Part shown: positions 1 through 64,000 of the stretch, piece by piece
Layout: each line of letters begins with the position of its first letter
Position numbering within the stretch: position 1 is the stretch's first letter
Assembly: GCA_963752475.1 (NCBI GenBank)
Contig: CAVVYR010000007.1
Coordinates: 416,001 to 480,000 of the forward strand
DNA from: an uncultured Chloroflexia bacterium
GTDB lineage: Bacteria; Chloroflexota; Limnocylindria; Limnocylindrales; CSP1-4
Direction of reading: 5' to 3'
Length of the DNA stretch: 64,000 nucleotides
The notes under the pieces: generated by a model
The model's input: only the letters and a program-made list of their open reading frames with translations
Told to the model about the DNA's origin: nothing
Database searches by the model: none
Made by a program: the position numbers and the translations under genes

Positions 1-2
1 GG

Positions 3-494
3 GGTGTACGGGGTGAACTTGCCCGCCGAGATCGGCGCGGTGCGGCTGATGATGATGATGAGATAGCCGGTCACGCCGAGGGCCACGATGTTGATGACGA
101 CGCCACTGATGATCTGGTCGGCCTTGACCGTGATCGACAGCCAGGCGTGAACCGCCGACACGACCATGCCGGTGACGATGGCTGCCAGCACGCCGATGAC
201 GAGGGCCGGTGTCGCGCCGAAGAGGAAGTCGGCCGTGGGCTGGTCGGGGAAGGCCTGCACGACCAGGATGGCGACGAACCAGCCTGCGAAGGCCGATGAG
301 ATCATCATGCCTTCGATGCCGATGTTGACCACGCCGGAGCGCTCGTTCATGAAGCCGCAGTAGGAGCCCAAGGCGATCGGCGCCGCCAGCGCGAGGATGA
401 CCGCGCCGTTGAGCGTAAGCACCTGGATCATGTAGTCGGCCAACTGGAAGACGATGCCCAGGATGGGGATGTCGAACAGGGGCGTCAGATCCAC
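3..494 (-). CDS. ABC transporter permease (nucleoside/simple-sugar type), runs off the window edge
   Basis: Minus strand reads MDLTPLFDIPILGIVFQ...CGFMNERSGVVNIGIEGMM...; GTG at 494 preceded by GAGGAG; follows the first permease. Confidence 0.85.
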   Translation of the reverse strand, partial: MDLTPLFDIPILGIVFQLADYMIQVLTLNGAVILALAAPIALGSYCGFMNERSGVVNIGIEGMMISSAFAGWFVAILVVQAFPDQPTADFLFGATPALVIGVLAAIVTGMVVSAVHAWLSITVKADQIISGVVINIVALGVTGYLIIIISRTAPISAGKFTPYT

Positions 495-504
495 GGCTGA
501 CTCC

Positions 505-1686
505 TCACGAACCCGAGGCGGACGATCCGCCGTAGCTGCTGGTGACCGTCTTGAGCTCGTCCACCTCGACGCCCTGATCGCCGCGGATGCGGAAGACCCA
601 GCGCACGATGAGGTCGGCGGCCAGGAAGAAGAGGATGACGCCCTGGAGGATATCGACCATCTGGATGGGCACGCCGGCCTGGATCTGCATCAGCGGGGCA
701 CCGGCGCGGAGCGCGCCCAGCAGGATGCCGCCGAAGAGGATGCCGAACGGGTTGGCACGACCGAGGAGCGCGACGGTGATGGCGTCGAACCCGACGGTGG
801 TGGCGTACGTCGCGGGCAGGTTGCCCTGCACGCCCAGGATCTCGATGGCGCCGGCGAGCCCGGCCAGCAGACCGGCGGCGGCCATCGTGCCCGAGATCAG
901 CAGCTTCGGCCGCATGCCCGCGTAGCGGGCAGCGTCGGGGTTGGCACCGACCGTCCGGACTTCGAAGCCGATGGTGGTGCGGTAGAGGATCCACCAGGTG
1001 ATGGGCACCGCGATGAAGGCGATGAGCACACCCAGGTGCAGCTCACGGCTGCCGAAGGCCAGGAACGGCAGGGCTGCGTTGCCGACCTCCGCCGTCCGCG
1101 CGAATGTCGCCGTGGAGTCGCGCAAGGGCCCGGTCACGGCCCAGGAGACGATGGCCAGGGCCACGTAGTTGAGCATGATCGTGACCACGACCTCGTGGGC
1201 CCCGGTGTTGGCCTTCAGCCAGCCGGGGATGAAGCCGTAGGCCGCGCCGGCAACGACGCCGCCCAGCAGGGCCAGCGGGACGGCGACAAAGGGAGACGCC
1301 TCGGCCAGGAGGACCGCCACCGTGACGGCACCCAGAGCGCCCATCAGGAACTGACCCTGCGCGCCGATGTTGAAGAGTCCGGCCTTGAAGCCGATACCCA
1401 CCGCCAGGCCAGCCAGGATGTACGGCGTGGCGCGGACAAGCGTGTCGATGACGCCATTGAGGCCCAGGAACTCGATAGAGAAGGGGCTGAGCGAGATGGC
1501 GATGCCGGTGGCGCCCTGGATGAGCGCGAGGTAGGCATCGACCCACAGCCACGGGTCGAAGCTGCCAGTGATGATGGGGCTGGTCAGCACCATGATCACC
1601 GCACCCACCATGAAGGCGAGCAGCACTGCGCCCGCGGTGATGGCGAGCTGAGCACGCAGCGAGCGGCTGAGCAGCCTGTTGATCAT
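505..1686 (-). CDS. ABC transporter permease (nucleoside/simple-sugar type)
   Basis: Multi-TM protein with GLFNIGAQGQ and GANPDAARYAG motifs. Confidence 0.9.
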   Translation of the reverse strand: MINRLLSRSLRAQLAITAGAVLLAFMVGAVIMVLTSPIITGSFDPWLWVDAYLALIQGATGIAISLSPFSIEFLGLNGVIDTLVRATPYILAGLAVGIGFKAGLFNIGAQGQFLMGALGAVTVAVLLAEASPFVAVPLALLGGVVAGAAYGFIPGWLKANTGAHEVVVTIMLNYVALAIVSWAVTGPLRDSTATFARTAEVGNAALPFLAFGSRELHLGVLIAFIAVPITWWILYRTTIGFEVRTVGANPDAARYAGMRPKLLISGTMAAAGLLAGLAGAIEILGVQGNLPATYATTVGFDAITVALLGRANPFGILFGGILLGALRAGAPLMQIQAGVPIQMVDILQGVILFFLAADLIVRWVFRIRGDQGVEVDELKTVTSSYGGSSASGS

Positions 1687-3266
1687 GAGGCGGCCCCTTG
1701 GCTGGACGTGCCCTCCGCACGCCCACCGGTCGCCATGAGCAGGCCGACCTCCTCCTTGTTGGCCGTACGGCCGTCGACCACGGCCACGAGCTTGCCGCGG
1801 TACATGACCGCGATGCGGTCGGAGAGCTCGAGCACCTCGTCAAGCTCGGCGCTCACGAGCAGGACGGCTGTCCCCGCGTCACGTTTGTCGATGACCTGCC
1901 TGTGGATGAACTCGATGCTGCCCACGTCGAGGCCACGGGTAGGCTGATCCAGCACGAGCAGCTTGAGCTCGCGATCGAACTCGCGCGCGACGATCAGCTT
2001 CTGCTGGTTGCCACCCGAGAGCGTGCCGGCAGTGACGGTCGCAGCCGGCGTGCGCACGTCGTATTGCGCGATGGCCTCATCCGCTCGCTTCGCGATGGCA
2101 CCCTCGTCGCGGATCACGCCGCGTGAGTACGGCTCCATGTAGTAGTCGGTCAGGACCGCGTTGTCGGTGATCGGGAACGACAGCACCAGCCCGAAGCGGT
2201 GCCGATCGGCCGGGACATAGGCCACGTTCTTGCCGTGCAGGTCACGCGTGCCGTCGCTGGTCACGTCCTCACCATCGAGCATGATGGTGCCGGACCGTGG
2301 CTGGCGCAGGCCGGTGATGGCCTCGACGAGCTCGTCCTGTCCATTGCCCGCGACGCCGGCGATGCCGAGGATCTCGCCGGCGCGGACCTCCAGGCTCACG
2401 CCGTCCACGACATCACCGCCGTGACCTCCGGCCACGCGCAGGTCCTCGACCTGGAGCATGGGCTCCGCAGGGTGACTCTCACCGCGATCGACCGTCAGCT
2501 GGACCTCGCGACCCACCATCAACTCGGCCAGATCGTCCTCGTCGGTCTCGCTGGGAATGCGGCTGCCGACGACCTTGCCCCGTCGGATGACGGTGATGCG
2601 GTCGGCGATCTCAAGGACCTCGTACAGCTTGTGGCTGATGAAGATGATGCTGTGGCCCTCGGAGGCGAGCCGTCGCAGGACGGCGAAGATCTCGACGGTC
2701 TCCTGTGGGGTCAGCACGGCCGTGGGCTCGTCGAGCACCAGGATCCGGGCTTCGCGGTACAGCGCCTTGAGGATCTCGACGCGCTGCTGCCAGCCGACCG
2801 AGAGGTCGCCCACCTTCTGGTTCGGGTCGAGCTCGAAGCCGAAGCGTTGGCCCAGCTCGATGATGCGGCGGTTGGCCTCGCCCCTGTCGAGGAAGATGCG
2901 GTCGCGCATGGCTTCCTTGCCCAGGAGCACGTTGTCCGCGACGGTCAGGACGGGCACGAGCATGAAGTGCTGGTGGACCATGCTGATGCCTCGGTCGATG
3001 GCGTCGGTGGGATCGGCGATCTCGACGACCTCGCCGTCGAGCAGGATCTGCCCCTCGTCCGGCTTGGCCAGACCGTAGAGCACGTTCATGAGGGTCGACT
3101 TGCCCGCGCCGTTCTCACCCAGCAGGGCGTGGATCTCTCCAGGCTTGATCTCGAGGTCGATGCCGTCGTTGGCGACGACGCCGGGATAGCGCTTGGTGAT
3201 CCCGCGCATCTCGAGCGCAGGCGCCGTGACCTTCGCCGGTGGCAGGTCCGCTGATGGGGCCGTCAC
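1683..3266 (-). CDS. ABC transporter ATP-binding protein, two NBDs
   Basis: GENGAGKST, LSGGNQQK, LDQPTRGLD; likely GTG start at 3266 after GGAGG (ORF extends to 3338). Confidence 0.92.
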   Translation of the reverse strand: MTAPSADLPPAKVTAPALEMRGITKRYPGVVANDGIDLEIKPGEIHALLGENGAGKSTLMNVLYGLAKPDEGQILLDGEVVEIADPTDAIDRGISMVHQHFMLVPVLTVADNVLLGKEAMRDRIFLDRGEANRRIIELGQRFGFELDPNQKVGDLSVGWQQRVEILKALYREARILVLDEPTAVLTPQETVEIFAVLRRLASEGHSIIFISHKLYEVLEIADRITVIRRGKVVGSRIPSETDEDDLAELMVGREVQLTVDRGESHPAEPMLQVEDLRVAGGHGGDVVDGVSLEVRAGEILGIAGVAGNGQDELVEAITGLRQPRSGTIMLDGEDVTSDGTRDLHGKNVAYVPADRHRFGLVLSFPITDNAVLTDYYMEPYSRGVIRDEGAIAKRADEAIAQYDVRTPAATVTAGTLSGGNQQKLIVAREFDRELKLLVLDQPTRGLDVGSIEFIHRQVIDKRDAGTAVLLVSAELDEVLELSDRIAVMYRGKLVAVVDGRTANKEEVGLLMATGGRAEGTSSQGAAS

Positions 3267-3364
3267 GTCGTTCTGGCCTCCCTGGTCGGGTCCCTCATAT
3301 GAGTCGCTATCGTCGAACTGGGTGCTTGGTGGTGCCAACTGAGTGCTTGGTGGTGCCTAAGAGT

Positions 3365-3392
3365 AGCGGGCCGACCTACCGGCCGGCCCGCT
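3365..3392 (-). terminator. GC-rich hairpin downstream of the BMP gene
   Basis: AGCGGGCCG...CGGCCCGCT inverted repeat between binding-protein and ATPase genes. Confidence 0.5.
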
Positions 3393-3422
3393 GACTCGAC
3401 ATATCGAGGACTTACCTGTGGG

Positions 3423-4487
3423 CTACGGAAGCGTCTGGACGCACAGGCCCACGTCGTTCGTCTCGCAGGGCTGGATGGAGCCGTCCACGATACCGGCCTC
3501 GGCGGCCGCGATGGCTTCGCGGGTCTCGTCGCTGATGAGGTCCTCGAACTCGTGGAACGAGGACAGGCCCACGTCTCCGGTGTCAAGTCCGAGGACGTTG
3601 ATGCCCGGGCTGGGGTTGCCCTCGACGATCGAGACGATGGCGTCGTTCACGTTCTTGGAGAGCTTCTTCTCAGCGCTCACGATGGTGCACTCAGCGGTCT
3701 CGGGGGTGGAGATGTACTGGTCGACGTCCACGCCGATGGCCTTGATGCCGGCGTCGCAGGCGGCCTGCAGCACGCCGTTGCCGGTGAGGCCGGCGACCTG
3801 GAACACGACGTCGATATCGGGGTCCTGCGCCAGCAGCTGCTGCGTGAAGGTGGCGCCGCCGGCCGGATCGGCGAACGCGGCTGCATCCGCTGCCTCGGAG
3901 ACGTAGGCGACCGTGACGTCGATGTCGGGGTTGACCGAGAGCGCGCCGTTGGCGTAGCCCTCGATGTAGTTCACGACGGGCGGGATGACCGCGGTGCCAC
4001 CGACGGTGGCGATGTGGCCCGTCTCGCTGAGCGACGCCGCGACGACGCCGGCAAGATAACCCGGTTCCGCCTCGCGCCAGTAGATGCCGATGTAGTTCTC
4101 GCTCTCGGGCGGCGGTCCCTGGTCGACACCGACGAACCAGATGTCGGGGTTGGCCTCGGCGGCCTTGAGGGTGTCCTCGCCAGCGGCGAAGCCGACGGTC
4201 ACGATGATGTCGTAGTCCTGGTCGACGAACGCCTGGATGTTGGGCGCGATGTCAGCGGACGCTTGGCTGATGGCGTACTGCGGCTCGCCTGCGCCCACGG
4301 CCTCGGCGCCTGTCTGCGTGCCTTCCCACGAGTACTGGTTGAAGTTGCGGTCGTTGATCGTCCCGACGTCCGTGACGAGACCGATCTTCAGGTCGGAGCC
4401 GTCCTGGGCCGCGACGACGGCTGCGCCCGCGAGGGCTCCGGTGGCCGCCAGCGTGAGCGCCAGGGTTGCGGTAGTGAACCTGCGCAT
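3423..4487 (-). CDS. BMP family ABC substrate-binding protein
   Basis: Signal peptide MRRFTT..., DRNFNQ, AIGVDVDQ motifs; ATG at 4487 after GAGGAGG. Confidence 0.88.
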   Translation of the reverse strand: MRRFTTATLALTLAATGALAGAAVVAAQDGSDLKIGLVTDVGTINDRNFNQYSWEGTQTGAEAVGAGEPQYAISQASADIAPNIQAFVDQDYDIIVTVGFAAGEDTLKAAEANPDIWFVGVDQGPPPESENYIGIYWREAEPGYLAGVVAASLSETGHIATVGGTAVIPPVVNYIEGYANGALSVNPDIDVTVAYVSEAADAAAFADPAGGATFTQQLLAQDPDIDVVFQVAGLTGNGVLQAACDAGIKAIGVDVDQYISTPETAECTIVSAEKKLSKNVNDAIVSIVEGNPSPGINVLGLDTGDVGLSSFHEFEDLISDETREAIAAAEAGIVDGSIQPCETNDVGLCVQTLP

Positions 4488-4648
4488 GCATTCCTCCTCT
4501 GGTCCGAGACGCCTGCACAAGCACGCCCGGACGTGTCTATCCGTCCTACACCACACCGTGGGGACGGGCACTGCTGGCATCGTACCGCCTCTTGTCCGGG
4601 CATGGAAGGAGAACACGCGGGACGACAATCGCGGCTGGAAGCGGAGGC

Positions 4649-6241
4649 CTACCCGCGGGTCACGCGGACCTGGTCGATGCCAGCCTCGACCATGGCGTTG
4701 GTGCCGGCATCCACAGCCTCGATCTCGATGGCCAGGCGCTGTCCTGTGAACGCGCGTGGGATGGCCTTGTCGAGTGAGCGCCAGACCGGGCGGTGCTTGC
4801 GACCGTTGCCACTGACCTTGTGCAGCACCTTGACCCGTTTGCCCTTGGTATCCACCAGTCGGACGGCCAGGCCGTCGTTTGCTCGCGCTTTGGCACTCAG
4901 GCCCACCCAGTAGCGCAGCTTGACCCGGCCCTTGCCGTTGGCCGGGACGGTGAAGTACGGCGAGCGGATGGTGGTGCTGCCGCCGTCCACGTCGTGCCCC
5001 GGCTGGCGCCCGGTGACGAGCACCGCTTGACCCGATGCCGCCGAGCCCAGCTGGAACGCGTCCTTTAGCGGGTCGCCCCGCTGCCAGCGGCCGTCGCCGG
5101 CGGTATCGGTGCCCCGCGCGTTGACCATCCAGCCCCGGGCCAGCTCGAAGTCATCGTAGAGCGGACCACAGTAGGTCTTGACGGCCTTGGCCCCCAGCGC
5201 CGCGTACGGGCAGACCGCGCGGGCCATGAGATAGAGGACCGCTTCGCGGTTGCGGCTGGTCTCGCGGGCGATGACCTCGTCGGGCGGATACCAATGGGCG
5301 GGTGTGCCGCCGCCCCTCGGGTACAGCTCGAAGGTGAACGAGAAGATGCGATGGCGCGCGTACATCCAGTCGATCATGTCGCCATCGCTTGGATAGAGCG
5401 CACTGGACTGCTTCGCCCGATAGCCGTTGGTGCGGGCCATCGTCCTGCCCATCGTTCGAAACGTGGCGAGGTCGACCGCGGTCATGTCGGGCGGGAGGTC
5501 CTTGTGCGTGTAGGCATACGGCCAGAGCACGAGCTTGCCGGCGGTATGGAACGTGATGTGCGTGCGGATGCGCTGTTTGCCGTTCAGCACGCGGCTGTTG
5601 ACGAAGTCGCGCACGGCTCGGACCTCCGGCGCCGACCAGGCCCTGGGGCCGCGGTAGTCGAATGCGTTCGGCCGGCCGGATGAGCCGCCGCAGCACCCGA
5701 ACCTGTAGCCGTAGTTGCGGTTGAGGTCCGTTCCCACGTTGCTCGTGCCCGGCGTGGGTTGGCGGTTCTTCCGCCACGAGCGGTAGGGCGCGCCGGTGAG
5801 GTCGTGCTGCAGGCCGTCGGGATTGACCATGAAGACGATCCAGGTGCGGCGCTTGTCGACGAGGCTCGTGATGCGCTTGCCCAGCGGGGACTTCTTGCCG
5901 TAGTTGCTCGTCAGCAGGTCGAGGATGTAGATGGGCATCTCGGCACTCAGGTGCTCACGAGCGTGATGGAGCCCATCGAAGAGCACCTCTGGCTCGCCTT
6001 CGTCGGTGCCCACGTTGTCGCTGATCTCCGCGGCCCACAGCTTGCGGCCCTGGTAGCTCTGCCCGATGGAGAAGACGCGCACGATGCCCGGGTGCCTGGC
6101 GGCGACCCGCTGGATGTGGCTGACCATCTCCGGGTACGAGTGGTAGCCCGAATCCTTGGCTGGATACGAGGCGCCGAGGACGGGCAGCGCAGCGCTGAGG
6201 AGCACGGCCAGGGCGATGGCGATGGTCAGGGCGGAACGCAT
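4649..6241 (-). CDS. Secreted M14 zinc carboxypeptidase (carboxypeptidase T-like) with C-terminal beta domain
   Basis: HHAREH, NPDG, WRKNR, DLNRNY, TFHT, FELYP motifs; signal peptide from MRSALT. Confidence 0.9.
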
Positions 6242-6582
6242 CGATGCAGATGGTAGAGGGTCGCTCAGGTATGGGTGGTGGTACTGGTCCGCGACCCGCC
6301 GTCGGTCCTGTGTGCGGTCCGTGGTAGTGGTGTGCGGTTCGGGCCGCTGGCGTGGACTCGGCGATCCAACGAGTGGTGACACCCGACACCGCACATGGCC
6401 GATTGGTACTAGTACCGCTTGCCAAAGGTCATGTCGATGGGTGACTATCGGCGACCTGCGGCATAGGCCGTGGATGGCCGGATTCATCCCGGCGTACTTA
6501 TTCACTCCGAGCGGAGTAGGTATCTATCGGCGAACGGGACCCAGAGGCGAAATCGTGGGTCCGAACCGAAGGAGAGGCATCG

Positions 6583-9500
6583 ATGTACTCGACCAAGCGT
6601 CGTGGCAAGGGCACCGCGTTCCTTGCCGTCCTGCAGTCACTACTACTACTGACCGCGCTGGTGCTGGTGCCAGCATCAGCCATCGCCCAGGACGGCCACC
6701 ACTCCCAGGTCGACCTGGCCGAGGACATCGTCAAGGCCAACGCCGATCACCCCAAGGGCAGCCTCGGGGACCGCGGATTCAAGCTCCGCCTCTTCCCCCA
6801 GCAGCCCAAGGTCGCGGTCGGCGGCAAGGTCGTCGTGTCCGCCTGGGTCTGCCCCGGCTGGGACAAGACCCCCTTCGGCGGCCCCAAGGGTGACGGCAAG
6901 CCCGGTGGCGATGACACCTGCAAGCCGATCAAGGCCGAGTGGTCCGTCGAGGGCCCTGCCACGCTCGCCAACCACAAGGCCCTCAAGACCCGCCTCGTGC
7001 TCAATGCCGACGGTGCCGTCCGCCTCACGGCCGAAGTCGATGACCTCAAGCAGTCCACGAAGATCACCGTCAAGGGGACGGCCGCCAAGAACCGCGGCTC
7101 CGATGCCGCCGCGATCGTGAAGAAGGCCGCCCAGAAGGAGGCCAAGGCCGCCAAGGTCAAGGCCCAGAAGGCCGCCGCCAGGCAGGCCGCCGCCGAGCAG
7201 GCCGCGCCGCCGAGCAGGCCGCTGCCGAGCAGGCCGCTGCTGCCCAGGCCGCTGCTGCTGCTGCCAAGCCGGCCGCCCCCGCCGCCGAGCCCGCGCAGGT
7301 CGCCTCTCCTGCCGCCGAGCCCGCCGTCGAAGCGCCCATCATCGAAGAGCCCGCCGCCGAGGAGCCCGCCCAGGCCCCGGTGGAGGAATCCGTCCCGGCC
7401 GAGGAGCCCGCTGAAGAGCCGGCCGCCGAGGAGCCCGAGCCGCCGAGGAGCCTGCGGCCGAGGAGCCCAATGCCGACGAGCCCGAGGCCGAGGAGCCCGC
7501 TGCCGAGGAGCCCATGCCGAAGAGCCCGGCCGCCGAGGAGCCCGCGGCCGAGGAGCCCGCTGAGGCCCCGGCCGCCGAGGAGCCCGCTGCCGAGGAGCCC
7601 GCTGAAGAGCCCGAGCCGACGAGCAGCCCGCTGCCGAGGAGCCTGCTGAAGAGCCCGCCGCCGAGGAGGAGCAGCCCGCTGCCGAGGAGCCAGCGAGCCC
7701 GCCGCCGAGGAGGAGAGCCCGCCGCCGAGGAGGAGAGCCCGCCGCCGAGGAGGAGCAGCCCGCCGCCGAGGAGGAGAGCCCGCCGCCGAGGAGGAGCAGC
7801 CCGCCGCCGAGGAGGAGAGCCCGCCGCCGAGGAGGAGCAGCCCGCCGCCGAGGAGGAGAGCCCGCCGCCGAGGAGGAGCAGCCCGCCGCCGAAGAGCCTG
7901 CCGCCGAGGAGCCTGCTGCCGAGGAGCCCATCGAGGCCCCGGCTGAAGAGCCCGCTGCCGAGGCCCCGGCCGCTGAAGAGCCCGCCGCCAAGGAGCCCAA
8001 GGCTCAGGCTGCAGCTCAGGCCGTCACCGTCCAGGCTGATCCCCTGCAGATCGGAACGGCTGGCCTCACCAGCCTCGCCATCGACGCCAAGCTCGCGAAC
8101 CACACGAGCGCAGAGAACAACGGCGGAAGCAACGCCGAGAACTGCATCCGCTATACCCCGATCCCGAACGCGGCCCCCAACCAGACCGAGACGACCTGGG
8201 TCGATGCCAACAGCAACCCCGACACCGCCTGGACCGCCCACGGTCGGTACACGGTCCCGAACCAGCAGGGATCGGTCTGCCCACCGGACCCGTCCATCAA
8301 TCTGGACGAGCAAAGCTCCATCGGTTTCACGCCCGCTGCCTATGCGCCCAACGATGTCCCCACGGGTAGCCCCTTCCTGCTCGGTAGGTTCACGCATGAC
8401 AACAACGTCATCACCGGTGTTGACAGCCTTTACACGGGTGACCTGAAGATTCGCCTCACCGCCGACAACACGAGCACCCTCACCTACAACTGGGGCTTCA
8501 ACGAGACAAACAACTACCCCAACAGTGGCGTCTGCGAGTTCGGCAACGAGCCGTGCGCGGACAAGACCTGGTTCAACAACACCATCGACGACACGACCAT
8601 CACTAGTGGTGGTATCCCGTACCAGTTGGTGATCATCGGCTTCAGGAGCGACGTTGATGGCAGCTGCCCCGGGACGCCGTCCGGCACTCCCACCGACAAC
8701 TGGTGGACCGCCGAGGACACGACCAGCTACGGCTGCCTGTACGCCGAGCTGACAGAGAAGCGCGCCCTCAAGATCGTCAAGGAGGTCCTCGGCGCTCCGG
8801 CGCCCAACAAGGGCTTCCCCTTCACCTCCAGCAGTTCCTTCGGCACCGACAGCCCGTGGGACAGCAGCAACGGTGGCAAGACGCTCAAGGACGACGGAGT
8901 CAACGACTCCTGGGGTCCGAAGACGTTCCTCTCGACCGAAGAGGACGTGACGATCACCGAGAGCATCCCGAATGGCTGGATCCTCAAGGACGTCGTCTGC
9001 TCGGACAAGTACACGACCTACACCCAGGGCACCCACTACACCCTGAATAAGGGTACGGGCAAGCTCGTCCTGAACAACATCCCCGAGTCCAACAAGGCAG
9101 ACGCGCTGATGGTGACGTGTACCTTCAAGAACGAGCGCGATAGTGGCACCATCATCGTCAAGAAGAAGGCCGTCCCGGACGACGGTACGCCCTTCACGTT
9201 CGATCCGTCATGGAACAGCGAGCCGAACTTCAACCTGTTCCACAACGACAGCAAGACCTTCACCGACCTGCCCGCTGGCGTGGAGTACTCGGTCTCCGAG
9301 ATCAACATCCCCACCCACTGGGTCCTGACCAAGGTGGAGTGCAAGCAGGGCGAGCAGGTCCTGGCCGACGAGAACGGCGAGGCCTTCGAGCTGAAGCCCG
9401 GCGAGACCGTCACCTGCACCTTCACCAACAAGAAGGCCAGCATCGACATCGAGAAGGCCACCAACGGCGCCGACGCCGACAGCCCCACCGGACCCTTCAT

Positions 9501-12500
9501 CGCGGTGGGCAACCCGGTCAACTGGACCTATGAGGTCGAGAACACCGGCAACGTCGCGCTCACCAACGTGTCCGTCACCGACGACCAGGGTGTGACGGTG
9601 ACCTGCCCGCAGGACACGCTCGCCGCCGGCGAGTCGATGACCTGCACCGCCAACGGCACGGCCACGGCCGGCCAGTACGACAACCTCGGCACCGCCACCG
9701 GCACCCCGCCGGCCGGCCCGCCCGTCGACGATGAGTACCGAGCCACTACTTCGGCGCGGACGCCAGCATCGACATCGAGAAGGCCACCAACGGCGCCGAC
9801 GCCGACAGCCCCACCGGACCCTTCATCGCGGTGGGTGACCCGGTCAACTGGACCTATGAGGTCGAGAACACCGGCAACGTCGCGCTCACCAACGTGTCCG
9901 TCACCGACGACCAGGGTGTGACGGTGACCTGCCCGCAGGACACGCTCGCCGCCGGCGAGTCGATGACCTGCACCGCCAACGGCACGGCCACGGCCGGCCA
10001 GTACGACAACCTCGGCACCGCCACCGGCACCCCGCCGGCCGGCCCGCCCGTCGACGATGAGGATCCGAGCCACTACTTCGGCGCGGACGCCAGCATCGAC
10101 ATCGAGAAGGCCACCAACGGCGCCGACGCCGACAGCCCCACCGGACCCTTCATCGCGGTGGGTGACCCGGTCAACTGGACCTATGAGGTCGAGAACACCG
10201 GCAACGTCGCGCTCACCAACGTGTCCGTCACCGACGACCAGGGTGTGACGGTGACCTGCCCGCAGGACACGCTCGCCGCCGGCGAGTCGATGACCTGCAC
10301 CGCCAACGGCACGGCCACGGCCGGCCAGTACGACAACCTCGGCACCGCCACCGGCACCCCGCCGGCCGGCCCGCCCGTCGACGATGAGGATCCGAGCCAC
10401 TACTTCGGCGCGGACGCCAGCATCGACATCGAGAAGGCCACCAACGGCGCCGACGCCGACAGCCCCACCGGACCCTTCATCGCGGTGGGTGACCCGGTCA
10501 ACTGGGAATACGAGGTCACCAACGACGGCAACGTCGACCTCACCGACGTGGAGGTCACCGACAGCGACGTGGCCGCCAGCGCCATCGACTGCGGTGCTCC
10601 CGACAACGACAACGTCATCGAGAGCCTGGCGGTGGGCCAGACCGTGACCTGTGAGGCCACGGGCACGGCCACGGCCGGCCAGTACGACAACCTCGGCACC
10701 GCCACCGGCACCCCGCCGGCCGGCCCGCCCGTCGACGATGAGGATCCGAGCCACTACTTCGGCGCGGACGCCAGCATCGACATCGAGAAGGCCACCAACG
10801 GCGCCGACGCCGACAGCCCCACCGGACCCTTCATCGCGGTGGGTGCCACGGTCACCTGGGAATACGAGGTCACCAACGACGGCAACGTCGACCTCACCGA
10901 CGTGGAGGTCACCGACAGCGACGTGGCCGCCAGCGCCATCGACTGCGGTGCTCCCGACAACGACAACGTCATCGAGAGCCTGGCGGTGGGCCAGACCGTG
11001 ACCTGTGAGGCCACGGGCACGGCCACGGCCGGCCAGTACGACAACCTCGGCACCGCCACCGGCACCCCGCCGGCCGGCCCGCCCGTCGACGATGAGGATC
11101 CGAGCCACTACTTCGGCGCGGACGCCAGCATCGACATCGAGAAGGCCACCAACGGCGCCGACGCCGACAGCCCCACCGGACCCTTCATCGCGGTGGGCAA
11201 CCCGGTCAACTGGACCTATGAGGTCGAGAACACCGGCAACGTCGCGCTCACCAACGTGTCCGTCACCGACGACCAGGGTGTGACGGTGACCTGCCCGCAG
11301 GACACGCTCGCCGCCGGCGAGTCGATGACCTGCACCGCCAACGGCACGGCCACGGCCGGCCAGTACGACAACCTCGGCACCGCCACCGGCACCCCGCCGG
11401 CCGGCCCGCCCGTCGACGATGAGGATCCGAGCCACTACTTCGGCGCGGACGCCAGCATCGACATCGAGAAGGCCACCAACGGCGCCGACGCCGACAGCCC
11501 CACCGGACCCTTCATCGCGGTGGGTGACCCGGTCAACTGGACCTATGAGGTCGAGAACACCGGCAACGTCGCGCTCACCAACGTGTCCGTCACCGACGAC
11601 CAGGGTGTGACGGTGACCTGCCCGCAGGACACGCTCGCCGCCGGCGAGTCGATGACCTGCACCGCCAACGGCACGGCCACGGCCGGCCAGTACGACAACC
11701 TCGGCACCGCCACCGGCACCCCGCCGGCCGGCCCGCCCGTCGACGATGAGGATCCGAGCCACTACTTCGGCGCGGACGCCAGCATCGACATCGAGAAGGC
11801 CACCAACGGCGCCGACGCCGACAGCCCCACCGGACCCTTCATCGCGGTGGGTGACCCGGTCAACTGGGAATACGAGGTCACCAACGACGGCAACGTCGAC
11901 CTCACCGACGTGGAGGTCACCGACAGCGACGTGGCCGCCAGCGCCATCGACTGCGGTGCTCCCGACAACGACAACGTCATCGAGAGCCTGGCGGTGGGCC
12001 AGACCGTGACCTGTGAGGCCACGGGCACGGCCACGGCCGGCCAGTACGACAACCTCGGCACCGCCACCGGCACCCCGCCGGCCGGCCCGCCCGTCGACGA
12101 TGAGGATCCGAGCCACTACTTCGGCGCGGACGCCAGCATCGACATCGAGAAGGCCACCAACGGCGCCGACGCCGACAGCCCCACCGGACCCTTCATCGCG
12201 GTGGGCAACCCGGTCAACTGGACCTATGAGGTCGAGAACACCGGCAACGTCGCGCTCACCAACGTGTCCGTCACCGACGACCAGGGTGTGACGGTGACCT
12301 GCCCGCAGGACACGCTCGCCGCCGGCGAGTCGATGACCTGCACCGCCAACGGCACGGCCACGGCCGGCCAGTACGACAACCTCGGCACCGCCACCGGCAC
12401 CCCGCCGGCCGGCCCGCCCGTCGACGATGAGGATCCGAGCCACTACTTCGGCGCGGACGCCAGCATCGACATCGAGAAGGCCACCAACGGCGCCGACGCC

Positions 12501-14682
12501 GACAGCCCCACCGGACCCTTCATCGCGGTGGGTGACCCGGTCAACTGGACCTATGAGGTCGAGAACACCGGCAACGTCGCGCTCACCAACGTGTCCGTCA
12601 CCGACGACCAGGGTGTGACGGTGACCTGCCCGCAGGACACGCTCGCCGCCGGCGAGTCGATGACCTGCACCGCCAACGGCACGGCCACGGCCGGCCAGTA
12701 CGACAACCTCGGCACCGCCACCGGCACCCCGCCGGCCGGCCCGCCCGTCGACGATGAGGATCCGAGCCACTACTTCGGCGCGGACGCCAGCATCGACATC
12801 GAGAAGGCCACCAACGGCGCCGACGCCGACAGCCCCACCGGACCCTTCATCGCGGTGGGCAGCACCGTCAACTGGACCTATGAGGTCGAGAACACCGGCA
12901 ACGTCGCGCTCACCAACGTGTCCGTCACCGACGACCAGGGTGTGACGGTGACCTGCCCGCAGGACACGCTCGCCGCCGGCGAGTCGATGACCTGCACCGC
13001 CAACGGCACGGCCACGGCCGGCCAGTACGACAACCTCGGCACCGCCACCGGCACCCCGCCGGCCGGCCCGCCCGTCGACGATGAGGATCCGAGCCACTAC
13101 TTCGGCGCGGACGCCAGCATCGACATCGAGAAGGCCACCAACGGCGCCGACGCCGACAGCCCCACCGGACCCTTCATCGCGGTGGGTGACCCGGTCAACT
13201 GGACCTATGAGGTCGAGAACACCGGCAACGTCGCGCTCACCAACGTGTCCGTCACCGACGACCAGGGTGTGACGGTGACCTGCCCGCAGGACACGCTCGC
13301 CGCCGGCGAGTCGATGACCTGCACCGCCAACGGCACGGCCACGGCCGGCCAGTACGACAACCTCGGCACCGCCACCGGCACCCCGCCGGCCGGCCCGCCC
13401 GTCGACGATGACGATCCGAGCCACTACTTCGGCGCGGACGCCAGCATCGACATCGAGAAGGCCACCAACGGCGCCGACGCCGACAGCCCCACCGGACCCT
13501 TCATCGCGGTGGGCAGCACCGTCAACTGGGCCTACATCGTCACCAACACCGGCAACGTCGCCCTGAGCGACGTGACCGTCACCGACGACGAGCTGGCCCC
13601 CACTGATATCGTGTGCGACGGCTCCGACGACAACGTCATCCCGTCCCTGTTGCCGGGCGCCAGTGCGAACTGCGCGGCCACCGGCACCGCCGTGGCCGGC
13701 CAGTACGACAACATCGGCACCGCCACCGGCACCCCGCCGGCCGGCGACCCGCCGACCGATGACCGATCCGAGCCACTACTTCGGTGCCGTGCCCGGCATC
13801 GACATCCAGAAGGCCACCAACGGCCAGGACGCCGACGCCCCGACCGGACCGGTCGTGGCCGTGGGTGATCCCATCACCTGGACCTACGTGGTCACCAACA
13901 CCGGCAACGTCGCCCTGAGCGACGTGACCGTCACCGACAACAAGCTTGCCGCCAGCGCCATCGCGTGCGACGGCAGTGGCACCAACGTCATCGCGTCCCT
14001 GGCGCCGAAGGCGTCCGTGACCTGCAAGGCCACGGGTACCGCCGTCGCGGGCCAGTACGCCAACACGGGCTCCGCCACCGGCACGCCGCCGGAGGGTGAG
14101 CCACCGGCGGACTCCGACCCGAGCCACTACTTCGGTGCCGCTCCCGGCATCGACATCGAGAAGTCCACCAATGGCTTCGACGCCGACAACCCGACGGGTC
14201 CGGGCGTGCAGGTCGGTGAGTCCATCACCTGGACCTATGAGGTCACCAACACCGGCAACGTCACGCTCACCGGCGTGACCGTCACCGACGACCAGGGTGT
14301 GGTGGTCTCCTGTCCGAAGAGCACGCTCGTCGCCGGCGAGTCGATGACCTGCACCGCGAGCGGTACGGCCACGGCCGGCCAGTACGTCAACACCGGCACC
14401 GCCACCGGCACCCCGCCGGTCGGCGTGGCCCCGAGCGACAGCGACAAGAGCCACTACTTCGGCATCGAGGTCGAGGTCGAGTCCACCCCGCTCCCGACCG
14501 AGTCCCTGAAGCCCACGGACATGCTGTTCACGACCGACACCATCGGTCCGGCCGATGACGGCGATCCCATGGGTGCCCTGTTCAACTGGGCCCTCTGGCT
14601 CGCGCTCAGTGCGCTGCTCATCGTGGGCACCGCCGCGATCATCCGCCGCGAGCGCTACGCGGAGGTCAAGACCCGCCGCTAG
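6583..14682 (+). CDS. Giant surface protein copy 1 (frameshifted as assembled): signal, basic N-module, Glu/Pro/Ala linker, THxN/choice-of-anchor-like domain, 15 DUF11-like Ig repeats, C-terminal TM anchor
   Basis: Joins ORFs 6583-7563, 8626-9921, 9831-13868 and 13663-14682; colinear with copy 2; indels near 7205-7870, 9736 and 13764. Confidence 0.8.
9436..14460 (+). repeat. Intragenic array of 327-bp (A) and 354-bp (B) units: AAABBAABAAAA plus 3 divergent terminal units
   Basis: Unit starts GCCAGCATCGACATCGAGAAG at 9436, 9762, 10089, 10416, 10770, 11124, 11451, 11778, 12132, 12459, 12786, 13113, 13440. Confidence 0.95.
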
Positions 14683-14713
14683 CACCCACGGTCGATCCCA
14701 GACCGCATCCACC

Positions 14714-14749
14714 ACGAAGGCCGGGCTCGGAGAGGGGCCCGGCCTTCGT
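14714..14749 (+). terminator. Hairpin terminator after copy 1
   Basis: ACGAAGGCCGGGC...GCCCGGCCTTCGT. Confidence 0.75.
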
Positions 14750-15071
14750 CTCTGTCCGGCCCGGGGTCGGAGGAGGGAGCTACGGGCGGCGGACAGTCGC
14801 CGTCTGCGGTGCATGCCGGGCTGTGAAGAACGGTGAGGTCGCGCCTCGCCACGACGTTGTGGAACGGTGCTAGTGCGCACCGCATATGGCCGATTGGTAC
14901 TAGGACCGCTTGCCAAAGGTCATGGCGAGAGTGAGACTTAGCCTTCGCGGCTCAGGCCGTGGATGGCCGGATTCATCCCGGCGTACTTATTCACTCCGAG
15001 CGGAGTAGGTATCTATCGGCGAACGGGACCCAGAGGCGAAATCGTGGGTCCGAACCGAAGGAGAGGCATCG

Positions 15072-18000
15072 ATGTACTCGACCAAGCGTCGTGGCAAGGG
15101 CACCGCGTTCCTTGCCGTCCTGCAGTCACTACTACTACTGACCGCGCTGGTGCTGGTGCCAGCATCAGCCATCGCCCAGGACGGCCACCACTCCCAGGTC
15201 GACCTGGCCGAGGACATCGTCAAGGCCAACGCCGATCACCCCAAGGGCAGCCTCGGGGACCGCGGATTCAAGCTCCGCCTGTTCCCCCAGCAGCCCAAGG
15301 TCGCGGTCGGCGGCAAGGTCGTCGTGTCCGCCTGGGTCTGCCCCGGCTGGGACAAGACCCCCTTCGGCGGCCCCAAGGGTGACGGCAAGCCCGGTGGCGA
15401 TGACACCTGCAAGCCGATCAAGGCCGAGTGGTCCGTCGAGGGCCCTGCCACGCTCGCCAACCACAAGGCCCTCAAGACCCGCCTCGTGCTCAATGCCGAC
15501 GGTGCCGTCCGCCTCACGGCCGAAGTCGATGACCTCAAGCAGTCCACGAAGATCACCGTCAAGGGGACGGCCGCCAAGAACCGCGGCTCCGATGCCGCCG
15601 CGATCGTGAAGAAGGCCGCCCAGAAGGAGGCCAAGGCCGCCAAGGTCAAGGCCCAGAAGGCCGCCGCCAGGCAGGCCGCCGCCAGGCAGGCCGCTGCCGC
15701 CGAGCAGGCCGCTGCTGAGCAGGCCGCTGCTGCCCAGGCCGCTGCTGCTGCTGCCAAGCCGGCCGCCCCCGCCGCCGAGCCCGCGCAGGTCGCCTCTCCT
15801 GCTGCCGAGCCCGCCGTCGAAGCACCCATCAACGAAGAGCCCGCCGCCGAGGAGCCCGCCCAGGCCCCGGTGGAGGACTCCGTCCCGGCCGAGGAGCCTG
15901 CTGAAGCGCCGGCCGCCGAAGAGCCCAAGAGCGAAGAGCCTGCGGCCGACGAGCCCAAGGCCGACGAGCCCAAGGCCGAAGAGCCTGCGGCCGAGGAGCC
16001 CAAGGCCGACGAGCCCAAGGCCGAAGAGCCTGCGGCCGAGGAGCCCGCAGAGGCCCCGGTGGAGGAATCTGTCCCTGAGGCTCCCGCCGAAGAGCCCAAG
16101 AACGAGCAGCCCGCCGCCGAGGAGGAGCAGCCCGCCGCCGAGGAGGAGCAGCCCGCCGCCGAGGAGAGCAGGGCCGCCGAGCAGCCCGCCGCCGAGGAGG
16201 AGCAGCCCGCCGCCGAGGAGGAGCAGCCCGCCGCCGAGGAGGAGCAGCCCGCCGCCGAGGAGGAGCAGCCCGCCGCCGAGGAGGAGCAGCCCGCCGCCGA
16301 GGAGGAGCAGCCCGCCGCCGAGGAGGAGCAGCCCGCCGCCGAGGAGGAGCAGCCCGCCGCCGAGGAGGAGCAGCCCGCCGCCGAGGAGGAGCAGCCCGCC
16401 GCCGAGGAGGAGCAGCCCGCCGCCGAGGAGGAGCAGCCCGCCGCCGAGGAGGAGCAGCCCGCCGCCGAGGAGGAGCAGCCCGCCGCCGAAGAGCCTGCCG
16501 CCGAGGAGCCTGCTGCCGAGGAGCCCATCGAGGCCCCGGCTGAAGAGCCCGCTGCCGAGGCCCCGGCCGCTGAAGAGCCCGCCGCCAAGGAGCCCAAGGC
16601 TCAGGCTGCAGCTCAGGCCGTCACCGTCCAGGCTGATCCCCTGCAGATCGGAACGGCTGGCCTCACCAGCCTCGCCATCGACGCCAAGCTCGCGAACCAC
16701 ACGAGCGCAGAGAACAACGGCGGAAGCAACGCCGAGAACTGCATCCGCTATACCCCGATCCCGAACGCGGCCCCCAACCAGACCGAGACGACCTGGGTCG
16801 ATGCCAACAGCAACCCCGACACCGCCTGGACCGCCCACGGTCGGTACACGGTCCCGAACCAGCAGGGATCGGTCTGCCCACCGGACCCGTCCATCAATCT
16901 GGACGAGCAAAGCTCCATCGGTTTCACGCCCGCTGCCTATGCGCCCAACGATGTCCCCACGGGTAGCCCCTTCCTGCTCGGTAGGTTCACGCATGACAAC
17001 AACGTCATCACCGGTGTTGACAGCCTTTACACGGGTGACCTGAAGATTCGCCTCACCGCCGACAACACGAGCACCCTCACCTACAACTGGGGCTTCAACG
17101 AGACAAACAACTACCCCAACAGTGGCGTCTGCGAGTTCGGCAACGAGCCGTGCGCGGACAAGACCTGGTTCAACAACACCATCGACGACACGACCATCAC
17201 TAGTGGTGGTATCCCGTACCAGTTGGTGATCATCGGCTTCAGGAGCGACGTTGATGGCAGCTGCCCCGGGACGCCGTCCGGCACTCCCACCGACAACTGG
17301 TGGACCGCCGAGGACACGACCAGCTACGGCTGCCTGTACGCCGAGCTGACAGAGAAGCGCGCCCTCAAGATCGTCAAGGAGGTCCTCGGCGCTCCGGCGC
17401 CCAACAAGGGCTTCCCCTTCACCTCCAGCAGTTCCTTCGGCACCGACAGCCCGTGGGACAGCAGCAACGGTGGCAAGACGCTCAAGGACGACGGAGTCAA
17501 CGACTCCTGGGGTCCGAAGACGTTCCTCTCGACCGAAGAGGACGTGACGATCACCGAGAGCATCCCGAATGGCTGGATCCTCAAGGACGTCGTCTGCTCG
17601 GACAAGTACACGACCTACACCCAGGGCACCCACTACACCCTGAATAAGGGTACGGGCAAGCTCGTCCTGAACAACATCCCCGAGTCCAACAAGGCAGACG
17701 CGCTGATGGTGACGTGTACCTTCAAGAACGAGCGCGATAGTGGCACCATCATCGTCAAGAAGAAGGCCGTCCCGGACGACGGTACGCCCTTCACGTTCGA
17801 TCCGTCATGGAACAGCGAGCCGAACTTCAACCTGTTCCACAACGACAGCAAGACCTTCACCGACCTGCCCGCTGGCGTGGAGTACTCGGTCTCCGAGATC
17901 AACATCCCCACCCACTGGGTCCTGACCAAGGTGGAGTGCAAGCAGGGCGAGCAGGTCCTGGCCGACGAGAACGGCGAGGCCTTCGAGCTGAAGCCCGGCG

Positions 18001-21000
18001 AGACCGTCACCTGCACCTTCACCAACAAGAAGGCCAGCATCGACATCGAGAAGGCCACCAACGGCGCCGACGCCGACAGCCCCACCGGACCCTTCATCGC
18101 GGTGGGCAACCCGGTCAACTGGACCTATGAGGTCGAGAACACCGGCAACGTCGCGCTCACCAACGTGTCCGTCACCGACGACCAGGGTGTGACGGTGACC
18201 TGCCCGCAGGACACGCTCGCCGCCGGCGAGTCGATGACCTGCACCGCCAACGGCACGGCCACGGCCGGCCAGTACGACAACCTCGGCACCGCCACCGGCA
18301 CCCCGCCGGCCGGCCCGCCCGTCGACGATGAGGACCCGAGCCACTACTTCGGCGCGGACGCCAGCATCGACATCGAGAAGGCCACCAACGGCGCCGACGC
18401 CGACAGCCCCACCGGACCCTTCATCGCGGTGGGTGACCCGGTCAACTGGACCTATGAGGTCGAGAACACCGGCAACGTCGCGCTCACCAACGTGTCCGTC
18501 ACCGACGACCAGGGTGTGACGGTGACCTGCCCGCAGGACACGCTCGCCGCCGGCGAGTCGATGACCTGCACCGCCAACGGCACGGCCACGGCCGGCCAGT
18601 ACGACAACCTCGGCACCGCCACCGGCACCCCGCCGGCCGGCCCGCCCGTCGACGATGAGGATCCGAGCCACTACTTCGGCGCGGACGCCAGCATCGACAT
18701 CGAGAAGGCCACCAACGGCGCCGACGCCGACAGCCCCACCGGACCCTTCATCGCGGTGGGTGACCCGGTCAACTGGACCTATGAGGTCGAGAACACCGGC
18801 AACGTCGCGCTCACCAACGTGTCCGTCACCGACGACCAGGGTGTGACGGTGACCTGCCCGCAGGACACGCTCGCCGCCGGCGAGTCGATGACCTGCACCG
18901 CCAACGGCACGGCCACGGCCGGCCAGTACGACAACCTCGGCACCGCCACCGGCACCCCGCCGGCCGGCCCGCCCGTCGACGATGAGGATCCGAGCCACTA
19001 CTTCGGCGCGGACGCCAGCATCGACATCGAGAAGGCCACCAACGGCGCCGACGCCGACAGCCCCACCGGACCCTTCATCGCGGTGGGTGACCCGGTCAAC
19101 TGGACCTATGAGGTCGAGAACACCGGCAACGTCGCGCTCACCAACGTGTCCGTCACCGACGACCAGGGTGTGACGGTGACCTGCCCGCAGGACACGCTCG
19201 CCGCCGGCGAGTCGATGACCTGCACCGCCAACGGCACGGCCACGGCCGGCCAGTACGACAACCTCGGCACCGCCACCGGCACCCCGCCGGCCGGCCCGCC
19301 CGTCGACGATGAGGATCCGAGCCACTACTTCGGCGCGGACGCCAGCATCGACATCGAGAAGGCCACCAACGGCGCCGACGCCGACAGCCCCACCGGACCC
19401 TTCATCGCGGTGGGTGACCCGGTCAACTGGACCTATGAGGTCGAGAACACCGGCAACGTCGCGCTCACCAACGTGTCCGTCACCGACGACCAGGGTGTGA
19501 CGGTGACCTGCCCGCAGGACACGCTCGCCGCCGGCGAGTCGATGACCTGCACCGCCAACGGCACGGCCACGGCCGGCCAGTACGACAACCTCGGCACCGC
19601 CACCGGCACCCCGCCGGCCGGCCCGCCCGTCGACGATGAGGATCCGAGCCACTACTTCGGCGCGGACGCCAGCATCGACATCGAGAAGGCCACCAACGGC
19701 GCCGACGCCGACAGCCCCACCGGACCCTTCATCGCGGTGGGTGACCCGGTCAACTGGACCTATGAGGTCGAGAACACCGGCAACGTCGCGCTCACCAACG
19801 TGTCCGTCACCGACGACCAGGGTGTGACGGTGACCTGCCCGCAGGACACGCTCGCCGCCGGCGAGTCGATGACCTGCACCGCCAACGGCACGGCCACGGC
19901 CGGCCAGTACGACAACCTCGGCACCGCCACCGGCACCCCGCCGGCCGGCCCGCCCGTCGACGATGAGGATCCGAGCCACTACTTCGGCGCGGACGCCAGC
20001 ATCGACATCGAGAAGTCCACCAACGGCAGTGACGCCGACACGCCCGACCGGACCCTTCATCGCCGTCGGCAGCACCGTCAACTGGGCCTACATCGTCACC
20101 AACACCGGCAACGTCGTCCTGAACGACGTGACCGTCACCGACGACAAGCTCGCCGACAGCGCCATCGACTGCGGCGACGGCACCAACGTCATCGCGTCCC
20201 TGCTGCCGGGCGCCAGTGCGAACTGCACGGCCACCGGCACCGCCGAGGCCGGCCAGTACGCCAACACCGGCTCCGTCATCGGCACCCCGCCCGGCGAGGG
20301 CGAGCCGCCGACCGACACCGATCCGAGCCACTACTTCGGTGCCGTGCCCGGCATCGACATCGAGAAGGCCACCAACGGCCAGGACGCCGACGCCCCGACC
20401 GGACCGGTCGTGGCCGTGGGTGATCCCATCACCTGGACCTACGTGGTCACCAACACCGGCAACGTCGCCCTGAGCGACGTGACCGTCACCGACAACAAGC
20501 TCGCCGCCAGCGCCATCGTGTGCGACGGCAGTGGCACCAACGTCATCGCGTCCCTGGCGCCGAACGCGTCCGTGACCTGCACGGCCACGGGCACCGCCGT
20601 CGCGGGCCAGTACGCCAACACGGGCTCGGCCACCGGCACGCCGCCCGAGGGCGAGCCAGCCGGCGGACTCCGACCCGAGCCACTACTTCGGTGCCGCTCC
20701 CGGCATCGACATCGAGAAGCTCACCAACGGCTTCGACGCCGACAACCCGACCGGTCCGGGCGTGCAGGTCGGTGAGCCCATCACCTGGACCTATGAGGTC
20801 ACCAACACCGGCAACGTCACGCTCACCGGCGTGACCGTCACCGACGACCAGGGTGTGGTGGTCTCCTGTCCGAAGAGCACGCTCGTCGCCGGCGAATCGA
20901 TGACCTGTACCGCGAGCGGTACGGCCACGGCCGGCCAGTACGTCAACACCGGCACCGCCACCGGCACCCCGCCGGTCGGCGTGGCCCCGAGCGACAGCGA

Positions 21001-21238
21001 CAAGAGCCACTACTTCGGCATCGAGGTCGAGGTCGAGTCCACCCCGCTCCCGACCGAGTCCCTGAAGCCCACGGACATGCTGTTCACGACCGACACCATC
21101 GGTCCGGCCGATGACGGCGATCCCATGGGTGCCCTGTTCAACTGGGCCCTCTGGCTCGCGCTCAGCGCGCTGCTCATCGTGGGCACCGCCGCGATCATCC
21201 GCCGCGAGCGCTACGCGGAGGTCAAGACCCGCCGCTAG
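15072..21238 (+). CDS. Giant surface protein copy 2 with 9 DUF11-like repeats and C-terminal sorting/TM anchor (indels near 20045 and 20660)
   Basis: 1783-aa ORF plus 19963-20775 and 20762-21238; ends LKPTD...WALWLALSALLIVGTAAIIRRERYAEVKTRR. Confidence 0.85.
16102..16490 (+). repeat. 21-bp tandem repeat encoding EEEQPAA
   Basis: GAGGAGGAGCAGCCCGCCGCC repeated about 14 times perfectly, plus a few flanking units. Confidence 0.95.
18033..21015 (+). repeat. Intragenic array: six 327-bp A units plus 3 divergent units
   Basis: Unit starts at 18033, 18360, 18687, 19014, 19341, 19668, 19995. Confidence 0.95.
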
Positions 21239-21269
21239 CACCCACGGTCGATCCCAGACCGCATCCACC

Positions 21270-21305
21270 ACGAAGGCCGGGCTCGGAGAGGGGCCCGGCC
21301 TTCGT
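21270..21305. terminator. Probable bidirectional hairpin terminator between surface protein and sortase-like gene
   Basis: Same hairpin as 14714-14749, lying between convergent genes. Confidence 0.75.
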
Positions 21306-21338
21306 CTCTGTCCGGCGCCTGGCGGTCGGGGGAGGGAG

Positions 21339-22207
21339 CTACGGGCGGCGGACGATGTAGACGGCTACGACGGTGGCGCCGAGAAGGATCGCGCCACTGC
21401 CGAGTACCAGCGCCATGGCGTCGAGCTCCTCTTGGGGCTCGGTCACCGGCGCGGCCGTCGCCGCTGCCTGCCGGTTCGCGTTGTTGCTCGCGTTCCTGTT
21501 CTTGTTGCCCTTGGCCTTCGCTGTCGGTGCCGGGGGCGGCTGCCAGCAGGCACGTGGCTTGGGCCTCCGGCCGTGGCTCGTCGGTCCACGCAGCATCGAT
21601 GAGCCGGCCCGCGACCATCAGGCGTGGCGAGGCGCCGGTCGTGCCGGTGCTCGTCTGGAGCACGACCCGTTGCTGGCGCTCATTCGGTCGGTCCGCGATG
21701 TCGTAGTCGAAGGCCACGTCGACCTCGGAGATGCGGTAGGTCAGGAGTCGGCCGTCGCGCAGCTGCAGCTTGATGAGCTTGCCCATCAGCTCGGTCCGCC
21801 CGGACGCGAAGTAGCTCTCGGTCAGGGGCAGGAGCATGCCCGGTTGGGCGTGACCGTAGAGCCAGGCCGTCCCGGGCTGCCCCGGCAGCACCAGCTCCTG
21901 CTCCCTGGAGGTCAGGTACTGGGCCACATCGCAGAGCGGATAGCCGGCGGGGTTGCCGGCGACCTTCCGCCCTTCCCACACGACCGGCAGGTCGATGTCG
22001 AAGTAGGGGACTCGTACGCGTACTGGCCGCGAGCCCTCGTCGAGAGGCACCGGCCGGGCCGTGGGAGTGGTGGGGTCTTCCTGGGCGGCCGCATCGGATC
22101 CCGGGAGTCCGAGCGTCAGCATGCACGGCAAGACCGAGCGTGGACACGACCGTGAGGATCCGCCGCGCGCTCGACGCTGTGGCTGCTGACCGAGGGAAGG
22201 TGAGCAT
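21339..22207 (-). CDS. Sortase-fold protein (LQTS instead of LxTC) with C-terminal TM; two apparent frameshifts
   Basis: VRVRVPYFDIDLPVV...PGQPGTAWLYGHA...LLTYRISEV...RVVLQTSTG...PRLMVAG matches sortase strand order; N-term in 22207 frame, C-term in 21339-21596 frame. Confidence 0.75.
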
Positions 22208-22420
22208 CGCCAGACGCTAGCACTCCATCGAGGTTCGCTCACCGGGCCGGCTGACGGTCAGATGCCGGTACTTCCGCCTTCTGGCTGCTCCGGTCTGTTC
22301 GCGTAGGGCAGTCTCGGTCGGCAGGCGGCCTCGCGCCGCCGCGTGGTGACAACTGTCAACGCTCGCTATACTCACCGCGGACCCGCGTCAAGTCGTCGTG
22401 GCGCAGCGGAGGGAGATCGC

Positions 22421-23500
22421 TTGCAGGACCCTGCCCAGCGGATGGATACGCGTCCGCGCGTGGCAGTCATCGAGGATGATGCCGCGGTCAGACGTGTCCT
22501 GAGCCGCATCCTTGATGACGCCGGCTATGCCGTCATCGCCGCCCCCGACGGTGAGCTCGGCCTGCGCGTGGTCAAGGAGCACCACCCGGACATGCTCATC
22601 CTCGACCTGACCTTGCCACGCATGGACGGCCTCGAGATCTGCCGCCGGCTGCGTGCCGACAGCCGCACCGTGGCGCTGCCCATCATCGTCCTTACCGCGC
22701 ACACTTCGACCAGCGACATGGTGGCCGCGCTCGATGCCGGCGCCGACGACTTCGTGACCAAGCCCTTCCAGCAGGTCGAGCTCCTGGCGCGCCTGCGCAG
22801 CTCGTTCCGCACGCGTGAGGTCATCCGCCGCATGGAGCAGGCGCACGACATCGTCGTGGCCCTGGCCAACGCGGTCGAAGCCAAGGACCTCGGGCTCAAG
22901 GATCACTGCCGCTACCTGGCCTACCGCTCCGCGCGCCTCGCCGCCTACGTCGGCCTGCGGGACGGCGAGCTGGAGGGCGTGGCCTACGGCGCGCTGCTCC
23001 ACGACATCGGCAAGATCGGCATCAGCGAGCACGTGTTGCACAAGCCCGGGCCGCTCACCGACGACGAGTTCCGCGTCATGCGCGAACACCCCGAGATCGG
23101 CGAGCGCATCTGCGATCCGTTGCGCATGTCGCGCGACTTCACACCCATCATCCGCCACCACCACGAGCGCTGGGACGGTACGGGCTACCCCGACGGCCTG
23201 AAGGGGGAGGCCATCCCGCTCGGAGCCCGTATCGTGGCCCTCGCCGATGCCTTCGACGCCATCGTCCGCGGCCGCCCGTACCGCGCCGCCCGCACGGTCG
23301 AGGAAGCGTTCGATGAGCTGCGCAAGCACTCGGGGGGCCAGTTCGACCCGGGCCTGGTTCCGCTCTTCATCGAAGAGACGGACCGTGATGGCGCCGGCAT
23401 CGCCCCCAGCGTGGAGTTGCCGCGCGTGGCCCTGTTGGCCCAGGAAGCGCCGATCGTGACGGGCGCGCCAAGTGGAGCCGCGCCCGCCCGCGTCGCCTGA
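22421..23500 (+). CDS. REC + HD-GYP response regulator (putative c-di-GMP phosphodiesterase, RpfG-like)
   Basis: Receiver EDD/LD/KPF; HDIGKIG; HHHERWDGTGYPDGL; start TTG 22421 or ATG 22442. Confidence 0.9.
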   Translation: MQDPAQRMDTRPRVAVIEDDAAVRRVLSRILDDAGYAVIAAPDGELGLRVVKEHHPDMLILDLTLPRMDGLEICRRLRADSRTVALPIIVLTAHTSTSDMVAALDAGADDFVTKPFQQVELLARLRSSFRTREVIRRMEQAHDIVVALANAVEAKDLGLKDHCRYLAYRSARLAAYVGLRDGELEGVAYGALLHDIGKIGISEHVLHKPGPLTDDEFRVMREHPEIGERICDPLRMSRDFTPIIRHHHERWDGTGYPDGLKGEAIPLGARIVALADAFDAIVRGRPYRAARTVEEAFDELRKHSGGQFDPGLVPLFIEETDRDGAGIAPSVELPRVALLAQEAPIVTGAPSGAAPARVA

Positions 23501-23525
23501 CCCGTCGCGCTCGGAAGCGAGCCGG

Positions 23526-24311
23526 ATGACCGACACCCAGCTTCCGCCAAGCCGCATCCGCTACCACGCGGTCCGGCTCGTGCTGAAGGCCGTGACCAGC
23601 GCCTACGTGCGCACCCGTGTGGTCGGCGCCGAGCGTATCCCCGAGTCGGGCCCGTACATCATCTGCTTCAACCACCCTTCGTGGCTGGACCCGGTCTTCT
23701 TCGCGGCCTACTGGCCCGACCCCGATCGCGACCTCTACATCTTCGGGCCGCGCGAACAGGACATGAGCACTGGCGTGCGCAATGCGCTCATCACCTGGAC
23801 CCGCCGCGGCGTGCCCTTCCAGCCCGAGGCCCAGGACGTCGTCGACACCACCCGTCGTGCGGTGGGGGTGCTCAGGACCGGCGCCTGCCTGGCCATCGCG
23901 GGGGAGGGGCGCTTGAGCGACCACGAAGGCCGCATCCTTCCGCTGGAGACGGGCCTCGCGCACTTCGCCAAGATGGCCACGGCCCCGATCCTGCCCGTTG
24001 CCGTCATCGGGACCCGCTGGATCTCGTTCGGCAGCCGGGTGACACTGCGCGTCGGAGAGGCCGTCTACCCCGATGACTACGCCGGCGGCAGGTCTGGCGC
24101 TCGCGACATGACCGACGAGGTCGAACGTCGTCTCGGGGCCCTGCTGGAGGGCGTCGAGGAGCGCGAACCGCCCGGCTGGCTGGGACGCACCATCTCAGAG
24201 GCTTTCAACGACCGACCCTGGCTGGACGAGGAGCCCGGACGGAGCGCTAGTCGGCGGCTACCTGCGCTTGTCGAGGACCACGATGGCGTCGAGCCAGACG
24301 GTCGTGCCTGA
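23526..24311 (+). CDS. Lysophospholipid acyltransferase (PlsC-like)
   Basis: NHPSWLD (HxxxxD) and AGEGR motifs; true stop may be the TAG at 24250 if an indel is present. Confidence 0.82.
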   Translation: MTDTQLPPSRIRYHAVRLVLKAVTSAYVRTRVVGAERIPESGPYIICFNHPSWLDPVFFAAYWPDPDRDLYIFGPREQDMSTGVRNALITWTRRGVPFQPEAQDVVDTTRRAVGVLRTGACLAIAGEGRLSDHEGRILPLETGLAHFAKMATAPILPVAVIGTRWISFGSRVTLRVGEAVYPDDYAGGRSGARDMTDEVERRLGALLEGVEEREPPGWLGRTISEAFNDRPWLDEEPGRSASRRLPALVEDHDGVEPDGRA

Positions 24312-27300
24312 CGGACTTGCCACTCGCCGTGCCGGTCGCACGGAGTTTGACCACGTGCTTGCCCTTCGAGACATTGCGCACGTAGACGATGCGCCGGTCA
24401 TCGGGCTCGGCTGGCGTAGAGGTCGATGGTGTCGACGTGCTTGCCGTCCACGATGACCTTGACGCGACCACCGGTCGGCCCACGGCGGACGACGACCGCG
24501 AACTGCTGGCCCTTGAACGAGACCTTCGCCTGTGCGCCCCGTCGAGGACGTCCGTGCGAGGCGTCTTTCCGAGCGCGTCCTTGTTCCTCGTCGCCTTCCA
24601 CGAACCGCGGAGCTTCACGTTCTTCGAGCTGCGACGGCAGATCGATGGTCCGCAGCTTGGGGCTGATCGACTTCCTGCTGGTCGTTTCCGGCGACGGTCC
24701 TTCGCGGGGCCGTGGACCGAGCAGCCCGCTCGGGCCACGGGGGCGCCGGCGGTCACGAGAGGACCCTTGCCGGTCTTGGTGGCCATGACCTTGCGGCCAC
24801 AGATGACTCGGACCGCCGCGTTCTTCAGCCCTGAGCGCCCGTCCTTGGCGCTGATCGTGGCCTTGATCGGCACGCGCTTGCCGGACGCGGCCACGCGGCC
24901 GCCCTGGCGGATGCTGAGGCGCGGGCGGGTCAGCTTCGGCTTCGTCTTGTCGAGCTTGATGCCGTCGCGCAGGATCGGCGACTTGACCTTGTTCGGAGCG
25001 CGCAGCTGCATGCGCACGTCGTAGTTGCCCTGGCGCCGGCCGAGCTTGACGTTGAACCGCTTCTTGTAGGGCATCCACTTGGTGAACTTGCCCTTGCCGA
25101 CGGCGTAGCGCACCTGGACCCCGTCGAATCCGCGCAGGTCGGCCTGCACGGTCCTCGATCCCGGTCCAGGCCGCGCCCTTCTTGAGCTTCATCTGCCGCG
25201 AGAGCTCCAGGTTCAGCTGGCCCAGGCCGGCCGAGTACACGTTCCCGTCGAGCTTGACGCCGCCGTCGAACCTGGCGAGGCCCCACTGCCAGAACGTCCA
25301 GTCGCTCCAGCCGTTCGGCAGGATCATCGTGTCGCACTCCCAGCAGGCGACCCAGAGCGGGTAGGTGCCGAAGCCGCCCGGCGCGCCGACCACCTTCTCC
25401 CACATGTAGCGGCTGGTGTAGATCATCGGATACCGGCCGGTCTGCCGATAGAGCTCGTCGAGCATGGCGTGGAGGCGTGCCTTGGCCTGGGCCTTGTTGG
25501 GGGTCCCGAGCGACGTGAGCGTCTCGACGTCGACCACCAGCGGCAGCAGCCGGTTGAGCCCGCTGGTCTTGCGCACGATCGACAGGAAGTGCTGCGCCTG
25601 TTTCGTGCCGTCGACCCGGTAGTCGAAGAAGTGGTAGGCCCCGGCGAGCAGGCCTGCAGCGCGTGCGTCGGAGGTGTGCTGCTGGAACGTGTTGTCGACG
25701 AACGACGTGCCCTGGGTCGCCTTGGAGAAGACGAAGCGCTGGTCCTGGGCTCGGAGCGCCTTGAAGTCGGGCAGGCCGTTCCAGTGGCTCACGTCCAGCC
25801 CCAGGATGCCATCCGGGGTGGACCAGGGCGGCGGCTCCGGCGTCGGCGTCGGCGTCGGTTCTGGCTCGACGATGTAGCCATCTCCGTCGGGTCCGGTGTC
25901 GTCGCCGGGCGGGGTGTCCTCGACGTCCGCGACGCCGAAGGCAGCCGCCAAGTCGAGACGCCCGATGGCCATGTTCGTGGCAGCGGCGCTCGTCGAGAGC
26001 CGGCCGGCAACGTTGTTCGAGGTGATCCCGTCGGCGATCAGCAGGGCGGCAGCGCCGGCGACCTGAGCCGCGGCGGCCGAGGTGCCCCTGATCGTGCGGT
26101 TGGTGCCGCCGGGGTTCAGCGCCGTGATGTCCACGCCCGGCGCCGCGATGTAGGCGCTTGGACCGTCGTCGCTCCAGAGCGCCACCACGTCGTCCTTCCG
26201 CGTGGCGGCGACGCCGATGACGCCGGGGTACGCCGCCGGATAGGTCGGCGTGGTCACACCTTCGTTGCCCACGGACGCCACCACGACGATGCCGGCGGCC
26301 ATCGCGAGGTCGATCTGGTCCTTGAGTGCAGTCGACCTGTTCGGACCGCTGAACGCCATGAGGATGACGTCGACGTTCGCTGCCATGGCTGTGCCGATCG
26401 CGGCGATGATGTCCGCGTCGTAGCCCACACCGTCGGCACCGATAGCCGTGATCGGCAGGACCGAGACATTGGTCCAGGCGACACCGGCAATGTCCCGTGC
26501 GTTGTTCGTGTTCGCGGCCATGATGGTGGCCATCCACGTGCCGTGGCCGTGAGGGTCGCTGCTCGTACCGATAGCCTTGCCGGCAAGGTCCTCGAGCGCG
26601 GTATCGACGCCCGTGTCGATGATCGCCACAGTGGCGCTGCTACTGAATGTCTTGACTCCGTGCAGGGCCTCCCAGCCGATGTGTGGGAGGTGCCACTGGT
26701 TCTCGTAGAGCGGGTCGTTGGAAGCAGCGTTGACGGTCCGGGCGTAGTTGCGATCGACACTCCTGACGGCGGGATCGGCCTTGAGGCGATCGATGACCTT
26801 GGCGCGGTCCTTCCTGGGGACGTCAACGACCTGCATGTCGAGCCGGCCGATGGCCTTGTCGTTGCCGGCTCCTGCGGTCGTGATGGCGCCTGCTCGCTTG
26901 GCGTTTCCGGTGCCGGACTTGAAAGTGACGATGTACTCGTCGGTCGGACCGAGGTCGGCTGTCGAGGGCGTGCTCTGAGGCTCCGGCGTAGGCTCGCCAC
27001 TGGGCTGCGGGGTCCCCGGCTCTGGCGTCGGCGCGGGCTGTGCTTCTGGGGTCGTCGTCACCGTTTCGACCACATCCGGCTCCTCCGACGGGTCGTCTTC
27101 GGGTTCGACGGTCCCCGATTCGATCGTGGGCTCCGGTTCGTCGGGCGCGGCCGACGCCACTTCCGGCTCGACCGACGCTTCGGGCGTGTCGGGACCGGCC
27201 GATGCCGCTTCCGGCTCGACCGTTTCGGTCACGGCTGCCGATGCCGTCGGCTTCGGCTCGTCGGGAACCGCTGGCACCTCGGTGCCTGGCGCCACGGCAG

Positions 27301-28174
27301 CGAGGCCTTCGTCGCCCGGTTCCTCGGTAGCGGGCTCTGCGGTGGTGGTCTCCTCGGCCAGGGGCTCCTCGCTCGGCTCCGCGGTCGGTCCTTCGGTTTC
27401 GGACTCCTCGGCCCTCGGCGTCTCGGCCGCAGGGTCCGTGCTGGGCTCCTCGGTCGCAGATGCCTCGGGCGCAGTCTCCACGGGTTCCTCAGCAGCGGGC
27501 TCCTTCGGCAGGGGCTCGTCAGCGGCCGGGGCGGCGGCAGCGGCAGCAGCTTCGGCGGTGCTCGCGGCCTTGGCGGCAGCGGCAGCGGCCTTGGCGGCCT
27601 GCTCGGCGGCGGCCTGCCTGGCGGCGGCCTTCTGGGCCTTGACCTTGGCGGCCTTGGCCTCCTTCTGGGCGGCCTTCTTCACGATCGCGGCGGCATCGGA
27701 GCCGCGGTTCTTGGCGGCCGTCTCCTTGACGGTGATCTTCGTGGACTGCTTGAGGTCATCGACTTCGGCCGTGAGGCGGACGGCACCGTCGGCATTGAGC
27801 ACGAGGCGGGTCTTGAGGGCCTTGTGGTTGGCGAGCGTGGCAGGGCCCTCGACGGACCACTCGGCCTTGATCGGCTTGCAGGTGTCATCGCCACCGGGCT
27901 TGCCGTCACCCTTGGGGCCGCCGAAGGGGGTCTTGTCCCAGCCGGGGCAGACCCAGGCGGACACGACGACCTTGCCGCCGACCGCGACCTTGGGCTGCTG
28001 GGGGAAGAGGCGGAGCTTGAATCCGCGGTCCCCGAGGCTGCCCTTGGGGTGATCGGCGTTGGCCTTGACGATGTCCTCGGCCAGGTCGACCTGGGAGTGG
28101 TGGCCGTCCTGGGCGAGCAGGGGCGCGAAGCCTGTGCTGCCTGCCACGAGGACGAGGGACACGAGCAGGGCCAT
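24258..28174 (-). CDS. Secreted multidomain protein: shared N-module, acidic linker, propeptide, S8 subtilase, GH25 muramidase, basic beta-rich C-terminal domains (frameshifted at 24.3-25.2 kb)
   Basis: IIDTGVD, HGHGT, GNEG, GTSAAA (S8); GLDVSHWN, KATQG, GAYHF, VDVE, IYTS, WQW (GH25); C-terminus reconstructed across frames to ...LDAIVVLDKRR*; start uncertain (up to 28477). Confidence 0.8.
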
Positions 28175-28630
28175 GAACGCGTGGACTCGCGGCGTACGCA
28201 GCCACCGCCGAGCCTCGCGCAAGCGGGAAGCCCGTCCTCGACCAACCTGCGGCGTCTCGATGTGAGTCCGATCAGGGGGTGCTCCGTGCGGCGTCTCGCC
28301 GGTGCCTTCGCCACGGAGCGCCTGGTGCGCCAAGGCCACATCGGAGGCTCGGGGCACGCGCCGACCCGAGGCAGGCTGAAGCGGAGCCTCGGAGGCGTGG
28401 GACAGCGAGCGCGACACGCGCGTGGGCAACAAGCATGCCCTCCCTTCGGTCCAGCCCTCAGGGTCACGGCTGGGCATCGACGGCGAGTGTACGACACCTT
28501 GTCGTGTTTCACACCCGGCGTGCTCGTGGCTGCACCTGCCGCTGTTGACTCAGCGCACCAGCCGGATCAGCGCCGCGCGCAAGCACTCGCGCGCGGCGCG
28601 CCACTCCACGCACCGGCTACCATGCCTCTC

Positions 28631-31600
28631 GTGCCCATCGCTCCCAATGATTTCGTCCATCTGCACGTCCACTCCGAGTTCAGCTTGCTCGATGGGCTCG
28701 GCCGCATCAACGACCTCGTCAGTGAAGCCTCGGCGCACGGATTCGACGCCCTCGCGCTGACCGACCACGGCTCCCTGTACGGCGCCATGGCCTTCTACCA
28801 GGCCTGCAAGAAGAAGCAGATCAAGCCGATCATCGGCGTCGAGGCCTACGTCGCGCGCAAGTCGATGTACGACCGTGAAGGACGTTCGGAGCAGAACTAC
28901 ACGCACATCACGCTCTGGGCCCAGGACTGGGGCGGCTACCAGAACCTCTGCCGCATCATCACCGAGGCCCACCTCGACGGCTACTACTACAAGCCGCGCC
29001 TCGACCGCCAGCTCCTGAACAAGTACCGCCAGGGCATCCTCGCCGGTTCCGCCTGTCTGGGCGGCGAGATCGCCAAGCTCCTCGAGGTCGACGACTTCGA
29101 GCGTGCGCGCAAGGTCGTCGGCGAGTACCGCGACATCCTCGGCCCGGAGGGCTTCTGGCTGGAGATGATGGACGACGGCCTCAAAGAGCAACAGGCGTTG
29201 AACCCCAAGCTCCTGCGCCTGAGCCAGGAGACCGGCGCCGGTGTCGTCGCCACCCACGACCTCCACTACGTGCGCCAGGACCAGCACGAGGCGCACGACG
29301 CGCTGCTCTGCATCGGCACGGGCAGCAACCTCGACACGCCCAACCGGCTGCGGTTCGAGTCGGATCAGTTCTACCTCAAGACCGCGGCGGAGATGGAGCA
29401 GCTCTTCAGGGACGTGCCGGAGGCCATCGCCAACAGCAAGCGCATCGCGGAGATGACCGACCTCCAGATCACCTTCGGCGAGCTGCGCCTGCCGCACTTC
29501 CCGGTGCCCGATGGCCACTCGGTCGAGTCATGGCTGCGCGAGGAGTGCGAGCGCGGGCTTCGGCAGCGCTACGGCGAGATCACCGACGTGCTCCAGGAGC
29601 GCCTCGACTACGAGCTGGGGATCATCATCTCGATGGGCTATGCCGCCTACTTCCTGATCGTGGCCGATTTCGTGCGCTACGCCAAGGACGAGGGCATCGC
29701 CACCACCTGCCGAGGCTCCGCGCCGGGCTCGATCGTGACCTACACGCTGGGCATCACGCCGGTCGACCCTATCCACTACGGCCTGCCCTTCGAGCGGTTC
29801 CTCAACCCCGACCGCGTGACGATGCCCGACATCGATGTCGACTTCGAAGACGCCCGTCGCGACGAGGTCATCAACTACGTCACGCGCAAGTACGGCCAGG
29901 ACCACGTGGCTCAGATCATCACCTTCGGCACGATGCTGGCCAAGGCCGCCATCCGTGACGTTGGCCGCGTCATGGGCTACGGCTACGGCGAGGTGGACCG
30001 CATCGCCAAGGCCGTCCCGGACCAGCTCGGCATCACGCTCGACGAGGCCCTGGTCCAGGCGCCGCCCCTGCGCGAGATGTACGAGGGCGACCAGGGCATC
30101 CACAAGATGATCGACATCGCCAAGCAGCTGGAGGGTGTGGCCCGCAACGCCTCCACGCACGCTGCCGGCATCGTCATCAGCCGCGAGCCACTGACCGAGC
30201 TCATGCCGCTGCAGCGCGCGACCAACAGCGAAGCCCTCATGACCCAGTACGAGATGCACGGGGTCGAGGCGCTGGGCCTGCTGAAGTTCGACTTCCTGGG
30301 TCTCTCGAACCTGACCATCCTGCGCCAGGCGGTCGACCTCATCCGCGATCACGCCGGCGTCGATATCGACCTCGACGAGATCCCGCTCGACGACGCCAAG
30401 ACGTTCAAGCTCCTGAGCCAGGGCGAAACGACCGGCGTGTTCCAGCTGGAGTCGGCGGGCATGCGCCGCTACATCAAGGAGTTGCGGCCGACGTCGGTCT
30501 ACGACCTCGCGGCCATGGTGGCGCTCTTCCGCCCCGGCCCCATGGACAACATCCCCGCCTACATCCGCCGCAAGCATGGGCAGGAGAAGGTCAGCTATCC
30601 GCACCCCCTGCTCGAGCCGTACCTGGAGAAGACCTACGGGATCTTCGTCTACCAGGAGGACATCATGTCCGCGGCCATCGCCCTCGGTGGCTTCACCGGC
30701 CCGGAGGCGGACACGCTCGGCTACGCCATCCGCAAGAAGAAGTCGGACGTGCTCCAGGCGCAGAAGGAGAAGTTCTTCCGCCAGGCCGCCGAGCGCGGCA
30801 TCGAAGCCGGCGTCATCGAGTCCATCTTCAAGGCCTTCGAGCCCTTCGAGCGCTACGGCTTCAACAAGGCCCATGCCACCTGCTACGGCCTCATCGCCTA
30901 CCAGACCGCGTATCTGAAGGCCAACTACCCGGTCGAGTACATGACCAGCGTGCTCACCGCCTTCCGGGACAAGACCGAGAAGGTCGCCGGTGCCATCGCC
31001 GAGTGCAACCGCCTGGGCATCGAGGTGCTGGGACCGGACGTCCGCAACAGCTTCGTCGACTTCACCGTCGAGGGCGACTCCATCCGCTTCGGGCTGCTGG
31101 CGGTCAAGAACGTGGGCGAGAACGCGATCAAGTCGATCATCGCCGCGCGCGAGGACGGTGGCGAGTTCGGTTCGCTGGCGGACCTCTGCGCCCGGGTCGA
31201 CCTGCGGCTCGTCAACAAGCGCGTGATGGAGGCGCTCATCAAGGTCAACGCCCTCGCCTTCCTGGGGCATCCCGCGCAGCTGATGGCCGGGCTCGACGAG
31301 GCCATGGCCTACGGCCAGGCGCAGGCGCGCGACCGAGTGACCGGCCAGGGCTCGCTGTTCGACATGCTCGGCTCAGCGGAGGACTCGGGCCTCACGCAGC
31401 GGCTGCCGACGGTGACCGAGGCGCCCTCGCGCGAGCGGCTGCGCTGGGAGAAGGAGCTCCTGGGGTTGTACCTCTCCGACCATCCGCTGAGCGAGCTGGC
31501 CGAGGAGATGGGTGGCTACGTCAACACCTGGACCGGCGACATCGGGGCCGACCTCGACCAGGAGCGCGTGGTCGTGGGCGGCATGGCCGTGGGCATCCGG

Positions 31601-32544
31601 CGTGTCATCACGCGCAACAAGGAGTCGATGGCGGTCGTGACCCTGGAGGACATGCAGGGCTCGACCGACGTCGTCATCTTCCCGCGCACGTATGCCGAGG
31701 CCGGTGTGGCCGAGAAGCTGACCGACGACGCGGTGCTGCTGGTCGCCGGTCGGGTCGATCACAAGGGCGACGAGACCGTCGTGTTGGCCGATTCGGTCTG
31801 GACCTGGGATGAGGCCACCGAAAAGGGCGTGTCCGTCTTTGGCCAGGAGGTCGCGGCAGGTGACCGAGGGCGCGGCCGCCGGAGGCGCAATGGCAACGGC
31901 CGGGGCAGGGGAGGCGCCGGCAACGGTTCGAACGGGAGGAGTGCACCTGGCGGTGCCGCCCCCACGGCCGAGGCGCCCAAACCGGCCGAGACGCTGGTCA
32001 TCCCGCGCGTCTCGCCGCTCCGCGGTAGCCAGCCCGAGGGCACGATCACGGTGACCATCGGTGGTGCCGCGGAGCGCCGTCCGGCACCGGTGGGTGGCCC
32101 GCCGGTCGCTGCCCCTGCTGAGGCAGCGCCGCCACTCGACATCCCGCCACAGGAGCCGGTGGAGCCGGTCAGTGGGCCCAGCTCACCGCCGGCCTTCGAG
32201 GGCATCAACGCGGACGCGCCCGAGGAGCCGCCGCTGCCGGAAGAGGTGGGTGCGGCGGTGGCCTCGGCTGCCGGCGCGGGCACGGTCCCTGTCGCCGCCG
32301 GGCCGGGTCAGGTCCTGCACATCCGCTTCTCGCTGGCATCGGACGAGCGCATGGTGGCCGCGTTCGAGGAGCTCAAGGGCGTGATCAAGTCTCGCCGTGG
32401 TGAGACGCCGGTCGTATTGCACATCCCTGCCGGCGCCGGGCGTACGCAGGAGATGCGGCTGGGCGTCGGGATCGCCTACGACGCGGAACTCGTGGCCGAG
32501 TGCACCGTCGCTTCGACGGGCTGCTCCAGCTGTCGCTGGTGTAG
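28631..32544 (+). CDS. dnaE: DNA polymerase III alpha subunit
   Basis: HLHVHSEFSLLDG PHP domain, RGSAPGS, PDIDVDF, GFNKAH, QGSLF; probable indel near 32505 giving ...DGLLQLSLV*. Confidence 0.95.
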
Positions 32545-32729
32545 ACACGGTTCGGTCGTCGCCCGGTAGTCCGACGGACTGCTGCAGTTGTCGCTGGTGT
32601 AGCGCTCGACTGATCGGGCGGTGGACGCGGTCGGGCGACGCGCGGCGCGCTCAGCGAGCCGTGACGGAGCCGTTTGAAGGCAGATGTCGCCGCTGCCGAC
32701 GCCGCCGGCCGACGCCGGCTCCACTCGCA

Positions 32730-32954
32730 TGTGGACAGATGTCGCCCGAGCCGACCGTAGTCACCCTCGTAGCCACCGGATCGGGGTCGCTGGGACAGTC
32801 GGCCAGCAGCGCTGAGCGTGGACGGGCATGGCCGACGCCGGGTCCTGGTGGCCCGGAGGCGTGAGATGGCCGTGGCGTGCGACTACGGTCGACTCCCACG
32901 ACGGATGACTACAAGAATCGGACGGATGGGCCGGTAGCGTCGATGGGGGCGACG
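32730..32954. repeat. Dispersed palindromic intergenic element, copy A
   Basis: Aligns without gaps to 44259-44483; CGACCGTAG...CTACGGTCG inverted arms. Confidence 0.8.
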
Positions 32955-32991
32955 ACCGGCCACGAGCGACCGGTAGCGTCGATGGGGACGA

Positions 32992-33115
32992 CACGACCGA
33001 GTCCGCGAGCTACCGCCAGCGCTGCGAGCCACGACCGAGTCCACGAGCTACCGCCAGCGCTGCGAGCCACGACCGAGTCCACGAGCTACCGCCAGCGCCG
33101 CGAGCTACCGCCAGC
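32992..33115. repeat. 38-bp tandem repeat, 3 copies plus partial
   Basis: CACGACCGAGTCCACGAGCTACCGCCAGCGCTGCGAGC at 32992, 33030, 33068. Confidence 0.9.
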
Positions 33116-33162
33116 CGTTGGTTCGGCGCGCGTCCGCGGCCACCACCCGACGCGGCCACGCC

Positions 33163-33855
33163 TCAGTCGAGGATCAGCCAGGCGACGCGGGCAGGCTCAG
33201 GGACCGCCTGGTTGAGGCGGACGAGGATGAGGTTCTCCTTGGCATCGAGCACCTGCGCGGCTTCCACGTGGACGCCGGGGAAGTGATCCTGCAGCGTGGC
33301 CAGCACGAGCGAGTTCTCGTTCACCCCGCCGCCGACCTCGAAGACGAACTCAGCGCCACCGGACGTCTGCGCTACGCCAGACCGGCGACCGAACTTGAGC
33401 TTGCCCTCGGTCTGCAGTGCCGTGCCGTTCTTCTCGGTCGAGCGTGCGACCAGGCCGGTCCCACCGCCCGTCGCCACGAACTCGCCGGCCGTGCCCTTGG
33501 GCGAGGCCGTCTTGCCCTGGACGCCGATGGTCTGGCCCTTCTTGGCATCGGCCCAGCCCTGCACACCGACGCCCTTCTGGGCGCTGGCGTACCCACGGAT
33601 GGCAGCGCCGGCGCCGGTCATGCGTGCCAGGAAGCCCGGGCTGCGCTTGTTCTGCAGGGTCGTGGACTTGGCGCCGGTGTTCTTCTGACCGATCCGCAAC
33701 CACTGGCCGTCCCTGGCCTCTGTGCTCGTCGAGATGCCGACCGCGCCCAGTGCAGCAGCGATGGCGGCGACCCCGCCAGCGGTCAGTAGCTGGCGGCGGG
33801 ATCGCGGCTCTTCGGCCGCGATGATGGCTGGCTCGTTGTCCCTGGACGAGGTCAC
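33163..33855 (-). CDS. Hypothetical exported protein with Tat-like signal
   Basis: SRRQLL twin-Arg motif followed by a hydrophobic stretch; GTG after AGGAGG; Gly-rich repeats. Confidence 0.7.
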   Translation of the reverse strand: MTSSRDNEPAIIAAEEPRSRRQLLTAGGVAAIAAALGAVGISTSTEARDGQWLRIGQKNTGAKSTTLQNKRSPGFLARMTGAGAAIRGYASAQKGVGVQGWADAKKGQTIGVQGKTASPKGTAGEFVATGGGTGLVARSTEKNGTALQTEGKLKFGRRSGVAQTSGGAEFVFEVGGGVNENSLVLATLQDHFPGVHVEAAQVLDAKENLILVRLNQAVPEPARVAWLILD

Positions 33856-33976
33856 CCGGTTTCCTCCTGTTGGTTCGGGCGGAGCAGCCCGACGACGACG
33901 ACTACGGCGGAGCCGATCGTATCGCAACATCACATGGATCGACGCCGAAGCGTCCGCGACGACGCGAGGACCGGTG

Positions 33977-34801
33977 CTACTCAGTCGGGCCGAACGTCAC
34001 CTGGAACACGTCGTCCTCATCGAGCAGCGTGAGACCGAACATGCTGACCGACCACGCGCTGGTCGCCCTGAGCGCCGCGTAGTAGCGCCGAGCGTTCTTG
34101 CGATGCGGTTTCTTGCAGTCCTTCTTCTGGATCTCTATGCGACCGATGCGCATGTTCTGGCCGTCGACCTCATAGATGGCGGAGTAGTCGCTGCAGCCGT
34201 CAGTGCCTGTGAGCGTGCCGTCCTCTGCGAACGTCGCCTTGATCTTCGAGGTGTGCTGGTTGCCCTCCAGGCTCCTCTTGCCATCACTGATCATGCCGAC
34301 CTGCCAAGAGCCTTCGACCATGGAGGCCGGCGTCAGACGGAACTCGAGCAGGACTTCGTCAGCCTCATCCTCCAGTGCCATCCCGAGGCCACGCGACCGA
34401 TAGGAGGCCACCCGCTCGAGGTTGGCGAAGTAGGCGGCCTCGGCTGGCCCGTGGGGCAGCCCGCAGCCGATCAGCGTGTGGCCGAGCCCCTGCAGGCTGA
34501 GGTCGAAGCCGTCGATCTCATAGCGCGCACCGTAGCCGTTGCAGCCGCCAGTGCCGGCTAGACGACCGCCGACCATCCGCAGCGAGATCAGGACATCCTC
34601 ATCGAGCGGCCTCAACTCGCCGTCCACGACCTGTGCGCTGAGCAGCCAGTTCTGGTCCTCGATCGAGAAGTCACCGATCGGCACGGTCTCATCCAAAGGA
34701 CCGCTGGGCTCGGGCTCATCCTGGGCGATGGCGCCGACCGCCAGTGTTGCCGAGAGCGCGAGGGCTGCAAACGCAGCGACCGTGGTGCGGACCCTTGTCA
34801 T
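33977..34801 (-). CDS. Secreted double META-domain (HslJ-like) protein
   Basis: GTGGCNGY and GTDGCSDY motifs; signal peptide. Confidence 0.8.
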   Translation of the reverse strand: MTRVRTTVAAFAALALSATLAVGAIAQDEPEPSGPLDETVPIGDFSIEDQNWLLSAQVVDGELRPLDEDVLISLRMVGGRLAGTGGCNGYGARYEIDGFDLSLQGLGHTLIGCGLPHGPAEAAYFANLERVASYRSRGLGMALEDEADEVLLEFRLTPASMVEGSWQVGMISDGKRSLEGNQHTSKIKATFAEDGTLTGTDGCSDYSAIYEVDGQNMRIGRIEIQKKDCKKPHRKNARRYYAALRATSAWSVSMFGLTLLDEDDVFQVTFGPTE

Positions 34802-34846
34802 GGGCGTGCCTCCTGGAAACGCGGGAAGGAGTCGCGGGGGTACTTG

Positions 34847-35653
34847 CTATTCGGCCGGGAGATACCTGACCTGCAAGGCGCCATCGTCGTCTCGCAGCTC
34901 GAGCGAGCCGGAGCCATCTGTCGACCATGTCGTGGCCGCGGTGAGCGCCGCGAAGTATTGCTGCGAGAGTTCAGCAAGCCCCGGCTCCTCGCAGGCCATC
35001 ATCGTGGTCGCGATCTCGGGCGCGATGGTGATGGCGTCGCCATCGACCTCATAGCTGGTGAAGTAGTCGTTGCAGCCGTCCACGCCGGAGAGCTGGCCAT
35101 CGGCATCGAAGACCGCCGTGATCATCGGGGTGAACTCATTGGTCTCCACCGCACCCCTGCCGTTGTTGAGTCCCTGGGCCACCCACGAACCCACGACCGT
35201 GGCCTCTGGCGCGAGGTCGAATTCGAGCAGGAAGTCGCCGTTGGCATCGAGCAGGGCCATCTGGATCCCGCCGGACTGATATGCGGCGACCTGGCCCAGG
35301 TTCGCGAAGTAACTCTGTTCGGCCTCCATCAGCGGGGGCACGCAGGCCATCATCGTGGAGCCGACCGGGCCGAACTCGAGCTCGAACCCATCGAGCTCGT
35401 AGCTCGTGAAGTAGCTGTTGCAGCCGCCGTTCCCGCCGGCGTCGCCGCCTTCCATGCGCAGTGAGATGCTGACGCCGTCGGGGACCGAGGCCATCTCGCC
35501 GTCGACCATTTGACTGGTCAGCAACCAGGTCATGCCTTCGATCGAGTAGACGCCGACCGGCTCGGGCTCGTCTTCGGCTACGGCCGCGGCGGCCAGGCTG
35601 GCGGTAAGGGCAAGGGCTGCGACCGCGGCCATGGTCGCACGCAGATTCTTCAT
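34847..35653 (-). CDS. Secreted double META-domain protein (paralog)
   Basis: GNGGCNSY...STMMAC and DGCNDY...TTMMAC motifs. Confidence 0.85.
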   Translation of the reverse strand: MKNLRATMAAVAALALTASLAAAAVAEDEPEPVGVYSIEGMTWLLTSQMVDGEMASVPDGVSISLRMEGGDAGGNGGCNSYFTSYELDGFELEFGPVGSTMMACVPPLMEAEQSYFANLGQVAAYQSGGIQMALLDANGDFLLEFDLAPEATVVGSWVAQGLNNGRGAVETNEFTPMITAVFDADGQLSGVDGCNDYFTSYEVDGDAITIAPEIATTMMACEEPGLAELSQQYFAALTAATTWSTDGSGSLELRDDDGALQVRYLPAE

Positions 35654-35763
35654 CGTGTGTACACCTCCGACAGGATGGCGGGCCCATGCGGGCACGCCCG
35701 TATGAACGCTTCCGTTGCTGGCTAGACGCAGGATACGTGCCTCCGGTTCCCCGGCGCCGGGAT

Positions 35764-38268
35764 TCAGCCCTTGGTGTCGACACCAAGGAAGCGCTCGATG
35801 AAGCGCCAGCGCCAGAAGATCCAGACCAGCACGGTCCAGGCCAGGACGCCGCTGAAGACGATGGCCAGGTCACGGACCGATAGCGGGTAGAGGTTGAAGA
35901 AGACGCGGAACGGCGGCACCAGGAGCACGATCCCGAGGGCAGCGGTCAGGCTCAGGGCCAACCACGTCGGGCGCCAATCGGGCGACAGCGGCTCGATCAC
36001 CGCCAGCCACTTGACCGGGGGCTCCACGAAGACCACGACCATCATGCCGACGAGGATGAGGAAGACGGTCACGGAGGTCTTTGCCGACTCCTCGACCATC
36101 TGCTCGGTCACCAGGCCCGCCTCGAAGTCGGCGTCGCCGATGAGGAAGATCCCGGTCACCACGAGCAGTCCGACGATCGAGGCCAGCGCCGCCGCCGGCA
36201 GCACGAACTTGGCCAGCGTCCGCAGCAACGATTCGCCGGGGAACGGACCCGGGCGGGCCCAGATGGCCAGCATCGCGGTCGGGATGCCGACCGTGAACAG
36301 CGTGATGGCCGAGGCGTTGCGCAGGTCGACCGGGAAGAAGCCGCTGGTCATGAGCACGAGGATGAGCATGCCCAAGGTGAGGATGCGGGTCAGGAACACG
36401 CGCAGGATGTCCTGCATGCCGTTGAGGATGCGCTGGCCCTCGCCGATGGCCGAGGCCAGTGCGCTGAAGCCGTCGTCGATGAGGATGAGATCGGACACGC
36501 CACGTGCCGCCTGCGTGCCGCTGCCCATGGCGATGGCCAGATTGGAGCGCTTGAGTGAGAGGACGTCGTTGACGCCATCACCGGTCATGGCCACATAGCG
36601 ACCCTGGTCTCGCAAGGCCCCGACGAGCCGCTCCTTGAGCTCCGGCGTGACGCGTCCGAAGATGGTGGTGTTCTCGACGGCGGCATCGAAGTGCGGTTCG
36701 TCCATGGCCTCGAGCTCGGGCCCGGAGACGACCCCGCCGCTGGTGTCGAGCCCCGCCTGGTGCGCCAGCGTGGATACGGTCTCCGGATCGTCGCCGGAGA
36801 TGACGCGGACGTCCACGCCCATCTCACGGAAGCGCGTGAGCGTCTCGGCCGCCTCGGGGCGCAGCAGGTCACGCAGGACGACGATGGCGTAGGGCCTGGA
36901 GTCTGCCGGCAGGGTGGAGTCGTCACCCTCGTCCTCGATCGTGGTCGAGGGGCTGTAGGCCGCCAGCAGCACGCGCATCCCGCGCGCCGCATGGTGCGCC
37001 ACGAGCGCCTGGATGTTGCGCCACTGCGCGTCGCTGATGTCGAGGTACTGGCGGATGAAGGTCGGCGCGCCCATCGAGTAGGTACCGAGCGCAGGGTGGC
37101 TTGGTGAGACGCCGGCAGGTACGGCAACGGCGCTCCACTTGCGCTTGGACGAGAACGGCACCTCCATCAACGGCTCGCGAGCGATGCCGTGGACCGCCTC
37201 GCCGATGGCCTCGCTGGTGGTGTTGGTGGCGCGACCGCTGGCCACCATCAGGCCGACCTTGGCACGTGCCGAGGTCTCGTCACCCTCGAGCGGCAGGACC
37301 TGGTCCAGCTCGAGCTGGTTGGCCGTGAGCGTGCCGGTCTTGTCGACGCAGAGCGTATCCACGTGCGAGAGCGACTCGACCGCGTTGGCCTGCTGGACGA
37401 GCGCGCCGAAGCGCGACATGCGCACCGCGGCCAGGGCATAGGCGATGGCGATCGACACGAAGAGCCCGTTGGGCACGAGCCCGACGAGCACGGTGGCCTC
37501 CACGATGGCCTCGTCGAGTGGCGTGTCCTCGACCACGTTCTTGACGATCAGCAGCAGCTGCAGGTAGATCACCACGCCGAGCGTCACGCGGATGACGGTC
37601 TGGATCTGGCGCTGCAGCGGGGTGAGCGTGCGGCGGAACGTCTTGGCCCCGGCCGTGATGCGCCCGGCGAGGCTGGCTTCACCCACGGTCCTGGCCACGT
37701 AGCGGCCGCGACCCGACGTCGGGTAGCTACCGGAGAAGACCTCGTCGCCGACGCGCTTGGGGACCATGTCCGATTCGCCCGTCAGCTGCGATTCGTCGAC
37801 CTCCATGCGCCCTTCGGTCAGCTCGCCGTCGACGATGATCTGATCGCCAGGTCTGACCTCGAGCAGGTCGCCCACGACGATCTCCTCCGGACCCACCGTG
37901 CGAACTTCGCCGTCTCGGACGACCGAGGCTGTCGGTCGGGTGAGCAGGGCGATCTCGTCGAGGGCCTGCTTGGCGCGCACCTCCTGGTAGATGCCGACGA
38001 CGATGTTGGTGCCGATGACCAGGATCGAGACGAAGGCGTCGAAGGGCCGGCCCACGATGACCAGCAGCGCGCCCATGACGAAGAGGACGTTGTTGATGAA
38101 GGTGAAGACGTTCTCGCGAACGATCGCCCAGTAGGTCCGGGTCGTCGCCGGGGGAGCGCTGTTGCCCAGCCCCTGCCCGCGTCGCTCGTCGGCCTCGGCG
38201 TCGCTCAGCCCGGTGTCGGGTGTCGGCGGCAGGGCGGCAATGACGTCGGTCGTGGTGCGGTCGGTCAT
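35764..38268 (-). CDS. P-type ATPase, CtpE-like
   Basis: TGES, DKTGT, SGD, TGDGVND motifs. Confidence 0.92.
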   Translation of the reverse strand: MTDRTTTDVIAALPPTPDTGLSDAEADERRGQGLGNSAPPATTRTYWAIVRENVFTFINNVLFVMGALLVIVGRPFDAFVSILVIGTNIVVGIYQEVRAKQALDEIALLTRPTASVVRDGEVRTVGPEEIVVGDLLEVRPGDQIIVDGELTEGRMEVDESQLTGESDMVPKRVGDEVFSGSYPTSGRGRYVARTVGEASLAGRITAGAKTFRRTLTPLQRQIQTVIRVTLGVVIYLQLLLIVKNVVEDTPLDEAIVEATVLVGLVPNGLFVSIAIAYALAAVRMSRFGALVQQANAVESLSHVDTLCVDKTGTLTANQLELDQVLPLEGDETSARAKVGLMVASGRATNTTSEAIGEAVHGIAREPLMEVPFSSKRKWSAVAVPAGVSPSHPALGTYSMGAPTFIRQYLDISDAQWRNIQALVAHHAARGMRVLLAAYSPSTTIEDEGDDSTLPADSRPYAIVVLRDLLRPEAAETLTRFREMGVDVRVISGDDPETVSTLAHQAGLDTSGGVVSGPELEAMDEPHFDAAVENTTIFGRVTPELKERLVGALRDQGRYVAMTGDGVNDVLSLKRSNLAIAMGSGTQAARGVSDLILIDDGFSALASAIGEGQRILNGMQDILRVFLTRILTLGMLILVLMTSGFFPVDLRNASAITLFTVGIPTAMLAIWARPGPFPGESLLRTLAKFVLPAAALASIVGLLVVTGIFLIGDADFEAGLVTEQMVEESAKTSVTVFLILVGMMVVVFVEPPVKWLAVIEPLSPDWRPTWLALSLTAALGIVLLVPPFRVFFNLYPLSVRDLAIVFSGVLAWTVLVWIFWRWRFIERFLGVDTKG

Positions 38269-38972
38269 GACGGCGGACCCTGCCGTACGCGGTAGCGCGA
38301 GATCACATCGCCGTCCCCGCTCGTCGTGGTTTCGAGGAGCTCCAGCGAGAGGGCGTCACGTCGTGCCCAGCCGGCGCCGCCCACCGGGGTCGGGGCGTCT
38401 TCGCCGCCGAAGAGGAGGGGAGCCACGGCCAACTGGATCTCATCGACTAGGCCGGCCTCGAGCAGCGCGGCCACGAGCGTGCCGCCACCCTCGACCATCA
38501 GCCGCTCGACGCCCATCCCGGCGATGGCTGCCAGCGATGCCCCCAGGTCGACCCCTTGCCTGCCGGCGACCACGACCTCGGCACCTGCGGAGCGGAACTC
38601 CGCCAGCGCCGTCTCGCTCGTGCGCTCGCTGGTGCACAACAGGACGCGCCCGCCCCCTTCACGCAGGAACGCACCCAGCAGCGCGAGGTCGACCGACCCC
38701 AGCCTCGAGGCGATCCCGACCTTCATCGGCTGGGCGGACCTGCCGGTCTTGATGCGCTCGGTGATGAGGGCGTCGTCGCGCACGGTCAGCCGCGGGTCCT
38801 CGGCGAGCAGCGTTTGCCCCCCGACCATGATGGCGTCGGACTCGGCGCGCAGGCGGTCGACGCGGGCCGTGTCTGCGGGGCCGGAGATACGCGCGCCCTG
38901 ACGCTCGACGGTGTCGATCTTGCCGTCGGCGGTCATGGCCATGTTCACGAAGACGTACGGACGGGTCTGCAC
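38265..38972 (-). CDS. RibD C-terminal (pyrimidine reductase/DHFR-like) protein
   Basis: AMTADGKI, DAIMVG, EDPRLTVR, LMVEGGG, GLVDEI. Confidence 0.88.
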   Translation of the reverse strand: MQTRPYVFVNMAMTADGKIDTVERQGARISGPADTARVDRLRAESDAIMVGGQTLLAEDPRLTVRDDALITERIKTGRSAQPMKVGIASRLGSVDLALLGAFLREGGGRVLLCTSERTSETALAEFRSAGAEVVVAGRQGVDLGASLAAIAGMGVERLMVEGGGTLVAALLEAGLVDEIQLAVAPLLFGGEDAPTPVGGAGWARRDALSLELLETTTSGDGDVISRYRVRQGPPS

Positions 38973-39250
38973 GGGCGCTCAATGCTAGCGAACCGGAGTC
39001 TGTGGGGCGAGACGGATCCGGAGACGAAATGGGGCGAGGCCCGCCTCCTCGACGGGCCTCGCGTTGGGCTTCCGGTGCGGGCTCGTCGTCGGAGCCAAAG
39101 CAGATAGTGCCGGCCGGGTCGGCATCCGTCAGCGGTACGAAGGTCGCTGCGGTGGACCCGCGCGTCGCCGCCCGGGGGTGTGCTGCAGTGCGGAGCGAGG
39201 CGCGCTGGTGGCGCCACGAACAGTACCCTCGGCGTGGCAGCATCAGCGAC

Positions 39251-40396
39251 ATGACTGGCACGGTGAGGACCCTCGGAGCGATCGCCCAGGACCTGCGAGA
39301 CCTGGGGCTGCGCGCCGGCGACCTCGTCATGGTCCACGCCTCGCTACGCAAGCTGGGGCCGGTCGAGGGCCGGGCCAACGGCGTCATCGGGGCCATCCTC
39401 GACGCCGTGTCACCCGGCGGTACGATGCTCATGGTGCTGGGCGCCGAAGACGCCCACGCCTGGGTCAACGAGCGCCCCGAGGCCGAGCGGGAAGCACTGC
39501 TGGCGGATGCCGAGCCCTTCGACTCGGCGGTCACGCCGGCGCTATCGGACGTCGGGACGCTGGCCGAGGTCCTGCGGCAGCATCCGGGGTCGGTCGTCAA
39601 CGACCACCCCGAGGGACGCTTCGCGGCCCAGGGGGCCCTGGCCCACGAGCTCCTCGACGACACGCCCTGGAACGACTACTACGGACCGGGCTCACCGCTC
39701 GAGCGCCTGACCGAGGGTGGACGGATCCTGCGCCTCGGTGCCGACCTCGATACCGTCACCGCTCTGCACTTCGCCGAGTATCGATGCTCGGTCTGGCCCA
39801 AGCGCCGCGTGAGGCGCTATCGGCGCATCGCGACGCCCGACGGGCCACGCATCCGCATCGTGGAGTGCCTCGATGACGAGCACGGCATCGTCGACTACGC
39901 CGGCGAGGACTACTTCGCCGACCTGCTCCGCGACTACCTTGCCGCCGGCAGGGCCCTGAGCGGGACCGTCGGCGATGCTCGATCGGAGCTCATCGAGGCC
40001 GCCGATCTGGTGTCCTTCGGGACGCGCTGGATGGATGAGCACCTCGAGGGCGAGCACCACGATGTCTCCATGAACGGCATGCGCACGCGACTCGACCGTG
40101 ACCTGCTCGATGCCCGCAAGCGCCGCAGCGCGCCGGAGGTCGCCGCCCTCCGCTCGCTCAAGACCGCGTTGGCCAATGCGGAGGCCGTGCCGGTCGAGGA
40201 CCGGCCGTACGAGGTCGTGAAGGGGCGTGCCGACGTGCCGCGGCGCGTGCTGTCCGCGGCCGACATCGCCGCCATCGTGCGCGTTGAGATCGATGAGCGA
40301 CGTCGTGCGCTCGCCGAATACGAGGCGGCCGCCGCTCCGACCGAGGCGCTGGAACTGGAGCTGACGACCCTGGAGCGGTACCGCCGACCGGCCTAG
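39251..40396 (+). CDS. AAC(3)-family N-acetyltransferase with helical C-terminal extension
   Basis: GLRAGDLVMVHASL, HPEGRFAAQG, YGPGSPL, TALHFAEY, CLDDEHG. Confidence 0.85.
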   Translation: MTGTVRTLGAIAQDLRDLGLRAGDLVMVHASLRKLGPVEGRANGVIGAILDAVSPGGTMLMVLGAEDAHAWVNERPEAEREALLADAEPFDSAVTPALSDVGTLAEVLRQHPGSVVNDHPEGRFAAQGALAHELLDDTPWNDYYGPGSPLERLTEGGRILRLGADLDTVTALHFAEYRCSVWPKRRVRRYRRIATPDGPRIRIVECLDDEHGIVDYAGEDYFADLLRDYLAAGRALSGTVGDARSELIEAADLVSFGTRWMDEHLEGEHHDVSMNGMRTRLDRDLLDARKRRSAPEVAALRSLKTALANAEAVPVEDRPYEVVKGRADVPRRVLSAADIAAIVRVEIDERRRALAEYEAAAAPTEALELELTTLERYRRPA

Positions 40397-40776
40397 GAGG
40401 CCAGCGCCTCCTTGATGGCGGCGTCGAGCTTCTCTGCCGTGGGTGGGCCTACGAGCGGCACGACCTTGTGGATGCCCTCGGTCTCGACCCAGTCGAGCTC
40501 CATGCCGGGAGCAGTGAGCACGATCGGCGTCTCCGGGTGCATCTCGCGCAGGAACTCGATGAGGTTCCGGCCACCGCCCAATTCGGTCGTGGACCAGACG
40601 TCGTAGAGGAGCACATCCGCCTCGTGAACGTCGGGACAGTGCTCCCCGCGCAGGACCGGGCAGGGCGACCCTGCGGGCCCGGCACATCCGACGGGGTCGT
40701 AGCCGAGTCGCCGCAGCGAGTCGATCTCCTGATCAGCCAGGTCGATGTCGTGGTGGACGACGAGCACACGCGTCAT
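40393..40776 (-). CDS. Atypical stand-alone receiver-like protein with Cys cluster
   Basis: RVLVV...ADVLLYD...PIVLTA receiver topology; CAGP..CP..CP insert. Confidence 0.65.
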   Translation of the reverse strand: MTRVLVVHHDIDLADQEIDSLRRLGYDPVGCAGPAGSPCPVLRGEHCPDVHEADVLLYDVWSTTELGGGRNLIEFLREMHPETPIVLTAPGMELDWVETEGIHKVVPLVGPPTAEKLDAAIKEALAS

Positions 40777-41154
40777 GGCTGCTACCCCCGCTTGCACCGC
40801 CCGGGGCGGGCCGGTCCCACGGCCAGTATGCGCTGCGCTGCAACCGCGTCGGGGGCCATGCGTCGTCAAGCTCGGTGCCGAAGGCGGTTTTCGACGTTGT
40901 TAGCCGTCGGCTCCGTGGGCCCGTCGGCTCCGTGGGCTCGTCGATCCGTGCGACTCCTTCACGGCTCCAGCGATCATCCCCTGATGGCTGAACTCGACGA
41001 CATCGAAGGAGGAGTGCTGCATCTCAGCCTCCAGCAGGCTCGGATCGTCAGTCCCAGCCTCCACCGGGCTGAGACCGTGCAGGCAAGGCCCAGGCTGGTC
41101 GAGTTCAGCCAACTGGGGATTCCCGAGCCCATCCCGCTCGAGCGCGGGCCACGC

Positions 41155-41240
41155 TGGTGCCGAAGGTGGGATTCGAACCCACACACCCTTGCGAGTAGAG
41201 GTTTTTGAGACCTCCGCGTCTGCCATTCCGCCACTTCGGC
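41155..41240 (-). tRNA. tRNA-Leu(CAA)
   Basis: GCCGAAG acceptor stem, anticodon loop CTCAAAA, long variable arm, GGTTCGAATCC, encoded CCA. Confidence 0.96.
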
Positions 41241-41399
41241 TCGCTCGCGGATTGTAGACCTCCACGGACGACGACCCCCATCGCCCCCGTGTAGACTCGC
41301 CACGACCTGCAGGGCACCGGGAGGGAGTCGTCGTGATCGACCGGAATCACGCCCGATACATGACCGTCACGTCCCGCTGCCAATTCGGAGGCGGCTGAG

Positions 41400-42398
41400 A
41401 TGCCGGCCATTCGCACGCCGAGGTTGAAGGTGCGACCAGTCCGACGGGGCCATGCGGCGTCGGTGACCCCCGAAGAGGTCATGCCCGAGCCGTCGGTCAT
41501 CGAGGCGAACGGGCTGCGCTGGATCCACATCCCCAAGCCGCGGCACTACGCGCAGGAGTGGCTCGAGCGCAACTTCGAGTTCCACCCCCTCGACTACGAG
41601 GACATCTACTCGCGCAACCAGCGCCCCAAGGTCGACCGCTACGACGACTACCTCTTCGTGGTGCTCCAGTTCCCGCGCTATGACCGCGACCGCGAGCGCC
41701 TCAACGTGGTGGAGCTCGACCTCTTCGTCGGTCCCGACTATGTCATCACCCTGCCCAACAACGATCTCGAGCCCATCGACTCGCTCTTCGCCCGCTGCTG
41801 GGAGAGCGACGAGGTACGTGAGGGCTACTTCGAGAAGGGCGCCCCCTTCCTGCTCTACAAGATCGTCGACCACGCCGTCGACGCCTCGTTCCCGATGCTG
41901 CGCAAGATGGGCCAGAAGATGGAGCGCATCGAAGACGACATCTTCGAGGGCAAGTCGGACGAGGTCGTGCGCGACATCTCCAACGCCAAGCAGGAGATCA
42001 TCACCTTCAGGCGTATCGTGCGGCCACAGCGCGTCGCCTTCCGCGACCTGGAGCGGGCCATGGACGTCGTCGCGCCCGAGGAGCTGGATGTCTACTTCGA
42101 CGACGTCATCGACGCCTCGGAGCGCATCTGGGACACCCTCGAGAACTACAAGGAGGTCATCGCCGGCCTGGAGGAGTCGAACGAGTCGATCATCAGCCAC
42201 CGCACCAATGACACCTTGCGCGTGCTCACCTCGATCACCGTCATCGTCCTGCCGCTGACCCTGCTGGCGAGCCTCTTCGGCATGAACGTCGTCTTCCCGG
42301 GGGAGGGCACCGGCCAGGCGTTCTGGCTGATCATGGGCGCCATGACCGCGGTGCTCGTGGGCATGGTCCTCCTCTTCCGTCGCCGCGGCTGGCTCTGA
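41400..42398 (+). CDS. corA: CorA-family Mg2+/Co2+ transporter
   Basis: FHPLDYED, QRPKVD, FGMN motif, two C-terminal TMs; start may be 41481. Confidence 0.92.
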   Translation: MPAIRTPRLKVRPVRRGHAASVTPEEVMPEPSVIEANGLRWIHIPKPRHYAQEWLERNFEFHPLDYEDIYSRNQRPKVDRYDDYLFVVLQFPRYDRDRERLNVVELDLFVGPDYVITLPNNDLEPIDSLFARCWESDEVREGYFEKGAPFLLYKIVDHAVDASFPMLRKMGQKMERIEDDIFEGKSDEVVRDISNAKQEIITFRRIVRPQRVAFRDLERAMDVVAPEELDVYFDDVIDASERIWDTLENYKEVIAGLEESNESIISHRTNDTLRVLTSITVIVLPLTLLASLFGMNVVFPGEGTGQAFWLIMGAMTAVLVGMVLLFRRRGWL

Positions 42399-42405
42399 CC
42401 TGACG

Positions 42406-42990
42406 ATGGACCGCGCGGCCGACAACGCCCGCGACCAGGCGCTCGTCGAAGCCGCGCTGGGAGGGGAGCTCGAGGCCTTCAACCAGCTCGTCGCGTCCTA
42501 CCAGGACTACCTCTATTCCATGACCGTGCGCGTGGTGCGCGACCAGGACATCGCGGAGGAAGCGGTACAGGAGGCGTTCTTCAGCGCCTATCGCAACCTC
42601 GAGCGCTTCAACGGACCGTCGTTCCGAGCCTGGCTCACGCGCATCGCCATCAACGCCGCGCGCGACCTGCTGCGCAAACGCAAGCGCCGCCCGAGCGAGC
42701 CCTATCCCGAATGGGAGGACGACTCCTGGCAGCCGCCGGCGCCGGAGTCCGAAGGTCCCGAGCAGGTCTCGTTGGCACAGCAGCAACGGGCAGCGATCGC
42801 GCGCTGCATGGAGGGCATCAGCGACGACCAGCGAGCGGCCATCGTGCTCTACGACGTGCAGGGCTACGGCTATCCGGAGATCGCAGCCATGACCGAGGTC
42901 AGCGTGGGCACGGTCAAGTCGCGCATCCACCGCGGGCGGCTGGCTTTGCGTGACTGCCTCGGGCCGCTGATGGAACTGTTCCGTGGGTAG
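42406..42990 (+). CDS. ECF RNA polymerase sigma factor
   Basis: AEEAVQEAF, FRAWLTRIAIN, YPEIA, GTVKSRIHRGR. Confidence 0.92.
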   Translation: MDRAADNARDQALVEAALGGELEAFNQLVASYQDYLYSMTVRVVRDQDIAEEAVQEAFFSAYRNLERFNGPSFRAWLTRIAINAARDLLRKRKRRPSEPYPEWEDDSWQPPAPESEGPEQVSLAQQQRAAIARCMEGISDDQRAAIVLYDVQGYGYPEIAAMTEVSVGTVKSRIHRGRLALRDCLGPLMELFRG

Positions 42991-42999
42991 GGACGTCTC

Positions 43000-44238
43000 A
43001 TGAGCGACATGAAACAGCGCCACGCCATGCCTCCCGCCGCTGACCACGAGCATCATGACTCGATGCTCGTGGGGCAGCTCGTGGCAGGTGACCAGCTCGC
43101 ACCGGAGCAGCAGGCGGAGGCCCAGCGTCTGGTCACGAGCTGCGGTGCCTGCGCGGCTCTGGCTGCGGACCTGCGTGTCGTCTCCGCGGCCGTGGCTCAG
43201 GAGCCCGTCCCGCCCCGGCGTCGTGACTTCCGGCTCTCGCCCGAGCAGGCCGAGGCCCTTTCGGGTAATCCCGTGACGCGCTTCCTGCGCCGGCTTTCGC
43301 TGCCCTCGGCCCGGGCCTTCCAGCCGGCCGCCGCCGGGGTGCTCTCCATCGGCCTCCTCTTCGTGGTCGCCGGCTACGCCTGGCCCGACGGCGGCACCAT
43401 CACCGTGCAGTCCGCACCCAACTACGTCGACTGGAGCCCGTCCGCCCCCGCGTCCGTGTCGGTGGAGCCCGACGCCGACGTGGCCCAGCCGCCGGCAGCG
43501 TCGGACGTGGATGATGGCGCCGCGGCGGGGGACACCGACGTCGACGCCGCCGCCGGGTTCTTCGAAACGCTGCCCGAGTCCCAGGCCGGCGACCTCGATC
43601 GTACCAGCCAGAAGTCCGTCGCCAGCGAGGCCGAGGCGCCAGAAGCCGGTGCGCTCGAGATGATGGTCGAGGAGTCGGTGTCGCCACGGGCGGCGGCGCC
43701 CTCGCCACCTGGCGATGAGGTTTCCGCGCGGGCGGCCGACGCTGACAGGGCCCCGGATGCGGCTCTCGGTGGTGCCCTCGGGGAGACCGCCGACGTCGTA
43801 ACCGAAGAAGCAGCCGAGGACTCCGAGTACCGGGCGCAAGACCCGGTGGATGCTGCATCCGTCGAGGAGAGCCTCGGTTCGAGCGATGCGCTCGACGGAA
43901 TCGCACAACTCGATGCAGTCACCGAGGAGCCTGCCAGCAGGCAGGATCCGGGGACCGTGGTATCCGAGCCGGAGGCCGAGATCGCACCCGGGGAGATCGT
44001 CTCGCCTGAGTCGGAGGCCACGATCGGAGCCACCGAGGATGACACGCTCGCTGCTGACGTCGTCCAGGCGCCCACCGACGAGACCGGGCTCACCACCGAG
44101 GCCGCGTCATCGCCCGCCGACGCGGTGCAGCTCGAGGACTTGCTGCTCGTGTTGGGCGGGCTGCTCGTGCTGAGCGGGGGTGGATTGCTGGTGTTGGGCT
44201 GGGTGGCGCGCCGAGCGAGGGACCCGCTGGCACCCTAG
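43000..44238 (+). CDS. Putative anti-sigma factor (CxxC, TM, acidic region, C-terminal TM)
   Basis: Directly after ECF sigma; CGAC, PRRRDFRLSPEQA, two hydrophobic helices. Confidence 0.7.
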   Translation: MSDMKQRHAMPPAADHEHHDSMLVGQLVAGDQLAPEQQAEAQRLVTSCGACAALAADLRVVSAAVAQEPVPPRRRDFRLSPEQAEALSGNPVTRFLRRLSLPSARAFQPAAAGVLSIGLLFVVAGYAWPDGGTITVQSAPNYVDWSPSAPASVSVEPDADVAQPPAASDVDDGAAAGDTDVDAAAGFFETLPESQAGDLDRTSQKSVASEAEAPEAGALEMMVEESVSPRAAAPSPPGDEVSARAADADRAPDAALGGALGETADVVTEEAAEDSEYRAQDPVDAASVEESLGSSDALDGIAQLDAVTEEPASRQDPGTVVSEPEAEIAPGEIVSPESEATIGATEDDTLAADVVQAPTDETGLTTEAASSPADAVQLEDLLLVLGGLLVLSGGGLLVLGWVARRARDPLAP

Positions 44239-44258
44239 CGGCGGATCCGTGTCGCTCT

Positions 44259-44483
44259 TGTGGACGTCTGTCGTCTCCGTCGACCGTAGACCTGCTCGTA
44301 GCCACCGACGAAGCCGCCCGGCGGCCCACTGCCACAGCTGTTGAGCGTGGACGGGCATATCCGCTGACACTCAGTGCCGCGAAGCATCTGCATGGCAGGC
44401 CATCTGTGGGCCTACGGTCGACCTGGGCGACCGATGTCCACAGGAAGTGGCCTGAAGCGCCGATAGCGTCGGTGGGGGCGACG
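44259..44483. repeat. Dispersed palindromic intergenic element, copy B
   Basis: TGTGGAC...GTCGACCGTAG / CTACGGTCGAC...GTCCACA arms; gap-free homolog of 32730-32954. Confidence 0.8.
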
Positions 44484-44643
44484 CGGGTCATGTGAGACGG
44501 CCCGACACGCCGATACCGTCGCCGGGGTCGACGCCTGGCCACAAGTGATCGCGCGATCGTGTTCATCGACCGAGAACATCCGCGCACGTCGCCGCACCCG
44601 CCCGTCCGCTCTGGCCGTCGCACCCACGGCTACACTCGGAGCC

Positions 44644-47520
44644 GTGGAACGACTCATGCTGCTCGACGCGCACAGCCTCATCTATCGAGCCTGGTTCGCG
44701 CTGTACGAGACCCCGCTGACGACGAGCAAGGGACAGCTCGTGAACGCGGCCTTCGGCTTCTGGTCCATCGTGCTGCGCGGGTTCGCCGACATGCAGCCGG
44801 ACCACGTCATCTGCTGCTTCGATGTCGGCCGCTCGTTCCGCGCCGACCGCTACGAGGGCTACAAGGCCACGCGCAAGCCCACGCCCGACGACCTGCGCGA
44901 CCAGTTCCCCATCGTGCGCGAGACGCTCGAGGCCTTCGGTATCCCGGTCTTCGCCATGGAGGGCTTCGAGGCCGACGACCTCATCGGCTCACTGTCGCGC
45001 CAGTCGGAGGACGAAGGTCTCGAGACGCTCATCGTCTCGGGCGACCTCGACATGCTCCAGCTGGTCACCGAGCAGACCAAGCTGATGACCACGCGCATGG
45101 GCGTGAACTCGACCGTCATCTACGATCCTGCTCGCATCGAGGAGCGATACGGCCTCGCGCCCGCACAGATGATCGACTTCAAGGCGCTCAAGGGCGACTC
45201 GACCGACAACATCCCCGGGCTCGCCGGGGTGGGCGACAAGACCGCGGCCAAGCTGCTCACCGGCTGGGGTTCGCTCGACGGCGTCTACGAACACATCGAC
45301 GAGGTCAAGCCCGACAAGCTGCGCCAGAAGCTCATCGACAACCACGACGACGTGAAGCTCTGGCGTGAGCTCGTGACCATCGACCGCGACGCTCCCATCG
45401 AACTGGACCTCGAGTCCGCGCGCCTGGGCGACTACGACCGGAACGAGGTCATCCGGCTCTTCCGCGAGTACGAGTTCCGCTCGCTCGTGGAGCGGCTGCC
45501 CGGCGTCGAAGGCGAGGACGCGCCGGCGCCTGGCGAGCTGCTCAAGGAGGCTGACAAGGGCGGCCCCATCCCAGCGGCACAGGTCGCCGGCCGGGCGCCC
45601 AAGGGGACGCCGTCGAAGGGAACTGGCAGCGGCCTGCAGCTGACCCTCGACTTCGGGGCCGTGGCCGGCGCTGCCGCCAAGATCGCGCAAGAGGTCGCGG
45701 GCGTGACCTCCACCGAGGGGCTCGACCCACTCGCACGCCTGACGGCGGTGCTGGCTGACCCTGCCATCGTCGAACCGCCGGCGGCGGTCGACGACCTCGA
45801 AGCCTGGCTGGCGGGCCAGTCGGAGCTCGTGGTCGGCGTCGTCTTCGATGACGCTCGGCCGCGTCGCGGCTCACCGGAGGCACTGGCTGTGGCCGGCGAG
45901 GACGGACGGATCATCGCTGCTGCCGGTGACCAGGCCCTGGAGCTGGGCGATGTGGTCTTTGCCTCCGGGCGGCCGCTCGTGGGCCACGAGATCAAGACGC
46001 TGCTGGTGTGGCAGCTGGCCCGACGCGATCCCGAGGCCACCTCCTCGCTGAGCTCGTCCGGCACATCGCTCTCGCCGGTGGCGTTCGACACGCAGATCGC
46101 GGCCTACATCCTCAACGCCGCCCTGCGCAGCCAGTCCCTGACGGACATCTGCGCCGAGCGCCTGGAGGTGACGTTGCCGGAGGCCGGCGAACTGGACCTG
46201 GCCGGCTCTGCCGCCGTGCAGGCTGCCGCCGTAGCCGCGGCACAGGAGGCGCTCGATACCGCCTTCGAGGAGCAGCCGGAGCTGCGGCGCATCCTCGACG
46301 AGCTGGAGCTGCCGCTGGTGACGGTGCTGGCGGACCTCGAGGCCACGGGCGTGGCCCTTGACCGCGGCTCACTCGATGCGCTGGCGGAGACCTTCGGCCA
46401 GACCATCGACCGATTGCAGGAGGACATCTACGCCTCGGTCGGCCACGAGTTCAACCTGGGCAGCCCCAAGCAGCTCGAACAGGTGCTGTTCTACGAGCTG
46501 GACCTGCCCAAGGGCAAGCGTACCAAGACCGGCTTCTCGACCGCGGCGACGGTGCTGGAAGGTCTGCGCGAGGCCCATCCGATGGTGCCCATGCTGCTCG
46601 ACTGGCGCGTCTACACCAAACTCAAGTCGACGTATGTCGATGCGTTGCCGACGATGATCGATGAGCGGACGTCGCGATTGCACACGACCTTCCAGCAGGC
46701 GGTGGCGTCGACCGGACGGCTCTCCTCGGCCGACCCGAACCTGCAGAACATCCCCGTGCGCAGCGAGCTCGGTCGCAAGATCCGCTCGGCCTTCGTGGCC
46801 GGTGGCGATGATCTCGTGCTGCTGGCCGCCGATTACTCGCAGATCGAATTGCGCGTCATCGCTCACGTCTCGGGCGATGAGCATCTCAAGGAGGCCTTCG
46901 AGCGGCGGGCCGACATCCACCGCGAGACTGCTGCGCGCGTGCTCCACAAGGAGCCCGCGGACGTCACCCCCGACGAGCGCTCGATGGCCAAGATGGTCAA
47001 CTTCGGGCTGGCCTACGGCATGAGCGACTACGGCCTGGCCACGCGCGCCGGCATCCCGCGCGACGAGGCTCGCTCGTTCATCGACTCGTACTTCGGGGCC
47101 TACGGCGGCATCAGCCGCTACATGGTCCACATCAAGCAGATCGCCGCCGAGCAGGGCTACGTCGAGACGCTGCTCGGGCGACGGCGCTGGATCCCGGAGC
47201 TGTCGGCCAGGAACGCGCAGCTGCGCCAGGCCGGCGAGCGCATGGCCATCAACATGCCCATCCAGGGCACCGCCGCGGACATCATGAAGATCGCGCTGAT
47301 CCGGCTGCACGAGCGCCTCTCGGCCGAGCAGGCGCCGGCGCGCATGCTGCTGTCGGTGCACGACGAGGTCCTGCTGGAGGTGCCGCGCGGCGATGTCGAG
47401 GTGCTGGCGCCGATCGTGCGCGAGGTGCTGGAGGGCGCGCTGAAGCTGGACGTTCCGCTCGATGTCGACGTCAAGGTCGGCGATGACTGGGAGTCGATGA
47501 CCCCGCTGGAGCACTCCTAG
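44644..47520 (+). CDS. polA: DNA polymerase I
   Basis: 5'-3' exonuclease (EADD, GDSTDNIPG), TGRLSS, DYSQIELR, NFGLAYG, QGTAAD, VHDE. Confidence 0.97.
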   Translation: MERLMLLDAHSLIYRAWFALYETPLTTSKGQLVNAAFGFWSIVLRGFADMQPDHVICCFDVGRSFRADRYEGYKATRKPTPDDLRDQFPIVRETLEAFGIPVFAMEGFEADDLIGSLSRQSEDEGLETLIVSGDLDMLQLVTEQTKLMTTRMGVNSTVIYDPARIEERYGLAPAQMIDFKALKGDSTDNIPGLAGVGDKTAAKLLTGWGSLDGVYEHIDEVKPDKLRQKLIDNHDDVKLWRELVTIDRDAPIELDLESARLGDYDRNEVIRLFREYEFRSLVERLPGVEGEDAPAPGELLKEADKGGPIPAAQVAGRAPKGTPSKGTGSGLQLTLDFGAVAGAAAKIAQEVAGVTSTEGLDPLARLTAVLADPAIVEPPAAVDDLEAWLAGQSELVVGVVFDDARPRRGSPEALAVAGEDGRIIAAAGDQALELGDVVFASGRPLVGHEIKTLLVWQLARRDPEATSSLSSSGTSLSPVAFDTQIAAYILNAALRSQSLTDICAERLEVTLPEAGELDLAGSAAVQAAAVAAAQEALDTAFEEQPELRRILDELELPLVTVLADLEATGVALDRGSLDALAETFGQTIDRLQEDIYASVGHEFNLGSPKQLEQVLFYELDLPKGKRTKTGFSTAATVLEGLREAHPMVPMLLDWRVYTKLKSTYVDALPTMIDERTSRLHTTFQQAVASTGRLSSADPNLQNIPVRSELGRKIRSAFVAGGDDLVLLAADYSQIELRVIAHVSGDEHLKEAFERRADIHRETAARVLHKEPADVTPDERSMAKMVNFGLAYGMSDYGLATRAGIPRDEARSFIDSYFGAYGGISRYMVHIKQIAAEQGYVETLLGRRRWIPELSARNAQLRQAGERMAINMPIQGTAADIMKIALIRLHERLSAEQAPARMLLSVHDEVLLEVPRGDVEVLAPIVREVLEGALKLDVPLDVDVKVGDDWESMTPLEHS

Positions 47521-47526
47521 CCAGCG

Positions 47527-48513
47527 ATGCCCGAGCTGCCCGAGGTCGAGACCATGGCGCGTGACCTCGCGCCCCTCGTCGAAGGCGCCACCATCGAAGG
47601 TGCCTGGTGGGACTGGGACAAGGTCGTGCGTTATCCCGACCACGAGGCCTTCGCGCGCGAGATCCGTGGCCGCCGGGTCGAGCGCGTCGACCGGCGGGCG
47701 AAGTGGTTGGTGCTCGACCTCACCGGCTCGCTGGTGCTTGCGGTGCAGGTGAAGATGACCGGTCAGCTCTTCGTGCTACCGGCAGGCACGGCTCACGACA
47801 AGCACGTCCACCTGCGCCTGACGCTCGACGGCGGACCGGTGGCCGGAGGCGGTCGTGTCGATGGTCCGCGCTGGTTGCTCTTCCGCGATGTGCGCAAGTT
47901 CGGCCGCGTGGGGCTGTACCGGCGAGCGGACGACGGCACCATCCTGGGTGAAGACGACGAGGGCGAGCTCTTCGGCGAGCATGGTCCGGAACCGCTCGAC
48001 GATGATTTCAGCGTGCGCCGGTTCCGCGATCGCCTGCGGCGCCGGCGAGGGCGGCTGAAGACGACGCTGTTGGATCAGTCCTTCATCTCCGGCGTGGGCA
48101 ACATCTATGCCGACGAGTCGCTGTGGCGATCTCGATTGCACCCCCTGCGCTCGGCCGACTCGCTCAACACCGACCAGGAGCGCCGGCTGTACGAGGCCGT
48201 GCGCGGGGTCATGGGCGAGGCCATCGAGCGGCGCGGTTCTTCGGTCGACGAGTACACCGCACCCGAGGGCGACGGCGCGATGCAGGAGCACCTCGACGTC
48301 TATCAGCGCACCGGGCTGCCGTGTCACCGATGCGGCCGGCCGATCCGTCGCTTCGAGCTCAACGCCCGTGGCACCCACTTCTGTTCCTGGTGCCAGCGAT
48401 TGCCTTCCGCCGATCGCACCGCCTCCAACCTCGCCCTCGCGCGCAGGTCACGTCGCTCGGCCCGTCGCGGCAGGAACTGGTCGGAGCTCGGTGGACCCGA
48501 GGCGGCGGAGTGA
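47527..48513 (+). CDS. mutM: Formamidopyrimidine-DNA glycosylase
   Basis: MPELPEVE, GVGNIYADE, C-terminal zinc finger. Confidence 0.96.
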   Translation: MPELPEVETMARDLAPLVEGATIEGAWWDWDKVVRYPDHEAFAREIRGRRVERVDRRAKWLVLDLTGSLVLAVQVKMTGQLFVLPAGTAHDKHVHLRLTLDGGPVAGGGRVDGPRWLLFRDVRKFGRVGLYRRADDGTILGEDDEGELFGEHGPEPLDDDFSVRRFRDRLRRRRGRLKTTLLDQSFISGVGNIYADESLWRSRLHPLRSADSLNTDQERRLYEAVRGVMGEAIERRGSSVDEYTAPEGDGAMQEHLDVYQRTGLPCHRCGRPIRRFELNARGTHFCSWCQRLPSADRTASNLALARRSRRSARRGRNWSELGGPEAAE

Positions 48514-48528
48514 AGGCACACTAGAGCG

Positions 48529-50516
<1,988 letters not shown>

Positions 50517-50520
<4 letters not shown>

Positions 50521-51203
50521 GCGAGATGAACGAGCCAGGGCAGGGGATCATGCGTGACGGGCGGCCACTGATCATCGGGCTGACCGGCCCGATCGGCTGC
50601 GGCAAGTCGACCGTAGCCGCGATGCTCCGTGAGCTCGGCGGCAGCGTCATCGATGCGGACGCGCTGAGCCGTGACGTGACCGCCCCTGGGCAGCCGGCGC
50701 TGACGGCCATCCGCGATCGGTTCGGGGACGGTGTGTTCGAAGGGTCGGGCGTGCTCGATCGCGCCGCCCTGGGGACCGTCGTCTTCAGCGACCCTGACGC
50801 ACTGCGTGACCTCGAAGCGATCGTCCATCCAGGCGTGCGGTCGCTGGTGCAAGAGCGGTTCGAACGGGCCGCACGCGAGGGCGACCCCTTCGTGGTGGTC
50901 GAGGCCATCAAGTTGGTCGAGGGTGGCCTCGCGGAGCGCTGTGACGAGGTCTGGCTCGTCGAGTGCTCGGGCGCCGTCCAGCGTCAGCGCCTCGCGGGTC
51001 GCGGCATGAGCGACGATGACGTCGAGCGCCGCCTCGCTGCGCAGGGGACCGATCTGGCCGAGCGCCTGGCAACGCACGCCACGCTCCGCCTCGATACCAG
51101 CGGGCCCATAGAGAAGACCCGCGAGCGCGTCGAGGACGCACTCGCGGGTGTGCTTGCGCCGAGGTTCGGCGGCCCCATCTGGGGGCCGGTAGAGCGCCGC
51201 TAG
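50517..51203 (+). CDS. coaE: Dephospho-CoA kinase
   Basis: IGLTGPIGCGKS, IDAD, LDRAALG, LEAIVHP. Confidence 0.93.
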
Positions 51204-52231
51204 GGAGCGGGCGTCTCCTCCAGCAGCGTGCCTTCGTCGGCCAGGCTGTCGTTCTCCTCGCCTTCGAGACCTTCGTCGGTCCCAGCATCATCGATGTCGA
51301 TCTCGATGATCTCGGGATCAGGCGACGGTGACGGCGAGGCGGTCAGGTCGAGGTATGGCTCGTTCGGGAACGGGGTGGGGAAGGCGATCGGCTGAGGGTA
51401 TTCCACGCCGTCGATCCGCTCGGGAATGGGGAAGTTGTAGCGCTCGAGTATCAGCTCGGTGGTCTCGCCGTAGTTCGAGCGGTCCACGTCGCGGGTGTCC
51501 GGAGCGGGTCGCAGGGCCAACGTGAACTGCGCGCCCTGGTTCTGGGCGTGAGCGATCTCCTCCGCCGTCTGCAGGTCGGCGCGGACGATGTATTCGCTGC
51601 TGTCCGCGGGGCGGTACAGGACCGGCATATCGAGCCACATGAGCTTGGTCGCGCTACCGCCGACGATGTAGTCGAGATCCGCGGCCGCGCCGCCGGGCTG
51701 GCCGGTCTCTGCGTCGACCGGCAGGCTCACGTTGGTGAAGGGGAACGTGGCGATGATGTCGACGCGCTGGCCGGCCGTGATCAGGCCGCCCACCGCGCGG
51801 TCGTTGGGCACGCTCATGCTGACGGCTCGCAACACCGGGGACTCGGGTGTGATGGGGTCGTCCGAGGGCAGGATATTGAGTGCGCCGGTGCCCTGCGCGC
51901 GGGCCAGCATGTTCGGCGTGATGGGCTGGTTCTCAAGGATGGGGATAGCCGCGACCTTGCTGGCGACCTCCTCACGCGTGGAGAAGGCGCTGGCGTTGGA
52001 GTCATCGAGCGGGACCTCGCGCAGTTCGATCATGTTCAGCTCGATCGTGGCACGGTCGGCGATAGGGGCAGAAGCTACGACGACCTCGCGCGTCGGCAAG
52101 ACGGTCTCTGGCTCTTCCTGGCCCTGGCTGCTGAGCATGAACGCGGCAGCACCGGCTCCGAGGGCGAGCAGTACTCCGACGACAAGAACCAGCGTTCGAC
52201 GCCGGCTGTTGTCCTTGAACTCCATCTCCAT
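51200..52231 (-). CDS. cpaB: Flp pilus assembly protein CpaB/RcpC-like (SAF domain)
   Basis: N-terminal TM, VVVASAPI, LRAVSM...AVGGLITAGQRVDII. Confidence 0.75.
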   Translation of the reverse strand: MEMEFKDNSRRRTLVLVVGVLLALGAGAAAFMLSSQGQEEPETVLPTREVVVASAPIADRATIELNMIELREVPLDDSNASAFSTREEVASKVAAIPILENQPITPNMLARAQGTGALNILPSDDPITPESPVLRAVSMSVPNDRAVGGLITAGQRVDIIATFPFTNVSLPVDAETGQPGGAAADLDYIVGGSATKLMWLDMPVLYRPADSSEYIVRADLQTAEEIAHAQNQGAQFTLALRPAPDTRDVDRSNYGETTELILERYNFPIPERIDGVEYPQPIAFPTPFPNEPYLDLTASPSPSPDPEIIEIDIDDAGTDEGLEGEENDSLADEGTLLEETPAP

Positions 52232-52452
52232 GGTGGCAGGCTCCTGTGCGCAAGTCGCGGGTCTATGGGACAGCTGGAGGACGCGCTGCGCCCTACCCGT
52301 GCAGCCGTCAGCATCCGTGCCGCCGACCGCACCTGCCATGGACCCATCGGGTAACGGTCCATAGGACTCTTTTCTGCCCTACACCCCACCAGACCGCCGT
52401 GGACGGCACAAGAATAGGACCCACAGACGGTGCCTGAGCGCCCGTCTGGTTC

Positions 52453-52464
52453 GAACACGCGTTC
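52453..52464. promoter_or_regulatory. LexA (SOS) box, GAAC-N4-GTTC
   Basis: GAACACGCGTTC upstream of the uvrB -10 (TATCAT at 52484). Confidence 0.75.
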
Positions 52465-52497
52465 TGTTCGATCGCGATTCGGGTATCATCTCGACCC

Positions 52498-54847
52498 ATG
52501 CCCGACTTCCGGATGCACGCGCCATATCAGCCGACCGGCGACCAGCCGCAGGCCATCGAGGCCCTGGCGCAGGGTATCCGCGCTGGCAAGAAGCACCAGG
52601 TCCTCCTGGGCGCGACCGGCACAGGCAAGACCGCCAGCGCATCCTGGCTCATCGAGCAGGTCAACAAGCCCACGCTGGTGCTGGCGCACAACAAGACGCT
52701 CGCGGCCCAGCTGTACAGCGAGTTCCGGGAGTTCTTCCCGGACAACGCCGTCGAGTACTTCGTCAGCTACTTCGACTACTACCAGCCGGAGGCCTACCTC
52801 CCGCGCAGCGACACGTACATCGAGAAGGACTCCAGCCGCAACGACGAGATCGACAAGCTGCGCCACGCGGCGACCCGGGCGCTGTTCGAGCGCAAGGACG
52901 TGATCATCGTGGCCTCGGTCTCGTGCATCTACGGCCTGGGCGCGCCGGTCGACTACGGCGCCACGGTCCTGCGGCTGCGGGTCGGTGGGCGCTATCGCCG
53001 TGACGGCGTGCTGCGTCAGCTGGTGGACCTGCAGTACTCGCGCAACGATCAGGCGCTCTCGAGGGCCAAGTTCCGTGTCCGTGGTGACACCCTGGAGCTG
53101 CAACCGGCCTACGACGACTTCATCGCCCGCGTCGAGTTCTTCGGCGACGAGGTCGAGCGGGTGACGGAGCTGGACCCGCTGACCGGCGAGGTGCTGGCCG
53201 AACGCAACGAGCTCAACGTCTACCCCGCGTCCCACTACGTCACGCCGCAGGAGAAGCTGGTCCTGGCCATCGATGACATCGACAAGGAGATGGAGGGGCG
53301 CACCGCGGAGCTCGAGAAGAAGGGCATGGTGCTGGAGGCGGAGCGGCTGCGCCAGCGCACGACCTTCGACCTCGAGATGATGCGCGAGCTGGGCTTCTGC
53401 TCCGGCATCGAGAACTACTCCCGGCACCTCGCCCGTCGCGAGGCCGGTTCGCGTCCGTGGACGCTGCTCGACTACTTCCCACCCGACTGGCTGCTGGTCG
53501 TGGACGAAAGCCACATGACCATCCCCCAGGTCGCCGGCATGTACAAGAACGACCGAACGCGCAAGGAGGTCCTCGTCGACTTCGGTTTCCGGCTGCCCTC
53601 GGCGCTGGACAACCGGCCGCTGACGTTCGAGGAGTGGGAAGCCCATCTCGACCAGGTCGTGCACATGAGCGCCACTCCCGGCCCGTGGGAGCTGCAGCGA
53701 TCGGAGGGCGTGGTGGAGCAGCTCATCCGCCCCACCGGCATCATCGACCCGTCGATCGAGGTCCGGCCCACGGAGGGTCAGATCGACGACCTCATCGACC
53801 GCATCAAGGAGCGCGTCGATCGCGGCGAGCGCGTGCTGGCCACCACCCTCACCAAGCGCATGGCCGAGGACCTCGCCGACTACCTCCACGAGATGGGCGT
53901 GAAGGTGTCGTACCTGCACAGCGAGGTGGACACGCTCGAGCGGGTGCAGATCCTGCGCGACCTGCGCCTCGGCGTCTATGACGTGCTCGTGGGCATCAAC
54001 CTGCTGCGCGAGGGCATCGACCTGCCGGAGGTCACGCTGGTGGCCATCCTCGATGCGGACAAGGAAGGCTTCCTGCGCAGTGCCTGGTCGCTCATCCAGG
54101 TCATCGGGCGCGCTGCCCGCAACACCAGCGGCGAGGTCGTGATGTACGCCGACCGGGTCACCGAGTCGATGCGGGTGGCCATCGACGAGACCGACCGTCG
54201 TCGTGGGATCCAGCAGGCCTACAACGAGGAACACGGCATCGAGCCGCAGACGATCGTCAAGGAGATCCGCGATATCAACGACCGGCTGGCTGCTGTGGCG
54301 CAGTCTTCGGGAGCCTCGGGCGGCGGCGAGAAGGAGCTTTCCGAGCTGAGCCAGTCACAGATCGAGAAGATGGTCTGCTCAGCTCGAGGCAGAGATGAAG
54401 AACGCGGCCAAGCAACTCGAGTTCGAGCGGGCCGCCGCGTTGCGTGACGAGATCCAGGACATCCGCCTGCGCGTGCTGGAAGAGGACGCCTCGGTGGCCG
54501 TGCTCAAGAAGGCGGAGAAGGCCGCCACCACGGAGAAGCGCTCGACGCCCACGGCCAAGCCGTCAGAGCGTGCGGCTGCGCGGAAGGCCGGCGAACGGCG
54601 AGGACGACGAGAGGCCGCAGAGGAGTCGGCGCTGGAAGTGACCGAGGTCAAGGTCCTGCCGGCTGGTGAAGAGCCCGTCGAGATCGACGAGGGCACCGCG
54701 GCGGACGTCTTCCCCGGCATCAAGGATGCGCACGAGGATGACGACGAGGGCTGGATGGCGCGCTGGCTGGAGAAGCCCACCTGGGACCGCCGGGTGACGC
54801 CCAACGTCATCAAGCGGACAGGGGCGCGACCCAGGAGGCGACGATGA
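52498..54847 (+). CDS. uvrB: Excinuclease ABC subunit B (apparent frameshift near 54374)
   Basis: [30 protein letters not shown]; UVR domain [18 protein letters not shown] continues in 54395-54847. Confidence 0.95.
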
Positions 54848-54927
54848 GCAGCACGCGGCGCCGCACGAGAAGCGGGGGCCGCGTCTCCGCGGCCCCCGTT
54901 GGGTCTCGATCGAGGTCTGAGTAGAGC

Positions 54928-55617
54928 CTAGTCCTTGGCCGTGTCTCCGTCGGCCTGCTTGGCCGCTTCGGTGATGTCCTTGGCGGTCTCCTCATCGACG
55001 TCCGCGGTGGTCACCTTGGTGGCCTCGGGGACCTGCGCCTTCACCGCCTCAACGTCGACCCTGTGGACGAGGGCGATGATGCCGGAGTGGTTGGGCTCGA
55101 GCGCGCCGTCGAGCACGTTCGAGACCTGGTGTCGATGGTGCAGGTTCCGCAGCTTGCCCAGCACGCCACCAGCGACACCCCAGCCCACGACGGAGCCGAT
55201 GATGGCGGGCGGGAAGAGGATGCCCACCGCGAGGCCGGCGGCCGCGCCCCACTTCACGCCGGTCTTGGTGCTGTGCTCGGTGAGCTTGTCGATGTTGATC
55301 TTGCCCTGGTCGTCGGCATGGGCGGTGAGCACGCCGTCGATGCGCAGGATGCCCTGGACGTCTGCCTCGAGCAGTGCGAGGTAGGCCGCGTTGGCCGCCT
55401 GGTCATCTGCGAAGTCGGCCACCAACACCGTGTTGAAGTAGTCGGTATCCATGGCCGCGACGGCCTTCACGCCGGTCTCGTCACCGACGGCTGCGACCAC
55501 GGTCGCACCGTGCGGGTCGGCCTCTCCGGCGACCACGGCGCCGACGGTCTGCTCCGAGACTTCGGACTCGGAAGCCGGCTCGTCGGCCGAGCCGGCCTGC
55601 TTCTGCTCTTCGCTCAT
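54928..55617 (-). CDS. DUF1269-like membrane protein
   Basis: GVKWGAAAGLAVGILFPP glycine-zipper helix; SGIIAL. Confidence 0.65.
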   Translation of the reverse strand: MSEEQKQAGSADEPASESEVSEQTVGAVVAGEADPHGATVVAAVGDETGVKAVAAMDTDYFNTVLVADFADDQAANAAYLALLEADVQGILRIDGVLTAHADDQGKINIDKLTEHSTKTGVKWGAAAGLAVGILFPPAIIGSVVGWGVAGGVLGKLRNLHHRHQVSNVLDGALEPNHSGIIALVHRVDVEAVKAQVPEATKVTTADVDEETAKDITEAAKQADGDTAKD

Positions 55618-55733
55618 CTGTACTCCATTCGCTATGGGGGCGGGTCGATGGCGTCGATTCTAGGTGTGTCAGCGCTTTCGCGACCGTGGCGCGTGGCGTC
55701 AAGGACGTCGATACCACCGCCTCGGACCTCGGG

Positions 55734-57479
55734 CTAGGGGCCGGTCGCGGCGTCCGGCGCCGGGTCTGTGGTCGATCGATCGCCGGCGGCCGCGCGCTCC
55801 TCTTGCATGTCGAAGACCGTCTGGATGGGATCGCGCCGGCCGATGAGGAACCAGGCCAGGACCGCTCCGAGGATGCCGACGATACCGCTCAGGATCAGCG
55901 CCGCGATCACGCCATCGAGATAGGCCACCGAGTAGGCCGCGCCCTTGATGGGTTCGGCGCCCTCCAGCGTGGCGGCGTAGACCTCGCGGAAGCGGGGCGT
56001 GCCCAGCGACTGCAGCGTGAGCTCGAACTCGGCCACGAGCGCATCCGCGTTCGCCGGCTCCCTTCGCTCAGCGATCCCTCTGGCGCTCGCCACGGCGGTG
56101 GTGGCCAGCAGGGTCGTCGCGGCCACGATGCCGATGCGAGAGCCCAGACCTACTGATGCCTCGTTGATGGCCGCGGCCGAGGCCGGCAGACCGCGAGGGG
56201 TGCTGGCGAAGACGATGGCGGTGCGGACCGTGGTCCCGAGCACGAAGCCTGCGCCGATGAGCACGAGCGGGCCGATGAAGAGCAGGTAGTGTGCAGCGTT
56301 GAGCACGGCTCGAGCCGTGGAGGGGTTGTCCTGGTAGAACTCGCGGGTGAAGCCGACGATGATGAGGAGCACGCCCGCGAGGAGGACGTTGGCGACGCCC
56401 ACGGCCAGCGTCCCCGAGGCCATGATCCCGCGTGGACCGAAGCGGCGGAGCAGGATGCCCGCGATGGGACCTGCGACAAGGAGCGCGACGGCGAAGGGTG
56501 CGATGGCGAAGATGGCGAAGAGCGTGCCGTAGTCGAGCGGGTATTCGAAGACGACCGGCAGCAGCATGAGCGGGACCGCCTGCGCGAAGCCGATGGCCAC
56601 GCCCACCGCGAGCGCCGCTCCAAGGGCCCGTCGGTCCAGGCGCAGGGCCTCGACCGCCTCAGCCGTCCGCGCTCGCCGCCAGCCGAGCGTGGCAAGGCCG
56701 AGGGCGCCGGCCACGATGAGCACGAGCGGGATGGCCAGGCCGCCTTCCCCGCCGATGGCCACGATGCCGCTGACGATGGCGAGCACGGACATCGACCAGA
56801 TGGCCACGCCGGCCACGAGCAGCGGACTCGCGGGCAGGCTGCCGGGGATGCGCGGGATGTAGCGGTAGGCGGCCCAGAGGGCCACACCCGCGGCCACGAC
56901 CGTGAGGCTGTAGGCCAGCCACGTATCGAACACGAACGTCGAGGGCACACCCGGCTGCTGGCTCGGGATCAGGCGCGGGAAGAGCGTGAGGACCGCCGGT
57001 GATGCAGCCGTTCCGGCGCCGAACGCGGCGTACACGAAGCCGAGAGCGGTCGCTCGCGGGATGCCGTCGTAGGCGATGGCTACCGAGCCGATGCCGTACG
57101 TCAGCACGAGCCCCGAGGCTGCGACGCCGATGAAGTTCGTCGCGTAGAAGATGGGTCCGCTGTCGAACACGATGGCCACCAGCGAGCTGGCCGCGATCGT
57201 CGCGAGGCCACCCACCAGCAGCCACCGCTGGCGCAGGACGTCGCTGGCGAGGCCGCCGAGGATGATGGTGGCGGTCGAGGCGAAAGCCAACAGCAGGAGC
57301 AGGTTCTGCAGTTCCGGCTGCGCCCGCAGCGCCTCCTGCGCCGTGGGCAAGCCGGGGGAGAGCACGCGTGGGACCAGCCCGACGGCGAAGAGCGCCAGCG
57401 CGCCGGCGATGAGGATCCCGCGCTGACGAGGGTCGTCGACTACCTCGCGAACGAATTCGGGCAGCTTCAGGCGGCTCAT
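55734..57479 (-). CDS. MFS transporter (DHA2-like)
   Basis: About 14 hydrophobic segments; GILLRRFGPR motif-A-like sequence. Confidence 0.8.
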   Translation of the reverse strand: MSRLKLPEFVREVVDDPRQRGILIAGALALFAVGLVPRVLSPGLPTAQEALRAQPELQNLLLLLAFASTATIILGGLASDVLRQRWLLVGGLATIAASSLVAIVFDSGPIFYATNFIGVAASGLVLTYGIGSVAIAYDGIPRATALGFVYAAFGAGTAASPAVLTLFPRLIPSQQPGVPSTFVFDTWLAYSLTVVAAGVALWAAYRYIPRIPGSLPASPLLVAGVAIWSMSVLAIVSGIVAIGGEGGLAIPLVLIVAGALGLATLGWRRARTAEAVEALRLDRRALGAALAVGVAIGFAQAVPLMLLPVVFEYPLDYGTLFAIFAIAPFAVALLVAGPIAGILLRRFGPRGIMASGTLAVGVANVLLAGVLLIIVGFTREFYQDNPSTARAVLNAAHYLLFIGPLVLIGAGFVLGTTVRTAIVFASTPRGLPASAAAINEASVGLGSRIGIVAATTLLATTAVASARGIAERREPANADALVAEFELTLQSLGTPRFREVYAATLEGAEPIKGAAYSVAYLDGVIAALILSGIVGILGAVLAWFLIGRRDPIQTVFDMQEERAAAGDRSTTDPAPDAATGP

Positions 57480-57669
57480 CCGCGCATGGTAGCGAGCGCG
57501 TGACGGTGCAGGGTGGCCGGAAGGGCCGCATCGACCGGCGGGTGGGGCCTCGGTCTAGCCTTCTTCCCCACTCCGGTCGGCGGCGGACGCTTCACCGGCA
57601 TCAGTACCTGCACCGGTAGCAGCCGCCTTCCGCCGTGCTTCGATCGTGCGTACGGCAGCATGGAACACA

Positions 57670-57840
57670 AACGGTCTCCACCGCGTGGCGCCATCGCACG
57701 GGCCACGGCCTCCTCGATACGACCGCGCGCGAGTGGATCGGTGGCATCCCCTGGTGGGCGCCACAACGACGTGGTTGGCGGATCGCCGTGCTCTTCATGG
57801 TCGGCTCGCTCTGCTTCGCGCTGGGTTCGGTCCCTGATGG
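57670..57840 (+). pseudogene. Fragment of a membrane-protein gene
   Basis: WRHRTGHGL...WWAPQRRGWRIAVLFMVGSLCFALGSVP looks protein-like but lacks a clear start or continuation. Confidence 0.35.
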
Positions 57841-57939
57841 GTCGCCGGCTGTGCGACGGAGCGCTGACGGCCGACCCGGGCCACCGCGGCCTCGGTACCG
57901 TAGGCAAGGCAACGTCCCCGCAGCACAAGGAGGCCACGC

Positions 57940-58707
57940 ATGACCGCCGACTATGAAGCCGCCGCGATCCCCTGGAACAGCCAGACCGAGGACGGTCAGG
58001 TCCTGCTCGGGATGCCTTGGGAGATCTTCGTGCTGGGTTGTGCGCTGATGTCGATCTTCAACCTGGTGCTGGCGATCATCTTGCGCACCGATGACCTGAC
58101 CCAGGTCGTGACCGTCATGGACGGGATCCTGATCATCGTCTTCGCGATCGACTTCGCGCGAAGGATCAGGGTCGCGAACGACGACCGCGCCTATCTGGTG
58201 CAGGGACGTGGGTGGCTCGACCTCGTGAGCATCATCCCGGCGCTGCGCATCGCGCGCATCCTGCGGATCCTGCGCGTGACGCGCATCGTCGGTCGCATGG
58301 GTGGACTCGAACGGGCACTGGTCATCTTCTTTCGGAATCGGGCCACTGGCGGCCTGCTGCTGGTGGTGTTCATCGCCATCCTCGTGCTCGAGTTCGGGAG
58401 CCTGTCGGTCTTGGCGGCCGAGCGCCCGAACCCCGAGGCCAACATCACCACTGCCGGCGACGCCCTCTGGTACACCATCGTGACGATGTCGACGGTCGGC
58501 TATGGCGATCAATACCCGGTGACGCAGCTGGGGCGGGTCTTCGGCGTGCTCATCATCGTCGTGGGTGTGGGCGTGTTCGGCACTCTGACCGGCTTCCTGG
58601 CCAACGCCTTCCTGTCGCCCGCGGACGTGCACGCGGCGGACGCAGAGCTGGAAGCGGAGCCGCAGGCCAGCACCGAGCCAGGCGTCGCCTCCGGCGGCGA
58701 AGCGTGA
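57940..58707 (+). CDS. Voltage-gated-type K+ channel
   Basis: S4 segment RIARILRILRVTRIVGR; filter TVGYGD. Confidence 0.92.
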   Translation: MTADYEAAAIPWNSQTEDGQVLLGMPWEIFVLGCALMSIFNLVLAIILRTDDLTQVVTVMDGILIIVFAIDFARRIRVANDDRAYLVQGRGWLDLVSIIPALRIARILRILRVTRIVGRMGGLERALVIFFRNRATGGLLLVVFIAILVLEFGSLSVLAAERPNPEANITTAGDALWYTIVTMSTVGYGDQYPVTQLGRVFGVLIIVVGVGVFGTLTGFLANAFLSPADVHAADAELEAEPQASTEPGVASGGEA

Positions 58708-58755
58708 GCGGCGGATCTCAACGCCCTGTGCCTGCGACGTGAGGGCAGCGTTTTA

Positions 58756-58767
58756 GAACATCTGGTC
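58756..58767. promoter_or_regulatory. Probable LexA box (one mismatch)
   Basis: GAACATCTGGTC upstream of the uvrA -10 (TAGACT at 58786). Confidence 0.55.
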
Positions 58768-58797
58768 TATGTAGGCAGTCTGCACTAGACTGGTGCC

Positions 58798-61797
<3,000 letters not shown>

Positions 61798-61819
61798 GCC
61801 AATCAGCCAGGAGGTGTCG

Positions 61820-62254
61820 ATGAACACCCGCATGATCCAGATGTCGCGCGTCGTGGATGCGCCGCCCGAGCGCGTGTACCGGGCATGGTCGGACGCCGAG
61901 ACCGTGCGCCAATGGCTGGCGTCGTCCGTCGAGGGCTCTCTCGTGCCCGGGTTGCGATCGTCGCTCATCTTCCCGCGGCACCGCATCGATGTCGATGTGC
62001 TGGAAGCGGATCCCAACTCACGCTTCAAGTTCCGCTGGACACACCCGCTCGACGATGGCATCGCGACCGAGGTCACGGTCGTCATCACGCCGATCGGCTA
62101 CGGCTCGAACGTCTCCCTGAGCGACGGGCCGTACGACGTCAGCGACGAGGCCATCCTCGACGAGTACGCGCGCGCCATCGAGATCTGGGCCGCCGCGCTG
62201 ACGCAGCTACGGGCCTCGGTCGACTACTCGGTCGACCTGCGCAGGGAGCGCTAG
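61820..62254 (+). CDS. SRPBCC/AHSA1-domain protein
   Basis: SRVVDAPPERVYRAWSD...WL; ATG after AGGAGG. Confidence 0.8.
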   Translation: MNTRMIQMSRVVDAPPERVYRAWSDAETVRQWLASSVEGSLVPGLRSSLIFPRHRIDVDVLEADPNSRFKFRWTHPLDDGIATEVTVVITPIGYGSNVSLSDGPYDVSDEAILDEYARAIEIWAAALTQLRASVDYSVDLRRER

Positions 62255-62484
62255 CGGGTCCCGACCAGCACTCGACCGGGCGCGTCGATCGCGTCTCAGC
62301 GTCGAGCCCCACGGTCAGCGTCCAGCCCCACGGTTTCACGCCCGCGCCGGAGGAGCCGAGTGCGCGGGCGTCGAGGAGGAACCGTGTCCCGATGGACTGC
62401 GGCAGACTCAGCCTGGACGGGTGGTGCCTGAGCGCACCATAGGTACTGTTGCGTACGGTCAACGCCCTACCGAGTCGGTCTGGC

Positions 62485-63147
62485 TCAGGCGGCCGCGGCG
62501 GCCTCGTCGAGGATCTCGAGCAGGCTGTCCGGACCGTGGAAGCCCCACTCCTGGGTGAAGACTTCGCCGTTCGCGTCCAGCACGATCAGCGGCGTCGAGG
62601 GTGCCGACAGGATCTGCGGACCGAAGAGGTCGCTGAACTCACGCGACAGCTCGGTCGACGACTTCGCGAACGTCCAGTCGAAACCGTTGCGCTCGGCGTA
62701 CTTGGCCAGAGCTCCGGCGTTCTCGCCAGGGTCGATGCCCAAGCTGATGTAGGTCACACCGGCGTCGGCGATGTCGGCGTAGGCGTCCTTCACGTTGTTC
62801 TGCTGCGCCTTGCAGTTGCTGCACCAGATGGCCATGGGCTCGATGGCCACGACGTCACCGGCAAGGCTGGCCAGGGTGAAGGTCTCGCCGCTCGCGGCGT
62901 CGGTGAGCTCGATGTCGAGGAAGGCCGCCCGCTCGACATCGGCTTCGGCCTCCGCTTCAGCTTCCGGCTCGGCGGCTGCGGTGGCCTCGGGTGCGGCCTC
63001 GGTCACGGCCTCCTGGGTGGCGGCGACGGTCTCCTCCGGCGCCGGCTCGGCCGTCTCGTTGGCGGCGGTCGTGCAGGCGGCGACGATGAAGGGTGCGGCG
63101 ACGAGCACACCCAGCAGGCGGCGGGAAGGCGCGGGGATACGGTTCAC
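62485..63147 (-). CDS. Thioredoxin-like (TlpA/redoxin) lipoprotein
   Basis: Lipobox IVAAC; WCSNC; PSTP. Confidence 0.8.
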   Translation of the reverse strand: MNRIPAPSRRLLGVLVAAPFIVAACTTAANETAEPAPEETVAATQEAVTEAAPEATAAAEPEAEAEAEADVERAAFLDIELTDAASGETFTLASLAGDVVAIEPMAIWCSNCKAQQNNVKDAYADIADAGVTYISLGIDPGENAGALAKYAERNGFDWTFAKSSTELSREFSDLFGPQILSAPSTPLIVLDANGEVFTQEWGFHGPDSLLEILDEAAAAA

Positions 63148-63254
63148 GAACGGGTCTCCTTGGCTGAGGTCGAGGCCCAGCCTACGGCGTCGTCCGTGAC
63201 GGTCCTGTGTCACGGACTCCTGTGAGTGCCGCGGAGTGTGACCATCCGATGACC

Positions 63255-63998
63255 TCAGCGCGCGCCGGCGACCCAGCCGACGAGCTGCTGCCACATGGGC
63301 TCGTAGCCCTCCCATCCCACGAACGGTGGCGGGCACCAGTGCGGTCCGCAATCCGAGGTGAAGGCGGCACCGCGACCGCTGCCGAACGTGCCGGCCACGA
63401 TGAGCGGATCGTCTCCGACGGTCACGACGAGGTCCGCGCCGTCCTTGGGCGAGACCCGGTTGTAGCCGAGCAGGTCGGGCCATGCCGACGGCAAGCCGAC
63501 CACGATGGGATGGTCGGGCTGGCGCACAGCCGGCTTCACCCCCGCGGGTGACTCTGCGCGATCGTCGGTCGTGGCGATGGTCACAGGCAGGGCCTCCTCG
63601 ACGGGCGTGCCCGCCCAGCGCGCCTTGCCTTCGATGCCGGCGAAGGTGAGGTAGCCGCCGACCATGAGGAGACCGCCGCCGGCCTCGACGTACTCGGCGA
63701 TGGCGGCGATCCGATCGGGGCGTGGGGCCGAGCGCGCGAACGTCTCCGGATGCAACAGCAGCGTGTTGGCCCCGATGTCGCTGAGGACCACCGCGGCGTA
63801 GTCAGCCAGGGCCGCGGCCGTGTCGGGGAAGTCCGTGGCTGCGACATGGTTGGGTAGGTATACGACCTCGAAGCCGCCAGCTTCGAGCGCGGCACTCAGG
63901 GGACCGACGCCCTCCTCGTACGCGGTGGTGGTGAAGGAGTCGAAGCCCTTCTGGTGGATGCTGTGCGTGACCCAGGATTCGCCTGCGATGAGGACGCG
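63255..63998 (-). CDS. Class I glutamine amidotransferase-like (DUF1355-type) protein, start outside window
   Basis: RVLIAGESW...KGFDSF...LSDIGANTLL...GGGLLMVGGYLTF...SDCGPHW. Confidence 0.85.
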   Translation of the reverse strand, partial: RVLIAGESWVTHSIHQKGFDSFTTTAYEEGVGPLSAALEAGGFEVVYLPNHVAATDFPDTAAALADYAAVVLSDIGANTLLLHPETFARSAPRPDRIAAIAEYVEAGGGLLMVGGYLTFAGIEGKARWAGTPVEEALPVTIATTDDRAESPAGVKPAVRQPDHPIVVGLPSAWPDLLGYNRVSPKDGADLVVTVGDDPLIVAGTFGSGRGAAFTSDCGPHWCPPPFVGWEGYEPMWQQLVGWVAGAR

Positions 63999-64000
63999 CT

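Follow-up and report, generated by a model that had tools for sequence, protein, structure and literature searches.

A class-wide family of sortase-fold proteins with serine at the catalytic cysteine position in Limnocylindria (Chloroflexota), and a candidate sorting tail on adjoining surface proteins

The window analysed here is a stretch of 64,000 nt of contig CAVVYR010000007.1 (assembly GCA_963752475.1, genome G000), which carries on its minus strand a gene for a sortase-like protein, convergent with a giant surface-protein gene. The initial annotation placed the sortase-like gene at 21339-22207. The expected motifs and a C-terminal transmembrane (TM) helix are indeed found there, whereas the interval, 869 nt long, is not a single open reading frame (ORF) and is spread over three frames. 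In frame A, a signal-peptide-like stretch begins with the ATG at 22207; the ORF list and its translation place all motifs of the domain in the frame of ORF 22242..21235 (minus strand, frame B); and frame C holds a PRACW motif, a linker, the C-terminal TM helix and an RRP end. Secretion signal and membrane anchor are seen in the window only when the gene is read across these three frames; intact orthologues have both without a change of frame. Homologues of the same genus that are intact encode the signal peptide, the domain, the PRACW motif and the TM helix in a single frame of 283-289 aa, and the N-terminus of intact orthologues, basic and then hydrophobic, is in frame with the domain. The features of the locus are as follows.

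22126..22207, minus strand: signal-peptide-like or TM-like N-terminal segment, ATG at 22207 (frame A; ORF list and translation)
22121..22130, minus strand: first frame break, at about 22125, one base more than in relatives (DNA alignment with G013 and G005)
21601..22014, minus strand: sortase-fold domain with the Pfam PF04203 match (frame B; profile, AlphaFold2 model and Foldseek)
21931..21933, minus strand: Cys of PLCDVA (YPLCDVAQY), family position 99, proposed disulfide partner (translation and homologue alignment)
21850..21852, minus strand: His (LYGHA) aligned with the sortase catalytic His (hhalign and translation)
21649..21651, minus strand: Ser codon AGC (VLQTS) at the position of the sortase catalytic Cys (translation and hhalign)
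21622..21624, minus strand: Arg (SPRLMV) aligned with the sortase catalytic Arg, Lys in most members (hhalign)
21558..21567, minus strand: second frame break, near 21560-21565, one base more than in relatives (DNA alignment)
21546..21548, minus strand: tail Cys of PRACW, family position 227 (frame C translation)
21339..21419, minus strand: C-terminal TM helix, RRP tail and stop codon at 21339-21341 (frame C; intact orthologues end alike)
21270..21305, no strand: 13-bp perfect inverted repeat between the stops of the two convergent genes (repeat search)
15072..21238, plus strand: giant surface protein with SpaA-like and DUF7507/DUF11 repeats, candidate substrate, in three frames in the window
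21050..21235, plus strand: its C-terminal signal, made of PTDML (21068-21082), a Gly/Asp-rich spacer, a TM helix (about 21134-21199) and a IRRERYAEVKTRR tail
14494..14676, plus strand: identical PTDML-type signal at the end of a second giant surface-protein gene (G000:C7:430494-430676)

If the sortase-like gene were read through in frame B, it would cross the inverted repeat at 21270-21305. A scan for consensus promoters and terminators returned 0 promoter-like and 0 terminator-like sites and no T-tract terminator, the inverted repeat alone being found.

The convergent arrangement with a large surface protein recurs at nine orthologous loci, and the opposite side of the gene is occupied by an HD-GYP response regulator, an acyltransferase and a protein with a GH25 domain. 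The surface proteins contain DUF7507/DUF11 repeats and SpaA-type prealbumin folds, with an isopeptide-forming fimbrial domain in one case. Their passenger parts vary widely, but a common C-terminal signal closes every one of them: P-T-D-(M/T)-L, then some 20 residues of Gly/Asp-rich spacer, a TM helix initiated by Trp, and an IRR(E/Q)R...EV tail. P-T-D-x-L is invariant in 10 aligned signals, and none of the NCBIfam models matched the signal at E<=0.1. This shared end makes it a candidate for a previously undescribed sorting tail on the adjoining surface proteins. Four PTDML proteins are encoded in the window genome, two of them in the window and the others at C6:758200 and C4:206532. A simple scan of the same genome recognised no LPXTG- or LAXTG-type signals. 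The distance of about 20 residues between the PTDML motif and the TM helix is unlike LPXTG, and counts against a catalytic reading of the neighbouring gene.

The PTDML signal is present in 19 of the 41 genomes of the genus. All 19 carry a close homologue of the sortase-like gene (at least 50% identity) with the signal within 1 kb, and the signal was found in 0 of the 20 genomes devoid of a close homologue; two genomes, 78% and 57% complete, have the homologue without the signal. These 19 genomes are related to one another and share synteny at the locus; the pattern is therefore that of a linked cassette rather than of many independent associations, and the co-occurrence may go back to one inherited event. 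A canonical sortase was also considered as the enzyme acting on PTDML proteins. A strong canonical PF04203 match (E<=1e-10) exists in just 9/41 genus genomes and is lacking in 12 of the 19 signal-bearing ones, including two that are 91% complete (3 and 10 contigs), which weakens this candidate, several of the 12 genomes being incomplete. PTDML as the substrate signal of the whole family was rejected, the signal being confined to a subset of the genus while the family occurs in 92/151 genomes of the class; a model of the signal matched 0/150 class genomes outside the genus. Complex prediction with the domain of an orthologue and the pre-TM part of its neighbour's PTDML signal scored 0.02 (mark 0.32), which speaks neither for nor against binding.

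Attribution of the domain to the sortases rests on several lines of evidence. PF04203 matches residues 77-214 of the frame-B ORF with 27.6 bits, marginally above the cut-off of 26.6, and the genome scan scores it at 30.1 bits; NF033748, the class F sortase model of NCBIfam, gives 17.6 bits, far below its cut-off of 166. An AlphaFold2 model was built from a 59-sequence alignment on P0002, the intact orthologue from G013, which is 82% identical. Its mean pLDDT is 81, exceeding 90 across residues 61-230 and reaching about 92 in the tail round the second Cys, and it places His126 and Ser193 at the ends of strands and Arg202 at the start of one. Compared with the PDB by Foldseek, the model returned 117 matches at E<=0.001, of which the best 48 are all sortases, led by SrtE of Thermobifida fusca (7.2e-9); the top matches have a probability of 1.00 and target-normalised TM scores of 0.5-0.68. 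The predicted fold of this close orthologue is thereby a sortase barrel, as the initial annotation had supposed.

The register of the active site follows from a comparison with the genome's own Cys sortase. Profile alignment of the family with that protein by hhalign (96.3% probability, 29% identity, 129 columns) pairs LQTS with LQTC, HAQPGMF with HAREGVL, and SPRL with SPRF. The catalytic His and Arg of a canonical sortase are accordingly both represented, and Ser is aligned with the Cys of the TLxTC motif. Searched against PDB sequences, the family profile gave 0 matches at E<=0.01, while the genome's canonical sortase does match solved sortases by sequence. The link to solved sortases is thus made by the fold search and by the chain that passes through the genome's own enzyme. 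The marginal Pfam match, the class F score far below cut-off and the empty PDB sequence search all count against a catalytic reading. The ESM Atlas held only unnamed clusters and one cluster in which 22% of the members carry PF04203.

Homologues were recovered in 30/41 related genomes by the genome scan. In a search of 5.8 billion proteins, 304 matches at E<=0.001 were obtained among 8000 scored candidates, and an exhaustive search of cluster representatives gave 241 at the same threshold. The few source names read 'hypothetical protein', 'sortase' or 'Sortase domain', from Candidatus Limnocylindrales or Chloroflexota MAGs. Conservation was counted over the 233 domain-covering sequences out of 267 collected. 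The nucleophile position is held by Ser in 228, Cys in 2, Gly in 2 and Pro in 1, and the Thr just before it (Thr192) is found in 233/233. His is retained in 230, replaced by Gln in 2 and by Arg in 1, and both Gly variants are also the two His-to-Gln variants. At the basic position, 223 sequences have Lys or Arg (Lys 186, Arg 37, other 10); that this residue is Lys, not Arg, in 186/233 counts against a catalytic reading. The combination initially proposed for a single gene, a sortase fold in which His and Arg keep their register and Ser takes the place of Cys, therefore holds and defines a whole family.

This family is class-wide in the Limnocylindria. It was matched in 44/44 genomes of the window's own family (f1), 40/49 of a second (f3) and 3/50 of a third (f4), for 92/151 in the whole class sample, these class tallies taking in three unpublished genomes (G103, G141 and G147). 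Within the genus, 34/41 genomes have it, and one copy is kept in the streamlined 1.1-Mb genomes of a neighbouring family. Several architectures are found. Short forms, which end right after the tail Cys, adjoin MFS, ArsR and nuo genes, not surface proteins. A secreted paralogue in the window genome (contig C6) has an N-terminal region of about 390 residues before the domain, with repeated W-T-G-like segments resembling a beta-propeller, and ends in PRACG; in G125, two domains stand in tandem. The family appears to have a general role beyond the PTDML proteins, and the long TM form appears to be a specialised offshoot tied to them.

Two additional cysteines accompany the serine. The Cys of PLCDVA is present in 232/233 homologues, and the Cys of the tail (P-x-P-x-P-R-A-C), often the last or next-to-last residue, in 214/233, with 17 of the remainder gapped or truncated there. 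They co-occur throughout the main clade, and neither occurs in a sister clade (L051, L052, L054, L057, L058 and L059) that belongs to a different family of the class; the members of that clade have no Cys anywhere in the domain and no tail, yet keep His, Ser and Arg (LTLQTSTGP...PRFVVIA). In a midpoint-rooted FastTree phylogeny of 99 sequences and 145 columns, built with no outgroup, these Cys-free Ser forms group with canonical His-Cys-Arg sortases of the class (L047, L048 and L053) with a local support of 0.978, and in the main clade the Cys-bearing P0227 branches among Ser forms (support 0.85). Judging from this topology, Ser and Cys would have been exchanged at the nucleophile position at least twice, which is more in keeping with a nucleophile site than with one in decay.

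Given these observations, we tentatively propose that the family consists of sortase-like processing enzymes with a Ser-His-Arg/Lys centre, a reading to which we give somewhat less than an even chance. The protein would be anchored in the membrane and exposed outside the cytoplasm, running from a signal peptide through the sortase barrel and a Pro-rich tail to a TM helix at the C-terminus. The serine would act as nucleophile, forming an ester acyl-enzyme in place of the thioester of sortases, and a disulfide between the PLCDVA and PRAC cysteines would staple the C-terminal tail to the barrel. The long form may cleave or transfer the proteins that bear the PTDML signal, much as a pilin-type sortase serves neighbouring pilins. 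This candidate substrate link rests on the co-occurrence and adjacency within 1 kb described above, on the lack of a strong canonical sortase match in 12 of the 19 genomes, and on passenger domains, SpaA folds and the isopeptide fimbrial domain, of the kind that sortases usually handle. Among the readings put forward by the initial annotation, namely a serine nucleophile, a relocated cysteine and a non-catalytic chaperone, the first is favoured, catalysis being inferred from the near-invariance of Ser, His and the basic residue, and from a site where Ser gives way just to Cys (in 2 sequences), to Gly (in 2, which also have Gln for His) and to Pro (in 1). The fuller proposition, that these are active Ser sortases, the first of their fold, which went through more than one Cys/Ser exchange and whose long form is dedicated to giant pilin-like adhesins with the PTDML signal, is a little more doubtful still.

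Some general considerations count against catalysis. In a site that evolved around Cys, a serine is less nucleophilic than a thiolate, and canonical sortases in which the Cys is replaced are regarded as inactive. In one report, SrtA with the C184S substitution is used as a 'cys-less' scaffold (PMC5578623). The members of the family could be pseudo-sortases whose barrel no longer performs transpeptidation and acts as a binding module, chaperone or scaffold for surface or envelope proteins, the former active-site residues persisting because they bind a ligand. In favour of this, 231/233 sequences have lost the catalytic Cys and the Arg has mostly become Lys; the fusions seen in the C6 paralogue and in the tandem protein of G125 are common for binding domains; and the family profile has no solved-sortase sequence match at E<=0.01. 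Nevertheless, pseudoenzymes usually drift in their whole catalytic set, whereas here Ser, His, Thr192 and the basic residue stay nearly invariant even between sequences about 30% identical, departures from Ser at the site are either to Cys or accompanied by loss of the His, and even the streamlined 1.1-Mb genomes have kept a copy. We regard a non-catalytic role as less likely than catalysis, although it is the strongest of the competing explanations.

A distinct question is whether the copy in the window is functional at all. DNA alignment with G013 and G005 reveals that, at each frame junction, the window has one base more than they do, and G005 has an extra base of its own at a different place. 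A contig from sequencing run X2 lacks one base at 22125 and a contig from run X6 lacks one at 21560. The contigs of these public runs belong to relatives at about 95% identity, and none of the public sequencing runs searched contained the window's own strain, the best share of words being 0.25, nor was any RNA run listed as containing it. Aligned with the main contigs, redundant contigs of the assembly show 14-48 gap openings per 25 kb, most of them of 1 nt (C23 compared with C8, for example, has 310 mismatches and 48 gaps), and long neighbouring genes in the window are likewise split across frames. Other assemblies of the genus (L024 and L027) also have frame breaks in conserved neighbours, including the regulator. 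The two frame breaks are most likely assembly indel errors, with good odds, considering that contigs of relatives lack the extra bases, that redundant contigs are rich in indels and that neighbouring genes are frame-broken too. A true pseudogene in the window's strain, with both insertions real and the surface-protein cassette decaying, would account for two breaks within 870 nt and for the fact that both giant surface-protein genes and a nearby S8/GH25 gene are broken while the intervening response regulator and acyltransferase are intact, and no run provides the exact strain. Against this, the assembly's redundant contigs disagree by many, mostly 1-nt gaps, the other assemblies of the genus are broken in different genes, the extra bases are missing from the related contigs, and the domain is 87% identical to that of G005 and 82% to that of G013, with many synonymous differences and no in-frame stop codons. 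Decay of the locus is accordingly rather improbable.

The initial annotation also drew attention to the upstream Cys as a possible relocated nucleophile. Such an enzyme would use the PLCDVA or the PRAC cysteine and leave the serine as a bystander, in keeping with the near-invariance of both cysteines (232/233 and 214/233) and with the confident placement of the tail in the model (pLDDT about 92). Yet both are missing together from a 9-tip clade formed by the Cys-free Ser forms and canonical sortases, and likewise from P0256; the Cys-free forms retain His, Ser and Arg, so that a relocated-Cys mechanism is inapplicable to that clade; and P0227 and P0239 combine both extra cysteines with one at the canonical nucleophile position. 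The two cysteines appear to behave as a unit, and a disulfide is the simplest explanation for such a pair when it is conserved in a secreted protein. Relocation of the nucleophile is thus disfavoured to the point of being very improbable.

The serine codon itself was examined at the DNA level. VLQTS, with Ser encoded by AGC at 21649-21651, was confirmed in the minus-strand translation, and LQTS, followed by T or E and then by G, is present in every translated hit of 20 loci fetched (L003-L022), the Pfam scan giving TLQTC for the canonical sortase of the window genome (L001). The contigs from runs X2 and X6 span 21649-21651, with no difference there among those listed. Of 23 distinct homologue contexts read from DNA in independent assemblies, 22 have AGC and 1 has AGT; none of the TCN codons that the initial annotation had suggested looking for was found, and no close homologue among those read has TGC. 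A substitution error of sequencing or assembly that would hide a true TGC, one base away from AGC, is effectively refuted by AGC or AGT in 23/23 contexts from independent assemblies and by Ser in 228/233 proteins from many sources. The serine is a trait of the family, neither chance nor a base-call error.

Sortases are known to rely on a His-Cys-Arg triad and, to our knowledge, every sortase studied so far has a catalytic Cys at the position held here by Ser. The closest resemblance is with the class E and F sortases (PF04203, MEROPS C60), such as SrtE of T. fusca (9iok) and SrtE1 of S. coelicolor (5cuw). The eight-stranded barrel is shared, and so are the His after strand 4, the nucleophile position that ends strand 7 in (T)LQT-x, the basic residue that starts strand 8, and the extracytoplasmic, membrane-tethered location. 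Unlike these classes, the family has Ser for Cys, mostly Lys for Arg, a Pro-rich tail at the C-terminus and an additional pair of invariant Cys. The Cys sortase of the genome itself (G000:C1:78325-78684) belongs to the same fold family, with TLQTC and SPRF and without the extra Cys, and occurs in 9/41 genus genomes against 34/41 for the Ser family. Class C pilin sortases have a signal peptide and a C-terminal TM helix; the long form shares this topology as well as SpaA-fold and isopeptide-domain neighbours, but differs from them in the absence of a Cys nucleophile and in neighbours whose signal is PTDML with a spacer instead of LPXTG.

Dedicated sorting systems offer a second comparison. In the exosortase/PEP-CTERM, archaeosortase/PGF-CTERM and rhombosortase/GlyGly-CTERM systems, as here, several proteins per genome share a motif, a TM helix and a basic tail, and, as in dedicated sorting systems, a candidate processing enzyme is encoded beside some of the PTDML proteins. 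The folds of exosortase, archaeosortase and rhombosortase are unrelated to that of the present family, and the PTDML signal has no NCBIfam match (E<=0.1). Rhombosortase, a serine enzyme, sets a precedent for such sorting. In the PA clan, which has the chymotrypsin fold, Ser and Cys nucleophiles are naturally exchanged within the same fold and catalytic geometry; similarly, both states occur here within the family and in sister clades.

Sortases are drug targets and a standard tool for protein ligation. A full-text literature search returned nothing on serine sortases, pseudo-sortases or sortases of Limnocylindria (subscription journals, supplements and MEROPS lay outside its scope), and the literature so searched holds no record of a Ser/Cys exchange in the sortase fold. 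The general sortase reviews that were listed uniformly describe sortases as cysteine transpeptidases. If the family proved inactive, it would represent a clear case of a conserved pseudo-sortase, likewise undescribed in the literature searched. If, on the other hand, the serine is used, the sortase fold supports an oxygen nucleophile, and enzymes insensitive to oxidation, with ester intermediates, would become available for engineering. Sortase predictors based on a motif with Cys would in that case be overlooking an envelope system that extends across a class of abundant freshwater Chloroflexota. The PTDML-type signal would be an added sorting signal that NCBIfam does not contain.

The two giant surface-protein genes of the window encode products that share both extremities, as their first 60 residues are the same and their last 75 residues are identical. 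These genes, the repeats lying within the second one, and the regulator gene found beside the sortase-like gene are as follows:

6583-14679, + strand, giant surface-protein gene 1, broken across several reading frames
15072-21238, + strand, giant surface-protein gene 2, broken across several reading frames
~15700-16600, + strand, long low-complexity stretch inside gene 2, rich in Glu, Pro and Ala, with numerous EEQPAAE repeats
~18200-20100, + strand, near-identical tandem repeats of 327 bp encoding DUF7507 units
22343-23500, + strand, HD-GYP-domain response regulator, oriented divergently to the sortase-like gene

The 63-aa ORFs that recur at 18982, 19309 and 19636, within the DUF7507 repeats, are spurious. 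An S8 protease/GH25 gene (24398-28477, - strand) begins with the same N-terminal region (AQDGHHSQVDLAEDIVK...) as both giant proteins. The response regulator is 85-94% identical across the genus, a conservation far above that of neighbouring genes.

At their C-terminus, the giant proteins carry a signal made of PTDML, a Gly/Asp spacer, a TM helix and an IRRER tail, in that order, which is common to four proteins of the window genome, G000 (window 14494-14676 and 21050-21235; contig C6, 758200-758370; contig C4, 206532-206711). This signal is present in 19 of the 41 genomes of the genus set, and matched none of the NCBIfam models at E<=0.1.

The G000 assembly contains redundant contigs that are 98-99% identical to portions of larger ones (C22, C23 and C24 to C8; C2, C3, C15 and C34 to C6), with numerous single-base gaps. 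This redundancy points to strain mixture and indel errors, consistent with the contamination estimate of 5.8%.

The Ser-sortase-like domain also occurs in longer proteins. In a 567-aa G000 paralogue (locus L035, 7254-8957; C6, 446253-447956), a signal peptide and ~390 residues of repeated W-T-G-like segments, whose sequence suggests a putative beta-propeller, precede a Ser-sortase-like domain terminating in PRACG. Another protein (locus L060, 382-1689; genome G125, contig C1) combines two such domains in a single polypeptide, each with its own PLCDVA-type Cys and its own tail Cys.

Six sortase-like proteins from f3, the second family of Limnocylindria sampled (L051, L052, L054, L057, L058 and L059), form a clade in which His, Ser and Arg are present in a domain devoid of Cys, and which is the sister group to the Cys sortases of the class in the tree; some members have a lipobox-like N-terminus (LVLGC, AALTC). 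Finally, the cluster representatives P0248 and P0249 combine His-to-Gln and Ser-to-Gly replacements while keeping both extra Cys, and are candidates for true pseudo-enzymes inside the Ser-sortase-like family.

Follow-up and report, generated by a model that had tools for sequence, protein, structure and literature searches.

Our analysis of a 64,000-nt window of the genome of an uncultured Chloroflexia bacterium revealed a 523-bp repeat in three genes, two of which encode tandem adhesin-like surface proteins (genes 1 and 2) and the third, in the opposite orientation, a predicted subtilase-GH25 cell-wall enzyme (gene 3). The repeat is most probably the result of recent, unidirectional gene conversion: the adhesin's tip domain would have overwritten the divergent version of this domain in gene 3. 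The features of the window are listed in Table 1.

Table 1. Features of the window; positions are counted from its first nucleotide.
Feature	Position	Strand	Description
Repeat copy 1	6683-7205	+	523 nt: 22-residue spacer, predicted Big_2-like domain (6754-7083), start of Lys/Ala-rich linker
Repeat copy 2	15172-15694	+	523 nt; domain 15243-15572; within whole-gene duplicate
Repeat copy 3	27594-28116	-	523 nt; domain 27716-28045; in frame inside gene 3
Surface-protein gene 1	6583..14682	+	Signal peptide, module, Glu/Pro/Ala linker, SpaA_4-type domains, ~15 DUF7507-type repeats, LKPTD tail with hydrophobic anchor
Surface-protein gene 2	15072..21238	+	Tandem duplicate of gene 1; ~9 repeats; frameshifts toward the 3' end
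Junction between duplication units	14795..14877	.	83 nt; no long match elsewhere in the assembly; right part similar to adhesin upstream DNA of relatives
Sortase-fold gene beside LKPTD-tailed adhesins	21339-22207	-	Pfam Sortase E 3e-6; syntenic in all loci examined
Gene 3	24247..28477	-	Own signal peptide, module (probably copied), own linker, S8 subtilase, GH25 muramidase-family domain, C-terminal region
Conserved element upstream of gene 3	28417..28493	-	Outside the likely conversion tract; no Rfam match
Segment inverted by a copy 2 x copy 3 crossover	15695..27593	.	11.9 kb; holds the sortase-fold gene, response regulator-HD gene and acyltransferase; ancestral orientation
Segment inverted by a copy 1 x copy 3 crossover	7206-27593	.	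20.4 kb

The three copies and the genes that carry them

The first-pass annotation had described three near-identical modules of about 520 bp, one of them inverted, with isolated substitutions such as KGT vs KET. Both observations were borne out by blastn and alignment: copies 1 and 3 differ at a single site (repeat position 394, KGT vs KET; 522/523 identical), copies 1 and 2 at three sites (one silent at 110, two at 513-514), and copies 2 and 3 at four. According to a blastn search with the repeat, these are the only full-length copies in the assembly (4.25 Mb, 38 contigs). As copy 1 is the closest to copy 3, it is the likely donor.

Genes 1 and 2 are tandem copies of one whole surface-protein gene, the duplication units being 6387-14794 and 14878-21353; for this reason the identity between copies 1 and 2 extends beyond the module, and a match confined to the module is seen in copy 3 alone. 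The earlier description of an identity that starts at the signal cleavage site and ends in an Ala-rich linker therefore applies to copy 3, where it runs from 5 nt before the Gln codon of A-Q-D (a cleavage site read by eye, without a signal-peptide predictor) to the inside of the linker, with both junctions in frame, but does not apply to copies 1 and 2, where the identity continues through upstream DNA, signal peptide and payload. Divergence between the two units is patchy, ranging from 0% over 1445 nt to 3-10% in patches: 7/72 nt differ in the far upstream part and 3/523 in the module, 28/486 in the first part of the linker and 12/371 in the last repeats, while no substitutions were found in the promoter and signal peptide (0/218) or in the unique middle part of the payload (0/1445). 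Such a pattern would fit an older duplication with repeated homogenisation. Gene 1 contains several frameshifts in the assembly. The arrays of DUF7507-type repeats of 327/354 bp occupy 9436-14463 and 18033-21019; many of these repeats are 100% identical in DNA, and their number differs between genes 1 and 2. About 200 nt upstream of each adhesin gene (6387-6582 and 14861-15071, both on the plus strand) are ~70-76% conserved across several relatives. As the two upstream copies are ~10% different in their far part, the duplicate genes may be regulated differently.

Many single-base frameshifts, the presence of strain haplotigs and a contamination of 5.8% (at 88.8% completeness) make it necessary to consider an assembly or polishing artefact, in which homogenisation or a wrong join produced copy 3, and/or two strain alleles were placed in tandem to give copies 1 and 2. 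We find this decidedly unlikely. First, polishing cannot convert a protein domain of ~35% identity into its paralogue. Second, the reading frame of gene 3 is open across both repeat junctions. Third, a short-read contig of run X1, matching 28093-28612 with one mismatch, passes from the DNA upstream of gene 3 into the repeat, where it extends for 24 nt (the bar for bridging being 31 nt). As to the tandem pair, the changes in the tails of the units are mostly silent (10 silent, 5 replacement), the junction is unique and yet partly homologous to adhesin upstream DNA, and three relatives (G050, G052, G058) likewise have two genes at the adhesin site. The tandem pair is nevertheless less secure than copy 3, some doubt attaching to the former and very little to the latter. 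Depth in X1 was 16.2 over the module vs 5.8-6.3 in the flanking contigs, which fits two to three copies, contig depth not being a copy number. Run X1, of which only short-read contigs were examined, may be the source sample; runs X2-X4 accounted for small shares only. Single-base insertions at 24638, 24683, 24696, and 25158 are absent from the X1 contigs, so the respective frameshifts of gene 3 are probably assembly errors. The KET variant was also considered as an assembly error on the basis of the X1 letter at 27723, and this was rejected because X1 contigs drop minority alleles.

Gene 3 encodes an S8 subtilase (Pfam E 1e-30) and a GH25 domain (E 8e-39); the position of its start codon is uncertain (28477 to 28174). 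The element upstream of it, 60-90 nt long, contains a short inverted repeat and is 68-85% conserved in 10 of the compared relatives' loci, above the level of the surrounding DNA. It is possibly a regulatory RNA or an operator of the predicted cell-wall hydrolase. A scan of 4000-30000 against Rfam yielded 0 matches at E<=1, and a scan of 14000-29000 for sigma-70 promoters and terminators yielded 0 promoters, with terminators at the chance level.

A Big_2-like domain at the tip of secreted proteins

What the first-pass annotation had called an unrecognised Lys-rich domain with two Cys residues is recognisable as Big_2-like by structure prediction and profile comparison. The structure predicted from an alignment of 16 homologues is all-beta, with seven strands (mean pLDDT 89.9). 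Among 48,161 chains, this predicted model matched LigA best (Z 9.7, rmsd 2.8, 85 aligned), followed by Big_2-CBM56 (Z 8.8), SbsC (8.7), invasin (8.1), and intimin (8.1); a Foldseek search of the PDB with the domain model gave nothing at E<=0.001. Weak sequence matches (E 0.0025) were found between the domain profile and LigB domains. Comparison with Big_2 repeats by hhalign yielded a match at 95.1% (E 3e-8, 84 columns), in which the Cys-bounded loop is an insertion; the 17 template repeats came from three Pfam-called Big_2 proteins chosen for matching half the profile, a choice that favours a match. Pfam assigned 0 families to the window's domain, the cut-off for Big_2 (PF02368) not being reached, and matched Big_2 in one of the 16 aligned members (E 5e-4). 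In the ESM Atlas, recognition (2188) was below the bar, the top hits were unnamed, and the named ones were Big_2-type and under 0.9, which we take as a lead only. The domain is thus like the Pfam family of intimin, invasin, and Lig domains in its predicted fold, strand pattern, and 84-column profile match, but differs from it in the inserted Cys-bounded acidic loop and in occurring mostly singly, at the N-terminal tip, with no long arrays. It is predicted to be a Big_2-like Ig domain and is not a formal member of the Pfam family.

The domain census covered 148 of the 150 listed representatives of 822 matches at E<=0.001. Among the matches listed, 63 domains were full; two Cys residues were conserved in 61 of them, and an acidic loop similar to G-x-D-x-x-P-x-T-x-D-D in 55. 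The full-length domain was found in 57 of the proteins listed, near the N-terminus in 49, at the C-terminus in five, and internally in three, while 90 of the representatives listed had partial matches only. Judging from its sequence, a disulfide likely closes the loop, and Ca2+ binding is possible; in the form G-x-D-x-x-P-G-T-x-D-D the loop resembles the calcium loop of type II secretion pseudopilins. Domain carriers among the 25 proteins scanned include SpaA, DUF11, vWA, CAP, BNR, and dockerin proteins. The spread of the domain over many unrelated secreted proteins suggests that it is a generic docking or spacer tip, and therefore an exchange of one paralogue for another probably costs little.

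Within the genus, the domain was found in 23 of 49 genomes (54 matches), while it was absent from all 16 genomes of another family searched with a single-protein query. A homologue search among longer proteins retained three of 428 candidates, two of which were the window's own. In the Limnocylindria literature on surface and genome, surveyed by titles and abstract openings, such proteins were not found; the domain may still be described elsewhere. A truncated copy of the domain forms the C-terminus of a broken gene elsewhere in the assembly (G000 C6:19527-19751, minus strand), its counterpart in G013 being intact.

Gene 3 in relatives and the origin of copy 3

The gene order M14 peptidase, adhesin, sortase-fold gene, regulator-HD gene, acyltransferase, gene 3, dnaE was found in 16 of the 16 fully fetched relative loci; in G024, the sortase gene alone is flipped within the otherwise kept order. 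Gene 3, which lies beside dnaE (L023-L030), is a modular predicted wall hydrolase. It was seen in 17 relatives in two forms: a short one with a signal peptide, a Pro/Thr linker, and GH25 as the only such domain (14 of 17), and a long one with a tip domain of its own, subtilase, and GH25 (G005, G009, and G056).

On both sides of copy 3, the sequence is orthologous to gene 3 of G005, with identities of 50% in the signal region, 61-66% in the subtilase, and 77% in GH25. Accordingly, the earlier statement that the signal peptide and payload of the third gene are unrelated to the others is correct with respect to the adhesin, yet both have orthologues in the syntenic gene of relatives. G005 and G009 likewise have the A-Q-D motif in their gene-3 orthologues. 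In G005, G009, and G056 the gene-3 domain is 31, 31, and 40% identical, respectively, to the adhesin domain of the same genome, and these gene-3 domains are 54-80% identical among themselves.

The history of the domain itself is different from that of the flanks. In a tree of 44 of the 51 domain hits (seven short hits were dropped), a starred clade (97/91) unites the window's three copies with adhesin domains from G013, G014, and G049, and the gene-3 domains form a separate clade (93/89), apart from the window copies. Constraining copy 3 to the gene-3 domains was rejected (p-AU 0.003) in a test run after the first tree on 108 columns and 37 rows, seven of the 44 being omitted (copies 1 and 2, three long branches, and two duplicates). 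Hence the tract groups with the adhesin, while its flanks group with gene 3 of G005, G009, and G056, as is characteristic of interlocus conversion. Moreover, copies within the genome are far closer than orthologous positions between genomes: the window's domain has at most 54% protein identity to any of the 41 other domain rows, against 99-100% within the genome. Finally, all three copies are adhesin-type, and there was no gene-3-type domain among the seven domain matches in this incomplete assembly. Since the exchange is non-reciprocal, conversion is the best reading, and copy 3 is likely the conversion tract. Of the two origins offered by the first-pass annotation, recent domain shuffling or gene conversion, the latter stands, with the direction from adhesin to hydrolase supported by the tree and the AU test; shuffling into three genes claims too much, as two of them are whole-gene duplicates and gene-3 orthologues already had a paralogous domain at this place.

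The non-reciprocal pattern also bears on an inversion followed by re-inversion at two different points. This is disfavoured because the adhesin would then carry a gene-3-type domain, and none was found. Alternatively, gene 3 of this lineage could have had no domain, the module being gained by insertion of a copied segment rather than by replacement. The prevalence of the domain-free form (14/17 relatives) is consistent with such a gain, particularly as it includes G013 and G014, two of the nearest relatives, whose adhesin domains rank among the closest and whose gene 3 lacks both the subtilase and the domain. However, all three subtilase-bearing syntenic orthologues have the domain at exactly the same position, and in gene 3 itself the nearest relatives of the window are G005 and G056 (77-78% identity in GH25 vs 68% to G013/G014); the gain is therefore considered unlikely.

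Under gene conversion, homology-guided repair would have copied the adhesin module, copy 1 being closer, into gene 3; RecA is encoded, recA being present in the assembly. The ends of the tract would correspond to stretches that both genes already shared, namely, at the cleavage site, the codons for A-Q-D and, at the other end, the low-complexity linker rich in Ala. With such ends, the frame would be preserved and gene 3 would keep its promoter, signal peptide, and payload unchanged. A same-species relative with the pre-conversion state was not found, the best DNA matches to the module being ~68% identical, and a scan of metagenome contigs with the module gave 245 pattern matches, 0 of them confirmed.

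Domain pairs within nine other genomes are 24-53% identical in 24 cases out of 25; in the remaining case the two domains are identical and lie next to each other as a repeat in a single ORF. For this reason, homogenisation is particular to this genome among those examined. In several relatives, two different tandem surface-protein genes with divergent tip domains occupy the adhesin site (L061/L062 of G050, with 25% identity between the tips; L063 of G058; L070 of G052), so this site tends to hold arrays.

Elsewhere in the assembly, identical domains on contigs C6 and C3 were considered as a second conversion; this candidate was rejected, since along their entire length C2 and C3 represent strain variants of the C6 locus. 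The C6 locus (G000 C6:734800-755100) has the same surface-gene upstream DNA and tip-domain family as C2/C3, but the payload of C2 differs, which amounts to allelic payload exchange at a second locus. Of the other long repeats, nine pairs out of 51 were translated and proved to be insertion sequences, tuf, phage terminase, or duplicates of whole genes, with one pair on C36 perhaps a partial duplicate. A 732-bp direct repeat on that contig (99.7%; G000 C36:25666-26397 and 27395-28126) is common to two adjacent genes whose N-terminal leaders differ, and homogenisation of part of a gene may have occurred here as well.

Known systems and the possibility of inversion

Gene conversion between surface genes is an already known kind of event. 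The near-identical N-terminal Big_2 region common to ligA and ligB of Leptospira has been attributed to it (PMC7821625), and, as in that system, neighbouring surface-protein genes of the window combine different C-terminal parts with a near-identical N-terminal Big_2-type stretch. However, the Leptospira tract is described as including the promoter and signal peptide and 6.5 domains, in tandem genes (PMC7821625), whereas the tract with gene 3 includes no promoter or signal peptide and consists of a single domain; it is in inverted orientation and connects an adhesin-like gene with a predicted protease-muramidase. The babA, babB, and babC genes of Helicobacter pylori are reported to replace one another by intrachromosomal recombination, homology at the gene ends allowing one adhesin paralogue to take the place of another (PMC4271554). 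The likeness lies in the homology-driven replacement; there it concerns whole paralogous adhesins at distant loci, and here one domain between proteins of different function.

As the first-pass annotation pointed out, the inverted repeat could invert ~12-21 kb and swap payloads. In principle this is possible, since a crossover of copy 3 with copy 1 or copy 2 would leave both genes in frame, each payload now behind the other gene's promoter and signal peptide. Any repeat of this kind is expected to undergo rare inversion by RecA, and, apart from the Lactobacillus acidophilus slpA/slpB inversion, that of the Campylobacter fetus sap genes is another known one. In the slpA/slpB system, a chromosomal inversion, found in 0.3% of chromosomes, changes which surface-protein gene follows the promoter (PMC3666127), and the geometry of the window would permit the same: the genes are convergent, and 523 bp of near-perfect inverted homology lie in two oppositely oriented surface genes. 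With recA present, RecA crossovers could thus operate a recombinase-free switch that inverts 12-20 kb and exchanges payloads between the promoters and signal peptides of adhesin and hydrolase.

Several observations make such a switch very improbable. A blastn search with the repeat found no chimeric (inverted) junction in the assembly, where one orientation is seen, although strain variants of other loci survive as separate contigs. The gene order is ancestral in every fully seen relative locus, and no relative examined has such a repeat; as follows from the low identity of within-genome domain pairs elsewhere, it is not a conserved device. The slpA/slpB inversion has been observed, and one of the two genes is silent (PMC3666127); in the window, an inverted state was not seen, and gene 3, with its own conserved upstream element retained, does not look like a silent cassette. 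Site-specific invertible systems have a recombinase gene at or near the segment; on contig C7, which carries the window, there were no matches to the tyrosine, serine, and IS110 recombinase families searched (PF00589, PF00239, PF01548, and PF07508), the whole assembly, 88.8% complete, having three, zero, seven, and one weak match, respectively; a recombinase from elsewhere could still act. Equally improbable is the fuller picture of a live phase switch exchanging a giant sortase-tailed adhesin and a subtilase-muramidase, which would toggle the cell between sticking and wall remodelling or release, and having an undescribed Ig docking tip with a disulfide and a calcium loop. Only a demonstration that the segment flips in the population would give the locus wider interest.

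The most probable reading, conversion of gene 3 by the adhesin, provides a clean case, dated by identity, of a domain copied between functionally different surface proteins in an uncultured lineage, with the direction and the tract ends readable from relatives. Furthermore, the comparison defines a predicted Ig-domain subfamily that is missed by Pfam and forms the tip of many secreted proteins of the genus. Both the conversion case and the subfamily are within known biology and should be useful for annotation.
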